From contig JAWCQE010000001.1 in NCBI GenBank assembly GCA_038869895.1, forward strand, positions 121,879 through 185,878: a stretch of 64,000 nucleotides of DNA. The letters run 5' to 3'. The translations under genes were made by a program, and so were the position numbers. The DNA is from Candidatus Pacearchaeota archaeon (lineage in GTDB: Archaea > Nanobdellota > Nanobdellia > Pacearchaeales > GW2011-AR1). Below, piece after piece: positions 1 to 64,000 of this stretch. The notes below the pieces were generated by a model. The model was not told the DNA's origin. It was given only the letters and a program-made list of their open reading frames with translations, and did not search any database. Numbering within the stretch: the stretch's first letter is position 1; the number at the start of each line of letters is the position of its first letter.

Positions 1-330
1 CGAAGGGTTCTTTGGCAATTGAGTAATGGCATGAGAGCTGGAAGTGATATTAGTGTTGTTGTAAAAGAAGAGATAAAAAATCTTGGAGAGGAACAGGCAA
101 TACAGATACAAAGTTATGGAGGTAAATTAAATCCTTTGGTTATGTTTTTTATGATTATCGCAGTAATTCTTCCGACTCTGGGAACAACATTCTTAATAAT
201 AATTGCTTCAATTATTGGCATTTCCGGAAATATGGTGAAATTAATGTTTATATCAATATTCATTTTTATATTGTTTGTCCAAATAATGTTTCTTGGACTA
301 ATTAAATCTAGGAGGCCAAGCTTAATATGA
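1..330 (+). CDS. T2SSF-domain membrane protein, 5'-partial (TadB/TadC/FlaJ-like)
   Basis: The frame is open from base 1, so the gene continues upstream of the window. The C-terminal hydrophobic helices resemble the end of a type II secretion system F (T2SSF) domain. It overlaps the next T2SSF-domain gene by 4 nt (ATGA). Confidence 0.45.
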   Translation, partial: RRVLWQLSNGMRAGSDISVVVKEEIKNLGEEQAIQIQSYGGKLNPLVMFFMIIAVILPTLGTTFLIIIASIIGISGNMVKLMFISIFIFILFVQIMFLGLIKSRRPSLI

Positions 331-1289
331 ATACTTTGAGATTTTATCCGGAATCTGTAAGGATAATTTACGAGAAAAATATAAAAAATTCTGGAATTAA
401 AATTTCTCCTGAAAAATTCCACAATAGGGTAATTTTAATTTCATTTTTAGCTATGGTTATTGCATCAACAATATTTTATTTTTTTAACATTAATATGTTT
501 TATTCAGTCATTATTTTTATATTACTAAATATTTTTTTCTATTTTAACATAAGTTTAAGAGCAAGCACAAGAATAAGGAAGATGGAGGAAGTTTTTCCTG
601 ACGTAATTTCTTTAACTGCAAGCAATTTGAGATCTGGGATTACTATTGATAGAGCATTTTTACTTTCCTCAAGGCCGGAATTTTCTCCTTTAGATGAAGA
701 GATTCTTAAAACTGGAAAAGATATAGCAACAGGAAAAGACATTTCATATTCTCTAAAAAAAATGAGTGAAAGAATAAATTCAGAAAAAATATCAAAAGTG
801 GTTACATTAATAACTTCTGGATTAAAATCTGGAGGGAATATTGCAGATTTGCTTGAACAGACTTCAAGTAATATGAAAGAAAAAGAATTTATAGAAAAAA
901 GAGTTGCCTCAAATATTTTAATGTACGTCATATTCATATTTTTTGCCATTGGTATTGGGGCACCAGTATTATTTGCGCTTAGTTCTGTCCTCGTTGATGT
1001 AATGCTTAATATAACTTCCAAAATTCCCGAGATACCATCCTCTCAACTTCAATTGCCTTTAACATTTAAACAAATTCCAGTTTCGCCAAATTTTGTTATG
1101 TATTTTGGTATACTTTTTATGTTAGTTACTGATTTAATATCAAGTCTTGTGATAGGATTTGTAAATAAAGGAGATGGAAAATCAGGACTTAAGTATTTTA
1201 TTCCACTTGTAACTTTTTCTTTATTAGTTTACTTTTTTGTTAAAAAAATAATCTCGAAATTTGTTATAGATTCTATCTCGGGAATCTAG
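327..1289 (+). CDS. T2SSF-domain pilus-assembly membrane protein (TadC/FlaJ-like)
   Basis: Cytoplasmic T2SSF-like block (...DVISLTASNLRSGITIDRAF...LITSGLKSGGNIADLLE...) flanked by transmembrane helices, the usual platform-protein architecture. Confidence 0.7.
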   Translation: MNTLRFYPESVRIIYEKNIKNSGIKISPEKFHNRVILISFLAMVIASTIFYFFNINMFYSVIIFILLNIFFYFNISLRASTRIRKMEEVFPDVISLTASNLRSGITIDRAFLLSSRPEFSPLDEEILKTGKDIATGKDISYSLKKMSERINSEKISKVVTLITSGLKSGGNIADLLEQTSSNMKEKEFIEKRVASNILMYVIFIFFAIGIGAPVLFALSSVLVDVMLNITSKIPEIPSSQLQLPLTFKQIPVSPNFVMYFGILFMLVTDLISSLVIGFVNKGDGKSGLKYFIPLVTFSLLVYFFVKKIISKFVIDSISGI

Positions 1290-1341
1290 CTTTGTTTAAA
1301 AGGAGAGATATGTTTAAAAATGACTTTTATTTTAAATTAAT

Positions 1342-2127
1342 ATGAAATTAAGAAAAAAGAGAAGTAATTCTAAGGTAAAAATTGGTAAGAAATTAAATAA
1401 AAAAAAGCAAAGTGAAAAAAATAAAAAAATAGATGAAAAATTAAAGAGAGTGTCAAGTGGGATTAAAAAATTTGACAAAATGACTTCTGGAGGTTTTGAA
1501 GAGAATTCAACGAATCTTGTTATTGGAGGAGATGGAAGCGGGAAAACCATCTTTGCCATGAGTTTTTTAATAGAAGGGATAAAAAGAGGAGAAAATGTCC
1601 TATATATAAATTTTGAGGAATCAAAGGAAAATTTTTTTAGAAATATGTTAGGACTTGGATGGGATTTAAGCAAGTTTGAAAGTTCTGGGAGATTCACTTT
1701 TCTTGAATATTCTCCTGAAAAAATAAAAATGATGATTGATGAAGGTGGAGGGGTTGTTGAGGAGATAATATTAAAAAATAAAATAAAAAGACTCGTAATT
1801 GATAGCTTGACAAGTTTTTTGATTTTATTTCCTTCAAAGCAACTTAAAAGACAAGCTATTTCATCTTTGTTTAATCTTATAGAAAAATGGGATTGTACAA
1901 GCATTTTGACTTTGCAGGAATTTTCAGAAGAAATTAAGAACAAAAGAGATTCTGAAGCAGAAAGCCAGGCAGATAGTATAATTCTTCTCTATCTTATAAA
2001 GGTAAAAAATGAAAGAAAAAGATTTATTGAAGTCTTAAAGATGAGGGGAACAAGACATTCAACAGGAACTTATGAATTCAAAATTAAAAAAGGAATTGAA
2101 ATAGGAAATAAGAAAATAATAAAATAA
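1342..2127 (+). CDS. KaiC/RecA-superfamily ATPase (FlaH/KaiC-like)
   Basis: Walker A motif GGDGSGKT sits in a KaiC-like context (FDKMTSGGF...LVIGG.GSGKTIFAMSF). Walker B-like LVIDSLT follows. It is co-oriented with the T2SSF genes. Confidence 0.7.
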   Translation: MKLRKKRSNSKVKIGKKLNKKKQSEKNKKIDEKLKRVSSGIKKFDKMTSGGFEENSTNLVIGGDGSGKTIFAMSFLIEGIKRGENVLYINFEESKENFFRNMLGLGWDLSKFESSGRFTFLEYSPEKIKMMIDEGGGVVEEIILKNKIKRLVIDSLTSFLILFPSKQLKRQAISSLFNLIEKWDCTSILTLQEFSEEIKNKRDSEAESQADSIILLYLIKVKNERKRFIEVLKMRGTRHSTGTYEFKIKKGIEIGNKKIIK

Positions 2128-2137
2128 TTAAACGTAA

Positions 2138-2569
2138 TTAAACTGCATCAACTAGGTTTCCAGTCGATGTTAAATTAAGGGCACTTCCTTGCTTTTTGTA
2201 TGTTATCTTTATGTCTCCTTGGAATTTTTGTCCTGCAGTTAGCGTGCATGGAACAGTAAATGTTGTTAAATTTCCATTATTTATGTCTTGTGGAAGAGTT
2301 GGACTTACAGTTCCTGTACATCCTGCAACAGTTATATCTGTTATAGACAATTGTTCTCCAGCTCCATGTATTAATTCTAATTGTATACCAGACGTTTCGG
2401 CAACCCCATTACATGAAAAAGGGGGGCTAAGACTACATCTATTTGGTACATAAGTTTTTGGATTGAAAACTCCAAAAAATGCAAGAGCTGCAATGACTAT
2501 AACTGCTGCTAAAATAGCCCAGCCATACGTCATCAAAAATTCCATCGCGGCCTGTCCTCTTTTTTTCAT
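2138..2569 (-). CDS. Archaeal type IV pilin (class III signal peptide), probable major pilin
   Basis: N-terminus MKKRGQAAMEFLMTYGWAILAAVIVIAALAFF matches a prepilin-peptidase site followed by a hydrophobic helix. A strong SD (GGAGGT) precedes the ATG. The gene has its own 257-bp upstream region. Confidence 0.75.
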   Translation of the reverse strand: MKKRGQAAMEFLMTYGWAILAAVIVIAALAFFGVFNPKTYVPNRCSLSPPFSCNGVAETSGIQLELIHGAGEQLSITDITVAGCTGTVSPTLPQDINNGNLTTFTVPCTLTAGQKFQGDIKITYKKQGSALNLTSTGNLVDAV

Positions 2570-2826
2570 AAGTAACCTCCTTTGTATTAAGATAATAAAA
2601 TTATGTTAAATTCGTTTATAAACATTTCTGTTAGTTGACTCTTTTATTATTAGTTAGTAGAAGATAATAAAGAGAGAAACCTTTGTCTTTTTTATAAAAG
2701 TTAATAGTGTAAAAACTGCTAATTTTTTGAATTTTACTTTTTCAAATCTTTATTAATACTTTTATTCTTTCAAATTAATCTTTGATAGATTTTTTTAATT
2801 GACAATATCCTTTTGAAATTATTGTT

Positions 2827-3744
2827 TTAAGAGGCTGTTGCGTTGTAAATTTCTAAATGTCCTGAATCGAGCTTAAACCATGATGGCATTCCTTGTATTT
2901 GATGTGGTTGTGGATTGAGTGATGAAAAGTATATATAGTCGACGATAGATTTTTGCTTTACTTGAATCCCTTGATTTTCTAATTTTGGTAAATATACAAG
3001 AGATTCAATCCCATATTGGTTTGGAGTAATTTTTCCTTCTATTCTGTCAAGAAAACTCGGAGATAAATTCGAGGAGATATAATATGAATTTTTAGTATGT
3101 TCAATAAGTACCGAGGTATTGTTGCTTGGAAAGGCATCGTATATTGTTTTATTTATTTTATTTGAAATCTTTCCATTAGTATTTATAAAATATATTGGAT
3201 CTTCAAATCCTTCAATTGGGATTGTTGCAGTTATATTTTGGATTTTATTCCATCTTGCAAGATTAGATTTATCCTCCATAATAAAATTTGAAATGAAGGT
3301 GATTTTGACATTCCAAGGGTCACTTTGGTATACATAAATTGAAGAATTTGACATGTTAATTATAACATTAATTTTTCCAGCCTTCTCATTTATTGAGTCA
3401 ATTAAATCTCTATATCTTGCCCCAAGTAAGATGTCATTCTCTTCACCATTAACCGTTCCATTAAAAAAAGATTCATTAAAAAAATAATTTATGTCATTGA
3501 TGTAATTGCCAGATTTTATTATCTCATCTTCAGCAATGAAAATTATTCTAAATCCAGAAATAAAAATCTGTCTTTCAAGATTTAATTCAATAGAATTAAG
3601 AAAATTTTCCATTGTTGAGATTCTTGTCGCAGTTGAGTACCTTTGTTGAGATATTGAAAATACTTCAAATGTAATAAAAATAAGTATAATTAAAAATATT
3701 GCTATTAAAGTCATTACTTGTGCTTTTTTATTTTTTATTTTCAT
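2827..3744 (-). CDS. Pilin-like protein (class III signal peptide-like N-terminus)
   Basis: N-terminus MKIKNKKAQVMTLIAIFLIILIFITF matches the KKAQ-plus-hydrophobic pattern. It sits in the same minus-strand pilin operon. Confidence 0.5.
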   Translation of the reverse strand: MKIKNKKAQVMTLIAIFLIILIFITFEVFSISQQRYSTATRISTMENFLNSIELNLERQIFISGFRIIFIAEDEIIKSGNYINDINYFFNESFFNGTVNGEENDILLGARYRDLIDSINEKAGKINVIINMSNSSIYVYQSDPWNVKITFISNFIMEDKSNLARWNKIQNITATIPIEGFEDPIYFINTNGKISNKINKTIYDAFPSNNTSVLIEHTKNSYYISSNLSPSFLDRIEGKITPNQYGIESLVYLPKLENQGIQVKQKSIVDYIYFSSLNPQPHQIQGMPSWFKLDSGHLEIYNATAS

Positions 3745-3745
3745 T

Positions 3746-6208
3746 TTATCTCCAAACTCTTACTTGTACTTCTGTATCCCATGTGAAAGGTATGCCTTGT
3801 ATTTCCGAAGTGGTTAATGAAATGTCATTCTCTGTAAATTTAGTTTCAATTTTATTGTTTGAATTTAAATCAAGGTTTGTTAGAAGTCTATAAATTGCGA
3901 GATTTATTGCATCATTATTATTATATGCTATTGAATGAGAAGTATAGGAGCATTCATTTTGGCCAGAGTAGTTTGACGGAACTAATATTGTTGAATTCTC
4001 TCCATTTTCAAATTCAATATTCCATGCACATCCTTCGGCACTTGCTACTATTGGGGAGAATGATAACATTTTTTTGACTACTCTGTAAATTATTTTATTG
4101 TGTTCAGAACCCCCTGTTGAATTGTTTGGATTTAGCGCTGTTGATATTCTTATTTTATTTTCTCCGCTTAATATTTTTTCTGAAGGAATATTGACTGCAA
4201 ATGGATCTCCTAAAAATATATATGGAAGATTAAATTTTGACAAGTCGAAAATTTCTTCCCAGATACTTAAATTATAATTGTAAATTTGGACTTTATCTGT
4301 CCATTTTGAGCCAGAATATGAGATTGCAATAATTTCATATGGAGTTACATCTTCTGGAATAAATAATTCTCCTTCTGAAATTGTATTCCCGAACTCTTCA
4401 GTTTCGGCACTTATTATTAATCCATAAGGTGTTGAATCGCTATAATTTAGTTTAATGTATGAATCTGGATAGAGTGTTGATTTTATATTTTCAGAAATAA
4501 TTGTCTGCTCAAAATAAAGTGAATTTAGGATATCTTCCGCTATTTCAGAATATACAGATATTAATTCTTCAATATTTGAATGATAATAATTACCATTCCC
4601 ACATGATGCCATTGATTGAAGTGTTGTTTCATCCGCATTATCTCCAAAACCAACTGTATGTATTGTAATATTATGGTTATTGTATGCTTCACAAGCTGCT
4701 CTTATTGCATCTGCTGTAGCGCTGTTACTTCCAGGATAACATGTTCCTTGCATATTTCCGTCAGTCATTACAATCATAAATTTTTTTCTTGATTGCATTG
4801 ACTGAGCGACGAAACTTCCTGTGGCATTTATTACCCCACAACATACACAATTTCCAGCTTTTGTAGTCCATGAATTTATTGTATTATTTAATGAAATTAT
4901 GTTATTTGAAAGAGGATGATAATTGTTTGGATTTACTCCGCTGTTGTATCCAACTAAACCAACTCTATTTAAATCTAATTCTAAAACTATCTCTATAAGT
5001 CTTCTATTGGCATTTCTTGCTAAATCTATCATTTTTATTCCAAGAGAAGGAATATTACTATTCATGCTTGAGGATAAATCAGTCACTGAAAAAATATCCG
5101 CCCCTATATTTTGAGTTATTTGATAAGAAACATTTTCAAGTCCGAGCCTCAAAGGGATTGTTTTTCTGCTTAATTTTGAATAATCAAACATTTGTGTTAA
5201 ATTTGAATTTGGTATGATAATCTCAAAATCCCTCCCTCCGCTATTTCCATTATAAATTGTTATATTTCCAATTGTCATAAAAATATTTTGTGAACTATTG
5301 TAATGCAGAAAAATTTCCATTGATGTAAGATTTCCTAAAATGTAAAAGCTATCATAAATATTAATTAGTCCATCTATTCCCGGTAAATTTTTTTTTGATT
5401 CAAGTGTAGTAAGTTCTTCTTCATTATAAATTATCTTAACAAATCCCCCTCCGATGAATAAATTTCCGTTTTTCCCAACAAAAGTTAATTTATTTTTTTC
5501 GTTGTTAACTTGTGATAGATTTCCGAGTATGACGAATTTGTAAATTTCATTTGATTGAATATCGTGTTCTCCTACAAACTGGTTATTTATATATAAATAA
5601 AAGTCTTCAGAGAATATAGCTTCAACATATATACTCTCTATTTTACCATCACTTTCGAGAGTTATATTGCCATCACCAACATAACCCCCAAAATAAATAT
5701 ATTTTACTTTACTTGAAGATGATAAAAAGGCTCTTGAAGAATATCCTTTAACAGATTCTCCTTGTTTTATCCCAGATATTATTTGACGAGATGTCCAAAC
5801 ATCTTCTGCTTCTGATATTTCTTTTGATGAATTTTCTGCAATTAAAACATTACTAAAATAAATGGCTATATTATCATTTAAATTTATTTCATTTAAAATC
5901 TCTTGAGTCATAAGTGTTGCTTCAGGTTTTGACAACGCATAAAATTCTCCAATTTGTTCGAGAACTGATTGATTCAAATCTTTTATTTTTCCTTCAGAGA
6001 TTAATTGATTCACATAATCATTATCAATTTTTCCTATTTCAAGAGATGAAAGAGAATTTAATAAATCTTGTTGGACATATTTTTGTGTTATTTTTTGGTT
6101 GGTAGGAGGAGTTACACTTAGAATCACGATAATTATAATTATTAGGGCTATAAGTGCATCTAAACTAAAATAATATCCTTTCTTCCCATTTATAAGGTTA
6201 AATTTCAT
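3746..6208 (-). CDS. Large pilin-like protein with von Willebrand factor A (vWA) domain, putative pilus tip adhesin
   Basis: N-terminal GKKGYYFSLDALIALIIIIIVIL looks like a class III signal. The internal vWA domain shows a MIDAS DxSxS motif (FSVTDLSSSM), then MIVMTDG and TVGFG downstream. Confidence 0.65.
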   Translation of the reverse strand: MKFNLINGKKGYYFSLDALIALIIIIIVILSVTPPTNQKITQKYVQQDLLNSLSSLEIGKIDNDYVNQLISEGKIKDLNQSVLEQIGEFYALSKPEATLMTQEILNEINLNDNIAIYFSNVLIAENSSKEISEAEDVWTSRQIISGIKQGESVKGYSSRAFLSSSSKVKYIYFGGYVGDGNITLESDGKIESIYVEAIFSEDFYLYINNQFVGEHDIQSNEIYKFVILGNLSQVNNEKNKLTFVGKNGNLFIGGGFVKIIYNEEELTTLESKKNLPGIDGLINIYDSFYILGNLTSMEIFLHYNSSQNIFMTIGNITIYNGNSGGRDFEIIIPNSNLTQMFDYSKLSRKTIPLRLGLENVSYQITQNIGADIFSVTDLSSSMNSNIPSLGIKMIDLARNANRRLIEIVLELDLNRVGLVGYNSGVNPNNYHPLSNNIISLNNTINSWTTKAGNCVCCGVINATGSFVAQSMQSRKKFMIVMTDGNMQGTCYPGSNSATADAIRAACEAYNNHNITIHTVGFGDNADETTLQSMASCGNGNYYHSNIEELISVYSEIAEDILNSLYFEQTIISENIKSTLYPDSYIKLNYSDSTPYGLIISAETEEFGNTISEGELFIPEDVTPYEIIAISYSGSKWTDKVQIYNYNLSIWEEIFDLSKFNLPYIFLGDPFAVNIPSEKILSGENKIRISTALNPNNSTGGSEHNKIIYRVVKKMLSFSPIVASAEGCAWNIEFENGENSTILVPSNYSGQNECSYTSHSIAYNNNDAINLAIYRLLTNLDLNSNNKIETKFTENDISLTTSEIQGIPFTWDTEVQVRVWR

Positions 6209-6672
6209 TTCCAGACATAAAGATTAAATTTAATTAGTTTATTTTTATAGACGCTGATTCTTTCTATTTTTATTAAATTCTCAATTTTGGTTGAATTTAT
6301 TCTTCCAATATATTCTTTTTGAGTTCCATTGATTTCAAGATTGTCTATTGTAAAATAGAAATCGTCTTTGACTCCAAGACGTCTCTTTAGTAATTCATAA
6401 TTTGAATTGTAGAAGTTTTCTAATTTAGTTTGATTTATTATATTATCTGATAGAATTCCGCTTTCATCATTATTTAATATCAATTCTGAAGCAGTTCTTC
6501 CTTGATTAAGTAAGTCGTCAAGTTGATTCCCTGCTTGATTTGCATAGTTGATTGTAAATATAAAAAGCATGATTATGCCAGATGTAAATATAATCATTGC
6601 AATAATTATATCCAGACTCCATGCCTGTGCTTTCTTTTTATTTCCTTTATTGATTAAGATAAACTTCACCAT
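6205..6672 (-). CDS. Pilin-like protein
   Basis: N-terminal KKKAQAWSLDIIIAMIIFTSGIIMLFIF resembles a class III signal. It overlaps the neighbouring pilin-like genes, as expected in an operon. Confidence 0.5.
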   Translation of the reverse strand: MVKFILINKGNKKKAQAWSLDIIIAMIIFTSGIIMLFIFTINYANQAGNQLDDLLNQGRTASELILNNDESGILSDNIINQTKLENFYNSNYELLKRRLGVKDDFYFTIDNLEINGTQKEYIGRINSTKIENLIKIERISVYKNKLIKFNLYVWK

Positions 6673-7036
6673 TTTCTTTCTTTATAATATTTTCTCCTTT
6701 TAGTATCTCTCCGTTTACAGGAACAATATTATAAAGAACTCCAGTATCTTCAGTATACACATATATGCTGTTGTTTACAATTTTTACTTCATAGTTTTTT
6801 CCAATTATAGTTTGAGGGAGATTAAATTTTCGGGAATAACCATTTGATGATTTTGATGCAAGAGCTATTTCCTCTCTGACATTAAGAGCTATATTTTGGA
6901 CAATTATGTTTTCTTTTTCTTTGTTCTTTTCATTTATATTTCCAGATATCACTCCAAGGAATAAAACAAAGAAGAAAAGTATAGCTCCAAAAATAACAAT
7001 GAATTCTATAATCCCTTGTCCTCTTTTATTTTTCAT
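6647..7036 (-). CDS. Pilin-like protein (class III signal peptide)
   Basis: N-terminus MKNKRGQGIIEFIVIFGAILFFFVLFLGV matches the class III signal pattern. Confidence 0.6.
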   Translation of the reverse strand: MKNKRGQGIIEFIVIFGAILFFFVLFLGVISGNINEKNKEKENIIVQNIALNVREEIALASKSSNGYSRKFNLPQTIIGKNYEVKIVNNSIYVYTEDTGVLYNIVPVNGEILKGENIIKKENGEVYLNQ

Positions 7037-7090
7037 TTAATATATTAAGATAACAGTTGATATGATTATATAAAAATTGCCTTAATAGAA

Positions 7091-8221
7091 TTACTTTAGT
7101 CCAAGATTAGCGAGAAGTTCTTCTTTTGAAAATTTTTCTAAATTTTTGTAATCTTGCCCTGTCCCTAGGAATAAGATTGGTTTTCCAGTTATATACCCTA
7201 TTGAGATTGCAGTTCCCCCTTTTTCATCTATGTCTGCTTTGGTTAAAATAGAACCATTAATTTCAAATAATTCATTGAATGATTTTGCCTGTTCAACAGC
7301 ATCATTACCTGTTATTGACTCAGCTATAAAAAGTTTTATATCAGGTTTGCAGACTCTTATTATCTTCTCCATCTCTTTCATTAGATTACTCTTAGTGTGC
7401 ATTCTTCCTGCAGTATCTATCATAACCACTTTTATCCCGTGTGATTTTGCATAAGAAATTGCGTCAAATGCAACTGCTGCTGGATCAGAACCATACTCAT
7501 GACTTATAACTTTAATCCCGAGGTTGTCACCATGCTTTTTTAGTTGTTCTATTGATGCTGCTCTGAAAGTATCTGAAGCTGCAAACACACACGAGATTTT
7601 GTGTTCATTGAGATAATATGCAAGTTTTGAAATAGTTGTTGTTTTGCCACTTCCGTTTATCCCAAAAAATAAAATAACAAAAGGGCCTTCTTTTTTCTCT
7701 CTTATTTTTTCAATAATATCAAATGGTTCTACAAGAATTCTTTTTATAGATTCTTTCAAAGAATTTTTGATTTCACTTTCAATTTCAGATTTTTTAATTT
7801 CAATATTCACAATATCCTTTTCCATATCTTCTTTTATTTTATCAACAACATTTAATGCTACATTATTCTCCAATAAAAGTGATTCCAATTCTTCAAAGAA
7901 TTCATCAAATATTTCCTTTGTTAAGCGCGATGTTGTAAATCTTCTTTTAATTCTTTCAAAAAATCCTTGTTCTTTTTCTAATTCAGGCTCTCCGATTTTT
8001 TCTTCAACTTGTTCTATTGAGTGTTCAAGTTTAATTGCGTTATCTTCTTTTAGTTTCTCTAAATCCTTTTTTTGTTTTTCAACACCTTCATATTTTTTTT
8101 CAGGTTCCTTTTCAATTTTTTCTTTTTTCTTGTCTTTTTCGTACTCTTCAGATTTTTCATCTTCTTTTTTTCCAAAGAATTTTGAAAGCTTTTCCTTTAA
8201 TGATTTGAACATTTTCTTCAA
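7091..8221 (-). CDS. ftsY: Signal recognition particle receptor FtsY
   Basis: SRP-GTPase NG domain motifs are present: GINGSGKTTTISKLA, DTAGR, TKAD. The N-terminus is an acidic K/E-rich region. Confidence 0.9.
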   Translation of the reverse strand: MKKMFKSLKEKLSKFFGKKEDEKSEEYEKDKKKEKIEKEPEKKYEGVEKQKKDLEKLKEDNAIKLEHSIEQVEEKIGEPELEKEQGFFERIKRRFTTSRLTKEIFDEFFEELESLLLENNVALNVVDKIKEDMEKDIVNIEIKKSEIESEIKNSLKESIKRILVEPFDIIEKIREKKEGPFVILFFGINGSGKTTTISKLAYYLNEHKISCVFAASDTFRAASIEQLKKHGDNLGIKVISHEYGSDPAAVAFDAISYAKSHGIKVVMIDTAGRMHTKSNLMKEMEKIIRVCKPDIKLFIAESITGNDAVEQAKSFNELFEINGSILTKADIDEKGGTAISIGYITGKPILFLGTGQDYKNLEKFSKEELLANLGLK

Positions 8222-8318
8222 TATTGTATCTCCGAAAGATATATATATATTTCCATTGAATTAATATAAACGTTAGTACGAGTATAACCGGAAATATAAT
8301 CAGACAGAGTGATAATCC

Positions 8319-8375
8319 ACAAGGAACTTATCAGATTTATACTAAGTCTGAGGTTTATACTAAGTCTGAGGTAGA
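8319..8375. repeat. Tandem 18-bp direct repeat (TTTATACTAAGTCTGAGG x2 plus a partial copy)
   Basis: Read directly from the sequence. It encodes YTKSEV YTKSEV in the frame that runs into ORF 8467..8757. Confidence 0.8.
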
Positions 8376-8466
8376 TACGATTGTTCGGAACACTAAAAAT
8401 AATCTGTCTGCTTTCAACGATAGAATAGATCAAAAGATAAATTCATTAGATTATTATATCAGAGAA

Positions 8467-8757
8467 ATGGATTCCAAAATATATTCATGTGGTGCAAATT
8501 CGCCACAAGACTTTAATTTCAGAAGTGGAGAGAGTGTTTTTACCTCAGATGGAAAAGAAATCTCTGTTATTACTAAATATAATAATGGGACCGTGGTTTT
8601 TAAAGTTTCGGCACAGGATATTAATGAGACAATAGTTTCCATGGAAAAAAAGGGAACTTCTGCTTTAATCGACGGTAGTAAAATACAGCTTCATTCAGTC
8701 CAAACAGTAACCTCTCCTTATCGAATTTCTTATTACGATAAGTCTTGTAACATATAA
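8467..8757 (+). CDS. Hypothetical protein
   Basis: ORF only. The frame is open upstream back to ~8260 but has no ATG there, so the start is uncertain. Confidence 0.3.
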   Translation: MDSKIYSCGANSPQDFNFRSGESVFTSDGKEISVITKYNNGTVVFKVSAQDINETIVSMEKKGTSALIDGSKIQLHSVQTVTSPYRISYYDKSCNI

Positions 8758-8875
8758 TTTCCCTTTGACTAATCTATTTATTTTTTTCTTCTTTTTCTTT
8801 TTTAAATAAACCTTCCAGTTCTATTTAAATTGCAAACAAATTTAAACCCTAGAACACTTTATTTTAAAAGAGGGA

Positions 8876-9307
8876 ATGAATGATATGGCTCCAAATAATC
8901 CAGTTGATATCTCATATGATTTTGCACTAAAACTTAGAGATTTAGAAGAATCGCAGAAATTATCAAAAGAAAGACTTTTGCTTATAGGACAGAATCTAAT
9001 TGAAGCACAAGAGAAAAATATATCTGACATAACAGAGATTAAGAAGGCTATACAGAGTTTAAATGATGAATTAAAGAGAATAAAAAGTATTGTTTCAAAT
9101 TTGAGCGAGGAGATTTCAAAATCAGCGAGAAAAGAAGAACTTTCTATGGTTATAAAGCAGTGGAAAATGTTTGAACCTTTAGAGTTTGTTAGAATAAAAG
9201 ATTTGGATAGAGAAATAGATAAAAGATTAAAACACCATGGTAAGGAAACTTCGAAAGAAGAAACAAAAGAAAATGAAAAATATAAGTTTTGGTCAGGAAA
9301 ATTATAA
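8876..9307 (+). CDS. Hypothetical coiled-coil protein
   Basis: K/E-rich heptad-like sequence throughout. No recognisable motif. Confidence 0.4.
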   Translation: MNDMAPNNPVDISYDFALKLRDLEESQKLSKERLLLIGQNLIEAQEKNISDITEIKKAIQSLNDELKRIKSIVSNLSEEISKSARKEELSMVIKQWKMFEPLEFVRIKDLDREIDKRLKHHGKETSKEETKENEKYKFWSGKL

Positions 9308-9332
9308 AATGGAAATTCTTAGGAATTGGTAA

Positions 9333-10091
9333 ATGGCAGTGATAGATCAAGTCCGTCAGTTGAAGAGTCAAGGGATGGGAGATTCAGAGATAATAGGAAT
9401 TTTGCAAGAACAAGGAATTTCTCCGAGGGAGATAAATGATGCACTAACACGTTCAAAAATAAAAGAGGCAGTTTATACAAATTCATTTGATGATGAATCA
9501 GAACAAGGAATGCAAGAAGGAATGGAGCCTTCAGTATTAAGTGAATATCAAGAAGCTCCTCTTGAGCCGCTTCCACAAGAAGGCCCCTATGCTCAGGAAA
9601 TTGGGTATGGTGGAAATTTAAATGCACCAATTCCCGGGCAAGCAGATTACTCACATTCTTCAGAAAAGTATCCTCAGGAATTTCAAGGTTATGGATATCC
9701 TGATGAAAATATTAGTCAATATCCTGCACAAAGTCAGGGATATTCTTCTCAAGATATGATTAGTGAGATTGCTGATCAAATGATTTCTGAAAAAACAAAA
9801 GATATTTTGAAAAAAATATCAGAACTATCTGAGATTAAAACACTTCTTTCTTCAAAAGTTGATAAAATAGACCAGAGGCTTACAAGAATAGAATCAATAA
9901 TAGACCAACTACAGGCTTCGCTTTTGAGAAATTCGACACAGCAAGAACAGACACTTTCAGACATAAAAACAGAGATGGAAATGATGCAAGAGAGTTTTTC
10001 AAAAGTACTTAATCCTTTAATTGATATTGAAAGAGAAATTGAAAGACCTAAAGTAAAGTCTAAAACTTACAAGAAACATACAAAAAAATAG
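9333..10091 (+). CDS. Hypothetical protein with a Q/Y/G/P-rich low-complexity region and a C-terminal coiled coil
   Basis: The ORF has a small N-terminal helical domain. A QGYG/YPQ-rich segment follows, then a coiled-coil C-terminus. Confidence 0.4.
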   Translation: MAVIDQVRQLKSQGMGDSEIIGILQEQGISPREINDALTRSKIKEAVYTNSFDDESEQGMQEGMEPSVLSEYQEAPLEPLPQEGPYAQEIGYGGNLNAPIPGQADYSHSSEKYPQEFQGYGYPDENISQYPAQSQGYSSQDMISEIADQMISEKTKDILKKISELSEIKTLLSSKVDKIDQRLTRIESIIDQLQASLLRNSTQQEQTLSDIKTEMEMMQESFSKVLNPLIDIEREIERPKVKSKTYKKHTKK

Positions 10092-10631
10092 TTATGGTTT
10101 TTTCCATGAAATCTCGTAATATGTCACATCCCCCTCGCTGTCAACAACTCCAATCAAGAGATTTTTATTTGTTGAATGCGCTACCCTATTCTTTGCTGAA
10201 AATTCATGCCATGTAAGTTCGTCACTTTCACTTACAGAATATAAAATCCATTTTGCATGTTCATTTTTAGGTTTTAAACCTTTGTCATAAACTCTGAAAT
10301 CAGCACCAAATTTTAAGGCAGTTTTCAATAAATATCCTTTATCTCTTAAGTCTTTGTAAGTAATATATTTTACAGAAATTTTCCTGTCAACTTTTTTACA
10401 TTTTTCCATTAATTGATTAAAATTGAGTTTTTTAGTATTTGTATAGACTTCCATTTTTTTCTTTTCAACTAAATATAGTGCTTCTGGTAATGAATAGTGG
10501 ATTTTTCCTGAAATATGTTCTCCAAAAAGCCTGTTTCCATAAAGTTCTTTTGCTTCTTTTGAACTTGAAACAATATATTCCTCACTGAAGAGTCCCCTTA
10601 TTAATTTTCTTTTAGTATTTTTTGCTGGCAT
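10092..10631 (-). CDS. endA: tRNA-splicing endonuclease (EndA)
   Basis: The catalytic C-terminal domain pattern is present: YITYKDLRDKGYLL...KFGADFRVYDKG...HAKWILYSV. The ~180-aa length fits the homotetrameric type. Confidence 0.8.
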   Translation of the reverse strand: MPAKNTKRKLIRGLFSEEYIVSSSKEAKELYGNRLFGEHISGKIHYSLPEALYLVEKKKMEVYTNTKKLNFNQLMEKCKKVDRKISVKYITYKDLRDKGYLLKTALKFGADFRVYDKGLKPKNEHAKWILYSVSESDELTWHEFSAKNRVAHSTNKNLLIGVVDSEGDVTYYEISWKKP

Positions 10632-10722
10632 AAAATTAAGAGAGAAATAAATTATTTAAATCTTAACTACATATTTACTATACTATCAAAAAATTTAAAT
10701 ACTATTAAAAGGAAACAAAATT

Positions 10723-10923
10723 ATGGGAAGGATAAAATCTATTGCAATAAAAAAAGCTGCAAAAGTCCTTATTTTGCGTGAACAGGGATTAACTCATAGT
10801 TTTGCAAAGAATAAAGAAATACTTAAAAAGTATGAATTCCCTGATAAAGGAACTAGGAATAAAATTGCCGGGTATATTTCAAGAGTAAAAAGATATGAAG
10901 AGCAGAAGAACATAAAGGGATAA
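10723..10923 (+). CDS. rps17e: 30S ribosomal protein S17e
   Basis: MGRIKSIAIKKAAKVL...NKIAGYISRV matches the S17e consensus (MG.ir...iKr.A...RNrIAGY). Confidence 0.8.
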   Translation: MGRIKSIAIKKAAKVLILREQGLTHSFAKNKEILKKYEFPDKGTRNKIAGYISRVKRYEEQKNIKG

Positions 10924-10924
10924 C

Positions 10925-11224
10925 ATGGATAAAGAGAATAACAAAAGAAGTGAAACGAATGAAATTTTCATAGGAAACAAACCTTTTATAAAATATGTTA
11001 TTGCGACAATGATGCAATTAAAGGATAATAATTCTGCTATAATTAAAGCTCGCGGGAAATTTATCTCAAGAGGAGTTGATGTTGCAGAAGTTGTAAAAAA
11101 ACGCCTTAAGGAAACAGAATCAATTGAATTGAAAAACCAGATAAAAACAGGAACAGAGGAATTTAAAAATACTGATGGCAAACAAATTAATATTTCTACA
11201 ATAGATATAATTTTAAGCAAATAA
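10925..11224 (+). CDS. albA: DNA/RNA-binding protein Alba
   Basis: IFIGNKPFIKYVIATMMQL...IIKARGKFISRGVDVAEVV matches the Alba fold signature. Confidence 0.85.
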   Translation: MDKENNKRSETNEIFIGNKPFIKYVIATMMQLKDNNSAIIKARGKFISRGVDVAEVVKKRLKETESIELKNQIKTGTEEFKNTDGKQINISTIDIILSK

Positions 11225-11455
11225 TTATTTTTTGTTTAGAAGTTTATCCAATTTTTTATTTGTTATATCAATTCCATCTTTGATGTTTTTCAGAAGCTTG
11301 AATCTTTTTAACTCTATTAAAAAATTGACTATCCATAGGATTACGTAAATTGCAATAACCCCTCCTAAAATCTGGAGAATTCTTGTTAATGTTTTAATAC
11401 TCTCTTCAAGAGGAGGAACATTGTTTATTAATCCTTGAATTACATTCTCTTCCAT
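11225..11455 (-). CDS. Small hypothetical membrane protein
   Basis: ORF with one predicted TM helix. Confidence 0.3.
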   Translation of the reverse strand: MEENVIQGLINNVPPLEESIKTLTRILQILGGVIAIYVILWIVNFLIELKRFKLLKNIKDGIDITNKKLDKLLNKK

Positions 11456-11525
11456 GGTATATTCTAAATAGGAAAAGCAATTTAAATAACTTTTTAAATT
11501 ATCTAAACAAGTTATAATAGCTTAC

Positions 11526-11597
11526 GGCTGCTTAGCTTAGTGGTAAAGCGCCGCTCTCATGAGGCGGAGATCCTGGGTTCAATCCCCAGAGCAGCCA
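11526..11597 (+). tRNA. tRNA-Met (anticodon CAT), elongator type
   Basis: Cloverleaf folded by hand. The acceptor stem is GGCTGCT/AGCAGCC, the anticodon loop is CTCATGA, and the T-loop is TTCAATC. G1:C72 suggests elongator rather than initiator. Confidence 0.85.
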
Positions 11598-11652
11598 TTT
11601 TAGATAATATTTTAATGTTCTCTTTTGTTCCATAAAAATAAGTTAAAAATCA

Positions 11653-12003
11653 TTATCCAATAATTTTGATGCCATCGTTTTTCCTTCTTGGAAGAAAGTG
11701 AAAATGAGCATGCATTATTACTTGTCCTGCAATGGGAAAATTATTTTGTAAGATATTAAATCCTTCAATGTCTTTTTCTTTCAATTTTTTTTCAGCAATT
11801 ATCTTAATAGTTTCAATAATCTCGTTGCCTAAACTTGTAGGCATATCCAATGAATTTGTAAAATGTTTTTTAGAAATTATTAAAGTGTGTCCTTTTGTTT
11901 TTGGATTAGCATCAGGAAAAGCAAGGAAATTCTTATTTTCATATATAATTTCTGTTTTTATTTCCTTATTTGCAATTTTACAGAAAATACAATCTTTCTC
12001 CAT
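11653..12003 (-). CDS. HIT-family hydrolase (histidine triad protein)
   Basis: HIT motif HAHFHFLPR is present. The Zn-ribbon-like N-terminus reads CIFCKI. Confidence 0.85.
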   Translation of the reverse strand: MEKDCIFCKIANKEIKTEIIYENKNFLAFPDANPKTKGHTLIISKKHFTNSLDMPTSLGNEIIETIKIIAEKKLKEKDIEGFNILQNNFPIAGQVIMHAHFHFLPRRKNDGIKIIG

Positions 12004-12057
12004 TTTTAATTAAAGAAAAGATTAAACTTTAAAAAAGTTGCTGTAATTAGTATTTAA

Positions 12058-12128
12058 GGGCACTTAGTTTAATGGTAAAACATTCGGCTGGCAGTCGAGT
12101 AATCCGCGTTCGATTCGCGGAGTGTCCA
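12058..12128 (+). tRNA. tRNA-Ala (anticodon GGC)
   Basis: Cloverleaf folded by hand. The G3:U70 alanine identity pair is present. The anticodon loop is CTGGCAG and the T-loop is TTCGATT. Confidence 0.8.
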
Positions 12129-12256
12129 TTTTAAATTTTATAAAAGTATGAGAATAAAGATGTAAAATTATGTAAATCTATTCGCTAGGTTAGCATTTAT
12201 GACAAGTCACTTTTTTTAACAAGGATATTTTTAAACCTATTTGATATATTTATATT

Positions 12257-12487
12257 ATGAGAACTCATTCATTAAATTCTATTTTGATTGTTCTTGGAAT
12301 TTTCTTATCTATTTTTATTCTTGCTTCTCTGACTAATTTTTCTCCCCCAAACAAAAAAGATGTAAGGTTAAGTGAAGATGATAGAGGAACTACAACTTAT
12401 GAGGCAACTGCCACAGGAATGACTTTAATCTCTTCATTGCAATCTTCAGCATCATCTAGTGGTGATAGTCAAATCAACCAGTTATAG
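12257..12487 (+). CDS. Hypothetical secreted protein (signal peptide); probably the N-terminal part of a frameshifted gene
   Basis: N-terminal signal-like hydrophobic segment. The 3' end overlaps the open upstream extension of the next Cys-rich ORF in another frame. Confidence 0.3.
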   Translation: MRTHSLNSILIVLGIFLSIFILASLTNFSPPNKKDVRLSEDDRGTTTYEATATGMTLISSLQSSASSSGDSQINQL

Positions 12488-12834
12488 ATTCTCCTAAGAG
12501 TGGTGATTTATGTTGTGGTGAAAGAAAACCTAAGGAAGTGTGGTGTGAGGACAATATATTTCACATATGTAAATCTGATTGTTTGATAGCAAAGGTAAAT
12601 TGTAGTGAATATGGAAAAATCTGCGGGATTAGTCCTCTTGATAAGGAATTATATGGTTCAGAAGAAATAAAATGCTGCTCTCCATGTCCTTATCCGGAAG
12701 GAACCAAAGTGTGTTCTTATGATAAAACTAAAATTTATGAGTGTGTTAAAGATTATCAATTAAAGCTAGCGGAAACTTGTCCTGATGGAAAAATATGTTT
12801 TGTTGATATAAATAATAATGCAGTTTGTATTTAA
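12469..12834 (+). CDS. Small cysteine-rich protein (frame open from 12469; first ATG at 12538)
   Basis: 16 Cys in ~100 aa (CC, CxxC-like spacings). No signal peptide of its own, so it may be fused to the upstream ORF by a frameshift. Confidence 0.35.
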   Translation, partial: SNQPVIDSPKSGDLCCGERKPKEVWCEDNIFHICKSDCLIAKVNCSEYGKICGISPLDKELYGSEEIKCCSPCPYPEGTKVCSYDKTKIYECVKDYQLKLAETCPDGKICFVDINNNAVCI

Positions 12835-12919
12835 AGCCTTATTTTCTTATCAATCATATCTAAATAAAAACCCTTATAAAGCAGAATTCTTTTAATTATG
12901 TGTTAACATATTATTAGGA

Positions 12920-12979
12920 ATATGTAAAATAATATGTTAAATAATATGTAAAATAATATGTTAAATAATATGAATATTA
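12920..12979. repeat. Tandem 12-bp repeat ATATGT(A/T)AAATA x ~5, overlapping the start of the wHTH gene
   Basis: Read directly from the sequence. The units alternate ATATGTAAAATA and ATATGTTAAATA, and each contains an ATG. Confidence 0.85.
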
Positions 12980-13155
12980 ATAATAAAGAGATATTAGATT
13001 TTGTAAAAAGTAAAAAGATAGTTACAAGTTCAGAAGTTGCGAAAAAATTTAATATTTCATGGAATACTGCAGATAAATATCTTCTTGAACTCGCATTTAA
13101 TGATAAAATCGAAAGAATTAAAAAAGAAGGGGTGAATTTATGGATTTTAAAATAA
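12958..13155 (+). CDS. Small winged-helix DNA-binding protein (putative transcriptional regulator)
   Basis: 65 aa. The pattern (ILDFVKSKKIVTSSEVAKKFNISWNTADKYLLELAFNDKIERI) is typical of wHTH proteins of the MarR/ArsR/TrmB-N type. The true start may be the ATG at 12970. Confidence 0.55.
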   Translation: MLNNMNINNKEILDFVKSKKIVTSSEVAKKFNISWNTADKYLLELAFNDKIERIKKEGVNLWILK

Positions 13156-13970
13156 AAAGTCAGATAAGTAAAAAATCAGCTTGCAAGAAAGGACAGGTGA
13201 CAATTTTTGTTATTATCTCTCTTCTTCTTGTTGTTGCAATAATCCTATTATTTATCCTTTACAAAAATCAGCAGATTCCTGGAGTAAGAGTCGAAAAAAC
13301 TTCTGGCGAGGAACTCGAGTCTTGTATTAAATCTTATCTTGAAGAAGCAGTCGATTTAATTTTTGAAAATTCTGGGTATATTGAACTGCCGGAATTAACT
13401 TATCAAATAAGAAATATTTATGGATATTACAAACAAGAAAATGAAAAGAAAATCCCTTATTTGTGTTATACTGCAATTAATTATGTAAGATGCATTCCGC
13501 AAGAGCCTTTTTTTGTAAACCATATAGAAGATGAAATAAAAAATTTCATAATTCCAAAAGTTGAGATATGTTTTGAGAATTTAAGGAATAGATTGCAAGA
13601 AAGAAATTATGAAACAATGTTTGGTATAACAAAAAATTTAGATGTTGAATTAAATGAAAGAGGAGTCCAAATTTATATTGAAAAAGAAATTTCGCAAACA
13701 AAAGCAGAGAAAGAAGAACGTTTTAGCGAATTTAAGTCTAATTATAAGACAAGATTGTATGATGTAGCAAAAATATCTGAAAAAATTATCACAGAGGAGG
13801 TTAAATTTTGCAATTCTGATTATGTTGAAGTGATGAGAAATAATAAATTAATTGAAATAACAAAATTTCAGACAGGAGATGATGTTAAAGTTTATTCTGT
13901 TAAGGATTTACCTTCAAAGAAAGAATTTAAATTTGCTGTAAGGAACTGTGTCCTTGCAACTCCATCTTAA
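13140..13970 (+). CDS. Pilin-like protein (class III signal peptide-like), cassette copy 1
   Basis: N-terminal KKGQVTIFVIISLLLVVAIILLFIL. It is a paralog of 17913..18734 (shared LCYT and KFAVRN/NFAVRS blocks). Confidence 0.55.
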   Translation: MDFKIKSQISKKSACKKGQVTIFVIISLLLVVAIILLFILYKNQQIPGVRVEKTSGEELESCIKSYLEEAVDLIFENSGYIELPELTYQIRNIYGYYKQENEKKIPYLCYTAINYVRCIPQEPFFVNHIEDEIKNFIIPKVEICFENLRNRLQERNYETMFGITKNLDVELNERGVQIYIEKEISQTKAEKEERFSEFKSNYKTRLYDVAKISEKIITEEVKFCNSDYVEVMRNNKLIEITKFQTGDDVKVYSVKDLPSKKEFKFAVRNCVLATPS

Positions 13971-13971
13971 A

Positions 13972-16900
13972 ATGAATAAAAAGTTTATCGCAGGAATTGA
14001 AATTTTTCTTGTCATAAGCATGGCTGTTTCATTTTCATGGATTCTAGGAAATATTTATGGGACTTCTCCAGATATAAAAAGTTTATTAGAATTTATAACA
14101 ATAATTCCAAGTGTTTCTGCCCAAACAACTACATCATGTTGTCTTAATTTGAAAAGCGGAGCCAGTTGTACTGACATTCCATCTGATTCATGTTCTGATA
14201 TTTGTGATGGAAATTGTGTTTCAGGGACAACATGTTCTCAACTAAGGGAATGCAATCTTGGATGTGGATTTAATTCTGATGAAGGAACATGCACTCCAAA
14301 TACTCCAAGGGTACTATGTGAAGGAGATGAGGGCTGTGAATTTCTTGATGACCCTTTTTGCAACAATCAAAAATGTGAAATTGGATGTTGTGTTCTTGGA
14401 TTGAGTGCGAATTTGGAGACGAGAACTGGATGTGAAATACAATCTTTAAGAAGAGGAGTATCATTTGAATTTGACAGTTCAATAAAAGATGGCGTTCAAT
14501 GTTTGAATAAGGGTAAAACAAGTGAGGGAGCTTGTGTTGTAAATTTTGGAGAAGAAAAAAATAACTGCATTTTTACAACACAAAGTGAGTGTGTCAACAA
14601 TATAAAAGGAGTTTTTTATGAAGGCTATCTTTGTTCTCATCCAGAACTTAAAACAATATGTGTGAAGCAGTCAAGAGTAAGTTGTTTTGACAATAGGGAT
14701 GAGGTATATTGGTATGATTCATGTGGGAATAGAGAAAATATTTATTCATCAAATAGGGCAAGTTCATGGAATAATGGATTCGTCTTATCGAAAGAGAAAT
14801 CATGCAATCCTAATTCTTCAAATGAAAATTCAGGAAGCTGTGGAAATTGTAATTATAATCTTGGAAGTATATGCGGAGAGTTTAGGCCTGGAGTTGATTC
14901 TGGAAATATGGAAGGTTATACTTGTAGAAATTTAAACTGCATTGATTCAAAAGGAAAACAAAGAACAAACGGAGAATCATGGTGTGTTTATGATGGAACT
15001 ATAGGCGGAGGAAGTATACTTGAAGGGAAGAGTGGGGGATTATTATCAAAAATAGCTGGAGGATTATTGGAGGGAGAGGTTGCATTATTAAGCACTGATT
15101 TAGTAGGGAGCAGACATTTTAGGCAGGTATGTGTTAATGGAAAAGTAGAGGTAGAACCATGCGCTGATTATAGGAAGGAGATATGTGTCCAGAATGATAA
15201 ATCCCTTGATAATGGAAGAAAGATTGATAATGCAATATGTAGGATGAATTTATGGGAACAATGTATTTCATACAATCAAGGAAATGAGGGATGTGGGCCA
15301 GGATGTTTAACCAAATGTGTGAAAAATCCAGATTGTAGGATTCATCCTGTTTTTGTTGACTCTCGTTTTAAATTTAATGCTTGTGTCCCAAAATATCCTC
15401 CTGGATTTGATTTAGGAAGTACAAGCGGAGTAGATAGTTTTGTAAGAAATTATGTATCAAGTTCTATTAGTGATTTGGATGGAGGTGGGGTTCTTTCAAA
15501 ATTATCAGGAAGTTTAAGTTCTGAGAATTCTGCAGGAAGCATTTGTTCTTTAGCATCGCAAAAATGCACTAGTATATGGACTAAGACATGCGGACTATCA
15601 GGAATTCATTGGGAATGCACGAAAAACTGCAAATGCCATACTGAATCTTTTACAATTCAGATGAATAATCTTTGTGTTTCTCTTGGAGATTGTGGAGTTT
15701 ATGCAAATTATGAAGGAAAGGTTACTCCTGGTGGAGCTTATGTAACAAAGAAAGGAGGACATGGAAGGACCCCTCTACAACCATTTATTTTGATTCCAGT
15801 TTATGCTGTTTTAGTTAAAATATTAAAACCAACTCCTCCAAGTGGTGGATTTTTTCGAGATGAGAAAGACATAGTGAATTTTCCAACTGAAATTATTGAT
15901 CCATTCTTAGGAGGGTATAATAGAATAGATGTAGGGAAACTGCCAAGTCAGTTGGATAATATGCTTGGAAGCCAGTTAGGAACAACTATCGGAGCAGGAG
16001 TTGCTGGAGGACTTGTAGGAGGGGTAGTTGCAGGACTAGGAGGAGTTACAGCTGCAGGTCTTGGAGTTATTGGGGCTGCTACACAAGGAATATTATGGGC
16101 ACCAATTATTTTTCCAACAGGGGGGGTGGGTATGTTACAAATACCAGTTACTTTTTATGCTCCCACTAACAATATCCTTTCAACTGTATTTCACGGACAT
16201 TATTTAGGTAAACCATTTTTCGGATTTGATCCTTTATCAATTGCAATTGGAATCGCAGTTGGAATCGCGATTACTTATCTTATTGGATGTGGAAAAGTTA
16301 AGACAGTTGATATCAAATTTCAGTGTTTACCTTGGCAAAGGCCAAAAGGCGGGACTGATTGTGAGAAATGTGATGATGACCCTTTGAAACCATGTTCAAG
16401 GTATAGGTGTGAATCTCTTGGAGCAAGATGCACTTTGATAAATGAAGGAAAAGGAGATGTATGCGTAAGTGTTTCTGGGGAAAGTTCTATACCAGTAATT
16501 AGTCCATGGGAAGAGATACTCAATACCTCTTTTTATAGGTATGAAGACATAAGTCCTAATGGATTTAAAATAAGAACAAAAGATGGACAGTGTATACAGG
16601 CATTTACTTATTTAGTTTTTGGAGTTGAAACAGATGTTTATTCGGAGTGTTTCTGGAGTTTAGAACCATTTGCATATGAAAATAAATCAGAGGCAAATTT
16701 ATTTTTAGAAGGAAATCTTTTAACTAAAAATCATACAATGCTAACTTTATTGCCAAGTGTTGAAAGTTTATTGGCTAATGAAATTAATAACCAAGAAGAA
16801 TTGGGACAGGCATTGGAAACAACAACAGAACAGGACATCAGCGCCAGGCAATACATATTAAATCGATTAGGAGATTTAAATATCTATGTAAAATGCGCAA

Positions 16901-17898
16901 ACCTTGATGGAAAAGCCAACGACCAGGATTATAAAATAAACTTCTGTGTGTCTCCTGGGCCAGATATACAAGAACCGGTAATAATTGCGTCTTCTCCTCC
17001 GCAGAACAACTTCACAAAATTTGATGCAACAGAACAAGAAGCTTTCTTTTTTATTTCAGAACCAGCTGAATGTAGATGGGATAGTACGAGGCAAGTTATA
17101 TCAAATGAATTAGAATCATATAATTCATTGAGAAATGAAATGGAATGTAGTGTTGATTTAGATGAAAGTACAATACTTGGATGGCCGTGCAATGCAACTC
17201 TTCCAATAACAGGCGAGGAAAATAGATTTTTTATTCAATGTCGAGACCAGCCGTGGCTTGGAAATAATAACTCAAGAAACATAGGAGACATTTTTGAATA
17301 TTCGTTAAAAAGAAGTAATTCTGAATTAAAAATAACTTCTATTAAACCTAATGAAAAAGTCTTTGCAGGAAGTGAACCTATTATGATTGAATTGGAAGTT
17401 GAGACATCAGGAGGAGTTGAAAATGGAAACGCTTTCTGCAAATATAGTTTTGACAATAATCAATTTGTAAATTTCAGAATTACAGGCGAGAAAGTTCATA
17501 GCCAAATTCTAAATCAGATGAGAAAAGGAGATTATAAAGTTTATATTCAGTGTAATGATTTTGCAGGAAATGTTGCAGAAGGCATTGGGGAGTTCTCATT
17601 AGAACTTGATACTAAAGCCCCTGTTATAACAAGAGTTTTTAGTAATGCTAACACTTTATTCATTACAACAGATGAAGAGGCAAAGTGTTTTTATAAGAAT
17701 GAATCTGATGTAGGATGTAATTTTCCGTTAAATAATGTTACTGAATTTAATATTACTGAATTTACAAAGAATGGAAATATTCACTCAACTCCTTTAATAA
17801 AAGGAAAGAGTTACTATATAAAATGCGAAGATATTTGGAGCAATAGAGCTGAGAGTTGTTCTATTGTTGTAAGGAGTTTTGAAAATTTTGCAAGTTAA
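13972..17898 (+). CDS. Giant cysteine-rich extracytoplasmic/membrane protein (1308 aa), cassette copy 1 (fused form)
   Basis: Signal peptide cleaved before AQTTTSCC. An extensive Cys-rich N-half follows, then a Gly-rich hydrophobic segment (GAGVAGGLVGGVVAGLGGVTAAGLGVIGAA). After it comes a CLPWQRPKGGTDCEKCDDD...PCSRYRCESLG motif and repeated Ig-like modules (NFCVSPGPD, DTKAPVITRV). Start refined to the in-frame ATG at 13972. Confidence 0.7.
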   Translation: MNKKFIAGIEIFLVISMAVSFSWILGNIYGTSPDIKSLLEFITIIPSVSAQTTTSCCLNLKSGASCTDIPSDSCSDICDGNCVSGTTCSQLRECNLGCGFNSDEGTCTPNTPRVLCEGDEGCEFLDDPFCNNQKCEIGCCVLGLSANLETRTGCEIQSLRRGVSFEFDSSIKDGVQCLNKGKTSEGACVVNFGEEKNNCIFTTQSECVNNIKGVFYEGYLCSHPELKTICVKQSRVSCFDNRDEVYWYDSCGNRENIYSSNRASSWNNGFVLSKEKSCNPNSSNENSGSCGNCNYNLGSICGEFRPGVDSGNMEGYTCRNLNCIDSKGKQRTNGESWCVYDGTIGGGSILEGKSGGLLSKIAGGLLEGEVALLSTDLVGSRHFRQVCVNGKVEVEPCADYRKEICVQNDKSLDNGRKIDNAICRMNLWEQCISYNQGNEGCGPGCLTKCVKNPDCRIHPVFVDSRFKFNACVPKYPPGFDLGSTSGVDSFVRNYVSSSISDLDGGGVLSKLSGSLSSENSAGSICSLASQKCTSIWTKTCGLSGIHWECTKNCKCHTESFTIQMNNLCVSLGDCGVYANYEGKVTPGGAYVTKKGGHGRTPLQPFILIPVYAVLVKILKPTPPSGGFFRDEKDIVNFPTEIIDPFLGGYNRIDVGKLPSQLDNMLGSQLGTTIGAGVAGGLVGGVVAGLGGVTAAGLGVIGAATQGILWAPIIFPTGGVGMLQIPVTFYAPTNNILSTVFHGHYLGKPFFGFDPLSIAIGIAVGIAITYLIGCGKVKTVDIKFQCLPWQRPKGGTDCEKCDDDPLKPCSRYRCESLGARCTLINEGKGDVCVSVSGESSIPVISPWEEILNTSFYRYEDISPNGFKIRTKDGQCIQAFTYLVFGVETDVYSECFWSLEPFAYENKSEANLFLEGNLLTKNHTMLTLLPSVESLLANEINNQEELGQALETTTEQDISARQYILNRLGDLNIYVKCANLDGKANDQDYKINFCVSPGPDIQEPVIIASSPPQNNFTKFDATEQEAFFFISEPAECRWDSTRQVISNELESYNSLRNEMECSVDLDESTILGWPCNATLPITGEENRFFIQCRDQPWLGNNNSRNIGDIFEYSLKRSNSELKITSIKPNEKVFAGSEPIMIELEVETSGGVENGNAFCKYSFDNNQFVNFRITGEKVHSQILNQMRKGDYKVYIQCNDFAGNVAEGIGEFSLELDTKAPVITRVFSNANTLFITTDEEAKCFYKNESDVGCNFPLNNVTEFNITEFTKNGNIHSTPLIKGKSYYIKCEDIWSNRAESCSIVVRSFENFAS

Positions 17899-17912
17899 AT
17901 TTATAAAGAAAT

Positions 17913-18734
17913 TTGTTTTTAGAAGGTAATAGAATGATTAAATCAAAAAACAAAAGAGGACAGACAACAATCTTTGTTATCTTAGCAGTAGTTATTGTTG
18001 CAGTCATAGTGATTTTTTTTGCAGTTACGGATATAGGGAGAGAAACTTTTGAAAAAATCTCTAATATTGTTGGCAGTGATGAGATTAATGTTAAAGAAGA
18101 ATTGAATAAATGTTTTATTGATAACAGCGAAATCAATAAAAAAATAAATCTAATTATGTCACAGGGAGGAAGTATTGAACCTTCTTTATTTTTTCTTCAT
18201 AATGGAACGAAATTAAGTTATTTATGTTATACTAATGAATTTTATAAGACATGTGTAAATCAGCAGCCTTTAATATTACAACATACAAAGAATGAGATAA
18301 ATAGGGCAATTCTTCCAGAAATAGATAAATGTATTTCTTCATTAAAAGCCAATTTTGAAAAAAGAGGATATCAAATAAGAGGACAGAATTTCGAGAGTTC
18401 AATAGATATAATTCACAACAACATAATTATTAAAATAAATTTCCCTCTAACTATCAAAAAGGGGGATTTAACACAGACATTTGAAAATTTTGAAATAAAA
18501 AAACATAGCCAGTATTATCAATTATTAAGTGTTGCAACATCAATTGTAAATTTTGAATCCCAATATGGCGATAGTGATCCAGTTTTATATATGTCTCTTT
18601 ATCCGAATACAAGAGTTGAAAAATTAAAACAAGGAGATGGGACAACAATTTATAAGATTAGTGATAGGGAAACAATGGAAACTTTTAACTTTGCTGTAAG
18701 AAGTTTGGCTTTGCCTATAGGATATGGATTATAA
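17913..18734 (+). CDS. Pilin-like protein (class III signal peptide), cassette copy 2
   Basis: N-terminal MIKSKNKRGQTTIFVILAVVIVAVIVIFFAV. Paralog of 13140..13970. Confidence 0.55.
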   Translation: MFLEGNRMIKSKNKRGQTTIFVILAVVIVAVIVIFFAVTDIGRETFEKISNIVGSDEINVKEELNKCFIDNSEINKKINLIMSQGGSIEPSLFFLHNGTKLSYLCYTNEFYKTCVNQQPLILQHTKNEINRAILPEIDKCISSLKANFEKRGYQIRGQNFESSIDIIHNNIIIKINFPLTIKKGDLTQTFENFEIKKHSQYYQLLSVATSIVNFESQYGDSDPVLYMSLYPNTRVEKLKQGDGTTIYKISDRETMETFNFAVRSLALPIGYGL

Positions 18735-18750
18735 ATTCAAATAGTTAAAA

Positions 18751-20607
18751 ATGGTGATTGAAAAAAAAGAAGAAAAATTGAAGAGAAAATTTACAAGTAA
18801 TTACTTTTTAGGTTTTAGTCTGTTTATTTTTTTTATTTTATTTTTTTCATCTTATGTCACGGCGCAGACAACGACAGTATGCTGTGAAAAAACTTTAAAT
18901 GGAGCTTACTGCCAGAATTCCATTCAAAGCCAGTGTGATTCAAGATTTTTAAGTTCACAAACAAGCTGTGATGCGACTTCTTTCTGTCAATTAGGAGTTT
19001 GTTATGATAGTGATGATGGATTATGTATGAATAATGTTCCTCAAAGGGCATGTGAAGAAGCAAACGGATTGTGGACAAGTGATGCAAATCCTCCCCAATG
19101 CAATTTAGGATGTTGTATTCTTGGGCAGCAGGCTTCTTTTACAACTCTTCAAAGATGTAAGAAATTATCTGGAACTTACGGACTTCAAGTGGATTTCAGA
19201 ACAGACATCAAAGACGAAGTTTCTTGTATTGCAGTTGCAAATGCACAAGACATTGGAGCTTGTGTTTTTGAGTCAGAATTTACAAGAACCTGTAAATTTG
19301 TTACAAGAGCTGAATGTGGCACTTCAATGAACTCAACAAATTCAGGAGTAGTTCCTAATACGCAATTTTTCAAGGATTTTTTATGTACTTCAGAACAGCT
19401 TAATACAAACTGCCAGAGAACCTCAAAAACTTCTTGTTTTGAAGGAGAGGATGAAGTTTATTTTATTGATAGCTGTGGGAATAAGGCTAATATTTATGAT
19501 GCTTCAAGAATAAATGATAAAAATTATTGGGAAAAAAGAGTTCCTAAAAGTCAGAGCTGCACTGCCTCTAGGAATTCTAGAAGTTGTGGAAACTGCGATT
19601 ATCTTGAAGGAAGTATTTGTTCTAAAGCTAAAGATTCTGGTGTTAAGCCAGCTTATGGCGAATTTATCTGTAGGGATATAAATTGTTATAGTACTTCAAA
19701 TGGAAAAAATTACAAAAATGGGGAGTCATGGTGTTTTTACGACAATAATAATAAAGGGGATGATAGGGTTGGAAGTAGACATTTTAGGCATATTTGTTTT
19801 ATGGGAGAGGAAATTGTAGAACCATGCGCTGATTATAGGCAAGAAACATGCATTGAAGATTCGATAAATGTTGAGGGCGGTGGAACTTTTCTACAAGCAG
19901 GATGTGTTGTGAATAGGTGGCATGATTGTTTGTTGCAGAAAAGAATTGAAGATTGCCAAAATACTGATTTAAGAGATTGTAAATGGATTCCGGTTTCTGA
20001 AGAACCTGAAGAGATAGCAAAAGGGATAATTGATGCATCTTTAAATAAAATTACAAATGGATTTTCTGGATTATTAATGAATGTTATTGAAAAAGATGAA
20101 AGAGATAAAGGGGCTTGTGTTCCAGATATTGCTCCAGGACTTGAATTTTGGGGGGAGTCGGCGGCATCTCAGTGTGACTTAGTAAGTTCAAGTTGTGTTA
20201 TAACTTATGAAAAGACGTTAATTGGAGGAAAAAAGTGTGTTAAGAATTGCTTTTGTGATATAAAAGAAAACCCACAAACAGCAATTCAGGCATTGAATAT
20301 ATGTTCCTCTATAGGAGACTGCGGACCAGGAGCAAATTATATAGGAAAATTTGTTAATAATGGTTATGAACTAAGAATAGATGACAAAAAAATAGGTCCT
20401 GAACTTAATTTAGGAATTTTTACTGCTTCTCCTGTTCAAAGTGGAAGTCCTGCAAATCCCTCTACAAATCCCTCTTTTGAACAAAGAAGAGAATTTTCAA
20501 CAGCAACACAACAGACATTTCAAACTCAAACCTCAACTGCAACTTCAACAACAGGAAATATTATCAAAGATATAATAACTGAAACATATAAACAACTTGG
20601 AAAATAA
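18751..20607 (+). CDS. Cysteine-rich secreted protein, paralog of the N-terminal half of the giant protein
   Basis: Signal peptide ending ...YVTAQTTTVCC. Cys spacing and blocks align with the 1316-aa protein (CNLGCC, SCGNCxYxLGSIC, EPCADYR). Confidence 0.65.
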   Translation: MVIEKKEEKLKRKFTSNYFLGFSLFIFFILFFSSYVTAQTTTVCCEKTLNGAYCQNSIQSQCDSRFLSSQTSCDATSFCQLGVCYDSDDGLCMNNVPQRACEEANGLWTSDANPPQCNLGCCILGQQASFTTLQRCKKLSGTYGLQVDFRTDIKDEVSCIAVANAQDIGACVFESEFTRTCKFVTRAECGTSMNSTNSGVVPNTQFFKDFLCTSEQLNTNCQRTSKTSCFEGEDEVYFIDSCGNKANIYDASRINDKNYWEKRVPKSQSCTASRNSRSCGNCDYLEGSICSKAKDSGVKPAYGEFICRDINCYSTSNGKNYKNGESWCFYDNNNKGDDRVGSRHFRHICFMGEEIVEPCADYRQETCIEDSINVEGGGTFLQAGCVVNRWHDCLLQKRIEDCQNTDLRDCKWIPVSEEPEEIAKGIIDASLNKITNGFSGLLMNVIEKDERDKGACVPDIAPGLEFWGESAASQCDLVSSSCVITYEKTLIGGKKCVKNCFCDIKENPQTAIQALNICSSIGDCGPGANYIGKFVNNGYELRIDDKKIGPELNLGIFTASPVQSGSPANPSTNPSFEQRREFSTATQQTFQTQTSTATSTTGNIIKDIITETYKQLGK

Positions 20608-22692
20608 ATGGAGAATAAAAAGTTAAGAAGAATGAAAAAAAAGGGAATAAAAAAAAGTGAAGGATTATTTTTAATAGCGAATATTCTTTTAGGGATTTTT
20701 GCCTTTGCGTTTATTATGAACGTTGAAGTTGTTAGAGGGCAGGCGGACGGAGTAGGTTCTAATGGAGATGAGGAGGGGAAAGTTGAGGACCAGAATGGGA
20801 TTGGCAATAAGGGGGGGAAAACAGGGGAAGAAAAAGGATCTAAAAAATTTAAAATAGGTAATTTCACAAAATCAGCAAGTTATATAACAGGAGGACTTGC
20901 GTTAGGACAAATTATAAAAGAACTTGCTGGTGATGAACCATGGGGGGATGCATTAGGGAATGCGTTGGGAGTTGCTGGAGGAGTTTCAGGTTTTTCTAGT
21001 TTATTTCCTGAAAAAACCTTTTTAGGAGGTAATGCTCATTTATTAGGGGTAGGGGCAGGAATACTAACTTTTATTTTAACATACAAGAAAATTGAATATG
21101 AAACTGTTTTTTTTACATGTCAACCATGGGAAGCTCCTATTGGAGGGAATGACTGTGAGAAATGTAATGATGGAGTCCATCCATGTTCTGAATATAGGTG
21201 CAAGAGTTTAGGACAGGCTTGTGATTTAGTTAATAAAGGAACTGAAAAGGAACTCTGCGTCTGGACAAATCCAAGAGATGTAAATAGTCCTTCAATAAGG
21301 CCACTTGAAAGCGCTTTAAGTCCAGGATATAGATATGTTCCTTTAGGGGCAAGGCCTCCTAATTGGGGAACTCAAATAAAACCTTTGGGAGACGATTGTA
21401 TTCCTCCATTTACTCCAATACAATTTGGAATACAAACAGACAAACCTTCTCAATGTAAGATTGACTTTTTAATTCTTGGAGGAGCGGGAGATGTTGATGT
21501 AAAACCAAAAGGATACGATGATATGAAATTCTTTTTTGGCATGAGTAATTTATATGATTATAATCATATTCAATCTTTGAGCTTGCCAAGTCCTAATACT
21601 ATAAATAAAGTTGATGAATTAAGGCAGAATGAAACAGGAGGTTTAGAAATACAAAATGATGGCATATATAACTTATATGTGCGATGTAGAAGTGCGAATG
21701 GATTTTATAATGCAGACCCTTATAAAATAAATTTCTGTGTTCAGAAAGGGCCAGACTTAACTCCTCCAGAAATTGTTGAAACAAGCATAAGAAACGGACA
21801 GCCTATAAACTTTGAAGCGGATAATGTAACTTTAAGTGTATTTACAAACGAACCTGTAAATTGCAAATGGTCAAGAGATAATGATTTAAGTTTTGAGAGT
21901 ATGAATAATGAAATGATATGCGCTAATAACCTTCAGGATATAAGAAATAATATGCTTTATGAGTGTAGAACTAGATTGACTGGAATAAAAGATAGGCAGG
22001 ATAATTTATTTTATTTCAGATGTGAAGACCAGCCTTGGGAATCTCCAAGCAATAGAAATAAAATGTCTAGAGGATATCAATTTGTCTTAAAAGGAACACA
22101 GCCTTTGAATATTAAACAAGATTCAATAAAGCCAATATCAGGGAGCATTTTAACAGGAGCGACTTCAACAATTCCTATAACTCTGGAAGTTGAAACTCAA
22201 AATGGATTTAATGAGGGAGAATCTGTTTGTCTTTATAGTTTGAATAATGAAACTTTCATAAGATTTTTTGAAACAAATTCATTTAAGCACAAGCAGACTC
22301 AAGATTTAACTCAGGGAGAATATACTTATTATATAAGATGTGTGGATTTAGGAGGAAATCAAGATTATGGTATTACAACTTTCAGTGTTTTTGTTGACAC
22401 TCAAGCACCATTAATTACAAGAGTCCTAAATGATAATAATAAACTTAAGATAATTACAGATGAGGAAGCAGTATGTAGATATACAAATGATATAAATACA
22501 AGATGCAATTTTGACATTAACGAGGGAGAGGGAAATCCAATGCAATATCCTTCTCAAAATCAGAGAAAAGAACATCTTGCAATGTGGAATACAAAAGAGA
22601 CTTATTATATCAAATGTATGGATATTAACAATAGACAACCGAATCCGACAGAATGTTCAATAATTGTTCGTCCTGTTGAGTTAAGAGAATAA
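20608..22692 (+). CDS. Membrane-anchored Ig-like repeat protein, paralog of the C-terminal half of the giant protein
   Basis: Starts immediately after the stop of the previous gene. It has an N-terminal TM and a Gly-rich hydrophobic segment. CQPWEAPIGGNDCEKCNDG...PCSEYRCKSLG, NFCVQKGPD and DTQAPLITRV match the C-half of 13972..17898. Confidence 0.65.
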   Translation: MENKKLRRMKKKGIKKSEGLFLIANILLGIFAFAFIMNVEVVRGQADGVGSNGDEEGKVEDQNGIGNKGGKTGEEKGSKKFKIGNFTKSASYITGGLALGQIIKELAGDEPWGDALGNALGVAGGVSGFSSLFPEKTFLGGNAHLLGVGAGILTFILTYKKIEYETVFFTCQPWEAPIGGNDCEKCNDGVHPCSEYRCKSLGQACDLVNKGTEKELCVWTNPRDVNSPSIRPLESALSPGYRYVPLGARPPNWGTQIKPLGDDCIPPFTPIQFGIQTDKPSQCKIDFLILGGAGDVDVKPKGYDDMKFFFGMSNLYDYNHIQSLSLPSPNTINKVDELRQNETGGLEIQNDGIYNLYVRCRSANGFYNADPYKINFCVQKGPDLTPPEIVETSIRNGQPINFEADNVTLSVFTNEPVNCKWSRDNDLSFESMNNEMICANNLQDIRNNMLYECRTRLTGIKDRQDNLFYFRCEDQPWESPSNRNKMSRGYQFVLKGTQPLNIKQDSIKPISGSILTGATSTIPITLEVETQNGFNEGESVCLYSLNNETFIRFFETNSFKHKQTQDLTQGEYTYYIRCVDLGGNQDYGITTFSVFVDTQAPLITRVLNDNNKLKIITDEEAVCRYTNDINTRCNFDINEGEGNPMQYPSQNQRKEHLAMWNTKETYYIKCMDINNRQPNPTECSIIVRPVELRE

Positions 22693-22848
22693 GATTAAAA
22701 GTCCATATTATAAAGAGAAATCTGATGAAGTCAAGTTTTGTTTGTTATAATTTATAATTGAACGAAGTTCCTTCTTATACGAACTAATTAAGTGGCAATA
22801 TTATAAAAAATATATAAAGGATTACAATATTTTCATTTGTGAGAATAA

Positions 22849-23541
22849 TCAAGCAAGATAATCTATAGTTAGTTTTGGTGCTATATCTAGTAAGCCAGTT
22901 CTTTGGGCAAGTTCCCTAGAAATAAATCCCACTCCGTGGTCATCGCCGCCATACCCATCATCAATGTCTCTCCCTTTAATAGTGAATCCGTAATTTGGTT
23001 CTCCAGCAACCCAACCTCGGACAGCTTGTTTAACATCCCAGTTATGGACTCTTCCATCTAAAATAATTCTTGAAGAAGAAATAAATTCCATATGATTAAA
23101 AGAAGAATTATGAGTTAAACCTCCTTCTTGCCAAGGATTTAAGGTAAGTTTATCAATATCTACTGTAGCTATTGGTTGTATACGGGACGCTGTTATTACA
23201 GAACTCATGGAAAAAATTGCACTATCAATCCTTGCATTTCTTGGGATACTTGAAACGTCAAATTTTACATACCCTCTAAAACTTGCACTACGTTGTGGAG
23301 TGTGGATTTCACCAGTTTGTATAATATCTTCTCTTCCGTAATTTGTTGCAGGATTTTCAGAACTTGTATAAGTATCTCCAATGGCATATAAAACAATGGA
23401 ATGGAACTCTCCGTTTCCACCTCCTCCTCCGCCTCCGTCTCCCCCTCCAGGGTTGCTAGAAGGACAACCTGCTATTATCCAGTAGCCTGCTAATCCTAAA
23501 GTTTTTAAAATTTCCCTTCTTGTAATTATATCCCCCTTCAT
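22849..23541 (-). CDS. Putative Tat-secreted lipoprotein (poly-Gly linker), function unknown
   Basis: N-terminal TRREILKTLGLAGYWIIAGC combines a twin-arginine motif with a lipobox-like Cys. A GGGDGGGGGGGNG linker follows. Confidence 0.45.
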   Translation of the reverse strand: MKGDIITRREILKTLGLAGYWIIAGCPSSNPGGGDGGGGGGGNGEFHSIVLYAIGDTYTSSENPATNYGREDIIQTGEIHTPQRSASFRGYVKFDVSSIPRNARIDSAIFSMSSVITASRIQPIATVDIDKLTLNPWQEGGLTHNSSFNHMEFISSSRIILDGRVHNWDVKQAVRGWVAGEPNYGFTIKGRDIDDGYGGDDHGVGFISRELAQRTGLLDIAPKLTIDYLA

Positions 23542-23838
23542 TTTTTTATTTAAAATTAAGAGTTTAAATATTTTTCCTTTTGATGTGGTTTGTAAAGTAA
23601 ATCCTTAAATCAAGTTACTTTTTTTACAAAGGGTAATTATTTTACGAAACTTATTCAGATGAATTGTAAATGAATCTTCAAATTTGATTTTATTTATAGG
23701 GCAATATCGATATCTTACAAATAGCAAGATTAGATAAGGTATTTTTATCAATATTAAATTTATTTATATATTATAGAAATTACAAATTTTACTATTTATT
23801 TTATACTTTTAAGTATAATTAATTATTATAAATAGAAT

Positions 23839-24969
23839 CTATTCTGTTCTAAAATGATGTTCTATATATTCAACCATCTCGCGAGCTGAAAGTTTAACAC
23901 TTGCTGGCCCATTTCTTATGTAAAATTCCTCTTCATTTTGAAATTTTACAAAAACAGGCTTTTTTGATTTTTGACATTCAATCTTTAGAACATGTTTATC
24001 ATCTACTGGAAAGAGTTCAAATTCAATAAAATGGAGATATTCATTTCCTATGTATTTTTTAAGAAGATTTGTGAAATGAAGATTTAGCGAATCATTATCT
24101 TTGAAATTATCCTTTTCCAATCCACATATTTTTCCATTGTCATTTACTCCTATTAATAATGTTCCTCCTTCTGTATTGAGAAAAGCAGAAATAGTTTTTA
24201 TTGTAGAATATTCGATTTTGCTATCAATCTCATTTGTATGAAGATTTGTCCTTAATGTTGATTTAAATTCGAGATTTTTTGATTCTCCAACACTTATTAT
24301 TTTTTTTATTTCATCAGAAGATTCTTCCAAAGTATTTCTAATTCTAAAAAATCGCTTATATCTCTCAATTTGTTTTGAAACAAACTTAGAGATTATTTTT
24401 ATTTCTCCATTTTGTATATATGAATATCCGATTAGTGATATTATAAACGCCCCGAATGTGTTTGTTATAATGTCTTTCATTGTGTCAATATTGGACTTTT
24501 GCATTTTGAATCCAAAGAGATTGTCAATTGAAAATTCAATTATTTCCCATAATACCCCTACAGCAATTGTAAAACAGAAAGTCAGGAATGAAATAATCAA
24601 TGGATTTGCTTTTATTTTCCTATCCCTATACAGAGCATATAATATAATAAGTCCGACAATTCCAAGAACGCTTGCTGCAATAAGATTAAGGGCAATATCC
24701 CACCACCAAAACTCAGCAAAAAATCCTCTCACTTCACTTAGAAAAAGGATTCCATAAATTGATAGTATGATTATTATTTCATAAATCGCAGGAAAATTAA
24801 CTCCAAGCGTTTTCAATACTTTTGGAACAAATGTTGCAACAAATCCTATTAACGAAAAGACCATTACAAGATTTCTTCCATAATAAATTGAACTTATGAA
24901 GGCTAAAGCAAGGAGCCCTCTTATTAAATTAATCACCAAAAATTTAACTTTCTCTCTTTCCTCTCCCAT
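23839..24969 (-). CDS. Membrane protein with C-terminal AlbA_2/Schlafen-like (divergent AAA) domain
   Basis: ~6 TM helices in the N-terminal half. The C-terminal half (ESKNLEFKSTL...FLNTEGGTLLIGVNDNGKICGL) resembles the AlbA_2 putative nucleic-acid-binding domain. Confidence 0.45.
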   Translation of the reverse strand: MGEEREKVKFLVINLIRGLLALAFISSIYYGRNLVMVFSLIGFVATFVPKVLKTLGVNFPAIYEIIIILSIYGILFLSEVRGFFAEFWWWDIALNLIAASVLGIVGLIILYALYRDRKIKANPLIISFLTFCFTIAVGVLWEIIEFSIDNLFGFKMQKSNIDTMKDIITNTFGAFIISLIGYSYIQNGEIKIISKFVSKQIERYKRFFRIRNTLEESSDEIKKIISVGESKNLEFKSTLRTNLHTNEIDSKIEYSTIKTISAFLNTEGGTLLIGVNDNGKICGLEKDNFKDNDSLNLHFTNLLKKYIGNEYLHFIEFELFPVDDKHVLKIECQKSKKPVFVKFQNEEEFYIRNGPASVKLSAREMVEYIEHHFRTE

Positions 24970-25159
24970 CTTTTTTTAAAAATTTTTTAGTATAAATAAA
25001 TATTGGAATTGATAAAATGGTGCAATCAATAATTTTTTTAAATGCCCCTAATTTTTTTATAAATTAATCTATGAAATTTGATATGCAGGCTTAAATCTAA
25101 TATTTAATGATATATAAGATAAAAAGGTTTAATAATATGATTTTATTTTAGAATAATTA

Positions 25160-25648
25160 ATGAAAAGAGGACAATTTCAACTTGGATTTGGAATGATTTT
25201 CTCTATTATATTGATAATTGCATTTATAATTGTTGCATTTATTGCTTTCAAAGCTTTTTTTGGAGTGAGGTGTTCTACTGAACAAGGAAGATTTATTTAT
25301 GAACTTCAGAATGAAATTGACAGGATATGGAAAGGCTCGGGCGAGGATAGGATTAAGGAATTTAAAATTTTAGGATGTGATTTTGATTATGTTTGTTTTT
25401 GGGATCCAAATGTTCCTTCAAGAGGAAATTTCAGAACTTTTGAAGACGATTTCAGTATTTTTACAGGAGATGAAGGAAACCATAATTTATATTTTTATCC
25501 AAGAAAAAAAGTAGAAATTTCTTCAACCTTGATAAAGCATATTAATATGGATTTTAGAGAGAATCCTGTATGTTTTAGAAACGAGGAGAATTCTGTTAAA
25601 ATAAGACTCAGCAAAAACATTGACGAAGATTTAGTAAGAGTCTCATAA
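25160..25648 (+). CDS. Pilin-like protein (class III signal peptide)
   Basis: N-terminal MKRGQFQLGFGMIFSIILIIAFIIVAFIAF. Confidence 0.55.
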   Translation: MKRGQFQLGFGMIFSIILIIAFIIVAFIAFKAFFGVRCSTEQGRFIYELQNEIDRIWKGSGEDRIKEFKILGCDFDYVCFWDPNVPSRGNFRTFEDDFSIFTGDEGNHNLYFYPRKKVEISSTLIKHINMDFRENPVCFRNEENSVKIRLSKNIDEDLVRVS

Positions 25649-25649
25649 A

Positions 25650-26600
25650 ATGAATAAAAATGGTTTTGAGTTCAGCTTTGCATGGCTGTTTGCGATAATT
25701 GCTGGTGCAGCTGTGCTTTTTCTTGCAATTTTTTTTGCAACAAAATATGTTTCAACAAGCGAATTTGAAATTAATACAAAAATTGCAGCCGAATTTGTAA
25801 ATGTTCTTAATCCTTTGCAAACAAGTGTTTATGATTCATCTGCAATAAATGTATTTCTCCCATCTGAAGCGAGAATTTTTACTTCATGCGATAGTGGAGG
25901 AAATTTTGGAAGAAGTATTGTAACTTTTTCCGAAAAAATAGGTTTTGGTGAAAAATTTTCAAGGGCAGGCAATCCAATCTCAACTGAAAATTCATATTTA
26001 TTTGCTGAAAATATTATTGAAGGAAAAAAGATTAATTTTCTTGTTTTCTCTTTAAAAATGCCTTACAAAATTGGGGATATTCTTATAGCTTATTCTGATT
26101 CTTACTGCTTTGTAAATGCCCCAAGAAATATTGAGAGAGAACTTGGAGATTTAACAGAAGGAAATAGTTTTGATGTCATATTCACTTCAAATAAAAATGC
26201 CTGTCCTGAAAGTAAGCCTGTGTGTTTTGGAGGTTTTGAATGTGATATAAATGTAAGATGCAACGACAATGAATGTTTAAGTGGATTTGTAAGAAAGGAT
26301 GGAATGGATAATTATTTTACTGGAAAACTTTTATACGGAGCGATATTTTCGTCAAGGGAAAATTATGAGTGTAATGTTAAGAGATTAATGAAGAGGCTTG
26401 AATCAGTTAGCACTATTTATTCTAAAAAATCCCAGTTTATAGCTTCAAGAGGATGCACTAATACAAATTTGCTTCCATTAATTGAATCTCTTAGAGAATC
26501 TTCTGGAGAATTTGAAAGGCTTGAAAACCTCCCACAAATTTCCTCTATTGCAGACGAAGTAAATGAAAAAAATAAATATCTTGAATGCCAGTTATTTTAA
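25650..26600 (+). CDS. Pilin-like protein
   Basis: N-terminal hydrophobic helix FEFSFAWLFAIIAGAAVLFLAIFF. It is tightly linked to the neighbouring pilin-like genes. Confidence 0.45.
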   Translation: MNKNGFEFSFAWLFAIIAGAAVLFLAIFFATKYVSTSEFEINTKIAAEFVNVLNPLQTSVYDSSAINVFLPSEARIFTSCDSGGNFGRSIVTFSEKIGFGEKFSRAGNPISTENSYLFAENIIEGKKINFLVFSLKMPYKIGDILIAYSDSYCFVNAPRNIERELGDLTEGNSFDVIFTSNKNACPESKPVCFGGFECDINVRCNDNECLSGFVRKDGMDNYFTGKLLYGAIFSSRENYECNVKRLMKRLESVSTIYSKKSQFIASRGCTNTNLLPLIESLRESSGEFERLENLPQISSIADEVNEKNKYLECQLF

Positions 26601-27125
26601 ATGAAAGATAAAAAAGCCCAATTAAAGATAAAGCAGATGATTTTTATGCTTCTAGCTCTAACTATTTTTTTTGTTCTTGTTGCTTTGTTTTTTATCTCAA
26701 TAAAATCAATTAACCTTGAGAAAGAGGTTGTTGAATTAAAAAGAGATAGAGCTTCTAACTTAGTTGAAAAACTTTCTTCAACTCCGGAATTTATATTTGA
26801 AAACAAACCAAATTCAATTGATGCAGATAAACTTATTATCCTTCAAAGTGAAAGTATATATAGAACGAGAACGGATTCGACTTTTTGGGGAGTTGAGGGG
26901 ATAATAGTAAGAAGAATTTATCCGAAAGAAAGAGAGATTGAATGCACTAAATTTAACTATCCTGAATGTAATATTATCAAACTTTTTACAGAAAAAAATA
27001 CAAGTCCAACTTCAAGTTTCGTTTCATGGTGTAGAAAACAAAGTCTTGAAGGAAGGACGTATGATAAATGCGAACTTGCAGAACTTATGATAATTGAGGA
27101 AAAAATAAATGAAGCTCAAGACTAA
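26601..27125 (+). CDS. Pilin-like protein
   Basis: N-terminal KDKKAQLKIKQMIFMLLALTIFFVLVALFF. Confidence 0.5.
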   Translation: MKDKKAQLKIKQMIFMLLALTIFFVLVALFFISIKSINLEKEVVELKRDRASNLVEKLSSTPEFIFENKPNSIDADKLIILQSESIYRTRTDSTFWGVEGIIVRRIYPKEREIECTKFNYPECNIIKLFTEKNTSPTSSFVSWCRKQSLEGRTYDKCELAELMIIEEKINEAQD

Positions 27126-27609
27126 AAAATCGCAGGAAGAAATAGTCGGGTTTGTTTTAATAGTTGTCCTTATTGCTATTATCGGAGTTATATTTTTAGG
27201 GATATCCTTAAGAAAGGATTCAGGTAAGGTTAATGAAAGCCAAAAAATTGCAAGCCTTATAACTTCAATATCTCATTTGACAACTCAGTGTCAGATAAAT
27301 TCAAATTTCCAAGATGTAAGTGATTTAATAAATGGGTGTGCTAATAGAAGAATTTGCGATGATTCAAAGCCTACTTGTGAAGTCTTAAAAACCACTCTTG
27401 ATGAGGTTATGAAAGCAAGTTATGTTGTAACTGATAAAAGCTTTACAACACATTATAATTTAACAATAAATAATAAATTTGATAATACTATTTTAATAGA
27501 GCCGGTAATTTCAGGAAAAGTTGAAAGATGTCTTGGAAGAAAACTCGTAAATGAAAAAAATTTTGGCAGAGATTTATCAATGAGGATTGAAGTCTGTTTT
27601 AATGAATAA
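27109..27609 (+). CDS. Pilin-like protein
   Basis: N-terminal KTKKSQEEIVGFVLIVVLIAIIGVIFLGI. Confidence 0.5.
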   Translation: MKLKTKKSQEEIVGFVLIVVLIAIIGVIFLGISLRKDSGKVNESQKIASLITSISHLTTQCQINSNFQDVSDLINGCANRRICDDSKPTCEVLKTTLDEVMKASYVVTDKSFTTHYNLTINNKFDNTILIEPVISGKVERCLGRKLVNEKNFGRDLSMRIEVCFNE

Positions 27610-27661
27610 TTCATTAAACTTGAAATGTTGCTGGAACTCTAAGAAACCCGCTGGAGGTTTG

Positions 27662-28015
27662 TTAAATTCGCACAATAATGTTAATAGTATTGGCAGTCAA
27701 CACTGGCTTATGAGTTATCCTTCCGTTATGTTGTTCTGCTACTAAATCAATTAAGCCAAATTTTCTTAATAAAAGGACATCCTCTCTTAATGTTTTGAAA
27801 TCTCTATTTAATATTTTTGCTAAAGAGTAAAGGGATTTTGGTTGTTTCATTTTGATTGTATGTAATAATCTTGCTTTTTCATTACTTAGTAACTTCCTCA
27901 ATATTGATAAATCTTTAATGTTATAATCTTCTTTACTTCCTGTGAATTTTCTAAACACAGAGGCAAATGTCCCAGCTTTCTCGTATATATCTATTATCCT
28001 TGTTTTGTCAACCAT
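27662..28015 (-). CDS. Winged-helix transcriptional regulator
   Basis: 117 aa with a C-terminal wHTH-like segment (LYSLAKILNRDFKTLREDVLLLRKFGLIDLV). It is convergent with the pilin-like cluster. Confidence 0.5.
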   Translation of the reverse strand: MVDKTRIIDIYEKAGTFASVFRKFTGSKEDYNIKDLSILRKLLSNEKARLLHTIKMKQPKSLYSLAKILNRDFKTLREDVLLLRKFGLIDLVAEQHNGRITHKPVLTANTINIIVRI

Positions 28016-28460
28016 TTTTTTTGCCTTGTATTTCCATTTTTATTTTCTTTGGCTAAATTTTTTCACCAATAAATTTAATTATTTTATATATGGTTTTCTT
28101 TGCCATATATATTTAATTTCTTTATAAATTAAATTATTATTTTATTATATATGGTTACAAAAACCATATACCTATATAAATGTTTCTTTTTATTTATTGA
28201 AAAATCTGTCTTCTTATATAATAGTAACATAATATTTATAAATAACTGGCTAAAAAGAGGGGACTTTAGAATATTTTAGAGAAAAACTTTATAAATGGGT
28301 TTTTCTTGTATCTTTTGTCGTGCCGATGACAAGCTTTGGCTTTTGCTTTAGCTTATAATTGCTCAAGGTAATTGAACAATGAGAAAATAAAATTGCCTTG
28401 GGGATGCCGATACCTAAATTGGTATTGACAAATGATTAAAATAATGAAAGGAGGTTTAAT

Positions 28461-31115
28461 ATGAAAATTAATTTTAGAAAAGTCGGTTCAGTTATTGCGA
28501 GTGCAGCTATGCTTGGAAGCACAATGGGAATTGCTGTTGCAGCCTCTTATCCTGGTGCGTTTACTGCAGGAGGGGCTGGAGGAGTAGCAATAGTTACAGG
28601 AAGTATTGCAGCTTCAAGTGATTTTGTTGCAGCAACAGAGATAGGTTCAAATTTAAACAGTGCGATTGCTGCAGGTATAATTACTACTGGTGGAAGTGTT
28701 ACAACTAGTGGAGAAACAAAAGCACTTTTTACAGGTTCCTCAAAAATATATATGAATGATAGTATAAGCATAAATAAAGCTACTTTAACGAAAACTGATT
28801 TGCCAACTATTCTTGCAGATGGTGAATTTAATGGAAATGTTGATTCTGAATATACACAAAGAATTATTCTTGGTTCTTATCCAAGAGTTATTTTTGGAAA
28901 AATGCCAACAACTGAGAATGATCCTTTAACAGGAATCAACCTTGGCACAACAGTTACAACACAATATTTATATAATATGACAGTTACATTTGACGAAGCA
29001 GTTAACTTTACCCACTCTGATTCAAAAACAAAAGGGACTGAAATTACTTTATTTGGACAGAAATTTACAGTGGCTGGAGCTACAGATTCTAGTAAATTGG
29101 TATTATTGAAGTCAGCTCAAAAAATTACTTTGGGTCTTGGAGGAAACAATCCTAATCCAGTTCAATCTGTAACAGTTAATGATAGGACGTATACAGTAGA
29201 ACTTACAAATGTTCAAGATGATGAGGCCATAATTAAAGTAACTGATAGTAATGGACAAAGTTCAACAGCAAGAATTAGTGAAGGGGCTTCAAGAAAAGTT
29301 CAAGGATTAGAAGTTGCAGTTAACATAGCTACAGAATCAACTGCATTGAGTAGTGCATGGGCAGATATTATTGTTGGAACCTCAAAAGTTACTCTTCAAG
29401 ATGGAGAGCCTGTGAAAGTAGGTTCTGAGGATAAGATAATTGATGGTACTCAAGTTGATTTTGTTGATACCACATATACTGGGAATATAACTAGACTTGT
29501 TGTCCAAGTTGCAGCACCTGAAAGTGATAAAGATGCGATAACTCCTGCAATGTCATTTGTTGACCCTGTTTTTGGAGGTTTCAAAGTTGATTTTCCTGGA
29601 TTAAATATTGCAAATGAAGATGAAACTGCCAGAGAAATGATTGAAGTCAAGAATTCAGGAAGTGACAAAATGACTGTAAAATTTACAGACTATAATAAAG
29701 GTGAGATAACCTTTAATTGGGTCTATAACAGATCTAATTCACAGGGAGGAATTATGAGATTAGCAGATTCAAACAACAGAAGGATAATTGTTGCTGAAAT
29801 GTCTCCTATAAATAAATCAGAATATGTTATGGTTGGAAATGAAGATGAAGGAGGATTGTACCAAGTTGTAACAATCACAAATTCTTCGGGATTTTCAGAT
29901 GATTCAGTTGAATTAAGAGATGTTATTACAGGAAAAACTGAAAAAGCTTCTATTACTGCTGAAGGTTCTGGAACTATTGTCCTTAATGGAAAGACATATG
30001 AGGTAAGTTATTTTGCACCAAACACTTTAACTGACACAGCAAGAACCATAAGATTAAATTATCCTGACAGTTCAGGCAATAGTGTAATCTTATATCCTAC
30101 AATTGAAACGTCAAAAGGAGCAAAAATTGCTTTCTATGAACCATTAACTATAGATCTGATGACTCAACATGCTGGAGGCAATTTATCTGGACATAATATA
30201 AAATTTCCAGATGGAGATGGTTATACTGACGCCGCAGTTGTTATTGTAAATACAACTACTGGAATGGTGACTATAGATGGGAACAATCTTAATACAGGTG
30301 CTTCAGATGGAGCAAGTTCTACAACTAAAACTGTCGGAAGATTAACTTACAATTTCACAAGTACAGGTGTTGGTAACAATACGAAGGTCTATCTTCAAGC
30401 AATTCCAGGAGTAAATATTGTAAGGCCTGCAATAATCCTTTTTGAAGAAAAAGATGACCAAAATAATTACGAGGCTGTAGTTATTACATTAGATTCAGGT
30501 TATGACGGAGATAGTGCAGGAATCGGAGTCCAAAATGTTATAAGAACATGGGGGCTTGATGGTTCTAATGGAGATTCAGATGCATGGAATGATGTAAGAC
30601 TTGAAAGCAATGATGACTTGTATCAAGACATGGATAGATGGGGAACAATAATCACTGCTGATAAATCTGATAGTGATCAAACAAGGGCTGTAATAAGCTA
30701 CCCAGATGAACAAGTATATGCACAAGTCTATGTATCTTCATCAAATGCAGTCGTGTCTTCAGGAAATGGAGGAGCAGGAACCGTAATGGTTGTGAGAGAT
30801 AATGAAGTTGACAACATTGCAAACAAGAATCTGATTGTTGTTGGGGGTAGCTGTGTAAATACATTAGCTGCTGAATTGCTTGGAAGTTCAAATCCTTTAT
30901 GTGGAAGGGATTTCACTGCAAGAACAAATGTCGGTGTTGGAGAATACCTAATTGAAACTTTCTCACGAACTGACGGAAAAATTGCTACCTTAGTCGCAGG
31001 ATATGAAGCTGATGATACAAGGGCTGCAGCAAGGTCTTTGGTAACAAATAATCCAGAGATTGCTTCTGGTGTCAAGTATAAAGGTTCGACTTCAGGCTCA
31101 TTCACAAGAGCGTAA
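28461..31115 (+). CDS. Candidate S-layer / major cell-surface protein
   Basis: Signal peptide MKINFRKVGSVIASAAMLGSTMGIAVAA. 884 aa rich in T/S/G/N/V and poor in Cys until a C-terminal CVNTLAAELLGSSNPLC pair. GC content and codon usage are clearly above the contig background. A strong SD (AGGAGGT) and an AT-rich promoter lie upstream. Confidence 0.55.
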   Translation: MKINFRKVGSVIASAAMLGSTMGIAVAASYPGAFTAGGAGGVAIVTGSIAASSDFVAATEIGSNLNSAIAAGIITTGGSVTTSGETKALFTGSSKIYMNDSISINKATLTKTDLPTILADGEFNGNVDSEYTQRIILGSYPRVIFGKMPTTENDPLTGINLGTTVTTQYLYNMTVTFDEAVNFTHSDSKTKGTEITLFGQKFTVAGATDSSKLVLLKSAQKITLGLGGNNPNPVQSVTVNDRTYTVELTNVQDDEAIIKVTDSNGQSSTARISEGASRKVQGLEVAVNIATESTALSSAWADIIVGTSKVTLQDGEPVKVGSEDKIIDGTQVDFVDTTYTGNITRLVVQVAAPESDKDAITPAMSFVDPVFGGFKVDFPGLNIANEDETAREMIEVKNSGSDKMTVKFTDYNKGEITFNWVYNRSNSQGGIMRLADSNNRRIIVAEMSPINKSEYVMVGNEDEGGLYQVVTITNSSGFSDDSVELRDVITGKTEKASITAEGSGTIVLNGKTYEVSYFAPNTLTDTARTIRLNYPDSSGNSVILYPTIETSKGAKIAFYEPLTIDLMTQHAGGNLSGHNIKFPDGDGYTDAAVVIVNTTTGMVTIDGNNLNTGASDGASSTTKTVGRLTYNFTSTGVGNNTKVYLQAIPGVNIVRPAIILFEEKDDQNNYEAVVITLDSGYDGDSAGIGVQNVIRTWGLDGSNGDSDAWNDVRLESNDDLYQDMDRWGTIITADKSDSDQTRAVISYPDEQVYAQVYVSSSNAVVSSGNGGAGTVMVVRDNEVDNIANKNLIVVGGSCVNTLAAELLGSSNPLCGRDFTARTNVGVGEYLIETFSRTDGKIATLVAGYEADDTRAAARSLVTNNPEIASGVKYKGSTSGSFTRA

Positions 31116-31240
31116 AAACAATTTATTTTTACTTTTTCTTTTATTTTTTATTTATAAAATAATTATATATTAATTAAATTATAAAAAGTCAATAAACTAA
31201 TGTATCGTTCATTTAAAAAATAAAACTTGTTAAGAGATTA

Positions 31241-31885
31241 TTGAATAATTTTATTAATAAACTTTTTAAACAAGATTTGATATTTTATAAAATGAGAAGA
31301 ATTGAGACAAAAGAAGATGCTGAAAAGAGGAAGAGAAGAAACCAGATAATTATTGCATTTGTTTTTATTAGTATTCTTACAAGTAGCACTATAGGATTTG
31401 TTTTTGTATTTAAAAATCCAGAATTTGATTCAAGTGAAAATAAGGAAAGTATAGATTATAATGGAATTAATTTTGTAAGAAACCAGCGAGGATATTGGCA
31501 ATTTAATTCTCACAATAGTACCTTTTTTACTTTATTTAATCCAAAAGAAACAGAAAATATTTCTTTTGAAGGAGAGGTAAATGTTAACGATTTTGTTAAT
31601 AAACCTCTTTATTATTCATCTGGAAATATGACTGCAGCACTTTCAGAACTAATGAGAAACATTGGAAGTTTCTCACTTAGGTATCAAGAAGTATGTGTTG
31701 AGAATTATGAATGTAAGAATGAAGGACTGCCTATAAAAGACTGTTCAAATGATATTATTATATTAAAATTATCAGATGAAATAAAAGCTTATAAACAGGA
31801 AAAATGTATTTTCCTTGAAGGAACTGAGGAAGAATTAATTTTGCTTGCAGATAAATTAATCTATAAATCTTTAGGTATTCAATAA
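31241..31885 (+). CDS. Hypothetical membrane-anchored protein
   Basis: One N-terminal TM. The extracytoplasmic domain carries a few Cys. Confidence 0.35.
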   Translation: MNNFINKLFKQDLIFYKMRRIETKEDAEKRKRRNQIIIAFVFISILTSSTIGFVFVFKNPEFDSSENKESIDYNGINFVRNQRGYWQFNSHNSTFFTLFNPKETENISFEGEVNVNDFVNKPLYYSSGNMTAALSELMRNIGSFSLRYQEVCVENYECKNEGLPIKDCSNDIIILKLSDEIKAYKQEKCIFLEGTEEELILLADKLIYKSLGIQ

Positions 31886-32562
31886 TGAAAGAACAAAAAG
31901 AGATTAAAAAGGAATCTTTAGAAAATAGAACAAAGGAAGAAGATAAAGACTCTTATCAGGAAGTAGGAGTTAAATGGCTCTTTATAATCCTTGCGTTTTT
32001 AGTTACTTCATTGATTATTGTTGGATGGATTTTATCAGAATCAAAGAAATCTGATTATATTGGACTGACTTTTAAAAAAGAGAATTTTGGTGAAATTCCA
32101 ATTTATACAACTTCTCTTACAGGATATGGTGTTAATGGAAAACCAATTGATTTTAAATTAATATTGAGAAATAATCCTAAAGAATCAAAAATACCAGTAA
32201 TTGGAGAAGTTGATTTTGTAATTGGTAAACCCATATATCTTTCTCTTAACATGGAAGGAGAATTATACAAATGTGGTTCTACTCCTTTAGTTGCCTTTGG
32301 CCAGTTTATGGATGCAATGGGTTTTAATATACAAACTGGAATAAGCACAGAAGATAAGGCAAATGAATTTCAAAGAGAATATATAACATGCCTTAATACT
32401 CCAGATGCTACGGTTTTATATCTTACTGAAGGCAATGAAAGTAAAATAGAAAGAGTTGACGATAAGTGCTATGTTTTAAGTGTAAATAATTGCGAACTTA
32501 CAGAAGTTCTTGAGAGGTTTGAGATAGCAACACTTTCAACATTAACAGGAAAATCGCTTTAA
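31885..32562 (+). CDS. Hypothetical membrane-anchored protein
   Basis: ATGA start/stop overlap with the previous gene. Similar architecture: N-terminal TM, Cys-containing ectodomain. Confidence 0.35.
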   Translation: MKEQKEIKKESLENRTKEEDKDSYQEVGVKWLFIILAFLVTSLIIVGWILSESKKSDYIGLTFKKENFGEIPIYTTSLTGYGVNGKPIDFKLILRNNPKESKIPVIGEVDFVIGKPIYLSLNMEGELYKCGSTPLVAFGQFMDAMGFNIQTGISTEDKANEFQREYITCLNTPDATVLYLTEGNESKIERVDDKCYVLSVNNCELTEVLERFEIATLSTLTGKSL

Positions 32563-32679
32563 AAATTAATTACAAAAATCATTGGAGTTTTTTATTAATG
32601 AGAATTTGATTGCTGAAACAAGTGAAATAAAAATAATCTCCCAGATTATTTTTCACAAAATTAATGAGAAATTTTCTTA

Positions 32680-33219
32680 TCATTTATTTTTTATATATTT
32701 CATAAAATAATTTACATCAGAATAAATAGGAATTTCCTTTATTTCAAAAATATAAATTGCTGAAAACCATATTATGACAACAAAAATCGTGCTTAATCCA
32801 TACCAAAAAAATTTATGTGTTATATCAAAGAATTGATAATTCGATAAAAAGAGGGATGAAAGGACAATAATTCTTATAATGTTAAATCCAAGAAAAACTG
32901 CGAATAGATAAATAAGTGAGTAAAGTCTTTTTTTATTTTCCATAGGTGTTGAGAGGTTTAGAATTAAAATAAGATAATATGCAGAGCCCGCGATACATGA
33001 TTCTATTAAGTTAATTGTTACGTTGTCTACAATTATACTTATTCCAGAAATATTTGTTGAGTAAAATAATTTTAATACATAAAAAACTGGATAAATTGTA
33101 AGAGGAGTTAACACTTTGTAGATTATCCAAAGATTTCCAATCCCAATAACAGCAAGAAAAATATATCTAAAGAGAATATTATAATAATTATAATTATTTG
33201 GCACCTTTCTTTTTTTCAT
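32680..33219 (-). CDS. Exosortase/archaeosortase-family transmembrane protein
   Basis: Polytopic membrane protein. It has a Cys motif (IESCIAGS, compare the exosortase EACSG block) and a downstream Asn/Arg motif (GFNIIRII). It is adjacent to a protein with a C-terminal sorting-type anchor. Confidence 0.55.
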   Translation of the reverse strand: MKKRKVPNNYNYYNILFRYIFLAVIGIGNLWIIYKVLTPLTIYPVFYVLKLFYSTNISGISIIVDNVTINLIESCIAGSAYYLILILNLSTPMENKKRLYSLIYLFAVFLGFNIIRIIVLSSLFLSNYQFFDITHKFFWYGLSTIFVVIIWFSAIYIFEIKEIPIYSDVNYFMKYIKNK

Positions 33220-33259
33220 TTAATACTATATTAAGATTAACTAGTTTAAAAACCTTATA

Positions 33260-34897
33260 TTATCTTTTTGCTATCCTTATGGCAACGATAATTATTAATA
33301 TTATTAATACAACATTAATAATAGCTATTAGCCAGATAATCCAATTTTCCCTTATATTGTTGGCAATTGAACTTCCTGTGAGTCCTTTTATTCCACTCCA
33401 ACCAACTTTTGGCTGAATGTTTGGAACACTTATTTTTTTTTCAGTTACTCTTCCATTGTGAGATACTTGGAGTGTAAAATCGTTATTTCCTGAGACGTCG
33501 CTATTTGGAGTTAAGGAAATTACAACCTCTCTTGAACTTCCTGCATCCAATGTTATTGTTCTTGGCTCAATTGAATTTAATGATGCCCATGTATCGTAAT
33601 TTAGGGCTGAAATTTGATATAATGTCTGTTCAGTTCCTGTGTTTGTTATTGTTGTTTTTATTATAAGATTTTGTCCTGCTACAGCACCAGACTCAAGTCT
33701 TGCTGAAATCCCCACAGAACTCTGTGAAGTTGTTGTAGTGGATCCCTGGCAATTTCCTTTGATTGTGAGAGGAATTGTAAATATTGATTCTTTTTCATCA
33801 GCATCTTCAAAATAATTTCCGTCTTCGTCATAAACCTCAAATCTCAAATTATATGTGCCTTCCCTAATATTTTTTGGAATTTCAAGAAGGAATGAAGTTC
33901 TTTTATCATCTAATGAATCTATATCCCCAAGTTCAATTATTTTCTGAAATCCAAATTCATTTACACTAACTTTTAATTCTACATCATCTTGGTTATCACT
34001 TCCAATATTCCAAAATGTTGCAGCAGTTACATCTACACTTGAACCACATTGCAAAGTTTCTGGCAGACTTAATTTATTGAAGTCCAAAATTATGAAATCT
34101 TCATCTATAAGTTCTGCTTCTTTTGTTTCATAAGCACATTGGACGTTTTCTCCAACATCATCACTAAATGCTTTTACAATGAGCATTAAGTTATCTCCTA
34201 AATCATCTTCACTGAAATCGTCAGGGTCTAGTTTAATTTTGATTGTTAGAATTTTGTTTTTTCCGTCGCTTAAATCAAATTCTTCTTCATCATTTTCATC
34301 AATTATTTTCCCTGTATTTTTATTAATAAGCATCCATTCAACAATTATGTCCCTTATTTTTTCATCATCTCTATTATCAACTTTAACTTCAAGTTCAATT
34401 TCATCTAATAAATACCATTCATCATCTTTTCCGTGTCCATTGTTATTTATGTGAAGTCTTACTCTTAAATCCCCCACATTGCCAACACTACAGAAAGTAT
34501 TTGTAAATGATACTGAAACATTTATTTTTTTTGTATTATTTGGACTTGCAACTTCCACAGCTTCAATTTCAATATTTTTTGTCTGTTGGATAAATGAAAA
34601 TCCATCCTCAATATTTAATACTGAAATTTTAAATCTTGCTGTTTTGACGTCTGTTATTGATGTTTCATTTATTATGGAAAGAGTAGCTTTTTTATCATTA
34701 TTATCTGTTATTTGCACTGATGAAGGGAAATTAAAATTTACAGACACATTATTTGTCACTGAAATTGTAAAAGTAGTAGTTGATGATTTGCTTACTATAG
34801 GTGATGGAGTTGTAGAACTTAAAACAGGTTCTACTGCGGATACAAATGAAATTATAAAAATGCTTGCCAAAAAAATTGATAGTACTTTTGATTTCAT
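33260..34897 (-). CDS. Secreted Ig-like repeat surface protein with C-terminal TM anchor + basic tail (putative archaeosortase substrate)
   Basis: Signal peptide MKSKVLSIFLASIFIISFVSA. The protein is acidic and repeat-rich. The C-terminus ...NWIIWLIAIINVVLIILIIIVAIRIAKR is a motif/TM/basic tripartite signal. Confidence 0.55.
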   Translation of the reverse strand: MKSKVLSIFLASIFIISFVSAVEPVLSSTTPSPIVSKSSTTTFTISVTNNVSVNFNFPSSVQITDNNDKKATLSIINETSITDVKTARFKISVLNIEDGFSFIQQTKNIEIEAVEVASPNNTKKINVSVSFTNTFCSVGNVGDLRVRLHINNNGHGKDDEWYLLDEIELEVKVDNRDDEKIRDIIVEWMLINKNTGKIIDENDEEEFDLSDGKNKILTIKIKLDPDDFSEDDLGDNLMLIVKAFSDDVGENVQCAYETKEAELIDEDFIILDFNKLSLPETLQCGSSVDVTAATFWNIGSDNQDDVELKVSVNEFGFQKIIELGDIDSLDDKRTSFLLEIPKNIREGTYNLRFEVYDEDGNYFEDADEKESIFTIPLTIKGNCQGSTTTTSQSSVGISARLESGAVAGQNLIIKTTITNTGTEQTLYQISALNYDTWASLNSIEPRTITLDAGSSREVVISLTPNSDVSGNNDFTLQVSHNGRVTEKKISVPNIQPKVGWSGIKGLTGSSIANNIRENWIIWLIAIINVVLIILIIIVAIRIAKR

Positions 34898-35137
34898 TTT
34901 GTTGTAATTTTATAATTACACCTATTTATAAATGTTTCGATTTTTATAAACTCTATTGAAATTAAACTCAAATTTATCGATGATAAATTAAGACTTGTGT
35001 TTTTTGTGAAAAATTGAAAAATTTTGAATTAAAGTTTTACAGACAGACTAAACATAACTTTAATATAGTTTTGTTTTAAAAGAAATTTAATATTTTTAGA
35101 TAGTAAGATTTATAATATTAGCAGATTTAGATATTTT

Positions 35138-35506
35138 GTGAAATCAAAAGAGAATTTATTTGGTGCTTATGTTCTCCTTTCGGGAGTTATTATAGCGCTT
35201 GTTTTAGGTTTTTTTCAGGCAAGTATTCTTTCAGGATATAAGCCATGGATATATTTGCTTCTTGCTATTTTAGGAATTATTGTTGGAGCTGCGAGCGTTC
35301 GTGCGGATTCAAGAGAAGCAACAACTTTTCTATTAGCTTCGATTTCAATAGTTATTGTAAGTTCAATAGGACAGGTTAATTTAATCTTAGTTGGGAATAT
35401 TGGTGTAAAAATAGTTGTTATCCTTAATGCATTATTAACAATGTTTATTCCTGCAACTATTGTTGTTGCATTAAAAACAGTTTTTTCTGTAGCAAGTGTA
35501 AAATGA
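35138..35506 (+). CDS. Hypothetical small membrane protein (4 TM)
   Basis: ORF with four hydrophobic helices. Confidence 0.35.
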   Translation: MKSKENLFGAYVLLSGVIIALVLGFFQASILSGYKPWIYLLLAILGIIVGAASVRADSREATTFLLASISIVIVSSIGQVNLILVGNIGVKIVVILNALLTMFIPATIVVALKTVFSVASVK

Positions 35507-35641
35507 CAAAGATACTAAGGTTTCTTTGTTGAATCTTTCTATTTTTAACTATCATTTTTTATTTTAAAATATAAAATTTGATATTTATCTCATAATTTTA
35601 TATAATATCTCTTTTAATTTTAAGATAGAATTCTTTCTTAA

Positions 35642-36019
35642 TTAGTTATTTCGTGGAGAATCTTGGATAAATCCACTAGATGTATTAATTTCCGCGAATT
35701 GTGGGGTAGCAATTATTATATTTTCTCCAAATCCCGTAATGTTTCCTTCAAGAGCTTCTGTCGTTTTTTTTAACTTTGCAACAGCTCTTTTAAGTTCAAT
35801 TACATCTTTTTTCCTTAATGCTTGAATATCTATAACAGCGATTGTATATCCTTCTCTTAGAGAATTTAATACTTCATTAATGTCTTCAAATTTTCTAAGA
35901 ACAAAAGGCCTTACACTTACTTTAGATCTTTTCTCTTCATTTCCAATGTCAATTTCAACATAATCTTCATCTGATGAACTATCTCCTCCAACCAATTTTT
36001 TTAATTTATTTAAGACCAT
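35642..36019 (-). CDS. sepF: Cell division protein SepF homolog
   Basis: The C-terminal domain pattern (RPFVLRKFEDINEVLNSLREGYTIAVIDIQAL...GENIIIATPQFAEI) matches SepF/DUF552. FtsZ is in the same window. Confidence 0.65.
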   Translation of the reverse strand: MVLNKLKKLVGGDSSSDEDYVEIDIGNEEKRSKVSVRPFVLRKFEDINEVLNSLREGYTIAVIDIQALRKKDVIELKRAVAKLKKTTEALEGNITGFGENIIIATPQFAEINTSSGFIQDSPRNN

Positions 36020-36063
36020 AGAAAATTTAATTTGAATGAGTTTATAAAGATTTCTGTATTATA

Positions 36064-36393
36064 TCATTTAAGTTTGTTCATAATTTCTGCTCTTAGTCTT
36101 TCTATCTCTTCCTTCATTTCAAGTTCTTGTTTCTCAACAGATTTAACCTTTAAATCAAGGATTTTCTTTTTTTCACCAAGTTCTTTATTTAATGACGCCT
36201 TATCTGATTTTACCATTATCTGTCCAATAACTCTAAATACATCAGATTTTGTTTTTCCTATTTCGTTTATGGCTGTAAGAATTTCATTTATTTCTATTTG
36301 AAATGTCTGCTTCTGAAGAATAATATTCTGAAAATTTTGTTCCAATATTTGTAGGCTTTGTATTTTTTTTCCAGTTTCTTGATCAACTTCCAT
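36064..36393 (-). CDS. pfdB: Prefoldin subunit beta
   Basis: ~110-aa coiled-coil protein with the central beta-hairpin region (SDVFRVIGQIMVKSDK). Typical prefoldin beta length. Confidence 0.65.
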   Translation of the reverse strand: MEVDQETGKKIQSLQILEQNFQNIILQKQTFQIEINEILTAINEIGKTKSDVFRVIGQIMVKSDKASLNKELGEKKKILDLKVKSVEKQELEMKEEIERLRAEIMNKLK

Positions 36394-36421
36394 TTTATTG
36401 ATATAATCTTTTATATTTTAT

Positions 36422-36559
36422 TTAAATCGCTTTTATTTTTGTAATTGATAATCTTGGTTTATAAAAAATTCTTGAATTACAAAATGGACAAGTGAATCTT
36501 TTGTCAAGTTTTTTATATGAAATTGATTTTCCACATTTGAAACATTTATATTCTACCAT
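36422..36559 (-). CDS. rpoP: DNA-directed RNA polymerase subunit P (RpoP/Rpo12)
   Basis: Hand-translated 45-aa ORF MVEYKCFKCGKSISYKKLDKRFTCPFCNSRIFYKPR... carrying a CxxC...CxxC zinc ribbon. It lies next to L37Ae, as in many archaea. Not in the ORF track. Confidence 0.7.
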   Translation of the reverse strand: MVEYKCFKCGKSISYKKLDKRFTCPFCNSRIFYKPRLSITKIKAI

Positions 36560-36591
36560 TTGTTTTATAGAACTTATTTAGTATTTAAATT

Positions 36592-36804
36592 TTATTCTAA
36601 ATAATAAGCTCCTCCGGCGAATGTTTTTCCGCATTTTTTACATTTCCATATCCCAAACGATTTTCTCTTTGCTGTTTTTTTACAGAATGGACAAATTTGT
36701 TTTTTCCTTTGTTTTGATTCAACCAAAATAAGTCTTTCTCTAACTCTTGTTCCATACCCTATTTTATATTTTCCAGATGCCTTTACTTTTTTTGTTCTAG
36801 ACAT
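36592..36804 (-). CDS. rpl37ae: 50S ribosomal protein L37Ae
   Basis: GKYKIGYGTRVRER...CPFCKK...GIWKCKKCGKTFAGGAY matches the L37Ae zinc-ribbon signature. Confidence 0.85.
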   Translation of the reverse strand: MSRTKKVKASGKYKIGYGTRVRERLILVESKQRKKQICPFCKKTAKRKSFGIWKCKKCGKTFAGGAYYLE

Positions 36805-37179
36805 TTTGTATTTATATTAAGGAAAAACCACATTTTTAAATTTATGGTTATCTCGGCTCTGAATAAATCTCATTTAAGTGTTACAAAGTAAAAAGAATAT
36901 TATAAATTATATTTAGGTATAATACTTATTTTAACAAAACTGAACAAATAAATTAAAAATATTTTAAGTAACCTGCCATTTTTTAATTAAGGATATAATT
37001 ATAGAAAAAAATTTGTAAAATTCCATAATTAAAATTAAGTGATTGTTAATTATTTATTATTTATGATGGCTGTTGTATGATTTTCTTTTTTTTAATACAA
37101 GAAAATTTACTTTGAGAGTTAACTCTTTTCTATAAATAATTTTAAAACAAAGAAGACGGGCACAGTAATTTTTAGTGTT

Positions 37180-40010
<2,831 letters not shown>

Positions 40011-41117
40011 ACTAAAACACATTTAGTGGGAAATTACTGTGCTCGTCTCATTGCTAAATATTATCCTAGTTTTGAAACATAGGTGTTCTTTTGCTCCACT
40101 CCCCCCAATTTACATGAAAAAGAGGTTCATATAATTTTTACGATGATAAATCAGAATTAATTTTCCATAAACAAAGATTTCTCTATGTTTATAGCATTAA
40201 ATATTAATTGACTGATTACCATCTAATAATCTTGAGATAAATCAAGTTTTTAAATGTTTTTGTTAATTTTGGTTTTGTAAAATAAGATATAAATAGTTTA
40301 ATTTTTTAAATAAAATTTAGTTTAAAGAAAATTTAATCTATCTGCTTTTGGGCAATTCATTTTAACTTAAACAAAATTTATAAGTCAGCTCCTACCTTTT
40401 TTCTATATACTCTTACTAAAATATGAGATTTTTTATCTGGTTTGTAAAATAATTTGGTTCTTGGTTTTACATTCTGTGCAAGTCATCTTTTCATACTACC
40501 TTTTGTTTTCTTTCATATCCAATTTAATCAAAATGCTTTTTACAAAATTACTTAATTTACAAAGCCGTTATTTTATATCGAAAATTTTTTTAACACTAAA
40601 TAATAGATTTATCAAAGATTTAATTACGAATAAGATAAATAATATTTACTTTTCTTTAATAAATAAACTTAACTATTTTTATATTCTATAATTCATTTGG
40701 TATTTAATAAAACCTTAAAGTGAATTTTGAATATGAAAAATTTAATCATTGTTATTTTTCATTGATAAATTAAATTATTGCCTTTTTAGAAAAATAAGAG
40801 AACTTTAAAATAAAATAATCAATATATTTATGTGCATTTTGTAGATATTTTTAGTAAGAAATTTAGAAAATATATATTAGAAATTTAAATGACTAAAAGT
40901 TATTTTTACTATAATAAACAAAATTACATAGATTATTTATTATAAATATAAATATTTTTTTAAAAAAATAAAATCTGAAATTGCAAGACAAATTGGACTA
41001 TATAAAAAAATGCGAAGTAAATTTACGTTCTGGATTTTTTTTAGAAATTCTTTATTTTAATTTAATGATTTTAGTAATTTTAACTATTTCTATTTTAATT
41101 ATATTTCTTCCATTCTA

Positions 41118-41198
41118 CGCCGACGCCCGGAATCGAACCGGGGGGCCCCGTAGGGCACTGGTCTCAAGCCAGTTGCAATACCACTATGCGACGTCGGC
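41118..41198 (-). tRNA. tRNA-Ser (anticodon TGA), type II with long variable arm
   Basis: Folded by hand on the minus strand. Acceptor GCCGACG/CGTCGGC, anticodon loop CTTGAGA, a 14-nt variable arm, T-loop TTCGATT. Confidence 0.8.
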
Positions 41199-41468
41199 TT
41201 TATTTAATTCAACGACGCATAGTAAGGATTTTTATCCGTCCTATGCGATGTCCACTTCTATTTCTTAAAAAATATTTGTTAGTTTTTAAATATTAGGTTA
41301 ATTTTAACTAATTACTTATTTTTAGATTAATAATTTTTCTTAAAAATCGCTTTCCTATTAACTATTGTCTTCAATCTATTCAAATATATTGGTGAAAAAA
41401 TTTTCTTTACTCATTCCAAGTGTAACTAAAGAGATTTGTGTCTTTACTTAGTTTAGCAAAATAAAATA

Positions 41469-41765
41469 TTATCCAAATAAAGACGACAAACCTTCTGCTG
41501 CCGCGGATGCTTCTTCTTTCTTTTCTTCTTTCTTTTGCTCTTCTTTTACAATTCCGCTACTTGCTTGTGGCGTTGGAGCAACTGCTAACATCGAAGATTT
41601 TTCAAGTTCTTCATCTATATTAATGTCTTTTAAACTGCTGACAAGGAGTTTCACTTTTCCCTCGTCAACTTTAACTTCAATTGATGAAATAACTTTTTTT
41701 AAATTCTCTTCATTTATTTCTTTTCCAAGTTTGTGCAGTAAAAGAGCTGCATATACATATTCCAT
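41469..41765 (-). CDS. rpl12: 50S ribosomal protein L12 (P1 stalk protein)
   Basis: [11 protein letters not shown]... N-terminal helix, then a flexible A/P linker and an acidic E/K-rich tail ending ...GLSSLFG. Confidence 0.85.
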
Positions 41766-42581
41766 TTATTTTTCCTCCCCGGAATTTATTTGACTATTTT
41801 TTAAAAATTTTTCTAATACTTCTTTGTGGTTTGCAGCTTTTCTTAATAAAAATGGGATAGTATCTTTTGATATATAGTTTATATTAACAGCAAGATTTTG
41901 AGCTTTAATATAATTTTCTCGTATTTCATTTAATAATTCTTCTTTGTCAATGGTTAATGTTGTATAAATTTTTCCTGATTTTACATCAAATCCTACTAAA
42001 GGGATAAATCCGACGCTAAAAGGATTAATATCCAGTTTTCCCAATACACTTGCTACATTTTCACTTATTAATTCTCCTTTTTTCACAATAGTTTTTGATT
42101 TCATTATTTCAATCTTTCCACTAGTAACTTTTACCTGCAATCCGAGATTTCCAAATTCACTTACTGCAGGGCCTGCTGGAATTTCAGTTACTCCTGCTTT
42201 AATTTCAATATCTTGATTCGATATTTGCCCTGCCTTTGCTTTTATAGGACTTTTATTTTTATTAATGATACTTGCAAGTTCAAATACATCAAGATCAGAT
42301 ATTAATATAGAACTATCTTCATTAAAATATTCTTTAATTTTTTTTATTTCATTATTATTAGATGCGTCTAATACCCTAAAAAAAGTTCTTTTTTTCAGAA
42401 TTTTTATTATTGATTTATCATTCAAAGATTTTTTTATTTTCTGAAAATTTTTTGCGGGCAACCCTTTAATAGATGCGATTAAAACAGAATTTTTTGAAGA
42501 GATAAGCTCTGCTAATTCTTTTACTTGTTTTAATTTGTAATCTGGAATTTTACGCTTTCTTTTTATCATTTTATATTTCAA
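41766..42581 (-). CDS. rpl10: 50S ribosomal protein L10 (P0)
   Basis: Position in the L1-L10-L12 operon. The L10/P0 core pattern is recognisable (KKRTFFRVL...; GKLDINPFSVGF). Confidence 0.8.
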   Translation of the reverse strand: MKYKMIKRKRKIPDYKLKQVKELAELISSKNSVLIASIKGLPAKNFQKIKKSLNDKSIIKILKKRTFFRVLDASNNNEIKKIKEYFNEDSSILISDLDVFELASIINKNKSPIKAKAGQISNQDIEIKAGVTEIPAGPAVSEFGNLGLQVKVTSGKIEIMKSKTIVKKGELISENVASVLGKLDINPFSVGFIPLVGFDVKSGKIYTTLTIDKEELLNEIRENYIKAQNLAVNINYISKDTIPFLLRKAANHKEVLEKFLKNSQINSGEEK

Positions 42582-43194
42582 TTTTTATTGGTTTTCCCAT
42601 AGTTAATTTAACCATTATATTTTTTACATTCTCTTTCCCATTTGGAAGTTCATTTAAAATTGAAATATAAGCTGATTTAATGTTATCAATTATTTTTTGC
42701 CTCTCCATAGAATACTTTCCAATAGGTATTTTTACTGATGAATCTTTTGTATTTATCTTTATTGACCTATTTATTTTATCTAATATTTTCTTTATTTCAT
42801 CATCATTTTCATTTATTATTATTCCGAGTTTAGGAGAAGGCATCTTTCCTGCAGGGCCTAGGACTCTACCAAAAGTTGTTGCAACAGAAGTCATATTCTT
42901 TTCTGAAGCAATAAAAAAATCATAGTTTTTTACAAGATTTTTTAAATCTTTCTTGTCCTTATATTTTTGAAAAGCGGCTTTAGGTATTGTATCAACAATA
43001 TTACTTTGAGAATCTATAAATGCACATATTTTTTTATCTTTTATTTTATGGGGGAGGATTATAAAGACATTTATAGAATTCTTTTTTAAATCAAATTTCT
43101 TTAAATTTACAATTAATTCAATCGTCTGATCAAATTTTCTCTTTTTTTCTTTACTGAAAAATTCAAAAGCCTGTTCTAACTTCATAACTTCCAT
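42571..43194 (-). CDS. rpl1: 50S ribosomal protein L1
   Basis: FGRVLGPAGKMPSPKLGII is the L1 signature. It sits upstream of L10 and L12. Confidence 0.85.
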   Translation of the reverse strand: MEVMKLEQAFEFFSKEKKRKFDQTIELIVNLKKFDLKKNSINVFIILPHKIKDKKICAFIDSQSNIVDTIPKAAFQKYKDKKDLKNLVKNYDFFIASEKNMTSVATTFGRVLGPAGKMPSPKLGIIINENDDEIKKILDKINRSIKINTKDSSVKIPIGKYSMERQKIIDNIKSAYISILNELPNGKENVKNIMVKLTMGKPIKIEI

Positions 43195-43499
43195 TTTAAA
43201 TGTTTACCAAACTTTTATCTCCTACCTATGCATCCAACACTTACAGAATTTTTTTTAATTCAAATGTGAATGATGTAGTCCGACATTTTATTCCAATATC
43301 CTAACTTTATAAACCTTTCTTGGATTGTATTAATTAATAAAATTATGCATTTTTTGAGTTATTAACCAGTTTAAAATTTAATGTATTTCATATTATAAAA
43401 ATATTATTTTTATGAAATTTTTTTCAAATCCGAAAATATATCTAATAGAATGATTAACTATTAGTAAACACCACTTTCTTATCAAATTTTATATCGTTT

Positions 43500-43946
43500 T
43501 TATCTTTCAAGTTCTTTTAAATATTCTTTTATTCTTTCAATATTTGGTTGTATAATAAATTTCTCAATTTTATCGTTGAATATTTTGTCCAATGATTCGA
43601 ATTCATTTAAATTATAAAGGTTATTGTTTTTTTCAACTATCATTAAATCTCTTAATCTTTTTAACTGCCTCCTTATATTACTTTCTGCAAGTCCTTTAAG
43701 TTCAAGCTTATAATTTTTTCTTAATTCTTCAACTTTAACCCTTATTTCATTTGAGTCAATTTTTTTCTTTTCTTTTTTCTGTTCAATTAAAATATATAAT
43801 ATATCAACGATAGTGTCTCTTGAATCTCCTGGTTGAAGTAATCCAATTGAAAGGCAGATTTTCTTTACTAAATCTCTTTTTTCAAGATTGTATGGTTTTT
43901 CATATTTCCTCAATATGATTTCATTTATGGGAATATCTTTAAACAT
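43500..43946 (-). CDS. Hypothetical protein (possible wHTH DNA-binding)
   Basis: ORF only, K/E-rich. Confidence 0.3.
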   Translation of the reverse strand: MFKDIPINEIILRKYEKPYNLEKRDLVKKICLSIGLLQPGDSRDTIVDILYILIEQKKEKKKIDSNEIRVKVEELRKNYKLELKGLAESNIRRQLKRLRDLMIVEKNNNLYNLNEFESLDKIFNDKIEKFIIQPNIERIKEYLKELER

Positions 43947-43998
43947 TTTATTATTTTTAGATATAAATACTTATAAACATAGCGATATTTCATAAATT

Positions 43999-44349
43999 AT
44001 GGAATTAGTTGCTTTGTTAAGTTCAGGTAAAGGGACATGGGGACAAGTGTCTGGACTGATTAAACGTGGAGAGTGGGATAAAATAATTATCCTTGGCAAT
44101 GATTTTGCGAAGAATTTTTCATGCGAAAAGAAATTCGAATTTATTAATTTAAATCTTGATAAGAAAATAATTGAGTTGAAGAAGGAAATTTTTGATAAAT
44201 TGAGAGGAAAACTTGATGGAACAGAAGTTGCGTTGACAATTGCATCTGGAAATGGAAAAGAACATATGGCGATTATTTCTGCCTTACTTTCTTTGCCTGT
44301 GGGAGTAAGATTTGTTGTGTTAACAAAAGAAGGAATAATTTATTTGTAA
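43999..44349 (+). CDS. Hypothetical protein
   Basis: ORF only. Confidence 0.3.
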   Translation: MELVALLSSGKGTWGQVSGLIKRGEWDKIIILGNDFAKNFSCEKKFEFINLNLDKKIIELKKEIFDKLRGKLDGTEVALTIASGNGKEHMAIISALLSLPVGVRFVVLTKEGIIYL

Positions 44350-44621
44350 AAAATAAAAAAGAAATAGACCCAATATCAAAAATAAAAAATAATTTATTTT
44401 AAGAAGATTTATCTTCTTTTTTTCTTTGCTGCCTTTTTTTTTGCCATTTTCAAAAACCTCTTTTTAAATTAATTATATTTAATAACGAATTATTATTTAA
44501 ATATCTTTCTATATTAAAAGATTTTTTTCTTAAGGTAATCTTTTTCGTCGATAAAATTTAAAAATTAATTAATAAAAAATAATTTTTTCTACAATTTTTT
44601 AGTAGATTTTATTAAAAACTT

Positions 44622-46043
44622 TTAAAGTGCAATTATCCAACTTAATAAAAGTGCAAAGAGTATGAACAATAATATTATAACTATCCATTTATAAACTGCT
44701 TTTGATATTTTTTCTGATTTCGTCAAGCTTAAAATTGCAAGATAAAAAAATCTCCCTCCATCTAAAATTCCGACTGGAAGCATATTGAATAAAGCAACAA
44801 AAAAATTTATTACTACTATCCACCAAATTAGATAATATATAAAGACGAGAAAATTATTTTTTTCACTATAATATATCGCAGGTTCTTTGAAGAAAAGGGT
44901 ATTTGAAACAATTCTTCTAAATCCCTTAGAATCTACGGCATTTATATTTATTCCAAGGAAAGCTTTTTCTTTATTTATTGGATTTTCTACTAATATAATT
45001 TCATATGTATTTACTTTATTTTTTTCTATAGTTTCTATTATTATATTATCTCCTGGTTTTTTTACGGATAAAATTAAATTCAAATCTTCAATTGATTTTA
45101 TTTTATTGCCGTCGATTTTTGAAATTGCCCCACTGAGGTTATTTTTTAATGCAGGAGAATCAAAATAGAGTCTTAAAATACCTAGGTTATTTTGTTCATT
45201 GTATTTAATTTGCTCCCGCAGAATTTTTGGAGGGATTAAATAATTTTTATCATTTGAATTTATACTTACAAAATTTTCGTTGTCATCAAATATAAAGTTT
45301 CCATCAAATTCTATACCATTGATGCTTTTTATCTCATTTATTGGAACTAAAGACGAAGCGTATGAATATATTATGATACCAGAAGGTTCAAAGGCAAAAA
45401 CGAACACGCCCCATAAAAAAAGAAAAAAAATTCCAGCAGTTATTATATTTGCAAAAACTCCTGCTGAGAGTATCGACATTTGTTCAAAATTTTTTTTCTT
45501 TGCCATTTTTATTTCATCCGGTTCAACGAATGCGCCGAGAATAGGACCTAAAAATGCAAAACCTGTACTTTTTATTTTTACATTATGGTATTTAGCAAAA
45601 ATTCCGTGTGAAAATTCATGAACTACTGCCACTACTAATATTGCTATTATCCAATATGTGAAATATAATGGAGGGAAAAAACTTTGCAATCCAAATATCG
45701 ATGGAAAATATGGTATTAAGGGAAGTAGTGGAGGTGCTTTTACAATATCTGTTATTTGTGGAAATTTTACATATGTATATAAAGTCATAAGAAATAAGAA
45801 TAAAATTGAAATCATAAGTATAAATCCTGTTGCTACTGAGAGATATTTAGAAATTTTTATTGTCTTTCTATATTTTTTCCCGACGTAATTAATAAATTTT
45901 ATCCCAAGTTTTGTCCTATATAGGTAGATTATTCCTTCTCTTTTTAAATTATGCTTTCTCGTATAAAGAAACCAGATAACCCAGATTGTAAATATTATGA
46001 GAAACAAAATATCATAGAATAAAAAATTATTTAAAATACTCAT
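44622..46043 (-). CDS. Site-2 protease family (M50) intramembrane metalloprotease with PDZ-like insert
   Basis: HEFSHGIFAKYH provides the HExxH motif inside a TM helix. Multiple TM helices surround it. A central soluble insert is consistent with a PDZ domain. Confidence 0.7.
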   Translation of the reverse strand: MSILNNFLFYDILFLIIFTIWVIWFLYTRKHNLKREGIIYLYRTKLGIKFINYVGKKYRKTIKISKYLSVATGFILMISILFLFLMTLYTYVKFPQITDIVKAPPLLPLIPYFPSIFGLQSFFPPLYFTYWIIAILVVAVVHEFSHGIFAKYHNVKIKSTGFAFLGPILGAFVEPDEIKMAKKKNFEQMSILSAGVFANIITAGIFFLFLWGVFVFAFEPSGIIIYSYASSLVPINEIKSINGIEFDGNFIFDDNENFVSINSNDKNYLIPPKILREQIKYNEQNNLGILRLYFDSPALKNNLSGAISKIDGNKIKSIEDLNLILSVKKPGDNIIIETIEKNKVNTYEIILVENPINKEKAFLGININAVDSKGFRRIVSNTLFFKEPAIYYSEKNNFLVFIYYLIWWIVVINFFVALFNMLPVGILDGGRFFYLAILSLTKSEKISKAVYKWIVIILLFILFALLLSWIIAL

Positions 46044-46044
46044 T

Positions 46045-46206
46045 TTAGTGCTTTTTCATTGCTCTGAATGCTTTTCCAGAACATCTCCTGCATTTAATTT
46101 TACCACTAAGTATTTTTTTTGAATCTAATCTAACCTTTAATCCACATTTTTTACATAAAAATACATTCTTAAACAATCTTTGCTGGGCCGCCATTAGTTT
46201 TGCCAT
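46045..46206 (-). CDS. rpl40e: 50S ribosomal protein L40e
   Basis: Hand-translated 53-aa ORF MAKLMAAQQRLFKNVFLCKKCGLKVRL...KCRRCSGKAFRAMKKH matches the L40e C4 zinc-ribbon pattern. Its start overlaps the aIF5A stop by 1 nt (TAATG). Not in the ORF track. Confidence 0.65.
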   Translation of the reverse strand: MAKLMAAQQRLFKNVFLCKKCGLKVRLDSKKILSGKIKCRRCSGKAFRAMKKH

Positions 46207-46595
46207 TATAATCTTCTCTTTATTATTTTTTTACCATCTATTTCCCAGTATTCGATTTCATCTCCTTCATTTATTCCTTCTTCAATTTCACTATCTAATG
46301 TTAAGTCGAAATTCTCGTAGCTCTCTATGTCCATTACATTTATATCATTGTTTTTTATCGAAAGAACTTGAGCTTTTCTTTTGTTGATTAACGGAACTTC
46401 AAACCTTTCATGTCCGGGTCTTGCAATGACTCTTTTTTTTCCATCTATAATTCCTGTGGCTTCTATTCTTGCTTTTGCATGTCCATGTTTTCCAGTCTTG
46501 CTTATATCAATACTTTTGACAATGCATGGCTCTCCGTCAATAATTATGGCGCTTCCACTTCTTACACTAGTTGCATCAATAATTTTATAAGCCAT
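46206..46595 (-). CDS. eif5a: Translation initiation factor 5A (aIF-5A)
   Basis: Hypusination loop STSKTGKHGHAK, reading MAYKIIDATSV...IDGEPCIVKSIDISKTGKHGHAKARI. Start moved to the internal Met (MAYK...), which gives the conserved aIF5A N-terminus. Confidence 0.85.
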   Translation of the reverse strand: MAYKIIDATSVRSGSAIIIDGEPCIVKSIDISKTGKHGHAKARIEATGIIDGKKRVIARPGHERFEVPLINKRKAQVLSIKNNDINVMDIESYENFDLTLDSEIEEGINEGDEIEYWEIDGKKIIKRRL

Positions 46596-46645
46596 GATAG
46601 TTTTGGGAAAAATATATTTATAAATATTGCCTTTCATAATGAAAA

Positions 46646-47290
46646 ATGGAAACAATAAAAAAAGATGATTTTGTTGAAATTAAATTCACTGGAAGAGTTA
46701 GAGATAGTGAAATATTTGACACAAATATAGAAGAAGATGCTGAAAAAATTGGACTTAAAATAGAAAAAAAACCATTTATAATATGCATAGGACAGAGAAT
46801 GGTTATTGAAGGACTTGATAAAGAACTCGATGGAAAAGAAATAGGAAAAAAATATAATGTAATATTAACTCCGAAGGAATCTTTTGGCGAAAGAAGAAGA
46901 GAATTAATTAATTTAATCCCAATGAAAGCATTTGCTGAAAAGAATGTTTTTCCAAAACCTGGAATGACACTTACTTTAGATAATCATTTAGTACGTATTG
47001 TGAGCGTTTCTGGTGGGAGGGTTTTAGTAGATTTTAATAATCCTTTAGCTGGAAAAGAAATTGTTTATGATTTTATAATTAAAAGGAAAATTGATAACTT
47101 AAATGAGAAAATAGATTCTTTGCTTAATTATTTTATATATAAAAATTTTATGAAGGAGAAGATTGATTTTAAATTAATTGATGGAAAAGTAGTTTTTGAG
47201 ACAGATAAATTTTTCACTCCATTGATAGAAATGATTGGAAAAAAATTTAGTGATATCCTTGGAGTAGAATTTTCAATTACAGAGATTTAA
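46646..47290 (+). CDS. FKBP-type peptidyl-prolyl cis-trans isomerase (SlyD-like, with IF insert)
   Basis: FVEIKFTGRVRDSEIFDT...ICIGQRMVIEGLDKEL...YDF matches the FKBP core. Confidence 0.75.
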   Translation: METIKKDDFVEIKFTGRVRDSEIFDTNIEEDAEKIGLKIEKKPFIICIGQRMVIEGLDKELDGKEIGKKYNVILTPKESFGERRRELINLIPMKAFAEKNVFPKPGMTLTLDNHLVRIVSVSGGRVLVDFNNPLAGKEIVYDFIIKRKIDNLNEKIDSLLNYFIYKNFMKEKIDFKLIDGKVVFETDKFFTPLIEMIGKKFSDILGVEFSITEI

Positions 47291-47364
47291 GAAACTGAAA
47301 AACCTGTGAAAAGTCTTTGAAATTTAACCACAATAAACCTTATAAATTAATCGCTTTTAACTAA

Positions 47365-48495
47365 ATGATGGATGAAGAAAAAGAGGAATTATCCTACTCT
47401 AGCAAAGGTTTCCAGCATTATTCTTCAAGTAACGAAGAACTTGCTTCAATTGATAGGGAATTAGAAGAACTTATTAAAAAACAAAATGCAAAAATTAAAG
47501 TTGTCGGTATAGGTGGTGGCGGGAATAATACTTTGAGTAGGATATATGAGATAGGTGTAAAAGGAGGAGAGATGATAGCGATGAATACAGACGCTCAAGA
47601 TTTGCTTTATACTAACTCTGATAAAAAAATTCTTTTAGGGAGAGAGTTAACGCGGGGATTAGGGGCCGGAAGCAATCCACAAATAGGAGAAGAAGCTGCA
47701 AAAGAAACGGAACATGAAATAAAAAAGAAACTTGAAGGGGCAGATATGGTTTTTATAACCTGTGGATTGGGGGGGGGAACAGGAACTGGTGCTGCGCCGA
47801 TAGTTGCTGATATAGCTAAAAAACAAGGTTCTCTCGTTATAGGAGTTGTTACAATGCCATTTACAATTGAAGGAGAAAAGAGAATAGAAAATGCGCTAAT
47901 GGGCCTTGAAAAACTTGAGAATATTGTTGATACATTAATAGTAATTCCAAATGATAAACTTCTCGAAATAGTGCCAGATCTTCCACTTCAGACTGCATTT
48001 AAAGTTGCAGATGAGATTCTTACAAATGCGGTTAAAGGAATAGCTGAGATGGTTACAAAAGCGGGATTAGTCAATCTTGATTTTGCTGATATTAAAACAA
48101 TAATGTCAAATGGAGGAGTTTCATTAATAGGAGTCGGTGAGTCAGATTCAGAGAGGAGAGCATTTGAGGCTGTTGACAAAGCACTTAATAATCCTTTACT
48201 TGATGTTGATATTTCAAATTCAAAAGGAGCCCTTGTAAATATCGTCGGAGGGCCTGACTTGAGTTTAGAAGAATCAAAAATTGTTATGGAAGAAGTTGGA
48301 AAAAATTTGGGGGACAATGCAAGAATGATTTGGGGGGCCCAAATATCTCAGGATATGGAAAAGACTGTAAGAGTGACAGTTATAATAACAGGAGTAAAAA
48401 GTCCGCAGATTTTGGGATATAGACGCGAAACTACAAAAGAAGAACGTATGAAATCAGAACTTTCAAATGAACTCGGCATTAAATTTCTTAAGTGA
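47365..48495 (+). CDS. ftsZ: Cell division GTPase FtsZ
   Basis: Tubulin signature GGGTGTG sits in [17 protein letters not shown]. Also [10 protein letters not shown] and the T7 loop region. Confidence 0.95.
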
Positions 48496-48692
48496 TTTAA
48501 ATAGATAATTTATTCATATTTTTTATTTTATTATAGGTTAATATATTTGTAATTAATTAAGAATGCAAAAATGGGTGTAATTTACTTATTATATTAATAT
48601 TAAAATTAACAATAGTTTGTATCGTAGGTTGTTTATGATAATATCATCCAAAATTTAAAAATCTTTAAATACTCCTCATGATTTAATTTTTC

Positions 48693-48869
48693 ATGACATT
48701 TGATTTCAAATCATTTTTCAATAAATGCATCAGAGTATGGCACCTTTTGAAAAAACCCACAAGAGAAGAATTTATTTTAATAGCCAAAATTTCAGCAGTT
48801 GGCATAGTAATCATGGGGTTGGCAGGATTTTTAATTTCAACTGTAGTAAGATCAATCCTTCCAAGATAA
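48693..48869 (+). CDS. secE: Protein translocase subunit SecE (Sec61 gamma)
   Basis: Hand-translated 58-aa ORF ...LLKKPTREEFILIAKISAVGIVIMGLAGFLIS... It sits immediately upstream of spt5-rpl11, the canonical secE-nusG-L11 order. Not in the ORF track. Confidence 0.7.
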   Translation: MTFDFKSFFNKCIRVWHLLKKPTREEFILIAKISAVGIVIMGLAGFLISTVVRSILPR

Positions 48870-49037
48870 CATTAATTTATTATATTAATGAGTTGTTTTA
48901 ACCAATAATAAGTTATTGATTCTCCAAATAAATAATTTTTTTTACAATGTTCACCAAAAGTTTAATAAATACTACTAAACATTTAAAAATACTACTTCTA
49001 ATCTATTGGAAGTAGAGATAGATTTACTGGAGTTTAA

Positions 49038-49508
49038 ATGATTTTTGTTGTTAAAGTAACCACAAACAAAGAAGATAAAATAGTTGAAATGATAGCTTCG
49101 CAAGTTATGAAGAAGAGGCTTTATGTTTATGCAGTTGTTAGGCCAAAGGGACTTAGAGGATATGTATTACTTGAAGCAAGAGATAGGGATAGTGCAGAAG
49201 AAGCATGCTTTAATCTCCCTTATGTAAAGGGAATTATAGGGAAAACAGTCGAATATGATGAGATAAAAAATATGGTTGAGCCAAAAATAAGCGTAATTAA
49301 TATTGAGAAAGAAGATATTGTTGAAATTTTGTCAGACCCCTTTAAAAAAGAGAAAGCCAAAGTTGTTAGGATTGATAAACAGAAGGGAGAAGTAGTGGTA
49401 AGTCTTCTCGGAGCTGTTGTACAAATTCCTTTAACCCTCCCAATAGAGAATGTGAAAGTAATAAGAAGAAACATTGATAAAGCAGAGGAGATAAAAAATG
49501 ATAGTTAA
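49038..49508 (+). CDS. spt5: Transcription elongation factor Spt5 (NusG)
   Basis: NGN domain (IFVVKVTTNKEDKIVEMIA...YVLLEA) plus a KOW motif (KAKVVRIDKQKGEVVVSL). It overlaps the L11 start. Confidence 0.85.
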   Translation: MIFVVKVTTNKEDKIVEMIASQVMKKRLYVYAVVRPKGLRGYVLLEARDRDSAEEACFNLPYVKGIIGKTVEYDEIKNMVEPKISVINIEKEDIVEILSDPFKKEKAKVVRIDKQKGEVVVSLLGAVVQIPLTLPIENVKVIRRNIDKAEEIKNDS

Positions 49509-50169
49509 ACTTCTTATAGAAGGGGGAAATATGGCTCCCTCTCCTGTAATTGCACAGCAATTAGGTCCTATTGGAATAAATATCGGACAATTAATTTCAA
49601 AAGTTAATGAGGCTACAAAGGAGTTTAAGGGAATTAAAGTTCCAGTTGAATTAGATATTGATCCAGGAAAGAAAAATTTTACTATAAATATTAAATCCCC
49701 TCCTGTTGCAGAATTAATTAAAAAAGAGTTGGGTTTGGAAAAAGGTTCTGGAGACCATAAAAATCTTAAGGTAGGCAATATTGCTATTGAACAAATTATT
49801 AAAATAGCAAAAATGAAGCTTCCTGAAATGCTTGAAAGAGATTTGAAGGCAATGGTTAAAACAATTGTAGGGTGTTGTGTAAGTTTAGGAGTTTTAATTG
49901 ACAATAAAAATCCTATTGATGTTGAAAGAGAAATTTCAGAAGGCAGATATGATAGAGAAATAAAGAGTGAAAAGACAGAAGTGGATGATAAAAAGAAGAA
50001 AGAACTTGATAGATTCTTTTCTGATATAAAAAGAAAGCAAGATGCCAGACTAAAAGCTGAAGAAGAGGCGAAAGCGGCTAAAGAATCTAAAGAGACTACT
50101 ACAAAAGTAGAAAAAGATAATATGGATAAAACAAAAGTAAAGACAATAACAGAAACAAAGAAAAAATAG
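49498..50169 (+). CDS. rpl11: 50S ribosomal protein L11 (with lysine/glutamate-rich C-terminal extension)
   Basis: IVKLLIEGGNMAPSPVIAQQLGPIGINI...NIKSPPVAELIKK is the L11 signature. A ~70-aa K/E-rich tail is unusual. Confidence 0.9.
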   Translation: MIVKLLIEGGNMAPSPVIAQQLGPIGINIGQLISKVNEATKEFKGIKVPVELDIDPGKKNFTINIKSPPVAELIKKELGLEKGSGDHKNLKVGNIAIEQIIKIAKMKLPEMLERDLKAMVKTIVGCCVSLGVLIDNKNPIDVEREISEGRYDREIKSEKTEVDDKKKKELDRFFSDIKRKQDARLKAEEEAKAAKESKETTTKVEKDNMDKTKVKTITETKKK

Positions 50170-50337
50170 ATTTTTTACAATATTTTATCTAACGGAAATA
50201 AATTTGTTAAATAAGAATTGACAGATTAATTTAAAATAATTTATGTGGGGGAATTACTTTTGATAATTTGTAATTAAATCCATTAAATCCTACAGCAAGA
50301 TTTATTAATGAAATAAAATCATAGAAATTATATATTT

Positions 50338-50411
50338 GGGGCCATGGGCTAGTCTGGTTATGCTTCGAGGTTTGGGACTTCGCGACCCCGGTTCAAATCC
50401 GGGTGGCCCCA
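50338..50411 (+). tRNA. tRNA-Pro (anticodon TGG)
   Basis: Folded by hand. Acceptor GGGGCCA/TGGCCCC, anticodon loop TTTGGGA, T-stem/loop CCCGG TTCAAAT CCGGG. Confidence 0.8.
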
Positions 50412-50440
50412 TTTTCAGAGCCAATCATTTAAAAAATTTA

Positions 50441-50989
50441 TTAGTTAATAGATTTTCTTTTTTCAAGTATTTTTTTTAACTTCAACCATTTATCTTTGCT
50501 TACAATATATCCTATACAATTTTCAGCTTTGCAATAGCATGGGTGTTTCTCAAAATCATCAATATTATATCCATAGTCATAACTTAATTCTTCGCCATTT
50601 TTTATATTCCTTAGTGATTTAATCCAGATTTTTCCGTTAATAATTTCTGCTTCGCAGTTTGGATTGCATGAATGATTTATAAATCTGGCAGAGTTATATG
50701 GAACATTGCCATCTATATCATATTTTTTATTAAGTTCAAAAATATAAACCGCCCCTTTATTTTTATCAGATTTATTTTTTTTAAAATCCCTTTTTGCGAT
50801 TTTTTCAGACGCTTTTTTTGTAATTTTTCTGCCGATATATTCTATAATTTTCGTTCCTTTTGGAATGTCTTTAACTGCAAAAACTCCAAAATTATGTATG
50901 GAAGAATTTTTTATTTCAATAAATTCATTTGTTGTTCGAATTTCTTTATTTTTAATCTCGTTATTTTTTTGTATATTTATTTGTTTCAT
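50441..50989 (-). CDS. SET-domain protein (putative protein lysine methyltransferase)
   Basis: SET motifs NHSCNPNC and ELSYDYG are present. A post-SET Cys cluster (CYCKAENCIGY) follows. Confidence 0.8.
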   Translation of the reverse strand: MKQINIQKNNEIKNKEIRTTNEFIEIKNSSIHNFGVFAVKDIPKGTKIIEYIGRKITKKASEKIAKRDFKKNKSDKNKGAVYIFELNKKYDIDGNVPYNSARFINHSCNPNCEAEIINGKIWIKSLRNIKNGEELSYDYGYNIDDFEKHPCYCKAENCIGYIVSKDKWLKLKKILEKRKSIN

Positions 50990-51070
50990 ATTTAAATTTA
51001 AAAAATTTTATTATTAATCAGAAATTTTTTATTTAAAAAGTTTTATAAATATTCTATAAATATTTAATTT

Positions 51071-51994
51071 ATGAATAAAGTTCATATTTTGCTGTTTTAT
51101 AAGTTTGTAGATATAAAATATCCCGAAACATTTAGAAAAAGACATTTAAAATTACTAAATATCCTTGGTGTTAAAGGAAGGGTTCTAATCGCTAAAGAAG
51201 GGATAAATGGAAGCATTTCTGGGAGCAGGGAACAGATTGAAAAATACAAAGAAGAATTAAAAAAGGATAAAAGATTTGAAGATATAACTTTTAAGGAAGA
51301 AGTAGGATTAGAACATCCTTTTAGAAGAACGAAAGTCTTAGTAAGGAAGGAAATTGTTGCAATAGGAAAAAAAATTGATTTGAACAATAAGGCTCCTTAT
51401 ATTTCTGCAGAGGAACTTAAACAATTATATGGTTCTGGCGCGGACTTTGTAATTTTAGATGCAAGGAATTATTATGAATATGAAGTTGGTAAATTTGAAA
51501 GTGCAATTCACCTTAATATTAAAACATTTCGCGAATTTCCACAAGCTATTAGAAAAATTGAAAATTTAAAAGATAAAAAAATAATAACTTATTGCACAGG
51601 CGGTATTAGATGCGAGAAAGCCAGTGCTGTTTTAAAATTGAATGGTTTTAAAGAGGTTTATCAATTGAAGGACGGGATAATTAACTTTGCACAAAAATTT
51701 CCAAATACCTATTGGGTAGGGAAATGTTTCGTTTTTGATAAGAGGCTCGTGAGTGATGTCAATAATACTGGGGAGACGATAAGTAATTGTCTTACTTGCA
51801 ATGTTTCAAGTGATTTATATAGAAACTGCAGAAATATTCATTGTGACAGACTATTTATTCAGTGCAAAAAATGTCAAGAAAGTTTTAGTGGTTGTTGTTC
51901 AAAAGAATGTCTTGAAGTATTTAAAATCCAATGCTTAGTTAAAAGTATTAAGAATCAAGGAAGAAAAATAAAGGAGAATGAAACATTAGAATAA
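51071..51994 (+). CDS. trhO: Rhodanese-domain tRNA uridine(34) hydroxylase TrhO/YceA family (UPF0176)
   Basis: Near end-to-end similarity to YceA. Matching blocks include AKEGINGSISG, DARNYYEYEVGKFE, CTGGIRCEKAS, GKCFVFDKRL and a C-terminal Cys cluster ending LFIQC..C....GCCS.EC. Confidence 0.85.
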   Translation: MNKVHILLFYKFVDIKYPETFRKRHLKLLNILGVKGRVLIAKEGINGSISGSREQIEKYKEELKKDKRFEDITFKEEVGLEHPFRRTKVLVRKEIVAIGKKIDLNNKAPYISAEELKQLYGSGADFVILDARNYYEYEVGKFESAIHLNIKTFREFPQAIRKIENLKDKKIITYCTGGIRCEKASAVLKLNGFKEVYQLKDGIINFAQKFPNTYWVGKCFVFDKRLVSDVNNTGETISNCLTCNVSSDLYRNCRNIHCDRLFIQCKKCQESFSGCCSKECLEVFKIQCLVKSIKNQGRKIKENETLE

Positions 51995-52449
51995 ATTTTT
52001 AATTATTTGGTTATTTTTTATGTATTTTATAAGAAGAATAGTTCTTTATTTTACCTCACTCTTAGGGTTCTTATTTAAAGAACATTTCCTATTCGTAGGC
52101 AAGGCATCATTTTAAAATTTTTTATCTTCATTAACCACGATTATACTTTTGTTTCCATACTTAAAACAATTCTAATATTGCTAAATTATATATGACTTAT
52201 CTATATAAAGCAGAACAATATTTATCAATAATTCTGGCTGGTAAAAGATGAGATACTCTTTCTAATCTCCCTTAACAATTTTAGTTTTATATTATGGTAT
52301 TAGTTTTAATTATCTATTCTTCTGATGCACCTATATCAAACTTCACGAAAATTGTGTGGAATAAATGTTCACATCCACTGCAGTTGCCTCTGTCTGAGAA
52401 CTAATCTTTTTTAAGACAAATTCCTAATTCTTCTTTTGAAACTTTTATT

Positions 52450-53238
52450 TTACTTTGTATTTTTTATTGCCTTATCGAATAAGTCTGTAAAAGATTGAAC
52501 AAAAAAAGGAGATGAAAACCATACAGCCATTTGTTCATTGTTATCGTCGCTGTCATTAAGCATGAAAAGAACATTATTTCTGTCAGAAATATAGAATGAG
52601 GAATTTATACCCACTTTTTTAGCTTTTATCCCGAGTTTTTCATTTATTGATTTTATTTCGTCATCTACTCCATTGAGAGCAACAATAAGTTTTACATTTG
52701 ATTTTGAAATCTGTTTAAGGATTGGTTCAAGAAGTTTTATCCTTTTTTTTATTTCTGTAACAGGCCCGCATATAATTATTTCTTTGCTTCCAGATGTTAT
52801 CAAATCAGAAATATGTGAGTTTATATTTGTTCTTCCTTTTATTGTTCCAGACACGTCCTGTTTTTTTATAAGATTAGTCGTAGTTGAATGAAGCATTTCA
52901 AGTTCTTTGTATTCATTCGTATCTTTTATATTTGAGAGCATATCAAGTTTTTCATTCATTTCATCAAGAGCATTTTTCTTAAGTTTTTCTATGACAATAG
53001 TTGGTTTCACTGCAAAATACTTTACTGGTTTACCTATTTTTTGCATTGCAAATCCTTGCTTTTCCAATGATTCCAAAACATCATAAGTTCTGCTTCTTGG
53101 CACTCCTGAGAGTTCTGCGATTTCTCCCGCAGAGGCCATACCTTTTGAAAGCAAAGCAAGCCAAACTTTAGTTTCATAAATATTAAGATTAAAATAATTT
53201 TTCACTTTATTTACTAGTTCTTGTTTTATTATTGTCAT
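52450..53238 (-). CDS. TrmB-family transcriptional regulator
   Basis: N-terminal wHTH (IYETKVWLALLSKGMASAGEIAELSGVPRSRTYDVLESLEKQGF). The C-terminal region is TrmB-like. Confidence 0.75.
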   Translation of the reverse strand: MTIIKQELVNKVKNYFNLNIYETKVWLALLSKGMASAGEIAELSGVPRSRTYDVLESLEKQGFAMQKIGKPVKYFAVKPTIVIEKLKKNALDEMNEKLDMLSNIKDTNEYKELEMLHSTTTNLIKKQDVSGTIKGRTNINSHISDLITSGSKEIIICGPVTEIKKRIKLLEPILKQISKSNVKLIVALNGVDDEIKSINEKLGIKAKKVGINSSFYISDRNNVLFMLNDSDDNNEQMAVWFSSPFFVQSFTDLFDKAIKNTK

Positions 53239-53747
53239 TTTATCACACCTAGTCTATTTAATCCCTCTAAATAGTTTTCTTCAATGTCCCTAGGATTCAT
53301 TAAGATTATTTTTTCATTGTCTGTTTCAATCATTCCTACATAAAAAACAGGAATTTCATGATTTCCTAATTTACCATAAAATCCAATTTCACCCATGCCA
53401 TAAAATTTAATTGGACTTTTATTTTCCAATGAAAAAACTTTTTTTAAATTAGAAAATAAATCCATTTTTCCTTGACTTATACAATAAATTGGTTTGTCTT
53501 TGTTATAAATTAACCATGAAATAATTCCATCTTCATTATAATTTAATGCTATTGGGGCCCCATCAATCATTTCTTTATATGAGTTTTTGTCAATTCCATT
53601 GCACCCCCAAATAATTCTTGCTAATCCTAGTATTCCCATTGCCTTAAGAAAATGTCTCCTATCCATAGGTTTTTTTGTCATACCTTTCAAGTGAAAAATA
53701 GTATTTATAAATCTTTCCATTTTGTTACTTTTTATAAGTAAAGACAA
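53235..53747 (-). CDS. Hypothetical protein with twin-arginine (Tat) signal
   Basis: DRRHFLKAMGILGLA matches the S/T-RRxFLK consensus. ATGA overlap with the TrmB gene. Confidence 0.45.
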   Translation of the reverse strand: MSLLIKSNKMERFINTIFHLKGMTKKPMDRRHFLKAMGILGLARIIWGCNGIDKNSYKEMIDGAPIALNYNEDGIISWLIYNKDKPIYCISQGKMDLFSNLKKVFSLENKSPIKFYGMGEIGFYGKLGNHEIPVFYVGMIETDNEKIILMNPRDIEENYLEGLNRLGVIK

Positions 53748-53894
53748 GCTTAAAAAGCTAAAAAATTATAAATGTTTAATGCAAATAAAATATATAGGAT
53801 TTTTAAATTTAAATGAACAAAAGAGAGAAAGTTATAAAATTGGGGTATTTTTAATTTGAAAATAAAAAAATCGATTTATTATTAGAATAATAAG

Positions 53895-54245
53895 ATGAAT
53901 CTGAGAGAATCTTTAAAGACTTTAATTTTAAGTGAATATAGAAATACAATTTTAGAGCTAAAGTTATTAAAATATTTAGAAGATTCAATAGAGTTTTATA
54001 ATGAAATAGTAGAAGAAAAAGTAGATAATACGCAAAATTATGGGCAGATTTATGATAATATTTATTATATGAAAGAAAAAGTAGAGTTGTATGCAAGAAA
54101 AAGTTGGAGACTGAAATATAAAAATGATGGTGAGAGAAGAAATAAAATTATATCTATACAGCAACTATATTTTATTGCCTCAAATATTTTGCAGGATATT
54201 CAAAATGAAATTAAGAGTATGAAAAATATCCAGAAAAATAGCTAG
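53895..54245 (+). CDS. Hypothetical protein
   Basis: ORF only. Confidence 0.3.
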   Translation: MNLRESLKTLILSEYRNTILELKLLKYLEDSIEFYNEIVEEKVDNTQNYGQIYDNIYYMKEKVELYARKSWRLKYKNDGERRNKIISIQQLYFIASNILQDIQNEIKSMKNIQKNS

Positions 54246-54904
54246 ATACAATAAAAACTATTTGAAAATAGTTAAAAATAAAATTTATAAAATTGTGTTT
54301 AGGTATGGTAAAATGAGAAAGGCAATGTTAATTTTGTCAATATTTTTATTATCTCTTTTTTTTATTTTTTTATAATTTTAGTTTCATCCAAATTAAACAT
54401 AAATGAATAATGGATAAATGAAATTGGATGTGAAGGATTGGGATTAATAGTATAGGAGATTTAATAACGAAAATAGAACATGTAAACATATTTTTAGAAG
54501 AATGTAAAATTTTTCTGCCGAAAAAATTGCAAAATTTGTTGGATATGGAGATATAGAAATAAAAATGACTGACGACTCGACAGAATGTTATATGCAAACC
54601 TTGATGACAATCAGATTAAAAGCGTAAATCTTGAAAATATATCAAAGGAAGGATACTCAATTTTAATTGAGCAAGAAATTGCAAATTCAATTATAAAACA
54701 AGAAAACATGCCAATCACAAAATTTTGATGGTATATAAAGAGAAAAAAACTATTAATGGGAGCACTTTTATTAATAAAACGAAGATATTAATCATTAAAT
54801 TTTTTATCTGAATTATAAGTTAATAATTATTGCTAATCTTCTTCATAGAGTATCTCTAATTTATTTTGTTATTACCTAAATTAGAAAAATTAATTTATCT
54901 AAAA

Positions 54905-55873
54905 TTAAATTAGATATGCGACAATCATCCCCGCAAATAATCCGCCAGTTATAAACGGCATTGCAGGATAAAATTTACCTTTTTGTGAGTAAATAAATAA
55001 AAGCAACAATGCTATAGTAGCTCCAAGAACGACTACTAAAGCATGAAAAATTCCGAGAGAACGTAAAATAATGCCTGCAGTTATTATTGGAAAGACAACA
55101 TCTCCCCCACCAAGTATTGCGAGATTAATTCTTATTTTTTTCTCGTCTATTTTTTTACCTTTTTTCATTTCCTTTTTTGCCTCTCTAATTTTTTCCCTTT
55201 GTTTTTTGTTTAAATAAGGAATAAAAAACCCTCCAAAAATTTTTAGTTCATTAATCTGAAATTTTGCCATTTTCTGCATAAATCCAGAATGCCATACTGC
55301 CCATGCATCATATAAAGAGATTAAAATTAAAAGGATAATTATTGTCCAAACAGAAAGCAAAGGAACGAAAACCGCTGCGATTCCTGGATAAATTAAAAGT
55401 TCTGTAAAGTTATGGACTAAAATATTTCTTTTGAAAATTTTGTAAATTGCAAGGGGGAGTGCAATAACTAGGGCTAGTAAGGCCGAAATAGAATAGTTAT
55501 AGTTGCCTATTAAAAATGAATTTGGAATAATCTGTATAAGGAAAGCATTAAAAGTTATTCCTAATACTAAAGTTACGATGATAAAAAACCATGCCTTAAT
55601 GAATATTGCTGCCTTGAATTTCATAAGAATTAGAATTATAAATATTGCAATTACAAATGCTATAATAATTGAAGTTAAAGAAGTTTTTTTATTTATTTCT
55701 TCAGGCGGCTCTAAATTGTATGGTAGCGGATTTGTTGTTACATTGACAATATTTCCATCAACTTCCACTTGTTTTACATTTGGAGTATATGCATAAATAA
55801 CAGCCAACCCTATTAACTGGGTTATTAAAAACATTAAAATTAAAATAAATGTTATTTTAATATTGTGTTTCAT
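54905..55873 (-). CDS. Presenilin/signal-peptide-peptidase-like intramembrane aspartyl protease (A22 family)
   Basis: Polytopic membrane protein carrying the YD motif (SLYDAWAVW), the GxGD motif (ILGGGDVVFP) and a PAL-like motif (YPAMPFITGG), in the canonical order. Confidence 0.65.
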   Translation of the reverse strand: MKHNIKITFILILMFLITQLIGLAVIYAYTPNVKQVEVDGNIVNVTTNPLPYNLEPPEEINKKTSLTSIIIAFVIAIFIILILMKFKAAIFIKAWFFIIVTLVLGITFNAFLIQIIPNSFLIGNYNYSISALLALVIALPLAIYKIFKRNILVHNFTELLIYPGIAAVFVPLLSVWTIIILLILISLYDAWAVWHSGFMQKMAKFQINELKIFGGFFIPYLNKKQREKIREAKKEMKKGKKIDEKKIRINLAILGGGDVVFPIITAGIILRSLGIFHALVVVLGATIALLLLFIYSQKGKFYPAMPFITGGLFAGMIVAYLI

Positions 55874-56022
55874 TTTTTACTCACAATAAAAACAAGGAAA
55901 AGTTAGTTTTTAAAGTTTGGCGAGATTTATTTAGTATGTTAAACATTATTGTTTAAACAAAATTTAATTTTTGCATTAAATAGATTTTAATTACTTATTA
56001 AATAATTTTGGTTTTTAATCAT

Positions 56023-57897
56023 TTATTTTAATCTTAACGTTTCTAAATTTCTCGGAACATTTGTTTCAATTCTTTCTATCTTGTAGATAGAACTTGCTAA
56101 GTCTAAGCATTTTGAAGCCTCTCCATGATTTATTATGACTCTTTTTGGTTTTGGGCGACAATTTTTAATAAAGTTTAGAAGTTCTGTTCTTCCTGCATGG
56201 GCGGAAAATCCAGAAATTGTGTAAGGTTCAAGATTTATTGGAATAACTTCTCCTTCATCTGTTTTCCATTCTTTTAGCCCTTCTTGTATTTGCCTTCCTA
56301 GAGAGCCAACTCCTTGATAGCAGACAAAAACAAGAGAATTATTTTTGTTTGATGCAAAATTTTTGAGGTATTCAACACTTGCGCCTCCAACAAGCATTCC
56401 ACTTGTCGCAAGGACAATACAAGGGCCGCCTTCAATCACTTCTTTTCTTTCTTGTGAAGAGCCAACTCTCTTAAATATATCTGATACAAATGGATTTTTA
56501 TCTTGGAAAACTAAATTCTTTACGCTATTGGATAAAAAATCTGGATAAGCTGTATGAATTGCATTAATATCCCAAATCATGCCATCAATATAAACAGGAA
56601 TTTCTTGGAGTTTTCCTGAACGTATAGCGTCTTCTAAAATAAGCATTGTTTCTTGAGCCCTTCCTAATCCTAGTTCTGGAATTAAAATTTTTCCTCCGCG
56701 ATCAATTGTTTTTTTGATAATTTCAAGAAGATAGTTTTCTGATTCAATTCTTGAAGGCATCACATCATTTTTTCCGCCATAAGTCGATTCTATAATTATT
56801 GTTTCTACCCTAGGAAAATTTGTTACAGCTTGGTCTAAGAGCCTTGTTTTTTGGTATTTTATATCAGCTCCATAAATTAAATTATGTGCCCCATTACCTA
56901 TATTTATATGTGTCATTGCGCTTCCAAGAGCATGTCCTGCATTATAAAATGTTATTCTTATGTCTGGAGTTACATCTGTTACTTCATTGTAATTTAACAC
57001 TATTGAGTGTTTTACCATTTCTTTTATATCTGTTGAACTGAAAAGGGGAGTAGTGGCCTGCTTGTAAGCAACACCAATAAAATCTAATCCCAATAGGGCT
57101 GCAATATCTCTCGTTGGATGAGTCATATAAGTTGGGCCCTTATAACCCATCTTGTAAAGATATGGTATTAAAGCGCAATGATCAAGGTGGGCATGACTTA
57201 AGATTACAGCATCAATCGTTGAAATGTCAAATTCAGGAATGTCAAAATAAGGAAATTTTTCTTTCCCATATGCAGCAACATCAATTCCACAATCTAAAAG
57301 TATTTTTGACATTTGTGTCTGCAAAAGCAAACAACTTCTTCCAACCTGCCTTCCACTTCCAAGAAAAGTAAGTCTTATCCAACATTCTTTTTTTTCAGAA
57401 TTCCAATCTTTGTAGATTTTTTTACCTATTTCATCAAGAAATTTTCTTCTATAGTTATTGTTTGCATATAAAACACTCCTTATATTATCAGTAATTTTGC
57501 TTGGTATTGAAGAACTTCTTTGAACATAAGGGGACCAATAAGTTTTTTCTTTTATCTCTTGAAGGACAGTTCCCTGCTTTCCTATAACCAGTCCAGGTTT
57601 TTTTGCTTCTATGACAACAACAGCCCTTTTTGAATCAAAAAGAATATTCATTACTTCTGCTTCTTCGGGAATTGTTTTTTTGATAATTTCTTCGGTTTTT
57701 TCTTGTGATTCAAGAATTTTTTCATCTGCCCTAAGTTCTATTCTTTTTTTAAATTTGTTGACGAGTTCTTTTATTTTAGCTTCTCCAGTACGAAAAAATT
57801 CTGCATTGTCAGTATATAATACAATATTTGCAGCTTCAAATCCAGCGTCAACAATAACTTTTGGAAGTGAGTCAGTTATTTCTTTTAAAATATCCAT
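56023..57897 (-). CDS. Archaeal CPSF1 / FttA (KH + metallo-beta-lactamase + beta-CASP ribonuclease)
   Basis: N-terminal KH domains. MBL motif HAHLDHCALIPYL. beta-CASP region. Length 624 aa. Confidence 0.9.
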   Translation of the reverse strand: MDILKEITDSLPKVIVDAGFEAANIVLYTDNAEFFRTGEAKIKELVNKFKKRIELRADEKILESQEKTEEIIKKTIPEEAEVMNILFDSKRAVVVIEAKKPGLVIGKQGTVLQEIKEKTYWSPYVQRSSSIPSKITDNIRSVLYANNNYRRKFLDEIGKKIYKDWNSEKKECWIRLTFLGSGRQVGRSCLLLQTQMSKILLDCGIDVAAYGKEKFPYFDIPEFDISTIDAVILSHAHLDHCALIPYLYKMGYKGPTYMTHPTRDIAALLGLDFIGVAYKQATTPLFSSTDIKEMVKHSIVLNYNEVTDVTPDIRITFYNAGHALGSAMTHINIGNGAHNLIYGADIKYQKTRLLDQAVTNFPRVETIIIESTYGGKNDVMPSRIESENYLLEIIKKTIDRGGKILIPELGLGRAQETMLILEDAIRSGKLQEIPVYIDGMIWDINAIHTAYPDFLSNSVKNLVFQDKNPFVSDIFKRVGSSQERKEVIEGGPCIVLATSGMLVGGASVEYLKNFASNKNNSLVFVCYQGVGSLGRQIQEGLKEWKTDEGEVIPINLEPYTISGFSAHAGRTELLNFIKNCRPKPKRVIINHGEASKCLDLASSIYKIERIETNVPRNLETLRLK

Positions 57898-57911
57898 TTT
57901 ATCTTAGAATA

Positions 57912-58571
57912 TTATTTCCTTTCTACAAAAGCTGACTGAATGTCTTGCGCAATAACGTGGGTTATCCCATCTTTTGTTATTGTAAATACGTCTATTCCGT
58001 TTCCAGAGCCAGTATCTCTTTCCATAGAAGATTTTATACATTCTTGGGCAAGTTCGATTCCTTCTTTTACACTCATATCTTTTTTATATCTTCTTTCCAA
58101 TAACCCAAGAATATATGGCATTCCACTTGAGAAATTTGCATCATAATCCTCAACAGGATAAACCCCTCCAGCAGGTTCAACAGTATAAAGTGCAGTAGAA
58201 CCATCTGGATTAATACCAGCAACAAGAAGTCCAACAATACTTGGCACCATTGATGGAGTCCTTATATTTCTATATATTATCATGCCCGCCAACGAAGCTG
58301 ATTCTTTTACATTAGGACGTTGTCTTGACCTTAATTCTTTTAACTTAAGTTCAGCAGCGAGAACTCTTTGATTCATGTCAATATCTGATGCTATTCCAGT
58401 TCCTGAGATGACTATATATTCATTAATTTTCACAACTTTTGGAGAACGTTTAGAGAGAACTATTCCTCCAGCAGTAGAACGCCTGTCTCCTGCCATAACT
58501 ATTCCATCTTTACATACAATTCCTACAATACTTGTTCCAGATTTTAGAACAGATTTTTTAATATCATCCAT
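57912..58571 (-). CDS. psmB: Proteasome subunit beta
   Basis: Propeptide, then GTSIVGIVCKDGIVMAGDRRST carrying the Ntn-hydrolase active-site Thr. LAGMIIY... follows. Confidence 0.9.
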   Translation of the reverse strand: MDDIKKSVLKSGTSIVGIVCKDGIVMAGDRRSTAGGIVLSKRSPKVVKINEYIVISGTGIASDIDMNQRVLAAELKLKELRSRQRPNVKESASLAGMIIYRNIRTPSMVPSIVGLLVAGINPDGSTALYTVEPAGGVYPVEDYDANFSSGMPYILGLLERRYKKDMSVKEGIELAQECIKSSMERDTGSGNGIDVFTITKDGITHVIAQDIQSAFVERK

Positions 58572-58702
58572 TTTATTATTTTGCTCAATAAAACACTGAG
58601 AATTTATATTAGTATATATAAGATATTTATAAATCTTTCGTTTATGGATTCTGAGTTTTATACGTATTTATAATTTAATCACCTTATACAATTTAAGGAA
58701 AA

Positions 58703-60745
58703 TTATGAGATAACTTTTGTTGTCAGATTGTCTTTTTTTAATTTTATAATATGGTCTACGAAGGATTCCATTTTTTGGTCATGGGAAACTATAATTAATT
58801 GATTAACGTCAAGTTGTTTAAGAACATCCCTCATTTTATCAAGTTGTTGCTGAGAAAATCCTTCTGTCGGCTCATCTAAAATTACAATTCCTTTTGTTTT
58901 TATCTCACTTAACATTGAGTTTATTGTTTGATTTAATGCAAGCCTATATGCAAGAGCAATTGCTGTTCTTTCTCCTCCAGAGAGATAGGAGTAATCAAGT
59001 TCATAATCTTGTTGTTCAATTATCGGAGTAAAAGAATCATCAAGTTTTACATTGAAAATATCCGGTACTAAAATACTAAACCAATCATTGAACAATTTTG
59101 AAAATTCGTTCTTTAATTTTATCATTACTCTTTTTTCAATAGATGAAATAAGTTCTAAGAAATCGTTTGAAAGCCAGTTTTCAAGTTCATTTAAATATAT
59201 AATTTTTTCCTTTATTTTATCTTTTTCGAAAATTTCCCTTTCAATCTTTTCAATCTCTATTTTTCCAATCTCAATCTCTTTTAATATTTTAGCCTTATTT
59301 ATTTCTAATTCCTTTTCCTTAGATAAAATCTCATTAAATTCGTTTAATTTTATTTCCATTGAAGCGTCAAATTTCTTCATTGAACTTACCATTTCTTTAA
59401 GAGTTTTAATTTGTTCTTCAAGAATTAAAATATCTTTTTTAAGCAATTCAATTTGTTTTTCAATTTCATTTTTTTTAATTTTATCCTCTTCAATTGATTG
59501 GATTTTTATTTTTATCTCATGGAGTATTAACTTTTTATTCTCGAGTTTTTTAAGTTCCTCTGATATTGCTAAAAATTCATTTTCGTATTTATTCCTTTCA
59601 TTTTCAAAATTTGCTTTTTCCAAATCAATATTTAAAATTTCATTTTCGATTTTTGATAAAATAGATTTTTTATGTTTTTCAGAAACTTCTTGAAGGCATG
59701 TCGGGCAAGTTTTAAGATGAGATATTCTTTCTTTAAGCGATGAAAGTTCTTTGATTTTTGATGATATTAATGATATTTTAAGCAATATTTCATTCAAATT
59801 TATGCTAACTTTATCTTTTGAGTTTTTGATTTTTTCAATTTCATTGTTCAGTAAATTAAATCCAATATTGTCGAAATAAGAAGCACTTTTTATTTTTTCG
59901 TTAATCGAATAACTCTCTTTTTGTAGTCTTAAAAGATTTTCTTTTTTAGTTCCAAGAAGTATAGTTGTCTTTTCTATTTCATTGTCATACTTTCTTTTTT
60001 CTTCAATTTTCTCTTTAATTTCGTTTATTTCTGATTGCTTGTCTAATTTTTTTAATAAAATATCTGCGAGACTTTTTTCAATCAAAGGAATAGATTCTTT
60101 TATTTTTTCTAGAATTTTTTTTCTTTCATCTATTTTTAATTTCATTATTTCTAAATCAGAAACCTCTGCTTGTTTAAATCTTATTTTTTCCCTCAATTTT
60201 GATATTAATATCTCGTTGTTTTCTTTTATCCTTTTATATTTATTAATTCCGAAAACATGTCTTAATGTATTAAGCCTAGATTCAGGATCTTCAAGTATTA
60301 TTTGTTTCATATTTTCTTGCGGAGTATAAACTGTAAATCTATAAAGCATATTTGTTCTTTTTGCAAATTCCAAAGGATAGTTTAATTTTTGTAATACAAA
60401 GTTTTTCATTTCTGTTATTGACTTTTCTTCAGATTTTCCATTGACAATTACAAAAGAATATTCTTGAGATACTGTTTTTTTTCTTTTTAGGGCCCTTTTT
60501 AAAATTATCTTTTCTCCTTCTATTTCGATTTCAAGTTCTACAAAACCTTCGTCAGAATCTTTCCTTAACAATGACGCTCCTTTTTGTCCTGGTTGGAGCC
60601 CAAAGAGAGCAAATTCTATGGCAAGTAAAATAGACGTCTTTCCAACACCAATATCTCCGGATAGTAAGACACTTCCCATTGGAAAAGTTATTTCTTCATT
60701 TTCATAACTTCTTATATTTCTCATTTTTATTTTTTTAAAAATCAT
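58703..60745 (-). CDS. rad50: DNA double-strand break repair ATPase Rad50
   Basis: Walker A GDIGVGKTSIL. Long coiled coils with a central zinc-hook CPTC. Signature/Walker B LSGGERTAIALAYRLAL...IVILDEPT near the C-terminus. Only 680 aa, with shorter coiled coils than usual. Confidence 0.85.
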   Translation of the reverse strand: MIFKKIKMRNIRSYENEEITFPMGSVLLSGDIGVGKTSILLAIEFALFGLQPGQKGASLLRKDSDEGFVELEIEIEGEKIILKRALKRKKTVSQEYSFVIVNGKSEEKSITEMKNFVLQKLNYPLEFAKRTNMLYRFTVYTPQENMKQIILEDPESRLNTLRHVFGINKYKRIKENNEILISKLREKIRFKQAEVSDLEIMKLKIDERKKILEKIKESIPLIEKSLADILLKKLDKQSEINEIKEKIEEKRKYDNEIEKTTILLGTKKENLLRLQKESYSINEKIKSASYFDNIGFNLLNNEIEKIKNSKDKVSINLNEILLKISLISSKIKELSSLKERISHLKTCPTCLQEVSEKHKKSILSKIENEILNIDLEKANFENERNKYENEFLAISEELKKLENKKLILHEIKIKIQSIEEDKIKKNEIEKQIELLKKDILILEEQIKTLKEMVSSMKKFDASMEIKLNEFNEILSKEKELEINKAKILKEIEIGKIEIEKIEREIFEKDKIKEKIIYLNELENWLSNDFLELISSIEKRVMIKLKNEFSKLFNDWFSILVPDIFNVKLDDSFTPIIEQQDYELDYSYLSGGERTAIALAYRLALNQTINSMLSEIKTKGIVILDEPTEGFSQQQLDKMRDVLKQLDVNQLIIVSHDQKMESFVDHIIKLKKDNLTTKVIS

Positions 60746-60747
60746 TT

Positions 60748-61908
60748 TTAAAAATCAATTATAGTTTTAACTTCTTCTAAAAGTCTTTCCTCAAAAATCT
60801 GATTTTTTTCATCTTCATTTTTTTCAATAGCGAGGGCTTTTAATATCAATAGAGCTTTTTCAGAAAATTTAGATTTATTTTTCTCAAAATATTCTTTAAT
60901 TAAAACATTTTCAACTTTATTCATGTCTATATCAATAAATTCTATATTTGATTCTTCTGTCATAAGTTTTGATGTATTTCTCACTACAACGTAGGCTCCA
61001 TTTTCTTTTATAAACGACTCAATTTCATTAAATTTTATGTCTGAAATCCTACCATTTTGCAGATTTCCCTCGAGTCTTAATAGAATTATTTTATCTTTTA
61101 AATCATATTTTGAAATTTCTGAAATTATTTTCTCAGTGCCTTTAACCGAATTTTCAATTTTAATATTGATGGTTAAAACTTCTTTTAATTTTATAGGAAT
61201 TGTTTTCCTTTTTACAATTCCTCCCAAAACTTCAACTACCTGAAACCTTCCATACCTTAGTTCCTCAAGTTCTTCAAAATTGTTTGGAAATAATGGTCCT
61301 GAGTAAGCGATGTTTGTTTTTCCAAAGTCAACATGCAAATGGCCTAATGCATAATAATCTGCTTTTGGAAGTTCATCTAAAGATATTGAATTCATTTCAA
61401 TATCCCCAATTGCTTCTTTTAAAGCAGTATGTAACATAAATATTTTGAAGAAACCTGGAGAATCTTGAAGTTTAACTCTTTTTAATCCATTAATTTCAAG
61501 TCCAGATTTCATTCCGGGATATCCATAAAGAGAATAATTTTTGTATATTGTTGGATGAAGAATTATTTTGTTGTCTCTTTCCTCACCGGAGAATACATTT
61601 TTGCAGAATCCAGCATGTTCAAGCACATCGAGAAATGTCTTTCCTGAAACGCTGTAATCATGACTTCCAGCAATTATGAAACAAGGAATGTTTGCATCGT
61701 GTAATTTTTTGAATTCCTTAAAAACTCTTTTTAATATTTCTATTGGTGGGTAAGCTGAATCAAAAATATCTCCAGCCATTAAAACCATGTCGACTTTTTC
61801 CTTTATAGCAAAATCAAGAGCTATTGAGAAAGATTGCATATTTATTTCTTGAAGTTCTGGATAGCGCCAGCTTCCTAAGTGGCAGTCTCCTGTATGCAAG
61901 AATTTCAT
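60748..61908 (-). CDS. mre11: DNA double-strand break repair nuclease Mre11
   Basis: Calcineurin-like phosphoesterase motifs HTGDCHLG, MAGDIFD, GSHDY, GHLH. It sits immediately upstream of rad50. Confidence 0.85.
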   Translation of the reverse strand: MKFLHTGDCHLGSWRYPELQEINMQSFSIALDFAIKEKVDMVLMAGDIFDSAYPPIEILKRVFKEFKKLHDANIPCFIIAGSHDYSVSGKTFLDVLEHAGFCKNVFSGEERDNKIILHPTIYKNYSLYGYPGMKSGLEINGLKRVKLQDSPGFFKIFMLHTALKEAIGDIEMNSISLDELPKADYYALGHLHVDFGKTNIAYSGPLFPNNFEELEELRYGRFQVVEVLGGIVKRKTIPIKLKEVLTINIKIENSVKGTEKIISEISKYDLKDKIILLRLEGNLQNGRISDIKFNEIESFIKENGAYVVVRNTSKLMTEESNIEFIDIDMNKVENVLIKEYFEKNKSKFSEKALLILKALAIEKNEDEKNQIFEERLLEEVKTIIDF

Positions 61909-61930
61909 ATTCGCAGAAGATAGTTAAATT

Positions 61931-62488
61931 TTATAAAGATTGTTGCATTATTTCCCAAACAAATAATTCCTCAAAAAACAATTTTTTGCTGGAAATTTTA
62001 TTAACTTTCAAGTTTTTTTGTTTTGCTATTTTAATCCACTTGTTATTTGGGGTATGGGAAGATGTGATTAATAATGAAAATCCTTTTGGAGTTAAATGTT
62101 CTTTTAAATCTTGAATGAAATTTATTATTGTTTCGTCTCCAATTTTCCCACCAGTTATATCTAATTCTTTGTCAAATTTATGTTCAGGAAGGTATGGCGG
62201 ATTAAAAATAATCAAATCATATTTTTCATAAATTTTTTCGAACAAATTTGATTTTCTTGTCTTGATTCCTAACTTTTTGACTTCATTTAATGCTTCTTGA
62301 TTTATATCGCTTGCAGTTATATTATTTTTTTTTATTCCATTCTCTAATAGGGTTTTTGACTGAATTCCAGAACCTGTCCCTAAATCTAGTATTTTAATGT
62401 TTTTATTTTTTATTTTTTTTATAACCGCATCTGCAAGAATAAATGAATCATCTGAAGGGATGTAAAAAGTATCTTGCATGTTATCCAA
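61931..62488 (-). CDS. Class I SAM-dependent methyltransferase, HemK/Mtq2-like (NPPY motif)
   Basis: Motif I ILDLGTGSG and motif IV IIFNPPYLP. The ~185-aa size is typical of archaeal Mtq2 (release-factor glutamine methyltransferase). Confidence 0.65.
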   Translation of the reverse strand: MDNMQDTFYIPSDDSFILADAVIKKIKNKNIKILDLGTGSGIQSKTLLENGIKKNNITASDINQEALNEVKKLGIKTRKSNLFEKIYEKYDLIIFNPPYLPEHKFDKELDITGGKIGDETIINFIQDLKEHLTPKGFSLLITSSHTPNNKWIKIAKQKNLKVNKISSKKLFFEELFVWEIMQQSL

Positions 62489-62870
62489 TTATATTTTTAA
62501 AAAAATCAACTAGTTGTTCTTTAAATAATATAGAAATAATTAAAAAACCAACAAGAACAAGAAGAATAAATATTAGGAAAACTAATAAAAAAGGAAATTT
62601 TTTTTCTTTATTTATTTTATGAGATTGATTTTGAGCAGGCGTTCTAATATTTTGAAGATTTTGTTGTTGCGGATTTACTTGCAGATAATTTTGAATGTTC
62701 TGCCTAATATTAGGTGTTCCAAGTAGGTAGTTTGTAGCTTCATCGATATCGTTTTGAGAATACCCCGAATTTAAGAGAGTTTGTTTTGCCTGTTGTAAAG
62801 AATATCCTCTTTCAACGGCATTTTTTAATCCAGCAATAATATCTATTCTTACCATTTTATTTAATAACAA
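62481..62870 (-). CDS. Hypothetical protein with C-terminal TM helix
   Basis: ORF only. It has a Q/N-rich middle region and a C-terminal hydrophobic helix. Confidence 0.3.
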   Translation of the reverse strand: MLLNKMVRIDIIAGLKNAVERGYSLQQAKQTLLNSGYSQNDIDEATNYLLGTPNIRQNIQNYLQVNPQQQNLQNIRTPAQNQSHKINKEKKFPFLLVFLIFILLVLVGFLIISILFKEQLVDFFKNIIG

Positions 62871-62942
62871 GTGTAGTTAATAAAGTTTGTTTTTATAGAA
62901 CCAAAGCGCAATGGTTAAAAATACGGCAATCTTAAAGAAAAT

Positions 62943-64000
62943 ATGACAAAAATAGGACTTGAAATTCATGGTTATTTAAATACAAAAGAGAAATTATTTT
63001 GTCAATGTAGGAATTTTCAAAGTGAAAAAGAAAATGTAGCTATTTGTCCTATTTGCACGGGCCAGCCAGGAAGCAAACCAATGTTGCCAAATTCAGAAGC
63101 GATTAAAAAATCCATTCAGATAGCTCTTATGGTAGATGCAAAAATAAATACTATAGAAAATGGAAAAAAACTTGTATGGCAAAGAAAGCATTATGACTGG
63201 CCGGATTTGCCAAAAGGATATCAGAATACTCTTTCTGGGACTTATGCATTTCCCATTGGTGAAAATGGGAGATTTTTAGGTATAAAAATTAAAGAATTAC
63301 ATTTAGAGGAAGACCCGGCTGCGTGGAATCCAGAGACAGGATTTATTGATTACAACCGGAGTGGGAGTCCTTTAATTGAAATTGTGACAGAGCCTGATTT
63401 TAAATCAAGTGATGAAGTTAAGGAATGGATAAAAAAATTGATAATAACTTTCTCTTATATAAAAGCAATAAATAAAAAAGCCGGTATAAAAGCTGATGTC
63501 AATATAAGCTTTGAGGATACTAAAATAAAAACAGAAAGAACAGAAGTAAAAAATATTAATTCAATAAAAGAAATAAGCAAAGTAATAGATTATGAGATTA
63601 GAAGGCATAAAAGAGAATTTCCAAAATTAAGAGAAACAAGAAGATGGAATGTTGAAGAAGGAAAAACAGAACTTATGAGACAGAAAGAAAGCCATGCTGA
63701 TTATCGTTTCATAAATGATCCTGATCTCCCAATTATTAAAATAACTAACATTAAAGTTGAAAAGATAAAAAGTTCACTTCCTGAAACTCCGCAGGAAAAA
63801 TTAAGTAAATTAATAAAAAAATATAAAATTTCAAGAGAACACGCAGAAACCTTATCAAAAAATCTTGATATTGTAGAATTTTTTGAAGGAGTTGCGAAAA
63901 AAATAAACCCAGAATTCGCACTTCCTTGGATAAACGTTGAACTCCTTAGAGTTTTAAATTACAATAAAAAAACTCTTGACGAAGTTTCAATAGAAATAAA
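62943..64000 (+). CDS. Asp/Glu-tRNA amidotransferase subunit B family (GatB/GatE), 3'-partial
   Basis: KIGLEIHGYLNT...CPICTGQPGSKP, LEEDPAAW and NRSGSPLIEIVTEPD match the GatB/GatE N-terminal domain. It runs off the window end. Confidence 0.8.
   Translation, partial: MTKIGLEIHGYLNTKEKLFCQCRNFQSEKENVAICPICTGQPGSKPMLPNSEAIKKSIQIALMVDAKINTIENGKKLVWQRKHYDWPDLPKGYQNTLSGTYAFPIGENGRFLGIKIKELHLEEDPAAWNPETGFIDYNRSGSPLIEIVTEPDFKSSDEVKEWIKKLIITFSYIKAINKKAGIKADVNISFEDTKIKTERTEVKNINSIKEISKVIDYEIRRHKREFPKLRETRRWNVEEGKTELMRQKESHADYRFINDPDLPIIKITNIKVEKIKSSLPETPQEKLSKLIKKYKISREHAETLSKNLDIVEFFEGVAKKINPEFALPWINVELLRVLNYNKKTLDEVSIEI

Follow-up and report, generated by a model that had tools for sequence, protein, structure and literature searches.

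Results

A block of pilin-like genes beside pilus assembly genes

Near its left end, the window (the whole 64,000-nt stretch of DNA analyzed here, from a small, host-dependent archaeon of the Pacearchaeota) carries five consecutive minus-strand genes for pilin-like proteins, next to plus-strand genes for two TadC/T2SSF-type platform proteins and a KaiC-family ATPase (Table 1). The window also carries an archaeal 23S rRNA. The five open reading frames lie exactly where the original prediction had placed a run of class III-like N-termini, and a [KR][GA] site with a hydrophobic stretch is found in all five protein families. The 305-, 820-, 155- and 129-residue genes are tightly packed, with spacings in that order of +1, −4 and −26 nt. 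The 143-residue gene stands apart behind a 257-nt spacer, in which a TATA-like box lies ~50 nt upstream of the ATG and the Shine-Dalgarno sequence ends 6 nt before it, bearing out the long upstream region and strong ribosome-binding site initially attributed to this gene. The short spacer upstream of the 129-residue gene is a possible promoter of the four-gene minor-pilin operon. All TATA-like boxes were read by eye; a sigma-70 promoter/terminator scan is uninformative for an archaeon.

Table 1 Features of the pilin-like gene block and adjoining assembly genes (a slash marks the predicted cleavage site)
Feature	Coordinates	Strand	Basis
First TadC/T2SSF-type platform gene, 3′ part (~292 aa in relatives); window begins inside the gene	1..330	+	tblastn, weak Pfam T2SSF match
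Second TadC/T2SSF-type platform protein, 320 aa	327..1289	+	Pfam PF00482 T2SSF, E 6e-16
KaiC-family (RecA-like) ATPase	1342..2127	+	Pfam PF06745, E 6e-54; in 49/85 loci
Candidate major pilin, 143 aa; KRG/QAAMEFLMTYGWAIL, Glu at +5	2138..2569	-	N-terminus, homologues
Spacer before major pilin gene; TATA-like box TTTATAAA, strong Shine-Dalgarno AAGGAGGT	2570..2826	-	Sequence read directly; putative promoter
Pilin-like protein, 305 aa; KKA/QVMT, no acidic residue at +5 or +6	2827..3744	-	Motif conservation
Modular pilin-like vWA protein, 820 aa; candidate adhesin	3746..6208	-	Homologues, AF2 model
Beta-rich domains at the C-terminus, residues 566-820; C727 and C753 form a conserved Cys pair	3749..4513	-	DSSP of model, conservation; no separate fold assigned
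vWA domain, residues 367-565; MIDAS D377, S379, S381, T453, D483	4514..5110	-	
Beta jelly-roll domain, residues 167-360; resembles carbohydrate-binding modules	5129..5710	-	
Leader (residues 1-11, ends KKG) and hydrophobic N-terminal helix (residues 12-33, YYFSLDALIAL...)	6110..6208	-	Translation checked
Pilin-like protein, 155 aa; KKA/QAWSLD, Asp at +6	6205..6672	-	Conservation
Pilin-like protein, 129 aa; KRG/QGIIEF, Glu at +5	6647..7036	-	Conservation, Pfam
Short spacer after ftsY; TATA-like TTTTTATATAA ~30 nt upstream of 129-aa ATG	7037..7090	-	Sequence read directly

By tblastn, the partial platform gene at the edge of the window is 72% identical to residues 184-292 of the 292-aa TadC protein of a related locus (L001). 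The complete gene is present in a second locus, L086, from the same organism; the two sequences share 1094 nt and agree there at every position (100% identity). Immediately to the left of the window, L086 shows the type IV pilus (T4P) ATPase, a conserved gene termed p202 and a sixth pilin-like gene. The system has six pilin-like genes, one more than originally counted. The 320-aa TadC protein has weak ArlJ/FlaJ matches in NCBIfam. The KaiC-like ATPase probably regulates or assists the pilus machine; KaiC ATPases have been named as T4P-associated (PMC4858521).

The locus is conserved across DPANN lineages

The region is the pilin half of a T4P locus conserved in Pacearchaeota, Woesearchaeota and Nanoarchaeota (DPANN). 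The other half consists of the ATPase, the two TadC genes, the KaiC-like ATPase, a membrane winged-helix (wHTH) protein and the sixth pilin-like gene. Over 85 related loci the order is, with variations, KaiC, TadC, TadC, ATPase, p202, p158, p129, p155, vWA, p305, pilin. The p155 and vWA genes are adjacent in 71 of 74 loci, and the vWA and p305 genes in 68 of 79. A genomic association with a T4P ATPase and a TadC/FlaJ platform is seen in 58 of the 85 loci and, through L086, in the same organism; in these same numbers both TadC genes adjoin the ATPase, and the 320-aa TadC gene co-occurs with the vWA gene. Conservation of the block, which the original prediction had left to be checked, thus extends to dozens of relatives that keep it beside T4P assembly genes. 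Relatives of the vWA protein itself occur in at least 393 species-level genomes, all of them DPANN metagenome-assembled genomes (MAGs).

Class III-type N-termini in all five proteins

At the start of each of the five proteins, a short basic leader with [KR][GA] at its end runs straight into ~20 hydrophobic residues, and hydropathy windows exceed 2.4 in all five. Column counts over 40-98 homologues per family show that the leader motifs are conserved. With a FlaFind-style script, a [KR][GA] site next to a strong hydrophobic stretch was found in 9 of the 71 window open reading frames of at least 100 aa, and the five-gene block supplies five of these nine; because the background rate is ~6%, five consecutive N-termini of this type are not a chance occurrence. 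The class III assignment made from the sequence held up for the whole block, and a Sec-type signal from the same organism looks quite different. Curated profiles capture the families unevenly. Class_IIIsignal (PF04021) matches, mostly under the gathering score, were obtained for 10/40 members of the 129-aa family and 15/40 members of its paralogue family, and the 820-, 305- and 155-aa families matched no curated Pfam profile of either pilins or class III signals.

The N-terminus of the 143-aa protein is almost invariant, with Q, A, A, E, F, L and M each kept in at least 44 of 46 homologues. Its family profile weakly matches solved archaeal pilins (8q30, 8fk7 and 8fj5), and four of the 46 members match Pfam Pilin_N. 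The family is also very large (>6500 matches; 'UPF0333 family' in JGI naming) and is sometimes duplicated. Among its companions, Q7 and E11 are invariant in 40 homologues of the 129-aa protein, 24 of which match Pfam DUF7266; this family and the p158 family are paralogues (hhalign probability 95%). In the 155-aa family, Q16 and D21 are invariant and W18 is present in 39 of 40 homologues. The 305-aa family keeps K-[KR]-[GAS] followed by xFFT in 46 homologues; it has no Pfam relatives, and a PDB profile search gave no matches even at E = 1.

Sequon density in the block proteins is 2.2-3.3 per 100 aa, the upper value belonging to the 305-aa protein and being the highest in the window, compared with ~0.2-0.8 in the window's cytoplasmic proteins. 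Moreover, eight cysteines are conserved at 99% or above in the vWA family. Both features are signs of an extracellular location.

A vWA domain with an intact MIDAS on a pilin-like N-terminus

NCBI lists a 'VWA domain-containing protein' of a Ca. Pacearchaeota MAG with 100% identity to the 820-aa protein, and >350 full-length homologues were found. In 98 homologues its leader is strongly conserved, with K9 in 86, [KR]10 in 91, [GA]11 in 96 and D17 in 97; relative to the predicted cleavage site, [GA] is at −1, [KR] at −2 and the Asp at +6. An AF2 model (pLDDT 88.2) places a helix at residues 16-32. At just 17 residues, and with a conserved Pro after it, this predicted helix counts against a pilus model, and no pilin-like globular fold was detected beyond it.

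The vWA domain originally proposed from three sequence strings is a Rossmann-like alpha/beta fold that scores 44 bits against Pfam PF00092 (cutoff 23.8) and 31.4 against PF13768 (cutoff 27), an assignment also backed by PDB profile search, structure prediction and fold search. The strings themselves fall on conserved MIDAS positions: the DxSxS motif DLSSS, within FSVTDLSSSM, lies at nt 5066-5080, with MIVMTDG and TVGFG further downstream. Across the 98 homologues D483 never varies, and conservation is 90% or more at D377, S379, S381 and T453. The best structural matches include the pilus-tip adhesins Mfa5, PilB, SpaC, PitA, RrgA and GBS104; BatB-type membrane vWA proteins are also among the top matches in the PDB profile and fold searches. 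In 719 representative relatives of 820-2031 aa, the N-terminal 365-residue module is always at the N-terminus, and long members carry LamG, CARDB, F5/8-C (discoidin) or DUF2341 modules inserted into the vWA domain.

Search for a prepilin peptidase

Neither the 64,000-nt window nor the flanks of the 85 related loci yielded an A24-type prepilin peptidase gene, and a scan for GxGD[VI]K-type motifs in six frames of the window and in all open reading frames of the 85 loci found nothing. The multi-TM open reading frames of the window were considered as candidates and set aside, as Pfam assigned them to a Schlafen/AlbA_2 membrane protein, a presenilin-type SPP and an M50 protease, with one matchless. 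The conserved p202 protein encoded beside the ATPase was likewise rejected; it has an N-terminal TM segment and a C-terminal winged-helix domain.

Discussion

We propose that, in a conserved DPANN T4P locus, the 820-aa product is a minor pilin of modular build that serves as an adhesin at the pilus tip, a reading to which we give a probability of roughly 65%. In this model, the gene for a class III (prepilin) peptidase would lie elsewhere, and its product would process all six precursors by cleavage behind K-[KR]-[GA]. The 143-aa protein would build the filament, as suggested by its own promoter-like spacer, strong ribosome-binding site and nearly invariant N-terminus. The translationally coupled 129-, 155-, 820- and 305-aa proteins, together with an unlinked 135-aa paralogue, could form an initiation complex that becomes the pilus tip. 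There, the hydrophobic N-terminal helix of the 820-aa subunit would insert into the filament core. The rest of the subunit (its helical region, jelly-roll, vWA domain with MIDAS, and beta domains at the C-terminus) would stand out from the filament and bind, via the metal site, a ligand that is probably presented by a host cell or a surface. Relatives vary this head by means of the lectin-like modules inserted into the vWA domain.

The same protein could instead be a membrane-anchored surface adhesin or a pilus-base anchor, with its N-terminus serving as a signal anchor, or being cleaved without polymerizing, and its head held at the cell surface. We regard this as rather unlikely, but several observations fit it, including the BatB-type proteins among the top structural matches, the failure to detect a pilin-like globular fold past the helix, the lack of a peptidase gene in the window or the 85 locus flanks, and the TadG-as-anchor hypothesis cited in earlier work (PMC4858521). 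Nevertheless, K-[KR]-[GA] directly before a hydrophobic segment with a near-invariant Asp inside it is the class III pattern, and in most of the 85 loci the vWA gene is sandwiched between pilin-like genes and overlaps them. TadG, moreover, has been reported in pilus fibre preparations. Another view of the locus as a whole is that it makes a short pseudopilus for secretion or for uptake of DNA or other substrates, akin to T2SS, Com or the Sulfolobus bindosome, in which the vWA protein would be a capturing or gating subunit. Having six pilin-like genes, five of them apparently minor, is reminiscent of T2SS and Com; DPANN archaea rely on imported building blocks, and no filament has been observed for the lineage. 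The great abundance and occasional duplication of the 143-aa family and its strong Shine-Dalgarno sequence are, however, what one would expect of a bulk subunit, the domains inserted in relatives are of lectin or adhesion types, and the structurally closest vWA relatives are adhesins, all of which make a pseudopilus improbable.

ArnB, a cytoplasmic regulator, shares with the 820-aa protein a vWA fold and an association with archaeal type IV filament biology, and a comparable role in pilus or archaellum expression can be imagined. We reject this possibility as having next to no probability. ArnB is partnered with the FHA protein ArnA or with MoxR/GvpN ATPases and has no leader, hydrophobic helix, disulfide-type cysteines or pilin neighbours; the 820-aa protein has a basic N-terminal leader and hydrophobic helix, eight conserved cysteines, many sequons and relatives with lectin-type insertions, and no FHA (ArnA) or MoxR partner was found in the 85 loci.

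Among known systems, the candidate tip adhesin is best read as a likely analogue of TadG/CpaL and of Streptococcus sanguinis PilB, bacterial vWA-carrying minor pilins placed at the tip (PMC11870444, PMC8179133). PilB (PDB 7b7p/7ba2; PMC8179133) is a type IV minor pilin made of two modules, one of them a vWA domain, but its leader is of the N-methyl type (IPR012902) and its pilin module is small and canonical, whereas in the 820-aa protein a helical region and jelly-roll form the linker, extra C-terminal beta domains are present and the machinery is archaeal; outside the vWA domain there is no sequence homology between the two. TadG/CpaL is minor-pilin-like, carries a vWA domain with an inserted beta-rich region, is accompanied by at least two small minor pilins and has been modelled at the tip, and archaeal T4P are considered the likely source of Tad systems (PMC11870444). 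The two are alike in architecture alone: their domains differ in order and in insertions, CpaL has a further function in surface sensing, and we found neither a TadE/TadG-type N-terminal Pfam match in the 820-aa protein nor a bacterial tad locus.

The original prediction had likened the protein to PilY1/PilC, and this analogy does not survive. These are also large pilus-associated adhesins, a vWA domain occurs in Pseudomonas aeruginosa PilY1, and the PilY1 family likewise swaps N-terminal modules. However, PilY1 falls outside the pilins. It carries a Sec signal, and its defining feature is a beta-propeller at the C-terminus, which docks on minor pilins; no Pfam match to the PilC/PilY1 propeller was obtained at E up to 0.1 for the 820-aa protein, which has a pilin-type N-terminus. 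Mfa5, SpaC, RrgA, GBS104 and PitA are tip adhesins with vWA domains from type V and sortase pili, but their assembly chemistry (sortase or strand exchange) is unrelated and none has a class III signal.

The claim that such an arrangement is not described for archaeal Tad-like pili agrees with our survey, in which the archaeal T4P literature gave vWA domains only in ArnB and a search for pilins, adhesins or von Willebrand proteins in DPANN or Pacearchaeota returned nothing relevant. Although known in bacteria, the pilin-vWA adhesin design is one that we did not find described for archaea. If the tip-adhesin model is correct, it would extend the 'modular pilin' principle, in which a functional module rides on a pilin carrier as in PilB and CpaL/TadG, from bacteria to archaea. 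It would also give vWA domains a second role in archaeal type IV filament biology, beside that of ArnB.

Pacearchaeota and Woesearchaeota are abundant, uncultivated and metabolically minimal archaea thought to live attached to hosts, and pili drive episymbiosis in Saccharibacteria. More speculatively, vWA/lectin modular pilins might be the host-recognition device of Pacearchaeota and Woesearchaeota. An equally tentative corollary is that the inserted modules (a Cys-rich loop beside the MIDAS, LamG, CARDB, discoidin and DUF2341) could set host or surface specificity. Were this so, T4P would have been overlooked as an organelle by which DPANN archaea widely attach, a counterpart to the pili of Saccharibacteria. 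A groundwater preprint inferred strong host attachment for Pacearchaeota, yet described T4P components as missing from DPANN genomes. A syntenic pilus locus with a candidate adhesin contrasts with that published claim and provides a concrete candidate both for the attachment organelle and for its specificity determinant; we found no microscopy or proteomics in the literature showing pili on these archaea.

Within archaea, the locus resembles TFF 'system 1', the Epd pilus of Methanococcus maripaludis (PMC4858521; 10.64898/2026.04.22.720090), in having two platform genes beside the ATPase, in encoding many class III signal proteins that start with Q-x-S-x-E-[YF] (PF04021, matched mostly below the gathering score in the vWA loci) and in featuring large predicted adhesins. 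By contrast, a peptidase gene is part of the Epd locus, and none was found in or beside the 85 vWA loci. The Epd adhesin candidates are DUF2341 or galactose-binding proteins rather than vWA fusions, and a vWA pilin appears in neither paper. Even so, DUF2341, the domain flagged in the Methanococcus adhesin candidates, is present in one long relative of the 820-aa protein.

Gene block and its surroundings

The five minus-strand open reading frames of the original prediction were recovered at exactly the predicted coordinates. The four upstream genes, encoding proteins of 129, 155, 820 and 305 residues, meet in a 26-nt overlap, a 4-nt overlap and a 1-nt gap, in that order, which suggests translational coupling. 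A TATA-like TTTTTATATAA lies ~30 nt upstream of the 129-aa ATG, within the 54-nt gap that follows ftsY. The 143-aa gene has, as had been proposed, its own long upstream region: a 257-nt AT-rich spacer containing a TATA-like TTTATAAA and a Shine–Dalgarno sequence, AAGGAGGT, that ends 6 nt before the ATG.

The window is archaeal, with a low GC content of about 28-30%. It carries an archaeal 23S rRNA gene in full; 16S and 5S rRNA had no match in the 64 kb, and the rRNA genes appear unlinked. The pilus locus lies between two GTPases of the SRP pathway, with SRP54 to its left and FtsY to its right; this arrangement may be coincidence, because the flanks differ in other relatives.

Features of the window and of L086 (same organism, sequence to the left of the window), with N-terminal consensus of the pilin-like families
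Feature	Position	Strand	Family N-terminus	Conservation
129-aa ORF, pilin-like	6647-7036	-	[KR]-[AGS] then Q-x-x-x-E-F	Q and E 40/40
155-aa ORF, pilin-like	6205-6672	-	[KR]-[AGS] then Q-x-W-[GS]-x-D-L	Q and D 40/40
820-aa ORF, vWA protein	3746-6208	-	K-[KR]-[GA] then Y-F-F-S-x-D-A	[GA] 96/98, D 97/98
305-aa ORF, pilin-like	2827-3744	-	K-[KR]-[GAS] then x-F-F-T, without acidic residue	
143-aa ORF, candidate pilin filament subunit	2138-2569	-	K-[KR]-G then QAAMEFLMTYGWAIL	Q, A, A, E, F, L, M each at least 44/46
FtsY	7091-8221	-		
Second class III-like group	13140-22692	+		
Five-TM protein	23839-24969	-		
Third pilin-like cluster	25160-27609	+		
S-layer-like protein	28461-31115			
23S rRNA	37181-40015	-		
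SPP-type protease	54905-55873	-		
746-aa ATPase and 759-aa secreted protein	L086 1-2604			
SRP54	L086 3055-4431	-		
p202 membrane protein	L086 6820-7458			

Class III-type N-termini

A FlaFind-style script, which seeks [KRDE][GA] with an 18-residue stretch averaging a hydropathy >2 only a few residues further on, flags 9 of the 71 ORFs of at least 100 aa, five of which form the pilin block. In homologue alignments drawn from 85 related loci, N-terminal columns have conserved basic residues and a small residue directly before the hydrophobic segment, which itself contains a conserved acidic residue; judged from sequence, this is the class III pattern. Script and family-level alignments together uphold the class III-like N-termini claimed for all five proteins. 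The ordinary Sec signal of a 759-aa LamG protein from the same organism, MKKNLLLGITFVLVIIFATSVLA/F, looks different.

Pfam gives the class III reading no more than partial backing. Class_IIIsignal (PF04021) is hit by 10/40 proteins in the 129-aa family and by 15/40 in the paralogous family, DUF7266 by 24/40 of the 129-aa family and Pilin_N by 4/46 major pilins; the 820-, 305- and 155-aa families match none of these Pfam models. The 143-aa family, labelled UPF0333 by JGI, gives weak profile matches (E 0.01-0.25) to solved archaeal pilins.

A modular, pilin-like vWA protein

The vWA domain proposed for the 820-aa protein is confirmed by several approaches. Pfam PF00092 matches residues 371-544 at 44 bits (cutoff 23.8), and a profile of 98 full-length homologues matches the PDB vWA proteins 4rck and Mfa5. 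AlphaFold2, run on the 98-homologue alignment (mean pLDDT 88.2), predicts that a disordered leader is followed by a helix (16-32) and a helical region (45-108); beta structure then spans 113-357, a classical alpha/beta vWA domain covers 370-565, and beta domains occupy 577-820. A Foldseek search of the PDB with this model returned inter-alpha-inhibitor heavy chain, the minor pilin PilB of S. sanguinis (E 1e-10), BatB, LapA, SpaC and Mfa5. Conservation across the family is at least 90% for every residue of the metal site (MIDAS), D377, S379, S381, T453 and D483. A Candidatus Pacearchaeota MAG encodes a 100% identical protein, annotated 'VWA domain-containing protein', and public databases name it nothing more specific than this or 'hypothetical'. 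Eight cysteines are at least 99% conserved, of which the vWA domain holds six and the C-terminal domain the other two, and N-X-S/T sequons number 2.2 per 100 aa (3.3 in the 305-aa protein), compared with ~0.2-0.8 in clearly cytoplasmic proteins of the window and 1.2 in the S-layer-like protein; both features are signs of a location outside the cell.

Residues 1-365 modelled alone reach a pLDDT of 86, with confidence dropping for strands 137-162, which may pack against the C-terminal half. Searched against 1.84 billion cluster representatives, this segment has 719 relatives, 275 at E <=1e-30, and every match starts at the N-terminus of a protein with a total length of ~820-2031 aa. The longer relatives retain the vWA domain, split by LamG/pentraxin, CARDB, F5/8 type C or DUF2341 insertions. 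In 85/98 homologues (alignment A1) the MIDAS loop runs directly into a Cys-rich insertion as long as 60 residues (consensus CxGxxxxCCxxxxxCxxxxxCxxCGG); the window protein has none at this site, after its residue 390, and is thus a minimal form of the family. The predicted architecture is a constant N-terminal carrier with a variable binding head, matching bacterial modular pilin design. Some relatives carry tandem vWA pilin paralogues, one of ~820 aa and one of ~1170 aa, and others a single long LamG-type form (loci L041 9995-15980, L083 6447-12691, L076 9980-13330).

Locus conservation and assembly genes

When one genome per GTDB species was scanned by pattern, 393 genomes proved to encode a relative, and the best 80 are without exception MAGs of Pacearchaeota, Woesearchaeota or Nanoarchaeota. 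In 85 loci, ORF calling with phmmer revealed a recurrent arrangement with a KaiC-like ATPase, two TadC platform proteins (~320 and ~292 aa), a T2SSE ATPase and the membrane protein p202 leftward, and p158 (a sixth pilin-like family), p129, p155, vWA, p305 and the 143-aa pilin rightward. Gene counts in these loci, many of which are incomplete, are 83 for vWA, 80 for p305, 76 for p155, 72 for p129, 70 for p158, 58 for the ATPase and 57 for the pilin. The block is conserved in relatives, with p155-vWA-p305 as its tightest core (p155-vWA adjacent in 71/74 loci, vWA-p305 in 68/79) and the major pilin often displaced or duplicated.

The five genes are as originally described, but the locus extends further. 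The window begins within the first TadC gene, and its pilin block is inverted relative to the platform genes. L086, a second assembly of the same organism that is 100% identical over a 1094-nt overlap, encodes directly left of the window a 135-aa p158 homologue (MRKGG/QAGIEYL) together with p202, an ATPase of 459 aa and the complete first TadC. The p129 and p158 families are paralogous to each other (hhalign probability 95%). Some 5-7 kb further left, the same organism encodes another T2SSE-type ATPase, a longer one of 746 aa, and the 759-aa secreted protein, which has fn3 and two LamG/pentraxin domains behind its Sec signal.

An A24 peptidase gene was not found in the window or in any flank of the related loci. 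Present in 57/85 loci, where its gene separates the ATPase gene from that of the first minor pilin, p202 was rejected as a peptidase, since it starts with a membrane segment and ends in a winged-helix-like domain (TDLDxLYxLLKEKKxL...ALEWxKILE in its alignment, A8); it could be a membrane-tethered regulator or assembly factor. The only intramembrane aspartyl protease detected in the window, a seven-TM presenilin/SPP-type GxGD enzyme (Pfam PF06550, 54 bits), was rejected by profile as an A24 prepilin peptidase.

A candidate adhesive pilus

We interpret the region, with a probability of roughly 65%, as encoding the subunits of an adhesive type IV pilus. The filament would be built from the 143-aa protein, and the five other pilin-like proteins would form a priming complex that remains at the tip, with the 820-aa protein as its adhesin, acting through the MIDAS site and neighbouring lectin-like surfaces. 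Because it has no acidic residue at +5 or +6, the 305-aa protein could, by analogy with GspK, be the outermost subunit; GspK, the tip subunit of the T2SS, is not known to carry Glu5.

An adhesin of the cell surface or an anchor at the pilus base, never polymerised, is an unlikely alternative account of these proteins, and a short pseudopilus for uptake or secretion is more doubtful still. In the archaeal type IV pilus literature searched, the sole vWA protein encountered was the cytoplasmic regulator ArnB, in agreement with the original view that such a pilin is not described for archaeal pili; an ArnB-like role here is contradicted by the leader, the cysteines and the sequons, and we regard it as very improbable.

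The adhesive-pilus reading also fits a vWA pilin-like adhesin as first proposed, with a different analogue. PilY1/PilC, the comparison originally drawn, are not pilin-like and are defined by a beta-propeller that is absent from the 820-aa protein, whereas the vWA-bearing bacterial minor pilins, PilB of S. sanguinis and TadG/CpaL of Tad pili (PMC11870444), match its architecture. The crystal structure of PilB has been solved and the protein shown to be an adhesin (PMC8179133). Among archaeal systems, the machinery resembles TFF 'system 1' (the Epd pilus of Methanococcus), which combines a pair of platform genes with Q-x-S-x-E-[YF] pilins and is reported in 'a few DPANN archaea' (preprint 10.64898/2026.04.22.720090). 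Its predicted adhesins are DUF2341 or galactose-binding proteins, and neither survey of the system mentions a vWA pilin (PMC4858521; preprint 10.64898/2026.04.22.720090).

Modular vWA pilins being already known in bacteria, what is new is one that belongs to a pilus system of DPANN archaea and has a domain composition of its own. This would overturn nothing established. A groundwater study states that DPANN genomes are missing type IV pilus components, yet infers strong host attachment for Pacearchaeota; the vWA pilin is a concrete, widespread candidate for attachment of uncultivated episymbiotic archaea.

Further pilin-like clusters

Within the second class III-like group, proteins of 276 aa (KKG/QVTIFVI) and 273 aa (KRG/QTTIFVI) flank a 1316-aa protein with 72 Cys, followed by proteins of 618 aa (43 Cys) and 694 aa (21 Cys). 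All five stay below the Pfam match threshold, and they may be further pilin-like or surface proteins using the same machinery. The third cluster in the 64 kb comprises four consecutive small genes (162, 316, 174 and 166 aa) with pilin-like starts (MKRG/QFQLGF, MNKNG/FEFSF, KKA/QLKIK and KKS/QEEIVGF), just upstream of the S-layer-like protein (Pfam S_layer_C). The five-TM protein listed in the table has a C-terminal Schlafen/AlbA_2 domain (Pfam PF04326, E 1e-23), an unusual combination.

What the first reader, a model, noticed from the sequence alone, without database searches (positions are those of the whole stretch)
12920..22692. Duplicated pilin-like + giant cysteine-rich surface-protein cassette downstream of a small wHTH gene
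Two adjacent paralogous modules are co-oriented on the + strand. Each begins with a ~275-aa protein whose N-terminus looks like a prepilin-peptidase (class III) signal: KKGQ.. at 13140 and KRGQ.. at 17913. The two also share internal blocks (LCYT; KFAVRN/NFAVRS). Each is followed by very large Cys-rich extracytoplasmic protein(s). Their signal peptides are cleaved to an identical mature N-terminus, AQTTT(S/V)CC. Dozens of co-linear Cys positions are shared (CNLGCC; SCGNCxYxxGSIC; EPCADYR). A Gly-rich membrane-embedded segment follows, then a conserved C(L/Q)PW..P.GG.DCEKC.D...PCS.YRC.SLG knot and tandem Ig-like modules (NFCV..GPD; DT.AP.ITRV). The locus is headed by a 65-aa winged-HTH gene whose start sits inside a 12-bp tandem repeat. 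I do not recognise this architecture as a described pilus, S-layer or adhesin system. The pairing suggests a minor-pilin-like partner that presents or anchors a giant cysteine-knot adhesin, plausibly for cell-cell or host attachment in an episymbiotic DPANN archaeon.
Basis: partly seen in the sequence, partly recalled or inferred. Interest (0 to 1): 0.8.

Follow-up and report, generated by a model that had tools for sequence, protein, structure and literature searches.

The report
Conserved pilin-like plus giant cysteine-rich envelope cluster
A group of tiny, uncultured archaea (Pacearchaeota and relatives) almost always carries the same uncharacterised gene cluster next to its S-layer (surface-coat) gene: six pilin-like proteins and two giant cysteine-rich membrane proteins that probably form a cell-surface attachment or envelope apparatus.

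Summary
The window comes from a Candidatus Pacearchaeota genome. It encodes wHTH – A1 (276 aa) – B1 (1316 aa) – A2 (273 aa) – B2N (618 aa) | B2C (694 aa). A1 and A2 are paralogs, and B1 equals B2N plus B2C.

This is not a local duplication. The order A–B–A–B2N–B2C, followed by four more pilin-like genes, a second wHTH gene and the S-layer gene, recurs across 82 related loci from Pacearchaeota, Woesearchaeota and Nanoarchaeota. The two modules form separate orthologous groups, so the duplication is ancient. The split of the second giant gene is also conserved.

A and D1–D4 all carry a conserved [KR][GAS]|Q class III-type leader. The A1 model (pLDDT 87) weakly resembles bacterial minor pilins and pseudopilins.

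B has no Pfam, NCBIfam, PDB-sequence or phage relatives. A model of a homolog (pLDDT 80) shows these parts in order:
- a cysteine-rich N half with no match among the PDB hits listed;
- a Gly/Ala-rich hydrophobic region;
- a cysteine knot;
- four Ig-like domains resembling adhesion-molecule ectodomains.

My best reading is a lineage-specific surface complex related to type IV filaments, used for attachment or envelope architecture. Function, leader cleavage and the membrane topology of the C half remain untested. I found no published description.

The parts
12919..12972 (.). 12-bp tandem repeat (AATATGTAAAAT, 4.5 copies) overlapping the start of the wHTH gene. Probably an operator or promoter element.
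   Evidence: TRF; sequence. Arrays of period 12 or 24 lie at the same position in 13 of 39 related loci, against about 1.7 expected.
12958..13155 (+). H: 65-aa winged-helix DNA-binding protein, the first gene of the cluster.
   Evidence: Pfam FaeA E 6.5e-05, plus several weak HTH families. A small FaeA-like gene sits directly before A in 37 of 82 loci.
13140..13970 (+). A1: 276-aa class III-signal (pilin-like) protein, the partner of B1.
13948..17898 (+). B1: giant cysteine-rich membrane protein. It is 1316 aa from the GTG, or 1308 aa from the ATG at 13972.
   Evidence: ORF. At least 582 homologs, all annotated hypothetical. About 90 invariant positions, mostly Cys. Homolog model pLDDT 80.5.
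14128..15786 (+). B1 N half: the cysteine-rich ectodomain. It has three ~45-aa GCC...C...T...C...G.F modules, then a beta-rich Cys core. It holds 50 Cys.
15907..16284 (+). B1 Gly/Ala-rich hydrophobic region (glycine-zipper-like, 3-4 hydrophobic segments), ending in a clear transmembrane helix followed by K-rich residues.
   Evidence: Hydropathy. Model pLDDT below 50, except for the last helix.
16297..16506 (+). B1 cysteine knot: C.PW..P.GG..C..C..D...PCS.YRC.SLG..C, with 7 invariant Cys.
   Evidence: Invariant columns. Model pLDDT around 90.
16534..17886 (+). B1 array of four beta-sandwich (Ig-like) domains, each with 2-4 invariant Cys.
17913..18734 (+). A2: 273-aa class III-signal (pilin-like) protein, the partner of the split second giant protein.
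   Evidence: KRGQ|TTIFVI leader. Paralog of A1. Upstream and downstream A proteins form distinct orthologous groups (72 of 77 and 72 of 73). hhalign probability 100.
18751..20607 (+). B2N: 618-aa secreted cysteine-rich protein, equivalent to the N half of B1, with a canonical SPase I signal (YVTA|Q).
   Evidence: 43 Cys in the mature part. The split form is conserved: A-B-A-B2N-B2C in 48 loci.
20608..22692 (+). B2C: 694-aa protein equivalent to the C half of B1. It has its own signal peptide, a spacer, a hydrophobic region, the Cys knot and four Ig-like domains.
   Evidence: Orthologs have AxA-type signal peptides and variable 100-350-aa spacers. 21 Cys from the knot onward.
25160..25648 (+). 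D1: 162-aa class III-signal protein (MKRGQ|FQLGFGMIF).
   Evidence: Part of the conserved D1-D2-D3-D4 order.
25650..26600 (+). D2: 316-aa class III-signal protein (NKNG|FEFSFAW) with 8 invariant Cys.
   Evidence: At least 214 homologs, all hypothetical proteins from Pacearchaeota or Nanoarchaeota.
26601..27125 (+). D3: 174-aa class III-like protein (family consensus KGQ|LKIQQMAF).
27109..27609 (+). D4: 166-aa class III-signal protein (K[GA/S]Q|EE[IM]VGF).
27662..28015 (-). E: HVO_A0114-type winged-helix protein, conserved at the end of the cluster on the opposite strand.
   Evidence: Pfam PF25212, E 8e-14. Same position in other loci.
28461..31115 (+). S-layer protein (S_layer_C family), the conserved neighbour of the cluster.
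   Evidence: Pfam. An S-layer-like ORF follows E in all 8 loci that extend more than 1.5 kb beyond E.

Best explanation
The locus is the core of a conserved, lineage-specific cell-envelope gene cluster of Pacearchaeota, Woesearchaeota and Nanoarchaeota.

It encodes two anciently duplicated modules. Each module pairs a class III-signal, pilin-like protein (A) with a giant cysteine-rich membrane protein (B). In the second module B is split into a secreted head, B2N, and a membrane-anchored stalk, B2C. Four further class III-signal proteins (D1-D4) follow. A small winged-helix regulator with a tandem-repeat operator probably controls the cluster, and the S-layer gene lies next to it.

Proposed mechanism (inferred, not shown):
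1. B is exported by Sec and stabilised by many disulfides.
2. The cell's prepilin-type peptidase processes A and D1-D4 after [KR][GAS].
3. A and D1-D4 then associate through their N-terminal hydrophobic helices into a short pseudopilus-like or membrane-anchored assembly. This would be comparable to a minor-pilin tip or priming complex.
4. Each A binds its cognate B.
5. The Ig-like stalk and cysteine-rich head of B project to or through the S-layer and mediate contact with other cells or surfaces.

Shown here: gene content, paralogy, conserved synteny, conserved leaders, predicted folds, and the absence of known relatives.
Inferred: leader cleavage, complex formation, surface exposure of the C half, and the adhesion role.
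For: - Paralogy of the modules.
- Conserved order across 82 loci: A-B in 75, A-B-A-B2N in 65, A-B-A-B2N-B2C in 48, D1-D4 in 21, and E plus the S-layer gene beyond.
- 499 tblastn-confirmed B stretches in GTDB species genomes. All 80 fetched loci carry Pacearchaeota, Woesearchaeota, Nanoarchaeota/Nanoarchaeia or unclassified-archaeon titles.
- The duplication is ancient and both copies are retained.
- Class III-type leaders are conserved in A (160/161), D1 (27/27), D2 (27/28), D4 (25/26) and D3 (KGQ consensus).
- The same leader type is used by pilin-like and VWA genes next to two T2SSF platform genes and a KaiC-type ATPase in the same window.
- B model pLDDT 80.5, with four Ig-like domains matching adhesion ectodomains.
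- All extracellular parts carry conserved Cys, in even numbers of invariant positions in A, D1, D2 and D3.
- The C half has the amino-acid composition of this genome's extracellular proteins.
- Genes abut or overlap, as in an operon.
- The tandem repeat at the regulator's start recurs in related loci.
Against: - No type IV filament ATPase, platform protein or prepilin peptidase lies inside the cluster. In other genomes the upstream neighbours are PCNA and unrelated genes.
- No prepilin peptidase was found in the window.
- No pilin Pfam or NCBIfam model matches A or D.
- B has its own signal peptide and internal hydrophobic helices, so it cannot be a filament subunit.
- The K-rich patch after the last transmembrane helix would, by the positive-inside rule, place the Ig-like half in the cytoplasm.
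- Near-universal conservation, about 90 invariant positions and fixed synteny with the S-layer gene look more like a housekeeping envelope component than a fast-evolving host-specific adhesin.
- There are no expression or localisation data.
Confidence: 0.4

Rival explanations
1. Housekeeping envelope scaffold. The B proteins are membrane-anchored pillars that space, anchor or pattern the S-layer, in the way SlaB-type stalks do. The class III-signal proteins are structural struts or assembly factors. The complex is needed for envelope integrity or division, not for attachment to a host.
For: - Fixed position next to the S_layer_C gene in every locus that reaches that far.
- Presence in about 500 stretches across species-level genomes of the lineage.
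- Very strong conservation: about 90 invariant positions, and both ancient paralogs retained.
- A membrane-proximal knot plus a four-domain stalk of constant length, 482-571 aa.
Against: - No sequence or fold similarity to known S-layer or S-layer-anchor proteins.
- A dedicated regulator with an operator-like repeat suggests regulated rather than constitutive expression.
- S-layer adjacency may simply reflect a general 'surface' gene neighbourhood.
Confidence: 0.27
2. Transmembrane receptor or connector with a cytoplasmic Ig-like half. Only the Cys-rich N half is outside, together with the ectodomains of A and D. The last helix is a stop-transfer anchor. The knot, perhaps Zn-binding, and the four beta-sandwich domains sit in the cytoplasm and couple an external event to an internal partner.
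For: - A K-rich patch (GKTK, YKKEKKK, GKKKEK) directly follows the last hydrophobic helix in most family members. Net charge of the 14 residues before the knot is 0 or positive in 50 of 58 full-length proteins.
- B2C orthologs look like classical type I membrane proteins: a cleavable signal peptide, a variable spacer, one clear transmembrane helix, then the K-rich patch.
- Full-length B most often shows 3 hydrophobic segments.
- Invariant His929 and His1184 lie near Cys pairs and could complete metal sites.
Against: - The C half has 9-10% K+R, 32-34% S/T/N/Q/G and net negative charge. That matches this genome's S-layer, VWA and CBM96 proteins. Its cytoplasmic proteins have 12-21% K+R and 22-30% S/T/N/Q/G.
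- Each beta-sandwich carries 2-4 invariant Cys. The pair in the third sandwich domain resembles, by my reading of the consensus, the Ig B- and F-strand disulfide positions.
- Weak matches to the surface-protein Ig family Big_13, and a TSP3-like calcium-binding repeat inserted in one member's C half.
- Two conserved N-X-T sequons in the C half.
Confidence: 0.15
3. The class III-like leaders are ordinary uncleaved signal anchors, and the system has nothing to do with type IV filament biology. A and D1-D4 would then be simply membrane-tethered accessory or chaperone proteins for folding and disulfide formation of the giant proteins.
For: - No pilin HMM matches A or D.
- In the A1 model a low-confidence linker separates the transmembrane helix from the globular domain.
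- There are no filament machinery genes in the cluster.
Against: - Invariant Q and T at +1 and +3, and [KR][GAS] at -2 and -1, in 160 of 161 A proteins. Family-specific but equally strict motifs occur in D2 and D4.
- The identical leader type is found on pilin-like genes beside the T2SSF genes in the same window.
Confidence: 0.1

Closest known systems
Minor-pilin / pseudopilin tip sets with a large non-pilin partner (bacterial FimU-PilVWX-PilY1; T2SS GspH-I-J-K)
   Same: - Several class III-signal proteins are encoded in a row, including one large one (D2, 316 aa, cf. GspK at about 330 aa).
- They are encoded together with very large surface proteins.
- A1's best PDB fold matches include EpsI/GspI, GspK, PilE and competence pilins.
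   Different: - No sequence homology.
- B has a Sec signal and internal hydrophobic helices, and lacks the VWA and beta-propeller domains of PilY1.
- No ATPase, platform protein or peptidase in the cluster.
- The globular parts of D1-D4 and A show no detectable profile similarity to one another, apart from the A1/A2 paralogs.
Archaeal class III-signal surface proteins that are not filament subunits (Saccharolobus bindosome substrate-binding proteins; the type IV filament accessory proteins surveyed in bioRxiv 10.64898/2026.04.22.720090 and PMC4858521)
   Same: - Globular extracellular proteins with prepilin-type leaders.
- Large adhesin-like, multi-Ig proteins encoded beside pilin genes.
- S-layer genes nearby.
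   Different: - No substrate-binding fold.
- This cluster, the A and D families and the B family do not appear in the passages of those two surveys that I searched by keyword. PMC4858521 never mentions DPANN and, as I recall, analysed no Pacearchaeota genomes.
Tandem Ig/cadherin/Fn3 adhesion ectodomains (e.g. GhpA grappling hook, RTX adhesin repeats, cadherins, PTP-delta)
   Different: - Only four domains, of fixed number.
- 2-4 invariant Cys in each domain.
- The array lies directly after a membrane helix and a Cys knot.
- Sequence identity is about 10%, and Pfam Big_13 scores are below the cut-off.
F-plasmid TraN, the cysteine-rich mating-pair stabilisation protein (comparison from my own knowledge of the family)
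   Same: A surface protein with many conserved cysteines that acts alongside a pilus-based cell-cell contact system.
   Different: - No sequence similarity: the Pfam scan of B1 at E<=1 returned no family.
- TraN is an outer-membrane protein of diderm bacteria.
- It has no pilin-like partner gene pairing.

Membership tests
Type IV pilin / class III signal peptide proteins (type IV filament subunits), for A1, A2 and D1-D4 | A short basic leader ending in [KR][GAS], followed by a ~20-residue hydrophobic helix (FlaFind-type pattern) | tested here: met
   KKGQ|VTIFVI (A1), KRGQ|TTIFVI (A2), KRGQ|FQLGFGMIF (D1), NKNG|FEFSFAW (D2), KKAQ|LKIKQMIF (D3), KKSQ|EEIVGF (D4). Conserved in 160/161, 27/27, 27/28 and 25/26 orthologs, and in the D3 consensus.
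Type IV pilin / class III signal peptide proteins | Cleavage of the leader by a prepilin peptidase (PibD/FlaK/EppA, peptidase A24) | not testable with these tools
   No such peptidase was found in the window or in the held loci, using Pfam on the larger ORFs and a motif filter. Whole genomes were not available.
Type IV pilin / class III signal peptide proteins | Match to a pilin family model (Pfam Class_IIIsignal, Pilin_N, N_methyl, TadE; NCBIfam pilin models) | tested here: not met
   No hit at E<=1 for A1. The only hit for A2 is Tad (E 0.059, below the cut-off). None for D1-D4.
Type IV pilin / class III signal peptide proteins | An N-terminal helix followed by a globular pilin fold | tested here: inconclusive
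Type IV pilin / class III signal peptide proteins | Genomic association with a type IV filament ATPase and platform protein | tested here: inconclusive
   In this window two T2SSF-type genes and a KaiC-type ATPase lie at 1-2127, about 11 kb upstream. In other genomes the cluster's neighbours are PCNA and unrelated genes.
PilY1/TadG-type pilus-associated adhesins, for B | A VWA domain and/or a C-terminal beta-propeller | tested here: not met
   No Pfam family for B1 or B2N at E<=1. The model shows no such domains, and fold hits are Ig-like only. A separate VWA protein exists at 3746-6208.
Archaeal S-layer proteins, for B | Match to S-layer families (e.g. S_layer_C, S_layer_N) | tested here: not met
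   No hit for B. The true S_layer_C protein is the neighbouring gene at 28461-31115.
Bacterial/archaeal Ig-like repeat surface proteins (Big_13 and relatives), for the C half of B | A beta-sandwich Ig-like fold in tandem, with a family HMM above its cut-off | tested here: inconclusive
Class II membrane fusogens (fusexin / HAP2 / viral E-type), considered for the N half of B | A three-domain beta-rich class II fold | tested here: inconclusive
Phage or virus proteins | Relatives in viral protein families or viral contigs | tested here: not met
   PHROGs: no hit for A1, B1, B2N or D1-D4, and only marginal unknown-function hits for A2 (E 0.006) and B2C (E 0.003). No relative in 2.9 million IMG/VR contigs.

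The most novel reading that the evidence does not exclude
The cluster encodes a previously unrecognised host-contact machine of DPANN archaea. The disulfide-rich heads of B would bind a partner cell. The unusually long Gly/Ala-rich, glycine-zipper-like hydrophobic region (3-4 segments, about 80-130 aa) would oligomerise into a pore or insert into a membrane. The six pilin-like proteins would act as a pseudopilus piston or scaffold. Together they would form the conduit through which these lipid- and nucleotide-auxotrophic cells obtain material from hosts.
Probability: 0.1. Interest if true: 0.9.

Novelty: new variant of a known kind. Interest (0 to 1): 0.65.

Why it matters
Pacearchaeota and Woesearchaeota are among the most abundant uncultured archaea in groundwater, lakes and sediments. 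How they build their envelope and contact other cells is unknown.

This cluster takes up about 13-14 kb where it is contiguous. That is a large share of contigs of 0.57-0.87 Mb, which may be near-complete genomes. It is conserved in hundreds of species-level genomes and is made entirely of 'hypothetical proteins'.

It offers a concrete, testable candidate for the surface apparatus of this lineage:
- six predicted prepilin-peptidase substrates;
- two giant disulfide-rich proteins whose roughly 550-residue N half has no relative in solved structures;
- a dedicated regulator with a recognisable operator.

It also gives a clean natural example of a conserved gene fission. The downstream half acquired its own signal peptide after the split.

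Tried and rejected
- Known-family assignment. Pfam, NCBIfam and PHROGs scans of all cluster proteins gave only wHTH hits for H and E and sub-threshold Big_13 hits. Profile searches of PDB sequences for B, A and D1-D4 gave nothing significant.
- Viral origin. No relatives in IMG/VR.
- Pseudogene or sequencing error as the cause of the B2N|B2C stop. Rejected because the split is conserved in 48 loci and B2C orthologs carry their own signal peptides.
- Recent duplication or gene conversion. Rejected because the paralogs form separate orthologous groups. The shared AQTTT N-terminus is genome-specific and uses different codons.
- D1-D4 as paralogs of A. hhalign found no relationship once the N-terminal helices were removed.
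- Prepilin peptidase search. Pfam on the larger ORFs plus a GxGD[KR] multi-TM motif filter over the window and 1.57 Mb of related loci found none.
- Literature. Five full-text searches (Pacearchaeota, DPANN, pilin, cysteine-rich, class III signal and related terms) found no description of this family or cluster. Four papers were checked by keyword.

Full report
**Identity of the window.** The window carries an archaeal 23S rRNA gene (37181-40015) and has about 29% G+C. Protein A1 is 100% identical to 'hypothetical protein QW727_00800 [Candidatus Pacearchaeota archaeon]' on a 221-kb contig. D2 is QW727_00840.

On the + strand lie:
- a 65-aa winged-helix gene (12958-13155);
- A1 (13140-13970, 276 aa);
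- B1 (13948-17898, 1316 aa; the database homolog P0001 starts at the ATG at 13972);
- A2 (17913-18734, 273 aa);
- B2N (18751-20607, 618 aa);
- B2C (20608-22692, 694 aa).

B2N and B2C are in the same reading frame, separated only by TAA followed directly by ATG. A1 and A2 are paralogs (26% identity, E 6e-21). B1 aligns along its N half with B2N (33%, E 5e-68) and along its C half with B2C (35%, E 6e-80). B1 has 72 cysteines. The 12-bp tandem repeat at the regulator's start is real (12919-12972, 4.5 copies). Genes abut or overlap throughout, as in an operon.

**The arrangement is ancient and widely conserved.** B1 has at least 582 database homologs of 1,100-1,400 aa. All are annotated 'hypothetical', nearly all lack any Pfam domain, and wherever a source names the organism it is a Pacearchaeota or Nanoarchaeota MAG, apart from one entry labelled Paceibacterota. 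A scan of one genome per GTDB species found 499 confirmed stretches, and every one of the 80 loci fetched carries a Pacearchaeota, Woesearchaeota, Nanoarchaeota/Nanoarchaeia or unclassified-archaeon title.

I annotated 82 distinct loci with the window's proteins. Many of them are cut by contig ends or by the 10-kb flank limit. The counts were:
- A directly before a full-length B: 75 loci.
- A-B-A-B2N: 65 loci.
- A-B-A-B2N-B2C: 48 loci.
- An unsplit second B: only 4 loci.
- D1-D2-D3-D4 in order: 21 loci.
- D2-D3-D4 followed by an opposite-strand HVO_A0114-type wHTH gene: 23 loci.
- A small wHTH gene directly before the first A: 37 loci.

All 8 loci that extend more than 1.5 kb beyond that point continue into an S_layer_C-type S-layer gene. 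Precomputed gene calls on long contigs show the same picture.

In the window the same genes are present: D1-D4 at 25160-27609, E at 27662-28015 (minus strand) and the S-layer gene at 28461-31115. Two genes are inserted between B2C and D1, a CBM96-domain protein and a SLFN/AlbA_2 protein. Other genomes lack this insertion.

Upstream and downstream A proteins fall into separate orthologous groups. The best hit in another genome is of the same positional class in 72 of 77 and 72 of 73 cases. Median identity is 32% to the paralog in the same genome, against 57% to the best ortholog. The duplication therefore predates the radiation of these lineages, and both modules have been kept. The fission of the second giant gene is likewise old and is not an assembly error.

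**The pilin-like proteins.** In the 29-sequence A alignment, Q at +1 and T at +3 are invariant within K-K/R-G-Q-(V/I)-T-I-F-V-I. Across 161 A-family ORFs, 160 have [KR][GAS] followed by Q and an uncharged hydrophobic stretch. D1 (27/27), D2 (27/28; G|FE.SF) and D4 (25/26; K[GA]|QEE[IM]VGF) have equally strict leaders of their own, and the D3 consensus is KGQ|LKIQQMAF.

The same leader type (MKKRGQ|AAMEFL, MKNKRGQ|GIIEF, KKAQ|...) occurs on five genes at 2138-7036. These include a VWA protein and a DUF7266 protein. They lie beside two T2SSF-type platform genes and a KaiC-type ATPase at the start of the window. The genome therefore has type IV filament machinery, and bona fide pilin-like genes in it use this leader.

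No pilin HMM matches A or D, and no PDB sequence is related. D1-D4 are unrelated to A and to each other outside the N-terminal helix. A, D1, D2 and D3 have even numbers of invariant Cys (4, 2, 8 and 4), and D4 has at least 4. This is the pattern expected of disulfide-stabilised extracellular domains.

I conclude that A and D1-D4 are very probably substrates of a prepilin-type peptidase. Whether they form a filament, a short pseudopilus, or are simply anchored by their helices is not shown.

**The giant proteins.** No Pfam, NCBIfam or PHROGs family matches B, and neither does any PDB sequence. Pfam on 37 members gives only sub-threshold Big_13 (5 members), DUF4625 (3) and single hits. No viral contig encodes a relative.

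The family alignment has about 90 invariant positions, of which about 65 are Cys. I modelled a full-length homolog (P0015, 1165 aa, 42% identical to B1 over 99% of it) with a 58-sequence alignment. The result was pLDDT 80.5 and pTM 0.55. Mapped onto B1, the parts are:
- an N-terminal signal or anchor helix;
- three ~45-aa cysteine-rich modules, whose consensus repeats GCC...C...T...C....G.F three times;
- a beta-rich cysteine core, up to about residue 613;
- short helices;
- a Gly/Ala-rich hydrophobic region that is not confidently modelled (residues 654-762);
- a clear transmembrane helix (764-779);
- the invariant knot C.PW..P.GG..C..C..D...PCS.YRC.SLG..C (784-853);
- four beta-sandwich domains running to the C terminus.

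**Further regularities.**
- From the knot onward there are exactly 21 Cys in 50 of 58 full-length proteins and in 27 of 29 B2C proteins. The N halves have modal counts of 43 or 45. Both are odd numbers, which is compatible with one inter-half disulfide or one free or metal-bound Cys on each side.
- N-X-S/T sequons are depleted 2.7-fold in the N half family-wide (59 observed, 158 expected). They occur at the expected frequency in the C half (175 vs 168). Two C-half sequons are conserved: N928 in 50 of 58 and N1263 in 35 of 58.
- The C half has a constant length of 482-571 aa and no C-terminal anchor.

**An unresolved point: membrane topology.** The N half is certainly outside. It has a basic n-region, a hydrophobic core and a VSA-type site. 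The site is canonical in B2N and in B2C orthologs. It lies unusually far from the hydrophobic core in the window's B1.

Evidence that the knot and Ig half are cytoplasmic: the last hydrophobic helix is followed by a K-rich patch (GKTK, GKKKEK, YKKEKKK). The hydrophobic region most often shows 3 segments in full-length B (21 of 58) and 4 nearly as often (19 of 58), and the B2C orthologs I inspected show one clear helix after the signal peptide. Under the positive-inside rule this would place the knot and Ig half in the cytoplasm.

Evidence that they are extracellular:
- The C half has the composition of this genome's extracellular proteins, with K+R 9-10%, S/T/N/Q/G 32-34% and net negative charge. 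It matches the S-layer, VWA and CBM96 proteins. Cytoplasmic proteins here have K+R 12-21% and S/T/N/Q/G 22-30%.
- Each beta-sandwich domain has 2-4 invariant Cys.
- Its weak family matches are to surface Ig domains.
- One member has a TSP3-type calcium-binding repeat inserted there.

I judge an extracellular C half more likely, at roughly 60:40, but I could not settle the question without model coordinates.

**The regulator.** The 65-aa protein matches FaeA and other wHTH families weakly. Its start lies inside the 12-bp repeat. In related loci, tandem arrays of period 11-13 or 23-25 lie within -100 to +40 of the homologous gene's start in 13 of 39 cases. About 1.7 would be expected from the overall density of such arrays in the same 1.57 Mb. 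This supports an operator function, with one repeat per helical turn. The control does not correct for intergenic AT-richness.

**Interpretation.** The evidence best supports a lineage-specific envelope complex built from predicted prepilin-peptidase substrates and two paralogous giant disulfide-rich membrane proteins, each with a dedicated A-type partner.

- The closest functional analogy is a minor-pilin or pseudopilin set working with a large non-pilin surface protein (PilY1-type). Archaeal class III-signal proteins that are surface-anchored rather than polymerised offer a second analogy. Recent surveys of archaeal type IV filament systems note adhesin-like multi-Ig proteins and S-layer genes in such loci (PMC4858521; bioRxiv 10.64898/2026.04.22.720090). 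This cluster did not appear in the passages of those surveys that I searched by keyword.
- Membership of the pilin family is supported only by the leader motif, not by HMMs, and only weakly by fold.
- B belongs to no known family.
- An adhesion or host-contact role is plausible for an organism of this lifestyle, but it is inferred. The strict conservation and the S-layer synteny fit a structural envelope role about as well. The K-rich stop-transfer signal keeps a receptor-like topology in play.
- A more radical reading is a pore or conduit formed by the glycine-zipper-like region. It is not excluded, but it has no direct support.

**Novelty.** Five literature searches and four papers checked by keyword gave no description of the family or the cluster. 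I rate it a new variant of a known kind: a surface system related to type IV filaments. One component, the N half of B, may be structurally new.

Noticed in passing
window 1-7036: A separate type IV filament-type locus. It holds the C-terminal end of one T2SSF-like platform protein (1-326), a second T2SSF gene (327-1289) and a KaiC/FlaH-like ATPase (1342-2127). On the minus strand are five genes with [KR][GA]|Q class III-type leaders, including an 820-aa VWA protein (3746-6208) and a DUF7266 protein (6647-7036).
   Followed up: partly
window 12257-12834: A 98-aa ORF with 16 cysteines and no signal peptide of its own (12538-12834). A 76-aa ORF with an N-terminal transmembrane segment precedes it in another frame (12257-12487). 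This may be a frameshifted small Cys-rich secreted protein. None of the 82 related loci has a counterpart.
   Followed up: partly
window 22849-24969 (minus strand): A CBM96-domain protein with a lipoprotein-like N-terminus, and a membrane protein with a SLFN/AlbA_2 domain, are inserted between B2C and D1 in this genome. None of the 82 related loci shows these genes, and D1 directly follows B2C (or a full-length second B) in the 25 loci that reach that far.
   Followed up: partly
window 12919-12972 and the homologous position in L013, L017, L032, L036, L040, L046, L048, L051, L058, L081: Tandem arrays of period 12 or 24 recur at the start of the small wHTH gene in 13 of 39 related loci, against about 1.7 expected from array density. 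The units often contain AATAT/ATATG-like cores. This is a likely operator.
   Followed up: partly
window 14107-14140 and 18853-18886: B1 and B2N share the N-terminus AQTTT(S/V)CC only in this genome. In 39 other genomes the paralogs share a median of 1 of 12 residues there. The codons differ at synonymous sites, so this is not recent gene conversion. The cause is unexplained.
   Followed up: yes
B family (alignments A1 and A4); window 14128-15786 versus 16297-17886: N-X-S/T sequons are 2.7-fold depleted in the cysteine-rich N half family-wide (59 vs 158 expected). The C half is not depleted (175 vs 168) and has two conserved sequons, at N928 and N1263 of B1.
   Followed up: partly
B family; window 16297-17898 and 21100-22692: The Cys count from the knot to the C terminus is exactly 21 in 50 of 58 full-length proteins and 27 of 29 split proteins. 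The N halves are modally 43 or 45. Both counts are odd, which suggests one inter-half disulfide or one special Cys per half.
   Followed up: partly
L039 and L063; L048, L057, L074: Variants of the cluster. L039 and L063 have three A-B modules in a row. L048, L057 and L074 have an unsplit second giant gene (1287-1368 aa). Some genomes, such as L003, have an extra ~124-aa gene between B2N and B2C.
   Followed up: no
window 33260-34897 (minus strand): A 545-aa secreted protein with a weak DUF4625 match. The same weak family match also appears in 3 of 37 B-family members. It may share an Ig-like module with them.
   Followed up: no

Follow-up and report, generated by a model that had tools for sequence, protein, structure and literature searches.

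Two adjacent copies of an uncharacterised envelope-protein module are encoded in a tiny Candidatus Pacearchaeota archaeon (DPANN); the large protein of the first copy is fused, and in the second copy it is divided between two genes. The split in copy 2 was shown to be genuine and under selection, and many Pacearchaeota and Woesearchaeota genomes have conserved it alongside the fused paralogue. As a whole, the observations are probably, with some reserve, best explained by two old paralogous DPANN envelope modules with a fused ancestor and by one old fission in which the signal-anchor went to the C half. To our knowledge, the Pacearchaeota and Woesearchaeota of the DPANN are uncultured, and their host attachment and envelope building are largely unexplained.

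Layout of the two cassettes and domains of their proteins

The window used for the analysis was the whole stretch of 64,000 nucleotides, to which all coordinates refer. In an ORF scan of the window, copy 1 consisted of a 276-aa pilin-like gene and one 1308/1316-aa gene, and copy 2 of a 273-aa pilin-like gene, a 618-aa gene and a 694-aa gene; this agrees with the earlier note, in which one ORF of copy 1 was equated with two genes of copy 2. The fused ORF is open from GTG 13948 (13948-17898), which gives 1316 aa, and an independent gene call uses ATG 13972. None of the five cassette proteins reached the cut-off of any family in Pfam or NCBIfam. The features are as follows.

13140-13970, + strand: p1, pilin-like protein of cassette 1, 276 aa; ORF with class III-type signal KKGQ↓VTIFVIISLLLVVAIILLF
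13972-17898, + strand: fused N-C protein of cassette 1, 1308 aa from ATG 13972; identical protein P0001, gene call in locus L006
13969-14052, + strand: family-specific N-terminal signal-anchor of the fused protein (KKFIAGIEIFLVISMAVSFSWILGNIYG); 13.2 bits, E 1e-4 to the C-half N-terminus profile
14113-15735, + strand: Cys-rich N domain of copy 1, residues 56-596, 50 Cys; BLASTP and Cys count
15769-15825, + strand: hydrophobic stretch TPLQPFILIPVYAVLVKIL (contains LQPFILIPVYAVLVKIL, residues 610-626, ~15775-15825); aligns with the N-half tail helix
15988-16272, + strand: Gly-rich hydrophobic helices of copy 1, last TM directly before the C domain; hydropathy scan
16315-17895, + strand: C domain of copy 1, in which tandem Ig-like domains follow a Cys knob (CxPW..DCEKC..PCSxYRC); BLASTP and structure comparison
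17913-18734, + strand: p2, pilin-like protein of cassette 2, 273 aa; signal KRGQ↓TTIFVILAVVIVAVIVIFF; 266 aa in an independent gene call
18751-20607, + strand: stand-alone N half, 618 aa, 43 Cys; ORF, BLASTP to copy 1; ends ...ETYKQLGK
20605-20610, + strand: junction TAA ATG, stop and start abutting in one frame; sequence, same in an independent Logan assembly
20608-22692, + strand: stand-alone C half, 694 aa, with all 21 Cys located beyond residue 168; ORF, BLASTP; starts MENKKLRRMKKKGIKK
20632-20754, + strand: family-specific signal-anchor at the C-half N-terminus (MKKKGIKKSEGLFLIANILLGIFAFAFIMNVEVVRG↓QADG); 44.9 bits to the profile, in the building of which this sequence was used
20941-21081, + strand: predicted helices 112-132 and 142-158, the second a conserved TM (..LLGVGAGILTFILTYKK) before the C domain; hydropathy, alignment, AF2
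21112-22689, + strand: C domain of copy 2, in which tandem Ig/Fn3-like beta-sandwiches follow a Cys knob

When copy 1 was aligned by BLASTP with the halves of copy 2, both halves aligned: the 1316-aa protein shared 33% identity with the 618-aa protein (residues 56-596 vs 36-538, E 5e-68) and 35% with the 694-aa protein (residues 767-1312 vs 146-691, E 6e-80). The pilin-like proteins p1 and p2 were 26% identical (E 6e-21).

Both halves are predicted by AF2 to fold confidently on their own (pLDDT 80 for each, core of the N half >90). The N half opens with a generic signal peptide (..SSYVTA↓QTTT); its Cys-rich domain spans residues 36-540 and is followed by a linker of low complexity and by a helix at the C-terminus (GNIIKDIITETYKQLGK). 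No fold relative of the Cys-rich part was detectable in the PDB. For the C half a helix is predicted at residues 2-37. Its score against Big_13 (PF19077) was 18.4 bits (E 0.0032), below the gathering threshold of 27; its fold is nevertheless Ig/Fn3-like, and Big_13 has no counterpart of its Cys knob, TM region and signal-anchor. Two features bear on its orientation: the positive-inside rule, applied to YKK after the last TM, would place the C domain in the cytoplasm, and the paired Cys in the Ig-like domains argue for an extracellular location.

The C half had 2292 homologues among 50% representatives, the best 150 of which were mostly stand-alone proteins of 650-950 aa in which the initial M is followed by a K-rich stretch and a TM. 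The best 120 homologues listed for the N half were all stand-alone, with lengths of 500-804 aa. A word-index protein search, which is biased towards fused forms, retrieved more than 580 homologues of the fused protein, with lengths of about 1200-1350 aa in nearly all cases.

The junction and the split in related genomes

A census was made of 83 non-redundant related loci from Pacearchaeota, Woesearchaeota and Nanoarchaeota, with 73 N-C pairs. N was located before C on the same strand in every pair, and the order pilin-like, fused, pilin-like, N, C (p-NC-p-N-C) was found in 41 of the 83 loci. The survey of relatives for fused and split states revealed the split in more than 70 genomes, so that the earlier idea of an event between the two copies at this locus is not tenable: the fused-plus-split layout is an old conserved architecture. 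N and C were between -98 and 2164 bp apart. Of the 73 pairs, 18 shared a frame, about the chance expectation. Gaps of more than 400 bp separated 27 pairs, 19 of them with an ORF in between (most often a lipoprotein gene), while 17 pairs had gaps of -8 to +2 bp, which are consistent with translational coupling. For example, an N gene of 755 aa and a C gene of 902 aa are separated by a 116-bp spacer in L001, and in L004 the two genes are ~230 bp apart in different frames with many stops between them. The N and C termini are conserved in split relatives. The N/C split is real and old and has been kept in dozens of related species.

Word-index searches with a fused or concatenated query had given the impression that the fused state is overwhelmingly dominant. 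This was rejected after exhaustive searches and searches with the N half only had exposed a sampling bias; the first tree, built from the word-index sample, held only 5 split sequences owing to the same bias.

In the window the 618-aa and 694-aa ORFs are in one frame with a single TAA between them, because the junction reads GGA AAA TAA ATG GAG; the shared frame had no mention in the earlier note. A lone stop codon between ORFs of the same frame is what would be expected from a single substitution, and the TAA at 20605-20607 might be taken for a sequencing or assembly error, for a recent nonsense mutation in one 1312-aa gene or for a stop that is read through. Against an error, the independent Logan assembly of run SRR27730039 matched the window at 100% identity for 17,049 bp, with the TAA-ATG included; the 618-aa protein is also present in an NCBI Pacearchaeota MAG as QW727_00815. 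Moreover, the N and C genes of the more than 70 related genomes are separate, differ in frame, are up to 2 kb apart and may have other genes between them, the closest relatives of the N half and of the C half are also split, and the K-rich signal-anchor at the start of the C half is complete and of the type usual for stand-alone C halves. In independent genomes both ORFs are intact and separate, the positions and frames of the 73 pairs vary more than one shared error could explain, and the independent assembly is identical. The idea that the in-frame TAA is read through or recoded had to be given up as well: since in-frame pairs are no commoner than chance, read-through is not a conserved feature. 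An error or recent nonsense mutation is already refuted in practice and has next to no probability. Two claims of the earlier note, that the split is functional and that the second protein starts with a K-rich signal/TM of its own, were upheld by recurrence in more than 70 species-level genomes.

A signal-anchor profile was built from the N-termini of stand-alone C halves (consensus ..ALFQILNLILSIIAFSFLIGSE..VVSA) and used with a cut-off of at least 15 bits. This cut-off was reached by 94% of independent stand-alone C halves, by 46 of 59 fused proteins in the loci and by 74-100% of the fused proteins across database sets, by 2 of 83 stand-alone N halves and by none of 133 pilin-like proteins. 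The 618-aa N half had no match to the profile; in a minority of N halves the family signal-anchor is present. It was also considered whether the signal-anchor is the ordinary signal peptide of these organisms, which was rejected, as the profile matched only 1 of 730 other ORFs. The C-half signal is not simply new, as the profile matches the N-terminal signal-anchor of the fused proteins with a median of 24-35 bits. Of the earlier reading overall, the homology, the functional split and the K-rich signal/TM of the C half stand; the junction model (see below) and the local event were not supported.

Direction of change and the proposed model

Neighbour-joining trees were rooted at the midpoint and bootstrapped. 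Clade A comprised 211 fused sequences and one 758-aa fragment, and clade B comprised ~29 fused sequences on basal branches followed by a core of 177 split and 21 fused sequences. Bootstrap support was 94 for clade A vs the rest and 64 for the clade-B core vs the rest. These trees lend moderate support to a fused ancestor followed by an old fission. About 21 fused proteins are located inside the split clade, and those of L012, L015 and L049 were placed alike in the N-domain and C-domain trees, which suggests repeated interconversion or a split ancestor.

A split ancestral state, with the 1200-1350-aa forms derived from gene fusion, possibly repeated, and with the internal hydrophobic segment as the decayed signal peptide of the C gene, is possible but rather doubtful. 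It would fit the dispersal of fused proteins in a split-dominated clade and the concordant trees of L012, L015 and L049, the sublineages of which have N halves with the family signal-anchor, so that a read-through fusion would yield the order anchor, N, old anchor, C. In addition, the internal segment of module-2-type fused proteins ends in ..VVSG and resembles a signal end, and in the window one base change in the TAA would join both ORFs. However, a split ancestor needs more events because clade A and the basal part of clade B are fused. The N half mostly has a generic signal in split pairs, and read-through would therefore not recreate the N-terminus of the fused proteins. Nor did the internal segment match the signal profile significantly: the hydrophobic segment after the N domain of fused proteins reached at most 3.9 bits to the C-half signal profile vs 11.5 bits for the reversed-sequence control. 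A match of this segment to the C-half signal by eye had been considered and was dropped when the profile test gave no support. The same result tells against the earlier proposal that the hydrophobic stretch of copy 1 is a fused former stop/start boundary, as does the alignment of the stretch with the N-half tail, in which ILIPVYAVL of copy 1 shares columns with IITETYKQL of the 618-aa protein.

Under the model of a fused ancestor, each module would consist of a ~270-aa type IV pilin-like (class III) protein, a secreted Cys-rich N part of ~500 aa and a membrane-anchored Ig-like stalk C. In the polypeptide of module 1 the family signal-anchor would be N-terminal, and the N domain, a short tail helix, a variable linker, the TM helices and the C domain would follow in this order. 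The N half of module 2 would have an ordinary signal peptide and end at or near the tail helix, and the C half would start with the family signal-anchor, followed by linker, TM helices and C domain. The split may have arisen once near the base of the module-2 clade from a fused ancestor, by a route in which the N-terminal anchor was kept or copied for the C half, e.g. by duplication and complementary deletions. The simpler route of a stop and a start arising in the linker does not account for the data. The anchor helix may act in the membrane together with the TM helices of the C half. In the fused form the N domain would then be inserted as a large extracellular part, and in the split form it would be a head that is secreted separately and attached non-covalently; the adjacent TAA-ATG in the window would permit coupled translation of both subunits.

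Alternatively, the N half and the C half could be functionally unrelated neighbours that have had independent roles since the split and form no complex. The gaps of more than 400 bp in 27 of 73 pairs, mostly with other genes between, and the C-terminal tail of the N half, which differs between lineages, could be cited for this; the invariant order and strand in all pairs and the 17 pairs at -8 to +2 bp speak against it, as does the fact that both genes remain beside the same pilin-like gene and fused paralogue, and it is regarded as very unlikely. A more far-reaching proposal is also unlikely, if less so: two versions of one surface apparatus would be present side by side, one with a detachable head and one with the Cys-rich head covalently held between the dedicated N-terminal anchor helix and the Ig-like stalk, the anchor motif would serve as a new signal for membrane assembly or sorting that is specific to the family, and the apparatus would be a main host-attachment device of episymbiotic Pacearchaeota and Woesearchaeota.

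We infer the function as a surface module indirectly, because the family has no Pfam or PDB relative; the likely role is cell-surface adhesion or an envelope structure tied to the pilin-like proteins. The locus encodes some of the largest predicted surface proteins of Pacearchaeota and Woesearchaeota and is conserved across many species, and the family has thousands of members, no Pfam model and no solved relative. The coexistence of fused and split forms may be regarded as a natural experiment in which the signal-anchor stays with the stalk and the head can detach, and as a well-populated case of fission or fusion in which an export signal is redistributed rather than created at the break. 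The locus is a clear target for work on expression, localisation and interaction.

Genomic surroundings and comparison with known systems

The signals of p1 and p2 combine the class III cleavage motif [KR]-G-[QAS] with a hydrophobic helix of ~20 aa, and the strict pattern of [KR]GQ plus a hydrophobic run was found in 74 of 132 homologous ORFs. No curated pilin or archaellin N-terminal model of Pfam or NCBIfam matched p1 or p2 at its cut-off (best Tad, PF13400, E 0.059). Many pilin-like genes, a PilC-like gene in the window and a conserved downstream block with an S-layer-like gene surround the cassettes; to this block belongs a neighbouring 884-aa ORF (28461-31115) that matches S_layer_C (E 5.5e-8). 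S-layer family models (S_layer_C and related) were not matched by the cassette proteins. The window ORFs that were scanned included no Peptidase_A24 gene, and linkage of the locus to type IV pilus machinery genes, which are present at the window start, was found in 0 of 83 other loci. The family profile gave a lone chance-level match to PDB chains (E 0.073), and the protein family was described nowhere in the full-text literature searched.

Gene fission can proceed by duplication and complementary degeneration. The locus resembles this route in having a fused paralogue and a split pair in tandem, with an N-terminal export signal on each split product; it differs from the simple form in that the family signal-anchor is on the downstream C gene and a generic signal on the upstream N gene, and intermediates were not directly observed.

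Type IV pili comprise modules of minor pilins and large adhesins, e.g. PilY1 with FimU-PilVWX in Pseudomonas. Likewise, the gene of a predicted surface protein of more than 1000 aa is directly preceded here by that of a small protein whose signal is of class III (prepilin-type), in a neighbourhood that is rich in pilin-like genes and includes the PilC-like gene. Unlike PilY1, DUF2341 and vWA adhesins, to which it has no similarity in sequence or fold, the large protein has its own membrane anchor, and no linkage to pilus genes was seen elsewhere. DUF2341 proteins occur in methanococcal pilus loci (PMC4858521). By sequence and fold comparison, vWA, DUF2341 and PilY1 beta-propeller domains were absent from the cassette proteins.

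The two-component S-layers of Sulfolobales are built from a SlaA canopy and a SlaB membrane stalk, and other archaea have single-chain S-layer glycoproteins. The present module differs from SlaA/SlaB in that no homology was detected, the TM of the stalk is N-terminal to the Ig-like domains and a separate S_layer_C-like gene is present in the same block. It is like SlaA/SlaB in that a secreted outer subunit and an anchored beta-sandwich stalk, both predicted here, are encoded by adjacent genes, with relatives that use a single chain.

Organization of the two cassettes

Five plus-strand ORFs occupy positions 13140-22692 of the window, which originates from a low-GC archaeon (GC ~29%).

ORFs of the two cassettes
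13140-13970, plus strand, pilin-like protein of 276 aa (cassette 1)
13948-17898, plus strand, fused protein of 1316 aa from the GTG at 13948, or of 1308 aa from the ATG at 13972 (cassette 1)
17913-18734, plus strand, pilin-like protein of 273 aa (cassette 2)
18751-20607, plus strand, stand-alone N half (Cys-rich domain) of 618 aa (cassette 2)
20608-22692, plus strand, stand-alone C half (Ig-like domains) of 694 aa (cassette 2)

In BLASTP comparisons, the 618-aa protein, which a Candidatus Pacearchaeota MAG encodes in identical form as QW727_00815, matched residues 56-596 of the long protein (33% identity, E 5e-68) and the 694-aa protein matched residues 767-1312 (35% identity, E 6e-80). The 276-aa and 273-aa proteins shared 26% identity (E 6e-21). 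The window therefore carries two tandem paralogous cassettes, one fused and one split, and the matches of both halves bear out the earlier note, according to which one gene of copy 1 corresponds to two genes of copy 2. As a detail absent from that note, the 618-aa ORF shares its reading frame with the 694-aa ORF, and the junction is GGA AAA TAA ATG GAG. Since a single base change could make or undo such a split, an artefact and a nonsense mutation required proper testing as rival explanations.

Class III-type signals are present on both small proteins (KKGQ|VTIF.. for 276 aa, KRGQ|TTIF.. for 273 aa). No Pfam or NCBIfam model reached its cut-off for the cassette proteins, and no PDB sequence relative was found with the family profile. 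The AF2 models of both halves were confident (mean pLDDT 80 each, cores >90).

Conservation of the split and of its surroundings

A Logan assembly of run SRR27730039 matched the window at 100% identity for 17,049 bp, a stretch that contains the junction. The closest relatives of the 618-aa protein, i.e. the best 120 matches listed, were all stand-alone proteins of 500-804 aa with up to 67% identity. An exhaustive HMMER search among 50%-identity representatives yielded 2292 homologues of the 694-aa protein, and most of the best 150 of these were 650-950 aa long, with an N-terminus composed of Met, Lys-rich sequence and a hydrophobic helix.

For a census, one genome per GTDB species was scanned, 80 loci were fetched from Pacearchaeota, Woesearchaeota and Nanoarchaeota MAGs, and ORFs were classed by BLAST against the domains of the window; the census comprised 83 non-redundant loci. 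The complete order pilin-like, fused, pilin-like, N, C was present in 41 of the 83 loci, and several more fit it but end at contig edges. The order pilin-like, N, C was found in 14 loci, two fused modules in 2 and a single fused module only in 3. In one Pacearchaeota MAG (L001), genes for 277 aa, 1428 aa (fused), 266 aa and 755 aa (N) are followed by a 116-bp spacer and a gene for 902 aa (C), and in locus L004 ~230 bp with numerous stops separate the N gene from a C gene in another frame. Across 73 N-C pairs the gap had a median of 26 bp and extremes of -98 and 2164 bp (-8 to +2 bp in 17 pairs), and 18 pairs were in the same frame, which is about chance expectation. Gaps of >400 bp occurred in 27 loci, 19 of which contain an intervening ORF, the commonest type being a predicted lipoprotein gene (150-290 aa, LxGC lipobox; e.g. 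L007 9309-10007, L010 8570-9340, L022 9327-9950 and L041 8358-9929). An additional polytopic membrane protein of ~335 aa, judged from its N-terminal sequence alone to be glycosyltransferase/MraY-like, is encoded between N and C in L020, L041 and L065. Neither type of gene lies between N and C in the window.

Thus, a sequencing error as the cause of the split, which the in-frame junction had made conceivable, is excluded by the identical Logan assembly, the stand-alone relatives and the varied gaps and frames in the census, and a recent nonsense mutation is excluded by the Logan, homologue and 83-locus results. Conserved read-through of the TAA is excluded as well, since in-frame pairs occur at about chance level.

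A gene pair in L013 (CAZWEB010000045.1, ~3419-7452) is 'split' at another position: its C ORF starts within the last part of the N domain (..GDCGGYVNYLGKY..), and the internal hydrophobic segment that characterises fused genes is still present in it. A fused gene with a frameshift or a misassembly is the probable explanation, rather than membership in the conserved split.

The surroundings of the cassettes in the window are rich in pilin-like genes.

Features surrounding the cassettes
327-1289, plus strand, T2SSF/PilC-like gene
1342-2127, plus strand, KaiC/ArlH-like ATPase
2827-7036, minus strand, pilin-like cluster of four proteins with class III-type signals (305 aa, vWA 820 aa, 155 aa, DUF7266 129 aa)
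25160-27609, four more pilin-like ORFs of 162, 316, 174 and 166 aa (signals KRGQ|, NKNG|, KKAQ| and KKSQ|)
27662-28015, minus strand, small protein matching Pfam HVO_A0114
28461-31115, S_layer_C-like protein of 884 aa

The pilus machinery set (327-7036) was not found within 10 kb of the cassettes in any of the 83 related loci. Members of the downstream block (25160-32562), which consists of the four pilin-like ORFs, the HVO_A0114-family protein, the S_layer_C-like protein and two TM proteins, were detected by tblastn in 23-43 of the 83 loci; the conserved block therefore reaches well past the two cassettes. Directly upstream of cassette 1, a 65-aa ORF (12958-13155), conserved in 24 of the 83 loci and read as putatively helix-turn-helix-like, is preceded by a Cys-rich 98-aa ORF with a GTG start (12538-12834). 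An archaeal LSU rRNA gene is located at 37181-40015 (minus strand), and the 64-kb window yielded no SSU or 5S rRNA gene, which suggests that the rRNA genes are unlinked.

Distribution of the signal-anchor

The fused/split observation of the earlier note is real, and its interpretation holds in part. Its reading of a hydrophobic stretch of copy 1 (LQPFILIPVYAVLVKIL) as the relic of a stop/start boundary found no support: ILIPVYAVL shares alignment columns with the tail IITETYKQL of the 618-aa protein. Related tails read LVVRTYNKI and LVVNAYNKM, and the C-terminal tail of the 618-aa protein is a predicted helix (residues 604-617, AF2). A signal-anchor profile was built from the N-termini of 70-odd stand-alone C halves (consensus MKKKKKKKKLKALFQILNLILSIIAFSFLIGSEFGVVSAQ). 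The hydrophobic segment after the N domain in fused proteins did not match this profile (maximum 3.9 bits vs 11.5 for reversed sequences). The match was located at the extreme N-terminus of the fused proteins (median 24 bits, maximum 48 bits).

Proteins matching the signal-anchor profile with at least 15 bits
Fused proteins: 46/59 in loci; 74-100% across database sets
Independent stand-alone C halves: 94%
Stand-alone N halves: 2/83 in loci; 10% in the database set
Pilin-like proteins: 0/133
Remaining ORFs (at least 150 aa, from ~1.4 Mb of flanking sequence): 1/730

Within the window, convincing matches were restricted to two ORFs, the 694-aa ORF and the fused-gene start (13.2 bits, E 1e-4). 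From these shares by protein class, the signal-anchor is a family-specific element as opposed to a generic signal peptide. Where the genes are split, the C half bears it and the N half carries an ordinary signal peptide (..SSYVTA|QTTTVCC in the 618-aa protein); the fused and split forms therefore differ by more than a stop and a start in a linker. The N domain behaves like a module, situated between the anchor and the remaining protein in the fused form and encoded separately upstream in the split form.

The sole unrelated family with weak matches to the profile (9-22 bits; segment ..RNQIIIAFVFISILTSSTIGFVF..) is a conserved TM protein of ~190-214 aa, encoded at 31241-31885 of the window and with homologues in other loci (e.g. 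L011 17666-18241).

Proposed architecture and direction of change

Each module probably forms a structure on the cell surface, in which a membrane-anchored Ig-like stalk bears a Cys-rich head and has a pilin-like subunit as partner. For the C domain, the YKK that follows the last TM speaks for a location in the cytoplasm, and the Cys pairs of the Ig-like domains speak for one outside the cell. Fused modules would have a tethered head; in split modules it would be secreted alone and presumably dock non-covalently, and the TAA-ATG overlap in the window's genome may permit coupled translation. The strong conservation of the anchor motif, polar residues within the helix included, suggests that the signal-anchor either remains after maturation, packed against the TM helices of the stalk, or is recognised by a dedicated factor, which would explain why the anchor follows the C half.

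A midpoint-rooted NJ tree of 440 N domains was used for the direction of change. Clade A comprises 211 fused proteins, among them copy 1 of the window, and one 758-aa fragment; clade B consists of two basal branches with ~29 fused proteins and a core with 177 split and 21 fused proteins. Bootstrap values were 94% for clade A vs the rest and 64% for the clade B core vs the rest. As the paralogue clade and the basal branches of clade B are fused, the most parsimonious course is a single early fission from a fused ancestor, which appears reasonably likely with moderate support only. The opposite course, fusion from a split ancestor, is rather unlikely by comparison, though fused proteins of L012, L015 and L049 take the same place inside the split clade in the N and C trees and have the few anchor-bearing N halves among their neighbours. 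Later re-fusions, repeated fissions or a split ancestor are therefore possible. The fused ancestor with early fission is preferred here. Duplication followed by complementary deletions would be a route fitting the anchor distribution; no intermediates of this route were seen. The minority of stand-alone N halves with a signal-anchor includes P0443, P0418, P0452, P0458 and P0455 (highest score 38.6 bits). Of these, P0443, P0452, P0455 and P0458 adjoin, in the NJ tree, the fused proteins P0121, P0124 and P0128 inside the split clade, which hints at more recent fission or fusion in those sublineages.

A full-text literature search returned no description of the protein family or the locus. The weight of the fused/split finding depends on the function of the proteins. 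Gene fission and fusion between paralogues are a known phenomenon; new are a large DPANN family of uncharacterised surface proteins, a locus in which fused and split modules are conserved side by side, and a family-specific signal-anchor that has been redistributed between these forms.

Follow-up and report, generated by a model that had tools for sequence, protein, structure and literature searches.

Two adjacent minus-strand genes of a Pacearchaeota-type DPANN archaeon very probably encode a pacearchaeosortase and the PACE-CTERM protein that serves as its dedicated substrate. The two open reading frames, which lie in a 64-kb stretch of DNA (the window), specify proteins of 179 and 545 amino acids and are separated by a gap of 40 nt (Table 1). 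Both proteins match curated NCBIfam models far above chance. The 179-aa protein scores 202 bits (E = 6.7e-60) against NF033505, designated 'pacearchaeosortase' (cut-off 80 bits, model length 167 positions), with residues 13–176 covering profile positions 2–166 of 167. The 545-aa protein scores 377.5 bits (E = 1.3e-112) against NF033506, designated 'PACE-CTERM-PROT, putative S-layer protein' (cut-off 110 bits, model length 627), with residues 56–545 covering profile positions 139–627 of 627. The same two models are matched by all 25 sampled relatives of the sortase and by all 30 homologues of the 545-aa protein, respectively.

These matches agree with the initial annotation, which had placed an exosortase/archaeosortase-family enzyme beside a substrate with a tripartite signal and had suggested a search with exosortase/archaeosortase models; that search returned the significant, full-length match to NF033505. 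Both open reading frames and the strings quoted from them are present as it described. The DPANN-like host that it envisaged is supported by an archaeal 23S (LSU) rRNA at positions 37181–40015 of the window and by the origin of the nearest proteins and related loci, which come from MAGs of Candidatus Pacearchaeota, Woesearchaeota, and Nanoarchaeota. The GC content is ~0.28–0.30. Pacearchaeota-type DPANN archaea fall within the phylum Nanoarchaeota in GTDB.

The pair already exists as a family in databases, where curated NCBI models name both genes. GenBank holds a protein 99% identical to the sortase, which NCBI names 'pacearchaeosortase', and a protein 100% identical to the 545-aa protein, which NCBI names 'putative S-layer protein'; both come from a Candidatus Pacearchaeota MAG. 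As a discovery the pair is therefore ordinary, since the NCBI annotation pipeline names both genes in the same organism. Neither 'pacearchaeosortase' nor 'PACE-CTERM' is named in any paper of the literature that we searched. Only the wider, conserved cluster of envelope genes surrounding the pair counts as a mildly new observation.

Table 1 Positions of the genes, predicted active-site residues, and sorting-tail elements in the window.
Feature	Position	Strand	Description	Model
Secreted S-layer-family protein gene	28461..31115	+	884 aa, no membrane anchor	Pfam PF05124 S_layer_C
Two single-pass membrane protein genes	31241..32562	+	214 and 225 aa; convergent with the sortase gene; four ectodomain Cys each	
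Pacearchaeosortase gene	32680..33219	−	179 aa; polytopic enzyme of minimal size, predicted cysteine transpeptidase or peptidase of the exosortase/archaeosortase family	NF033505
His135 codon (T-H-K)	32815..32817	−	Predicted third active-site residue; outer end of last membrane helix	
Asn113-x-x-Arg116 block (NIIR, within GFNIIRII)	32872..32883	−	Arg116 is the predicted active-site arginine	
Cys75 codon	32995..32997	−	Predicted catalytic nucleophile; ACIAGSAYY block, outer end of second membrane helix	
PACE-CTERM protein gene	33260..34897	−	545 aa; predicted secreted, acidic, four beta-sandwich domains	NF033506
PACE-CTERM sorting domain	33263..33391	−	Residues 503–545; conservation in 105 non-redundant tails	
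Basic tail RIAKR	33263–33277	−	End of the sorting domain	
TM helix	33278–33343	−	Residues 519–540; within the sorting domain	
NWIIW	33332–33346	−	At the membrane boundary; within the sorting domain	
GLTG motif	33374–33385	−	Followed by a variable spacer before NWIIW	
Signal peptide-like segment (MKSKVLSIFLASIFIISFVSAV)	34832..34897	−	Hydrophobic residues 1–28; helix 4–17, low pLDDT	

Family membership of the pacearchaeosortase

Against TIGR04178, the exosortase/archaeosortase signature, the window sortase scores 20.8 bits (E = 3.6e-4), slightly below the cut-off of 23, and all 25 relatives match this model at E ≤ 0.01 with a best E of 1.2e-9. Other models are also matched among the relatives, including XrtX (19 of 25), XrtH (15), ArtE (14), and heimdallarchaeosortase (13), and cross-matches to XrtM occur. 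A Pfam search with the window sortase gave no significant match, PF09721 included; five of the 25 relatives match PF09721 (best E = 1.5e-5). It is through NCBIfam and the relatives, rather than Pfam, that the pacearchaeosortase is placed in the exosortase/archaeosortase superfamily. Its 179 residues, which had appeared short beside ArtA, are a normal length for pacearchaeosortases, given the 167 positions of the model. Identity with ArtA (TIGR04125) itself was rejected: the window sortase has no match to that model at E ≤ 1, and one of the 25 relatives matches with E = 0.0082. A PDB sequence search with the sortase family profile returned 0 hits, and our PDB search found no solved structure for the superfamily.

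Predicted active site and membrane topology of the pacearchaeosortase

Alignment of 25 homologues (46–57% identity) revealed that Cys75, Asn113, Arg116, and His135 are invariant (25/25). The cysteine block and the N..R block had been singled out from the window sequence beforehand, and His135 proves to be conserved to the same degree. Cys75, which lies within LIESCIAGS, is the sole cysteine of the protein. It precedes Arg116 by 41 residues, the same distance that separates Cys173 from Arg214 in ArtA as calculated from published residue numbers; both ArtA residues are critical for activity, as is a third residue, Arg253 (PMC9263693). The pacearchaeosortase contains no arginine at a spacing equivalent to that of Arg253, and its third conserved residue is His135. 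Histidine has a role in the exosortase/archaeosortase signature. Its place in the superfamily signature is given in a MEROPS-style table (PMC9263693).

The sortase is polytopic, with hydrophobic segments at approximately residues 14–40, 69–89, 99–127, and 137–165. The AF2 model (pLDDT 86.6) contains helices at residues 12–52, 77–90, 95–125, and 131–157. By the positive-inside rule, the N-terminus, which is basic, and the loop with KKR at residues 95–97 are predicted to face the cytoplasm, an arrangement that would position Cys75, Arg116, and His135 near the outer ends of the helices.

The PACE-CTERM protein and its sorting tail

The 545-aa protein has a pI of 4.49 and a signal-like N-terminus. 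Its AF2 model (pLDDT 84.2) consists of four beta-sandwich domains, a disordered linker (residues 499–516), and a terminal helix (residues 511–544), all of which fits the earlier description of a secreted, acidic, Ig-like protein. Foldseek comparison of the model with the PDB retrieved only generic proteins built of tandem Ig, macroglobulin, or ASH domains, and no S-layer structure. Between relatives, the ectodomains of PACE-CTERM proteins are only ~30% identical.

A lone C-terminal hydrophobic segment spans residues 515–545 and ends in RIAKR; the tail reads ...NWIIWLIAIINVVLIILIIIVAIRIAKR. Across 105 non-redundant tails, the consensus is G-[IL]-T-G … N-W-Y-L-W-x-I-G-x-L-N … V-A-V-R-x-A-[RK][KR]. 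Several columns are nearly invariant, among them L531 (102/104), I535 (100/104), W522 (99/104), N528 (94/104), and N518 (88/104), and the T-G pair is retained in 66–73 of ~75 occupied positions. The initial annotation had interpreted the TM helix and basic tail as a tripartite signal with a motif outside the PGF, PEF, and PIP classes. Both points hold, with GLTG and NWIIW supplying the motif, residues 519–540 the helix, and RIAKR the basic end; PGF is absent from the tail. It had also reasoned that a tail unique in its genome and devoid of a conserved motif would speak against its reading. The tail does appear to be unique in each genome region, but its motif is conserved across genomes.

In a tail-only search of 1.84 billion proteins, 62 of the 63 non-self hits belong to the PACE-CTERM protein family and the remaining one is spurious. 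Within this search, the tail domain is confined to one protein family. Short tail-bearing proteins (47–373 aa), considered as a second substrate family, were rejected; all are fragments that align with the C-terminal region of the NF033506-family HMM. Within the 64-kb window, the tail HMM detected no second substrate, its sole match being the 545-aa protein, and among open reading frames of at least 150 aa this protein alone combines a C-terminal TM helix with a basic tail. The 545-aa protein is the predicted sole substrate of the pacearchaeosortase.

Conserved gene neighborhood

A homologue of the substrate lies within ~2 kb of the sortase gene in 75 of 80 related loci; among the 61 loci whose upstream flank extends for at least 2.5 kb, it does so in 59. 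The substrate gene is mostly upstream of the sortase gene and on the same strand. Two loci with sufficient room (L005 and L033) encode a sortase without a nearby substrate. The whole ~10-kb neighborhood is syntenic across related genomes, including the housekeeping genes for L37ae, prefoldin, and SepF, so that adjacency by itself says less about functional coupling than might be supposed. Of 73 related loci, 36 have a gene for a PAP2-type lipid-phosphate phosphatase beside that for the sortase.

Downstream of the sortase gene are the genes for the 214- and 225-aa membrane proteins, which are present at this position in 70/71 and 72/74 of the related loci that have room. The two proteins are weak paralogues (BLASTP E = 0.001 between them) and match no family in NCBIfam or Pfam. 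They are conserved companions of the pair and only possibly part of a sortase module. Beyond them lies the gene for the 884-aa protein, which scores 33.1 bits against S_layer_C (cut-off 23.9) and whose hydrophobic segment is N-terminal only. Where related loci have room for it, this S-layer-family gene is kept in 46 of 48.

The presence of this anchorless, bona fide S-layer-family protein 2 kb away bears on the role of the 545-aa protein. It is possible, if rather unlikely, that the 545-aa protein is not a lattice-forming S-layer subunit and instead acts as a sortase-processed stalk, anchored by lipid or a TM helix, or as an adhesin; it might tether the 884-aa S_layer_C canopy in the manner of Sulfolobales SlaB or mediate the host contact of an episymbiont. 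Besides the conserved neighbor, such a role is suggested by the structural matches of the 545-aa protein, which are limited to generic Ig and macroglobulin folds with no S-layer structure, and by the C-terminal TM anchor of only one of the two Sulfolobales S-layer subunits (PMC6098224). However, NCBI curators chose the family name 'putative S-layer protein', and in Haloferax the substrates of ArtA include SLG (PMC9263693).

Proposed mechanism of substrate processing

Proteins processed by ArtA of Haloferax volcanii carry a tripartite signal, which the enzyme cleaves, and end up anchored to lipid (PMC6098224, PMC9263693). By analogy, the pacearchaeosortase most likely cleaves the C-terminal anchor of the 545-aa protein and probably transfers the protein to lipid. 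The 545-aa protein would be exported through Sec and retained for a time by its C-terminal helix. The active site of the sortase, formed by Cys75, Arg116, and His135 at the outer membrane face, would recognize the conserved N-W-x-x-W...N...L face of the helix and possibly also the upstream G-[IL]-T-G. Cleavage via a thioacyl intermediate would remove the helix, and the new C-terminus would be moved onto a membrane lipid head-group, as occurs for PGF-CTERM proteins with ArtA. The end product would be a lipid-anchored surface-layer protein.

We consider it improbable that the tail is cleaved without attachment to lipid, such that the ectodomain is released or joined to an acceptor other than lipid, such as a glycan or the 884-aa S-layer protein. 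The precedent for lipid transfer comes from ArtA, the only enzyme studied experimentally; a 2018 review states that exosortases had not been analyzed (PMC6098224). Lipid anchoring of ArtA substrates in Haloferax requires PssA and PssD (PMC9263693), and no genes for these enzymes were seen within ±10 kb of the pair, although they may lie elsewhere in the genome. The anchorless S-layer-family protein, a conserved but separate neighbor, is likewise compatible with cleavage that involves no lipid. Lipid attachment, on the other hand, is favored by the PAP2-type gene found beside the sortase gene in about half of the loci, which hints at lipid chemistry, and by the link of the closest characterized homologue to lipid anchoring.

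It is very improbable that enzyme and substrate are unconnected, being neighbors only because gene order is conserved in small genomes that rearrange slowly, with the helix anchoring the 545-aa protein permanently and the sortase-like protein acting on another target. In favor of this reading, the unrelated genes for L37ae, prefoldin, and SepF show as much synteny as the pair does, and two loci lack a nearby substrate. Against it, near-invariant W, N, L, and I residues and an upstream T-G would not be maintained in a plain anchor at ~30% ectodomain identity, the tail is restricted to the PACE-CTERM family, no other open reading frame of at least 150 aa in the 64-kb window ends in a TM helix and basic tail, and the predicted catalytic residues of the sortase are strictly conserved.

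A possible envelope-assembly module

It is tempting to speculate that the sortase–substrate pair lies at the center of a larger, so far unrecognized module for envelope assembly in Pacearchaeota and Woesearchaeota, a proposal that we regard as unlikely. Such a module would comprise the anchorless S_layer_C canopy protein, the two paralogous Cys-rich type-II membrane proteins, the sortase with or without PAP2, and the PACE-CTERM protein, which would serve as a lipid-anchored stalk for the canopy. DPANN symbionts of this kind are generally unable to make their own lipids, and for this reason the lipid acceptor would be derived from the host. If correct, the module would represent the first archaeosortase-built two-component S-layer. 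S-layer data for DPANN archaea are described as lacking (PMC6098224, PMC5744192).

Comparison with known systems

The window proteins are full-length, high-scoring members of the NF033505/NF033506 system, which they resemble in taxon, gene adjacency, invariant residues, and tail, with no substantive difference. The window pair is directly adjacent, whereas about half of the related loci have the PAP2-like gene inserted beside the sortase.

With the ArtA/PGF-CTERM system of Haloferax volcanii, the pair shares membership of the superfamily, a polytopic enzyme with Cys and Arg at the same spacing, a tripartite tail (motif, TM helix, and basic end), and an acidic, Ig-domain-rich cell-surface or S-layer substrate. 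In addition to the third conserved residue, further differences are apparent. ArtA is much longer than the pacearchaeosortase with its approximately four membrane helices; the PGF motif of ArtA substrates is replaced by G-[IL]-T-G … N-W-x-x-W in the PACE-CTERM tail; and ArtA has 1 to 52 substrates per genome (PMC6098224), whereas the pacearchaeosortase has one dedicated substrate family. The pacearchaeosortase is a minimal archaeosortase (~170–180 aa) with a single dedicated predicted substrate, and so small a one-enzyme, one-substrate pair would lend itself well, as a model, to work on the biochemistry and structure of exosortases and archaeosortases.

The short enzymes XrtH (TIGR04177), XrtX (NF046081), ArtE (TIGR04124), and heimdallarchaeosortase (NF045528) show weak but consistent cross-hits with pacearchaeosortases, and the models for XrtH, XrtX, and pacearchaeosortase are similarly minimal in size (158–168 positions). 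However, the scores fall far under the respective cut-offs (for example, 25 bits against 86 for XrtH), and the cognate sorting signals and taxa of these enzymes are unlike those of the pacearchaeosortase. The SlaA/SlaB system of Sulfolobales resembles the wider cluster in that the genes for an S-layer-family protein devoid of an anchor and for one with a C-terminal TM helix lie close together. This likeness is an analogy only; Sulfolobales have no archaeosortase and the TM anchor is kept (PMC6098224).

Identity of the gene pair

The 179- and 545-amino-acid (aa) open reading frames described in the initial annotation were both found exactly where it had placed them, on a common strand and separated by 40 nt. 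The smaller protein is basic (pI 9.5) and, judging from its hydrophobic segments, polytopic as claimed; it contains both of the blocks singled out earlier, LIESCIAGS with Cys75 (its sole cysteine) and GFNIIRII with Asn113 and Arg116. The larger protein is acidic (pI 4.49), likewise as claimed, begins with a hydrophobic signal-like segment, and carries one C-terminal hydrophobic segment followed by RIAKR; the C-terminus quoted for it is present (...NWIIWLIAIINVVLIILIIIVAIRIAKR).

The profile-HMM comparison proposed in the initial annotation was decisive. Against NCBIfam NF033505, "pacearchaeosortase", the 179-aa protein scores 202 bits (E = 6.7e-60; positions 2-166 of the 167-position model; curated cut-off 80 bits), and against NF033506, "PACE-CTERM-PROT, putative S-layer protein", the 545-aa one scores 377.5 bits (cut-off 110 bits) in an alignment that reaches the final model position. 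The sorting motif, suspected to lie outside the PGF, PEF and PIP classes, indeed belongs to the separately curated PACE-CTERM class. Both proteins have counterparts in the protein database: a 99%-identical sortase bears the NCBI name "MAG: pacearchaeosortase [Candidatus Pacearchaeota archaeon]", and a 100%-identical substrate is listed as [quoted passage not shown]. The very genes seen here have thus been annotated before, under these names. As a curated pair of NCBIfam families the system is not new; no paper describing it was found in the literature searched. Its value is modest and lies in drawing attention to a minimal, tractable archaeosortase system of DPANN archaea.

The window itself is archaeal, with a complete archaeal 23S rRNA gene and a GC content of ~28-30%. 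Neither 16S nor 5S rRNA was matched anywhere in the 64 kb, and in the source genome the rRNA genes are apparently not linked, a common arrangement among DPANN archaea.

Features of the window and PAP2-type genes at related loci (L031, L009 and L020, each with its own coordinates)
Feature	Position	Strand	Remarks
S_layer_C-family secreted protein	28461-31115	+	884 aa; no membrane anchor; Pfam S_layer_C 33 bits, cut-off 23.9
Two single-pass membrane proteins	31241-31885; 31885-32562	+	adjacent genes, stop/start overlapping
Sortase gene	32680-33219	-	179-aa ORF
Substrate gene	33260-34897	-	545-aa ORF
122-aa four-helix membrane protein, then SepF (PF04472), prefoldin-beta, ribosomal protein L37ae	35138-36804		upstream of substrate gene
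Archaeal 23S rRNA gene	37181-40015	-	complete; 2264 bits
PAP2-type gene, L031	749-1366
PAP2-type gene, L009	7336-7965
PAP2-type gene, L020	7314-7946

Structural analysis of the sortase

Taken alone, the window sortase scores 20.8 bits (E = 3.6e-4) against TIGR04178, the exosortase/archaeosortase signature with a cut-off of 23 bits; it also has a weak XrtH match and none in a Pfam search. Of 25 sampled relatives with 46-57% identity to the window protein, all match TIGR04178 at E <= 0.01 (best 1.2e-9), and smaller numbers match XrtX (19), XrtH (15), ArtE (14), heimdallarchaeosortase (13), XrtM (13) and Pfam Exosortase_EpsH (5). Judged by these profiles, membership in the exosortase/archaeosortase superfamily is solid at the family level. 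Identity with ArtA, archaeosortase A of Haloferax volcanii, was rejected: the enzyme falls in a separate clade, and only one of the 25 relatives matches the ArtA model (E = 0.008).

A 25-sequence alignment shows Cys75, Asn113, Arg116 and His135 to be invariant, together with a TPLTxYP block and a C-terminal P-x-Y-x-D. Cys173, Arg214 and Arg253 are critical to the activity of H. volcanii ArtA (PMC9263693). In both enzymes the Arg follows the Cys at a distance of 41 residues, but the window sortase has no counterpart of Arg253 at equal spacing; its invariant His135 is a candidate for the third active-site residue. AlphaFold models the sortase confidently (pLDDT 86.6, pTM 0.77), placing helices at residues 12-52, 77-90, 95-125, 131-157 and 164-178 with a small beta-sheet at 55-70. 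By the positive-inside rule, the cytoplasm is the most likely location of the basic N-terminus and of the KKR loop (95-97); this would place Cys75, Arg116 and His135 near the outer membrane face. Sequence search found no related solved structure, and fold search returned only generic helix bundles.

Predicted sorting signal of the substrate

The AlphaFold model of the substrate (pLDDT 84.2) contains four beta-sandwich domains (~25-131, 135-265, 268-380 and 393-495), a disordered linker (499-516) and a terminal helix (511-544). We aligned 105 non-redundant C-termini from database homologues and related loci. The resulting signature begins with G-[IL]-T-G and a variable-length spacer, and continues as N-W-[YF]-[LI]-W-x-I-G-x-L-N-x-I-L-x-x-x-I-I-x-V-A-V-R-x-A-[RK]-[KR]. 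The columns of W522 (99/104), L531 (102/104), I535 (100/104), N528 (94/104) and N518 (88/104) are prominent, and conservation of the tail far exceeds that of the ectodomains, which are ~30% identical. Such a contrast in alignment would not be expected of a passive membrane anchor.

The last 55 residues gave 64 matches among 1.84 billion representative proteins; 62 of the 63 non-self matches belong to the substrate's own family, either as full-length members or as fragments, and the remaining one is spurious. No more than one tail-bearing protein occurs in the window or in any of 80 related loci. A sole tail with no conserved motif had been named as counting against the initial reading; although the tail seems unique per genome region, the motif it carries shows strong conservation between genomes. 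The sortase and PACE-CTERM protein look like a dedicated single-substrate system.

Conserved neighbors of the pair

The 884-aa protein, a member of the Methanococcus-type S-layer family encoded 2 kb from the sortase, is kept in 46 of the 48 loci with enough flanking DNA. It may be the real lattice protein, in which case calling the PACE-CTERM protein a "putative S-layer protein" would be questionable. The predicted fold neither supports nor contradicts that label, since Foldseek matched only generic tandem Ig, macroglobulin and ASH proteins. That the substrate is a stalk or adhesin instead of a lattice subunit is thus a possibility, although not the one we would expect. The conserved neighbors also leave room for a broader proposal, in which the genes form an envelope-assembly module that pairs a lipid-anchored stalk with a canopy of its own; this proposal is doubtful.

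The two single-pass proteins are weak paralogues (BLASTP E = 0.001) with four ectodomain cysteines each and no family match; their genes are convergent to the sortase and kept in 70/71 and 72/74 related loci. Upstream, the 122-aa protein, for which no family was found, is kept in 47 of 58 loci, and it is syntenic with SepF, prefoldin-beta and L37ae in ~50. One report ties ArtA-dependent lipid anchoring in haloarchaea to midcell growth (PMC7157517). In that light, SepF beside an archaeosortase system is suggestive; it may equally reflect plain conserved gene order.

In 36 of 73 related loci, a PAP2-type phosphatase gene (~205 aa; RxRP … SFPS … SRxxxGxHxxSD) adjoins the sortase gene on the opposite strand, in many loci between substrate and sortase. 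The phosphatase, whose gene is absent from the window, may be linked to anchoring lipid chemistry.

Proposed mechanism and synteny

In our model, the substrate would be exported by Sec and retained transiently by its C-terminal helix, whose conserved face, together with the boundary motif, would be recognized by the sortase. The N-W-x-x-W boundary is weakly favored as the register-determining element for cleavage because G-I-T-G lies at a variable distance from the helix. Attack by Cys75 would generate a thioacyl intermediate and release the helix, and a lipid head-group would then accept the new C-terminus, in the manner proposed for ArtA (PMC6098224; PMC9263693). With that precedent, cleavage without lipidation is improbable.

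When a single genome was scanned for each species, 309 loci encoding a sortase relative were identified. Of these, 80 were examined; their MAGs carry the labels Pacearchaeota, Woesearchaeota and Nanoarchaeota, apart from a few apparently mis-binned "bacterial" ones. The sortase has a substrate homologue within ~2 kb in 75 of the 80, and in 59 of the 61 whose upstream flank spans at least 2.5 kb; the homologue is usually encoded upstream, on the same strand. Two loci, L005 and L033, encode a sortase amid ample flanking DNA with no PACE-CTERM protein or match to the tail profile nearby. Adjacency alone is weaker evidence than these counts suggest, because the whole neighborhood is syntenic, L37ae, prefoldin-beta and SepF included. 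Four points carry the argument jointly: the genes are adjacent, the conserved tail is restricted to one family, the catalytic residues are conserved, and ArtA offers a precedent. Together these support the enzyme-substrate interpretation of the initial annotation and make it very improbable that the two proteins have no enzyme-substrate relation.

The stop-to-stop sortase reading frame of L033 (SCGC AAA011-D5) is unusually long (7632-8543). Three loci carrying the archaeal cluster (L036, L051 and L073) were deposited as bacterial MAGs (Omnitrophota, Collierbacteria and Patescibacteria), labels that probably reflect binning error.
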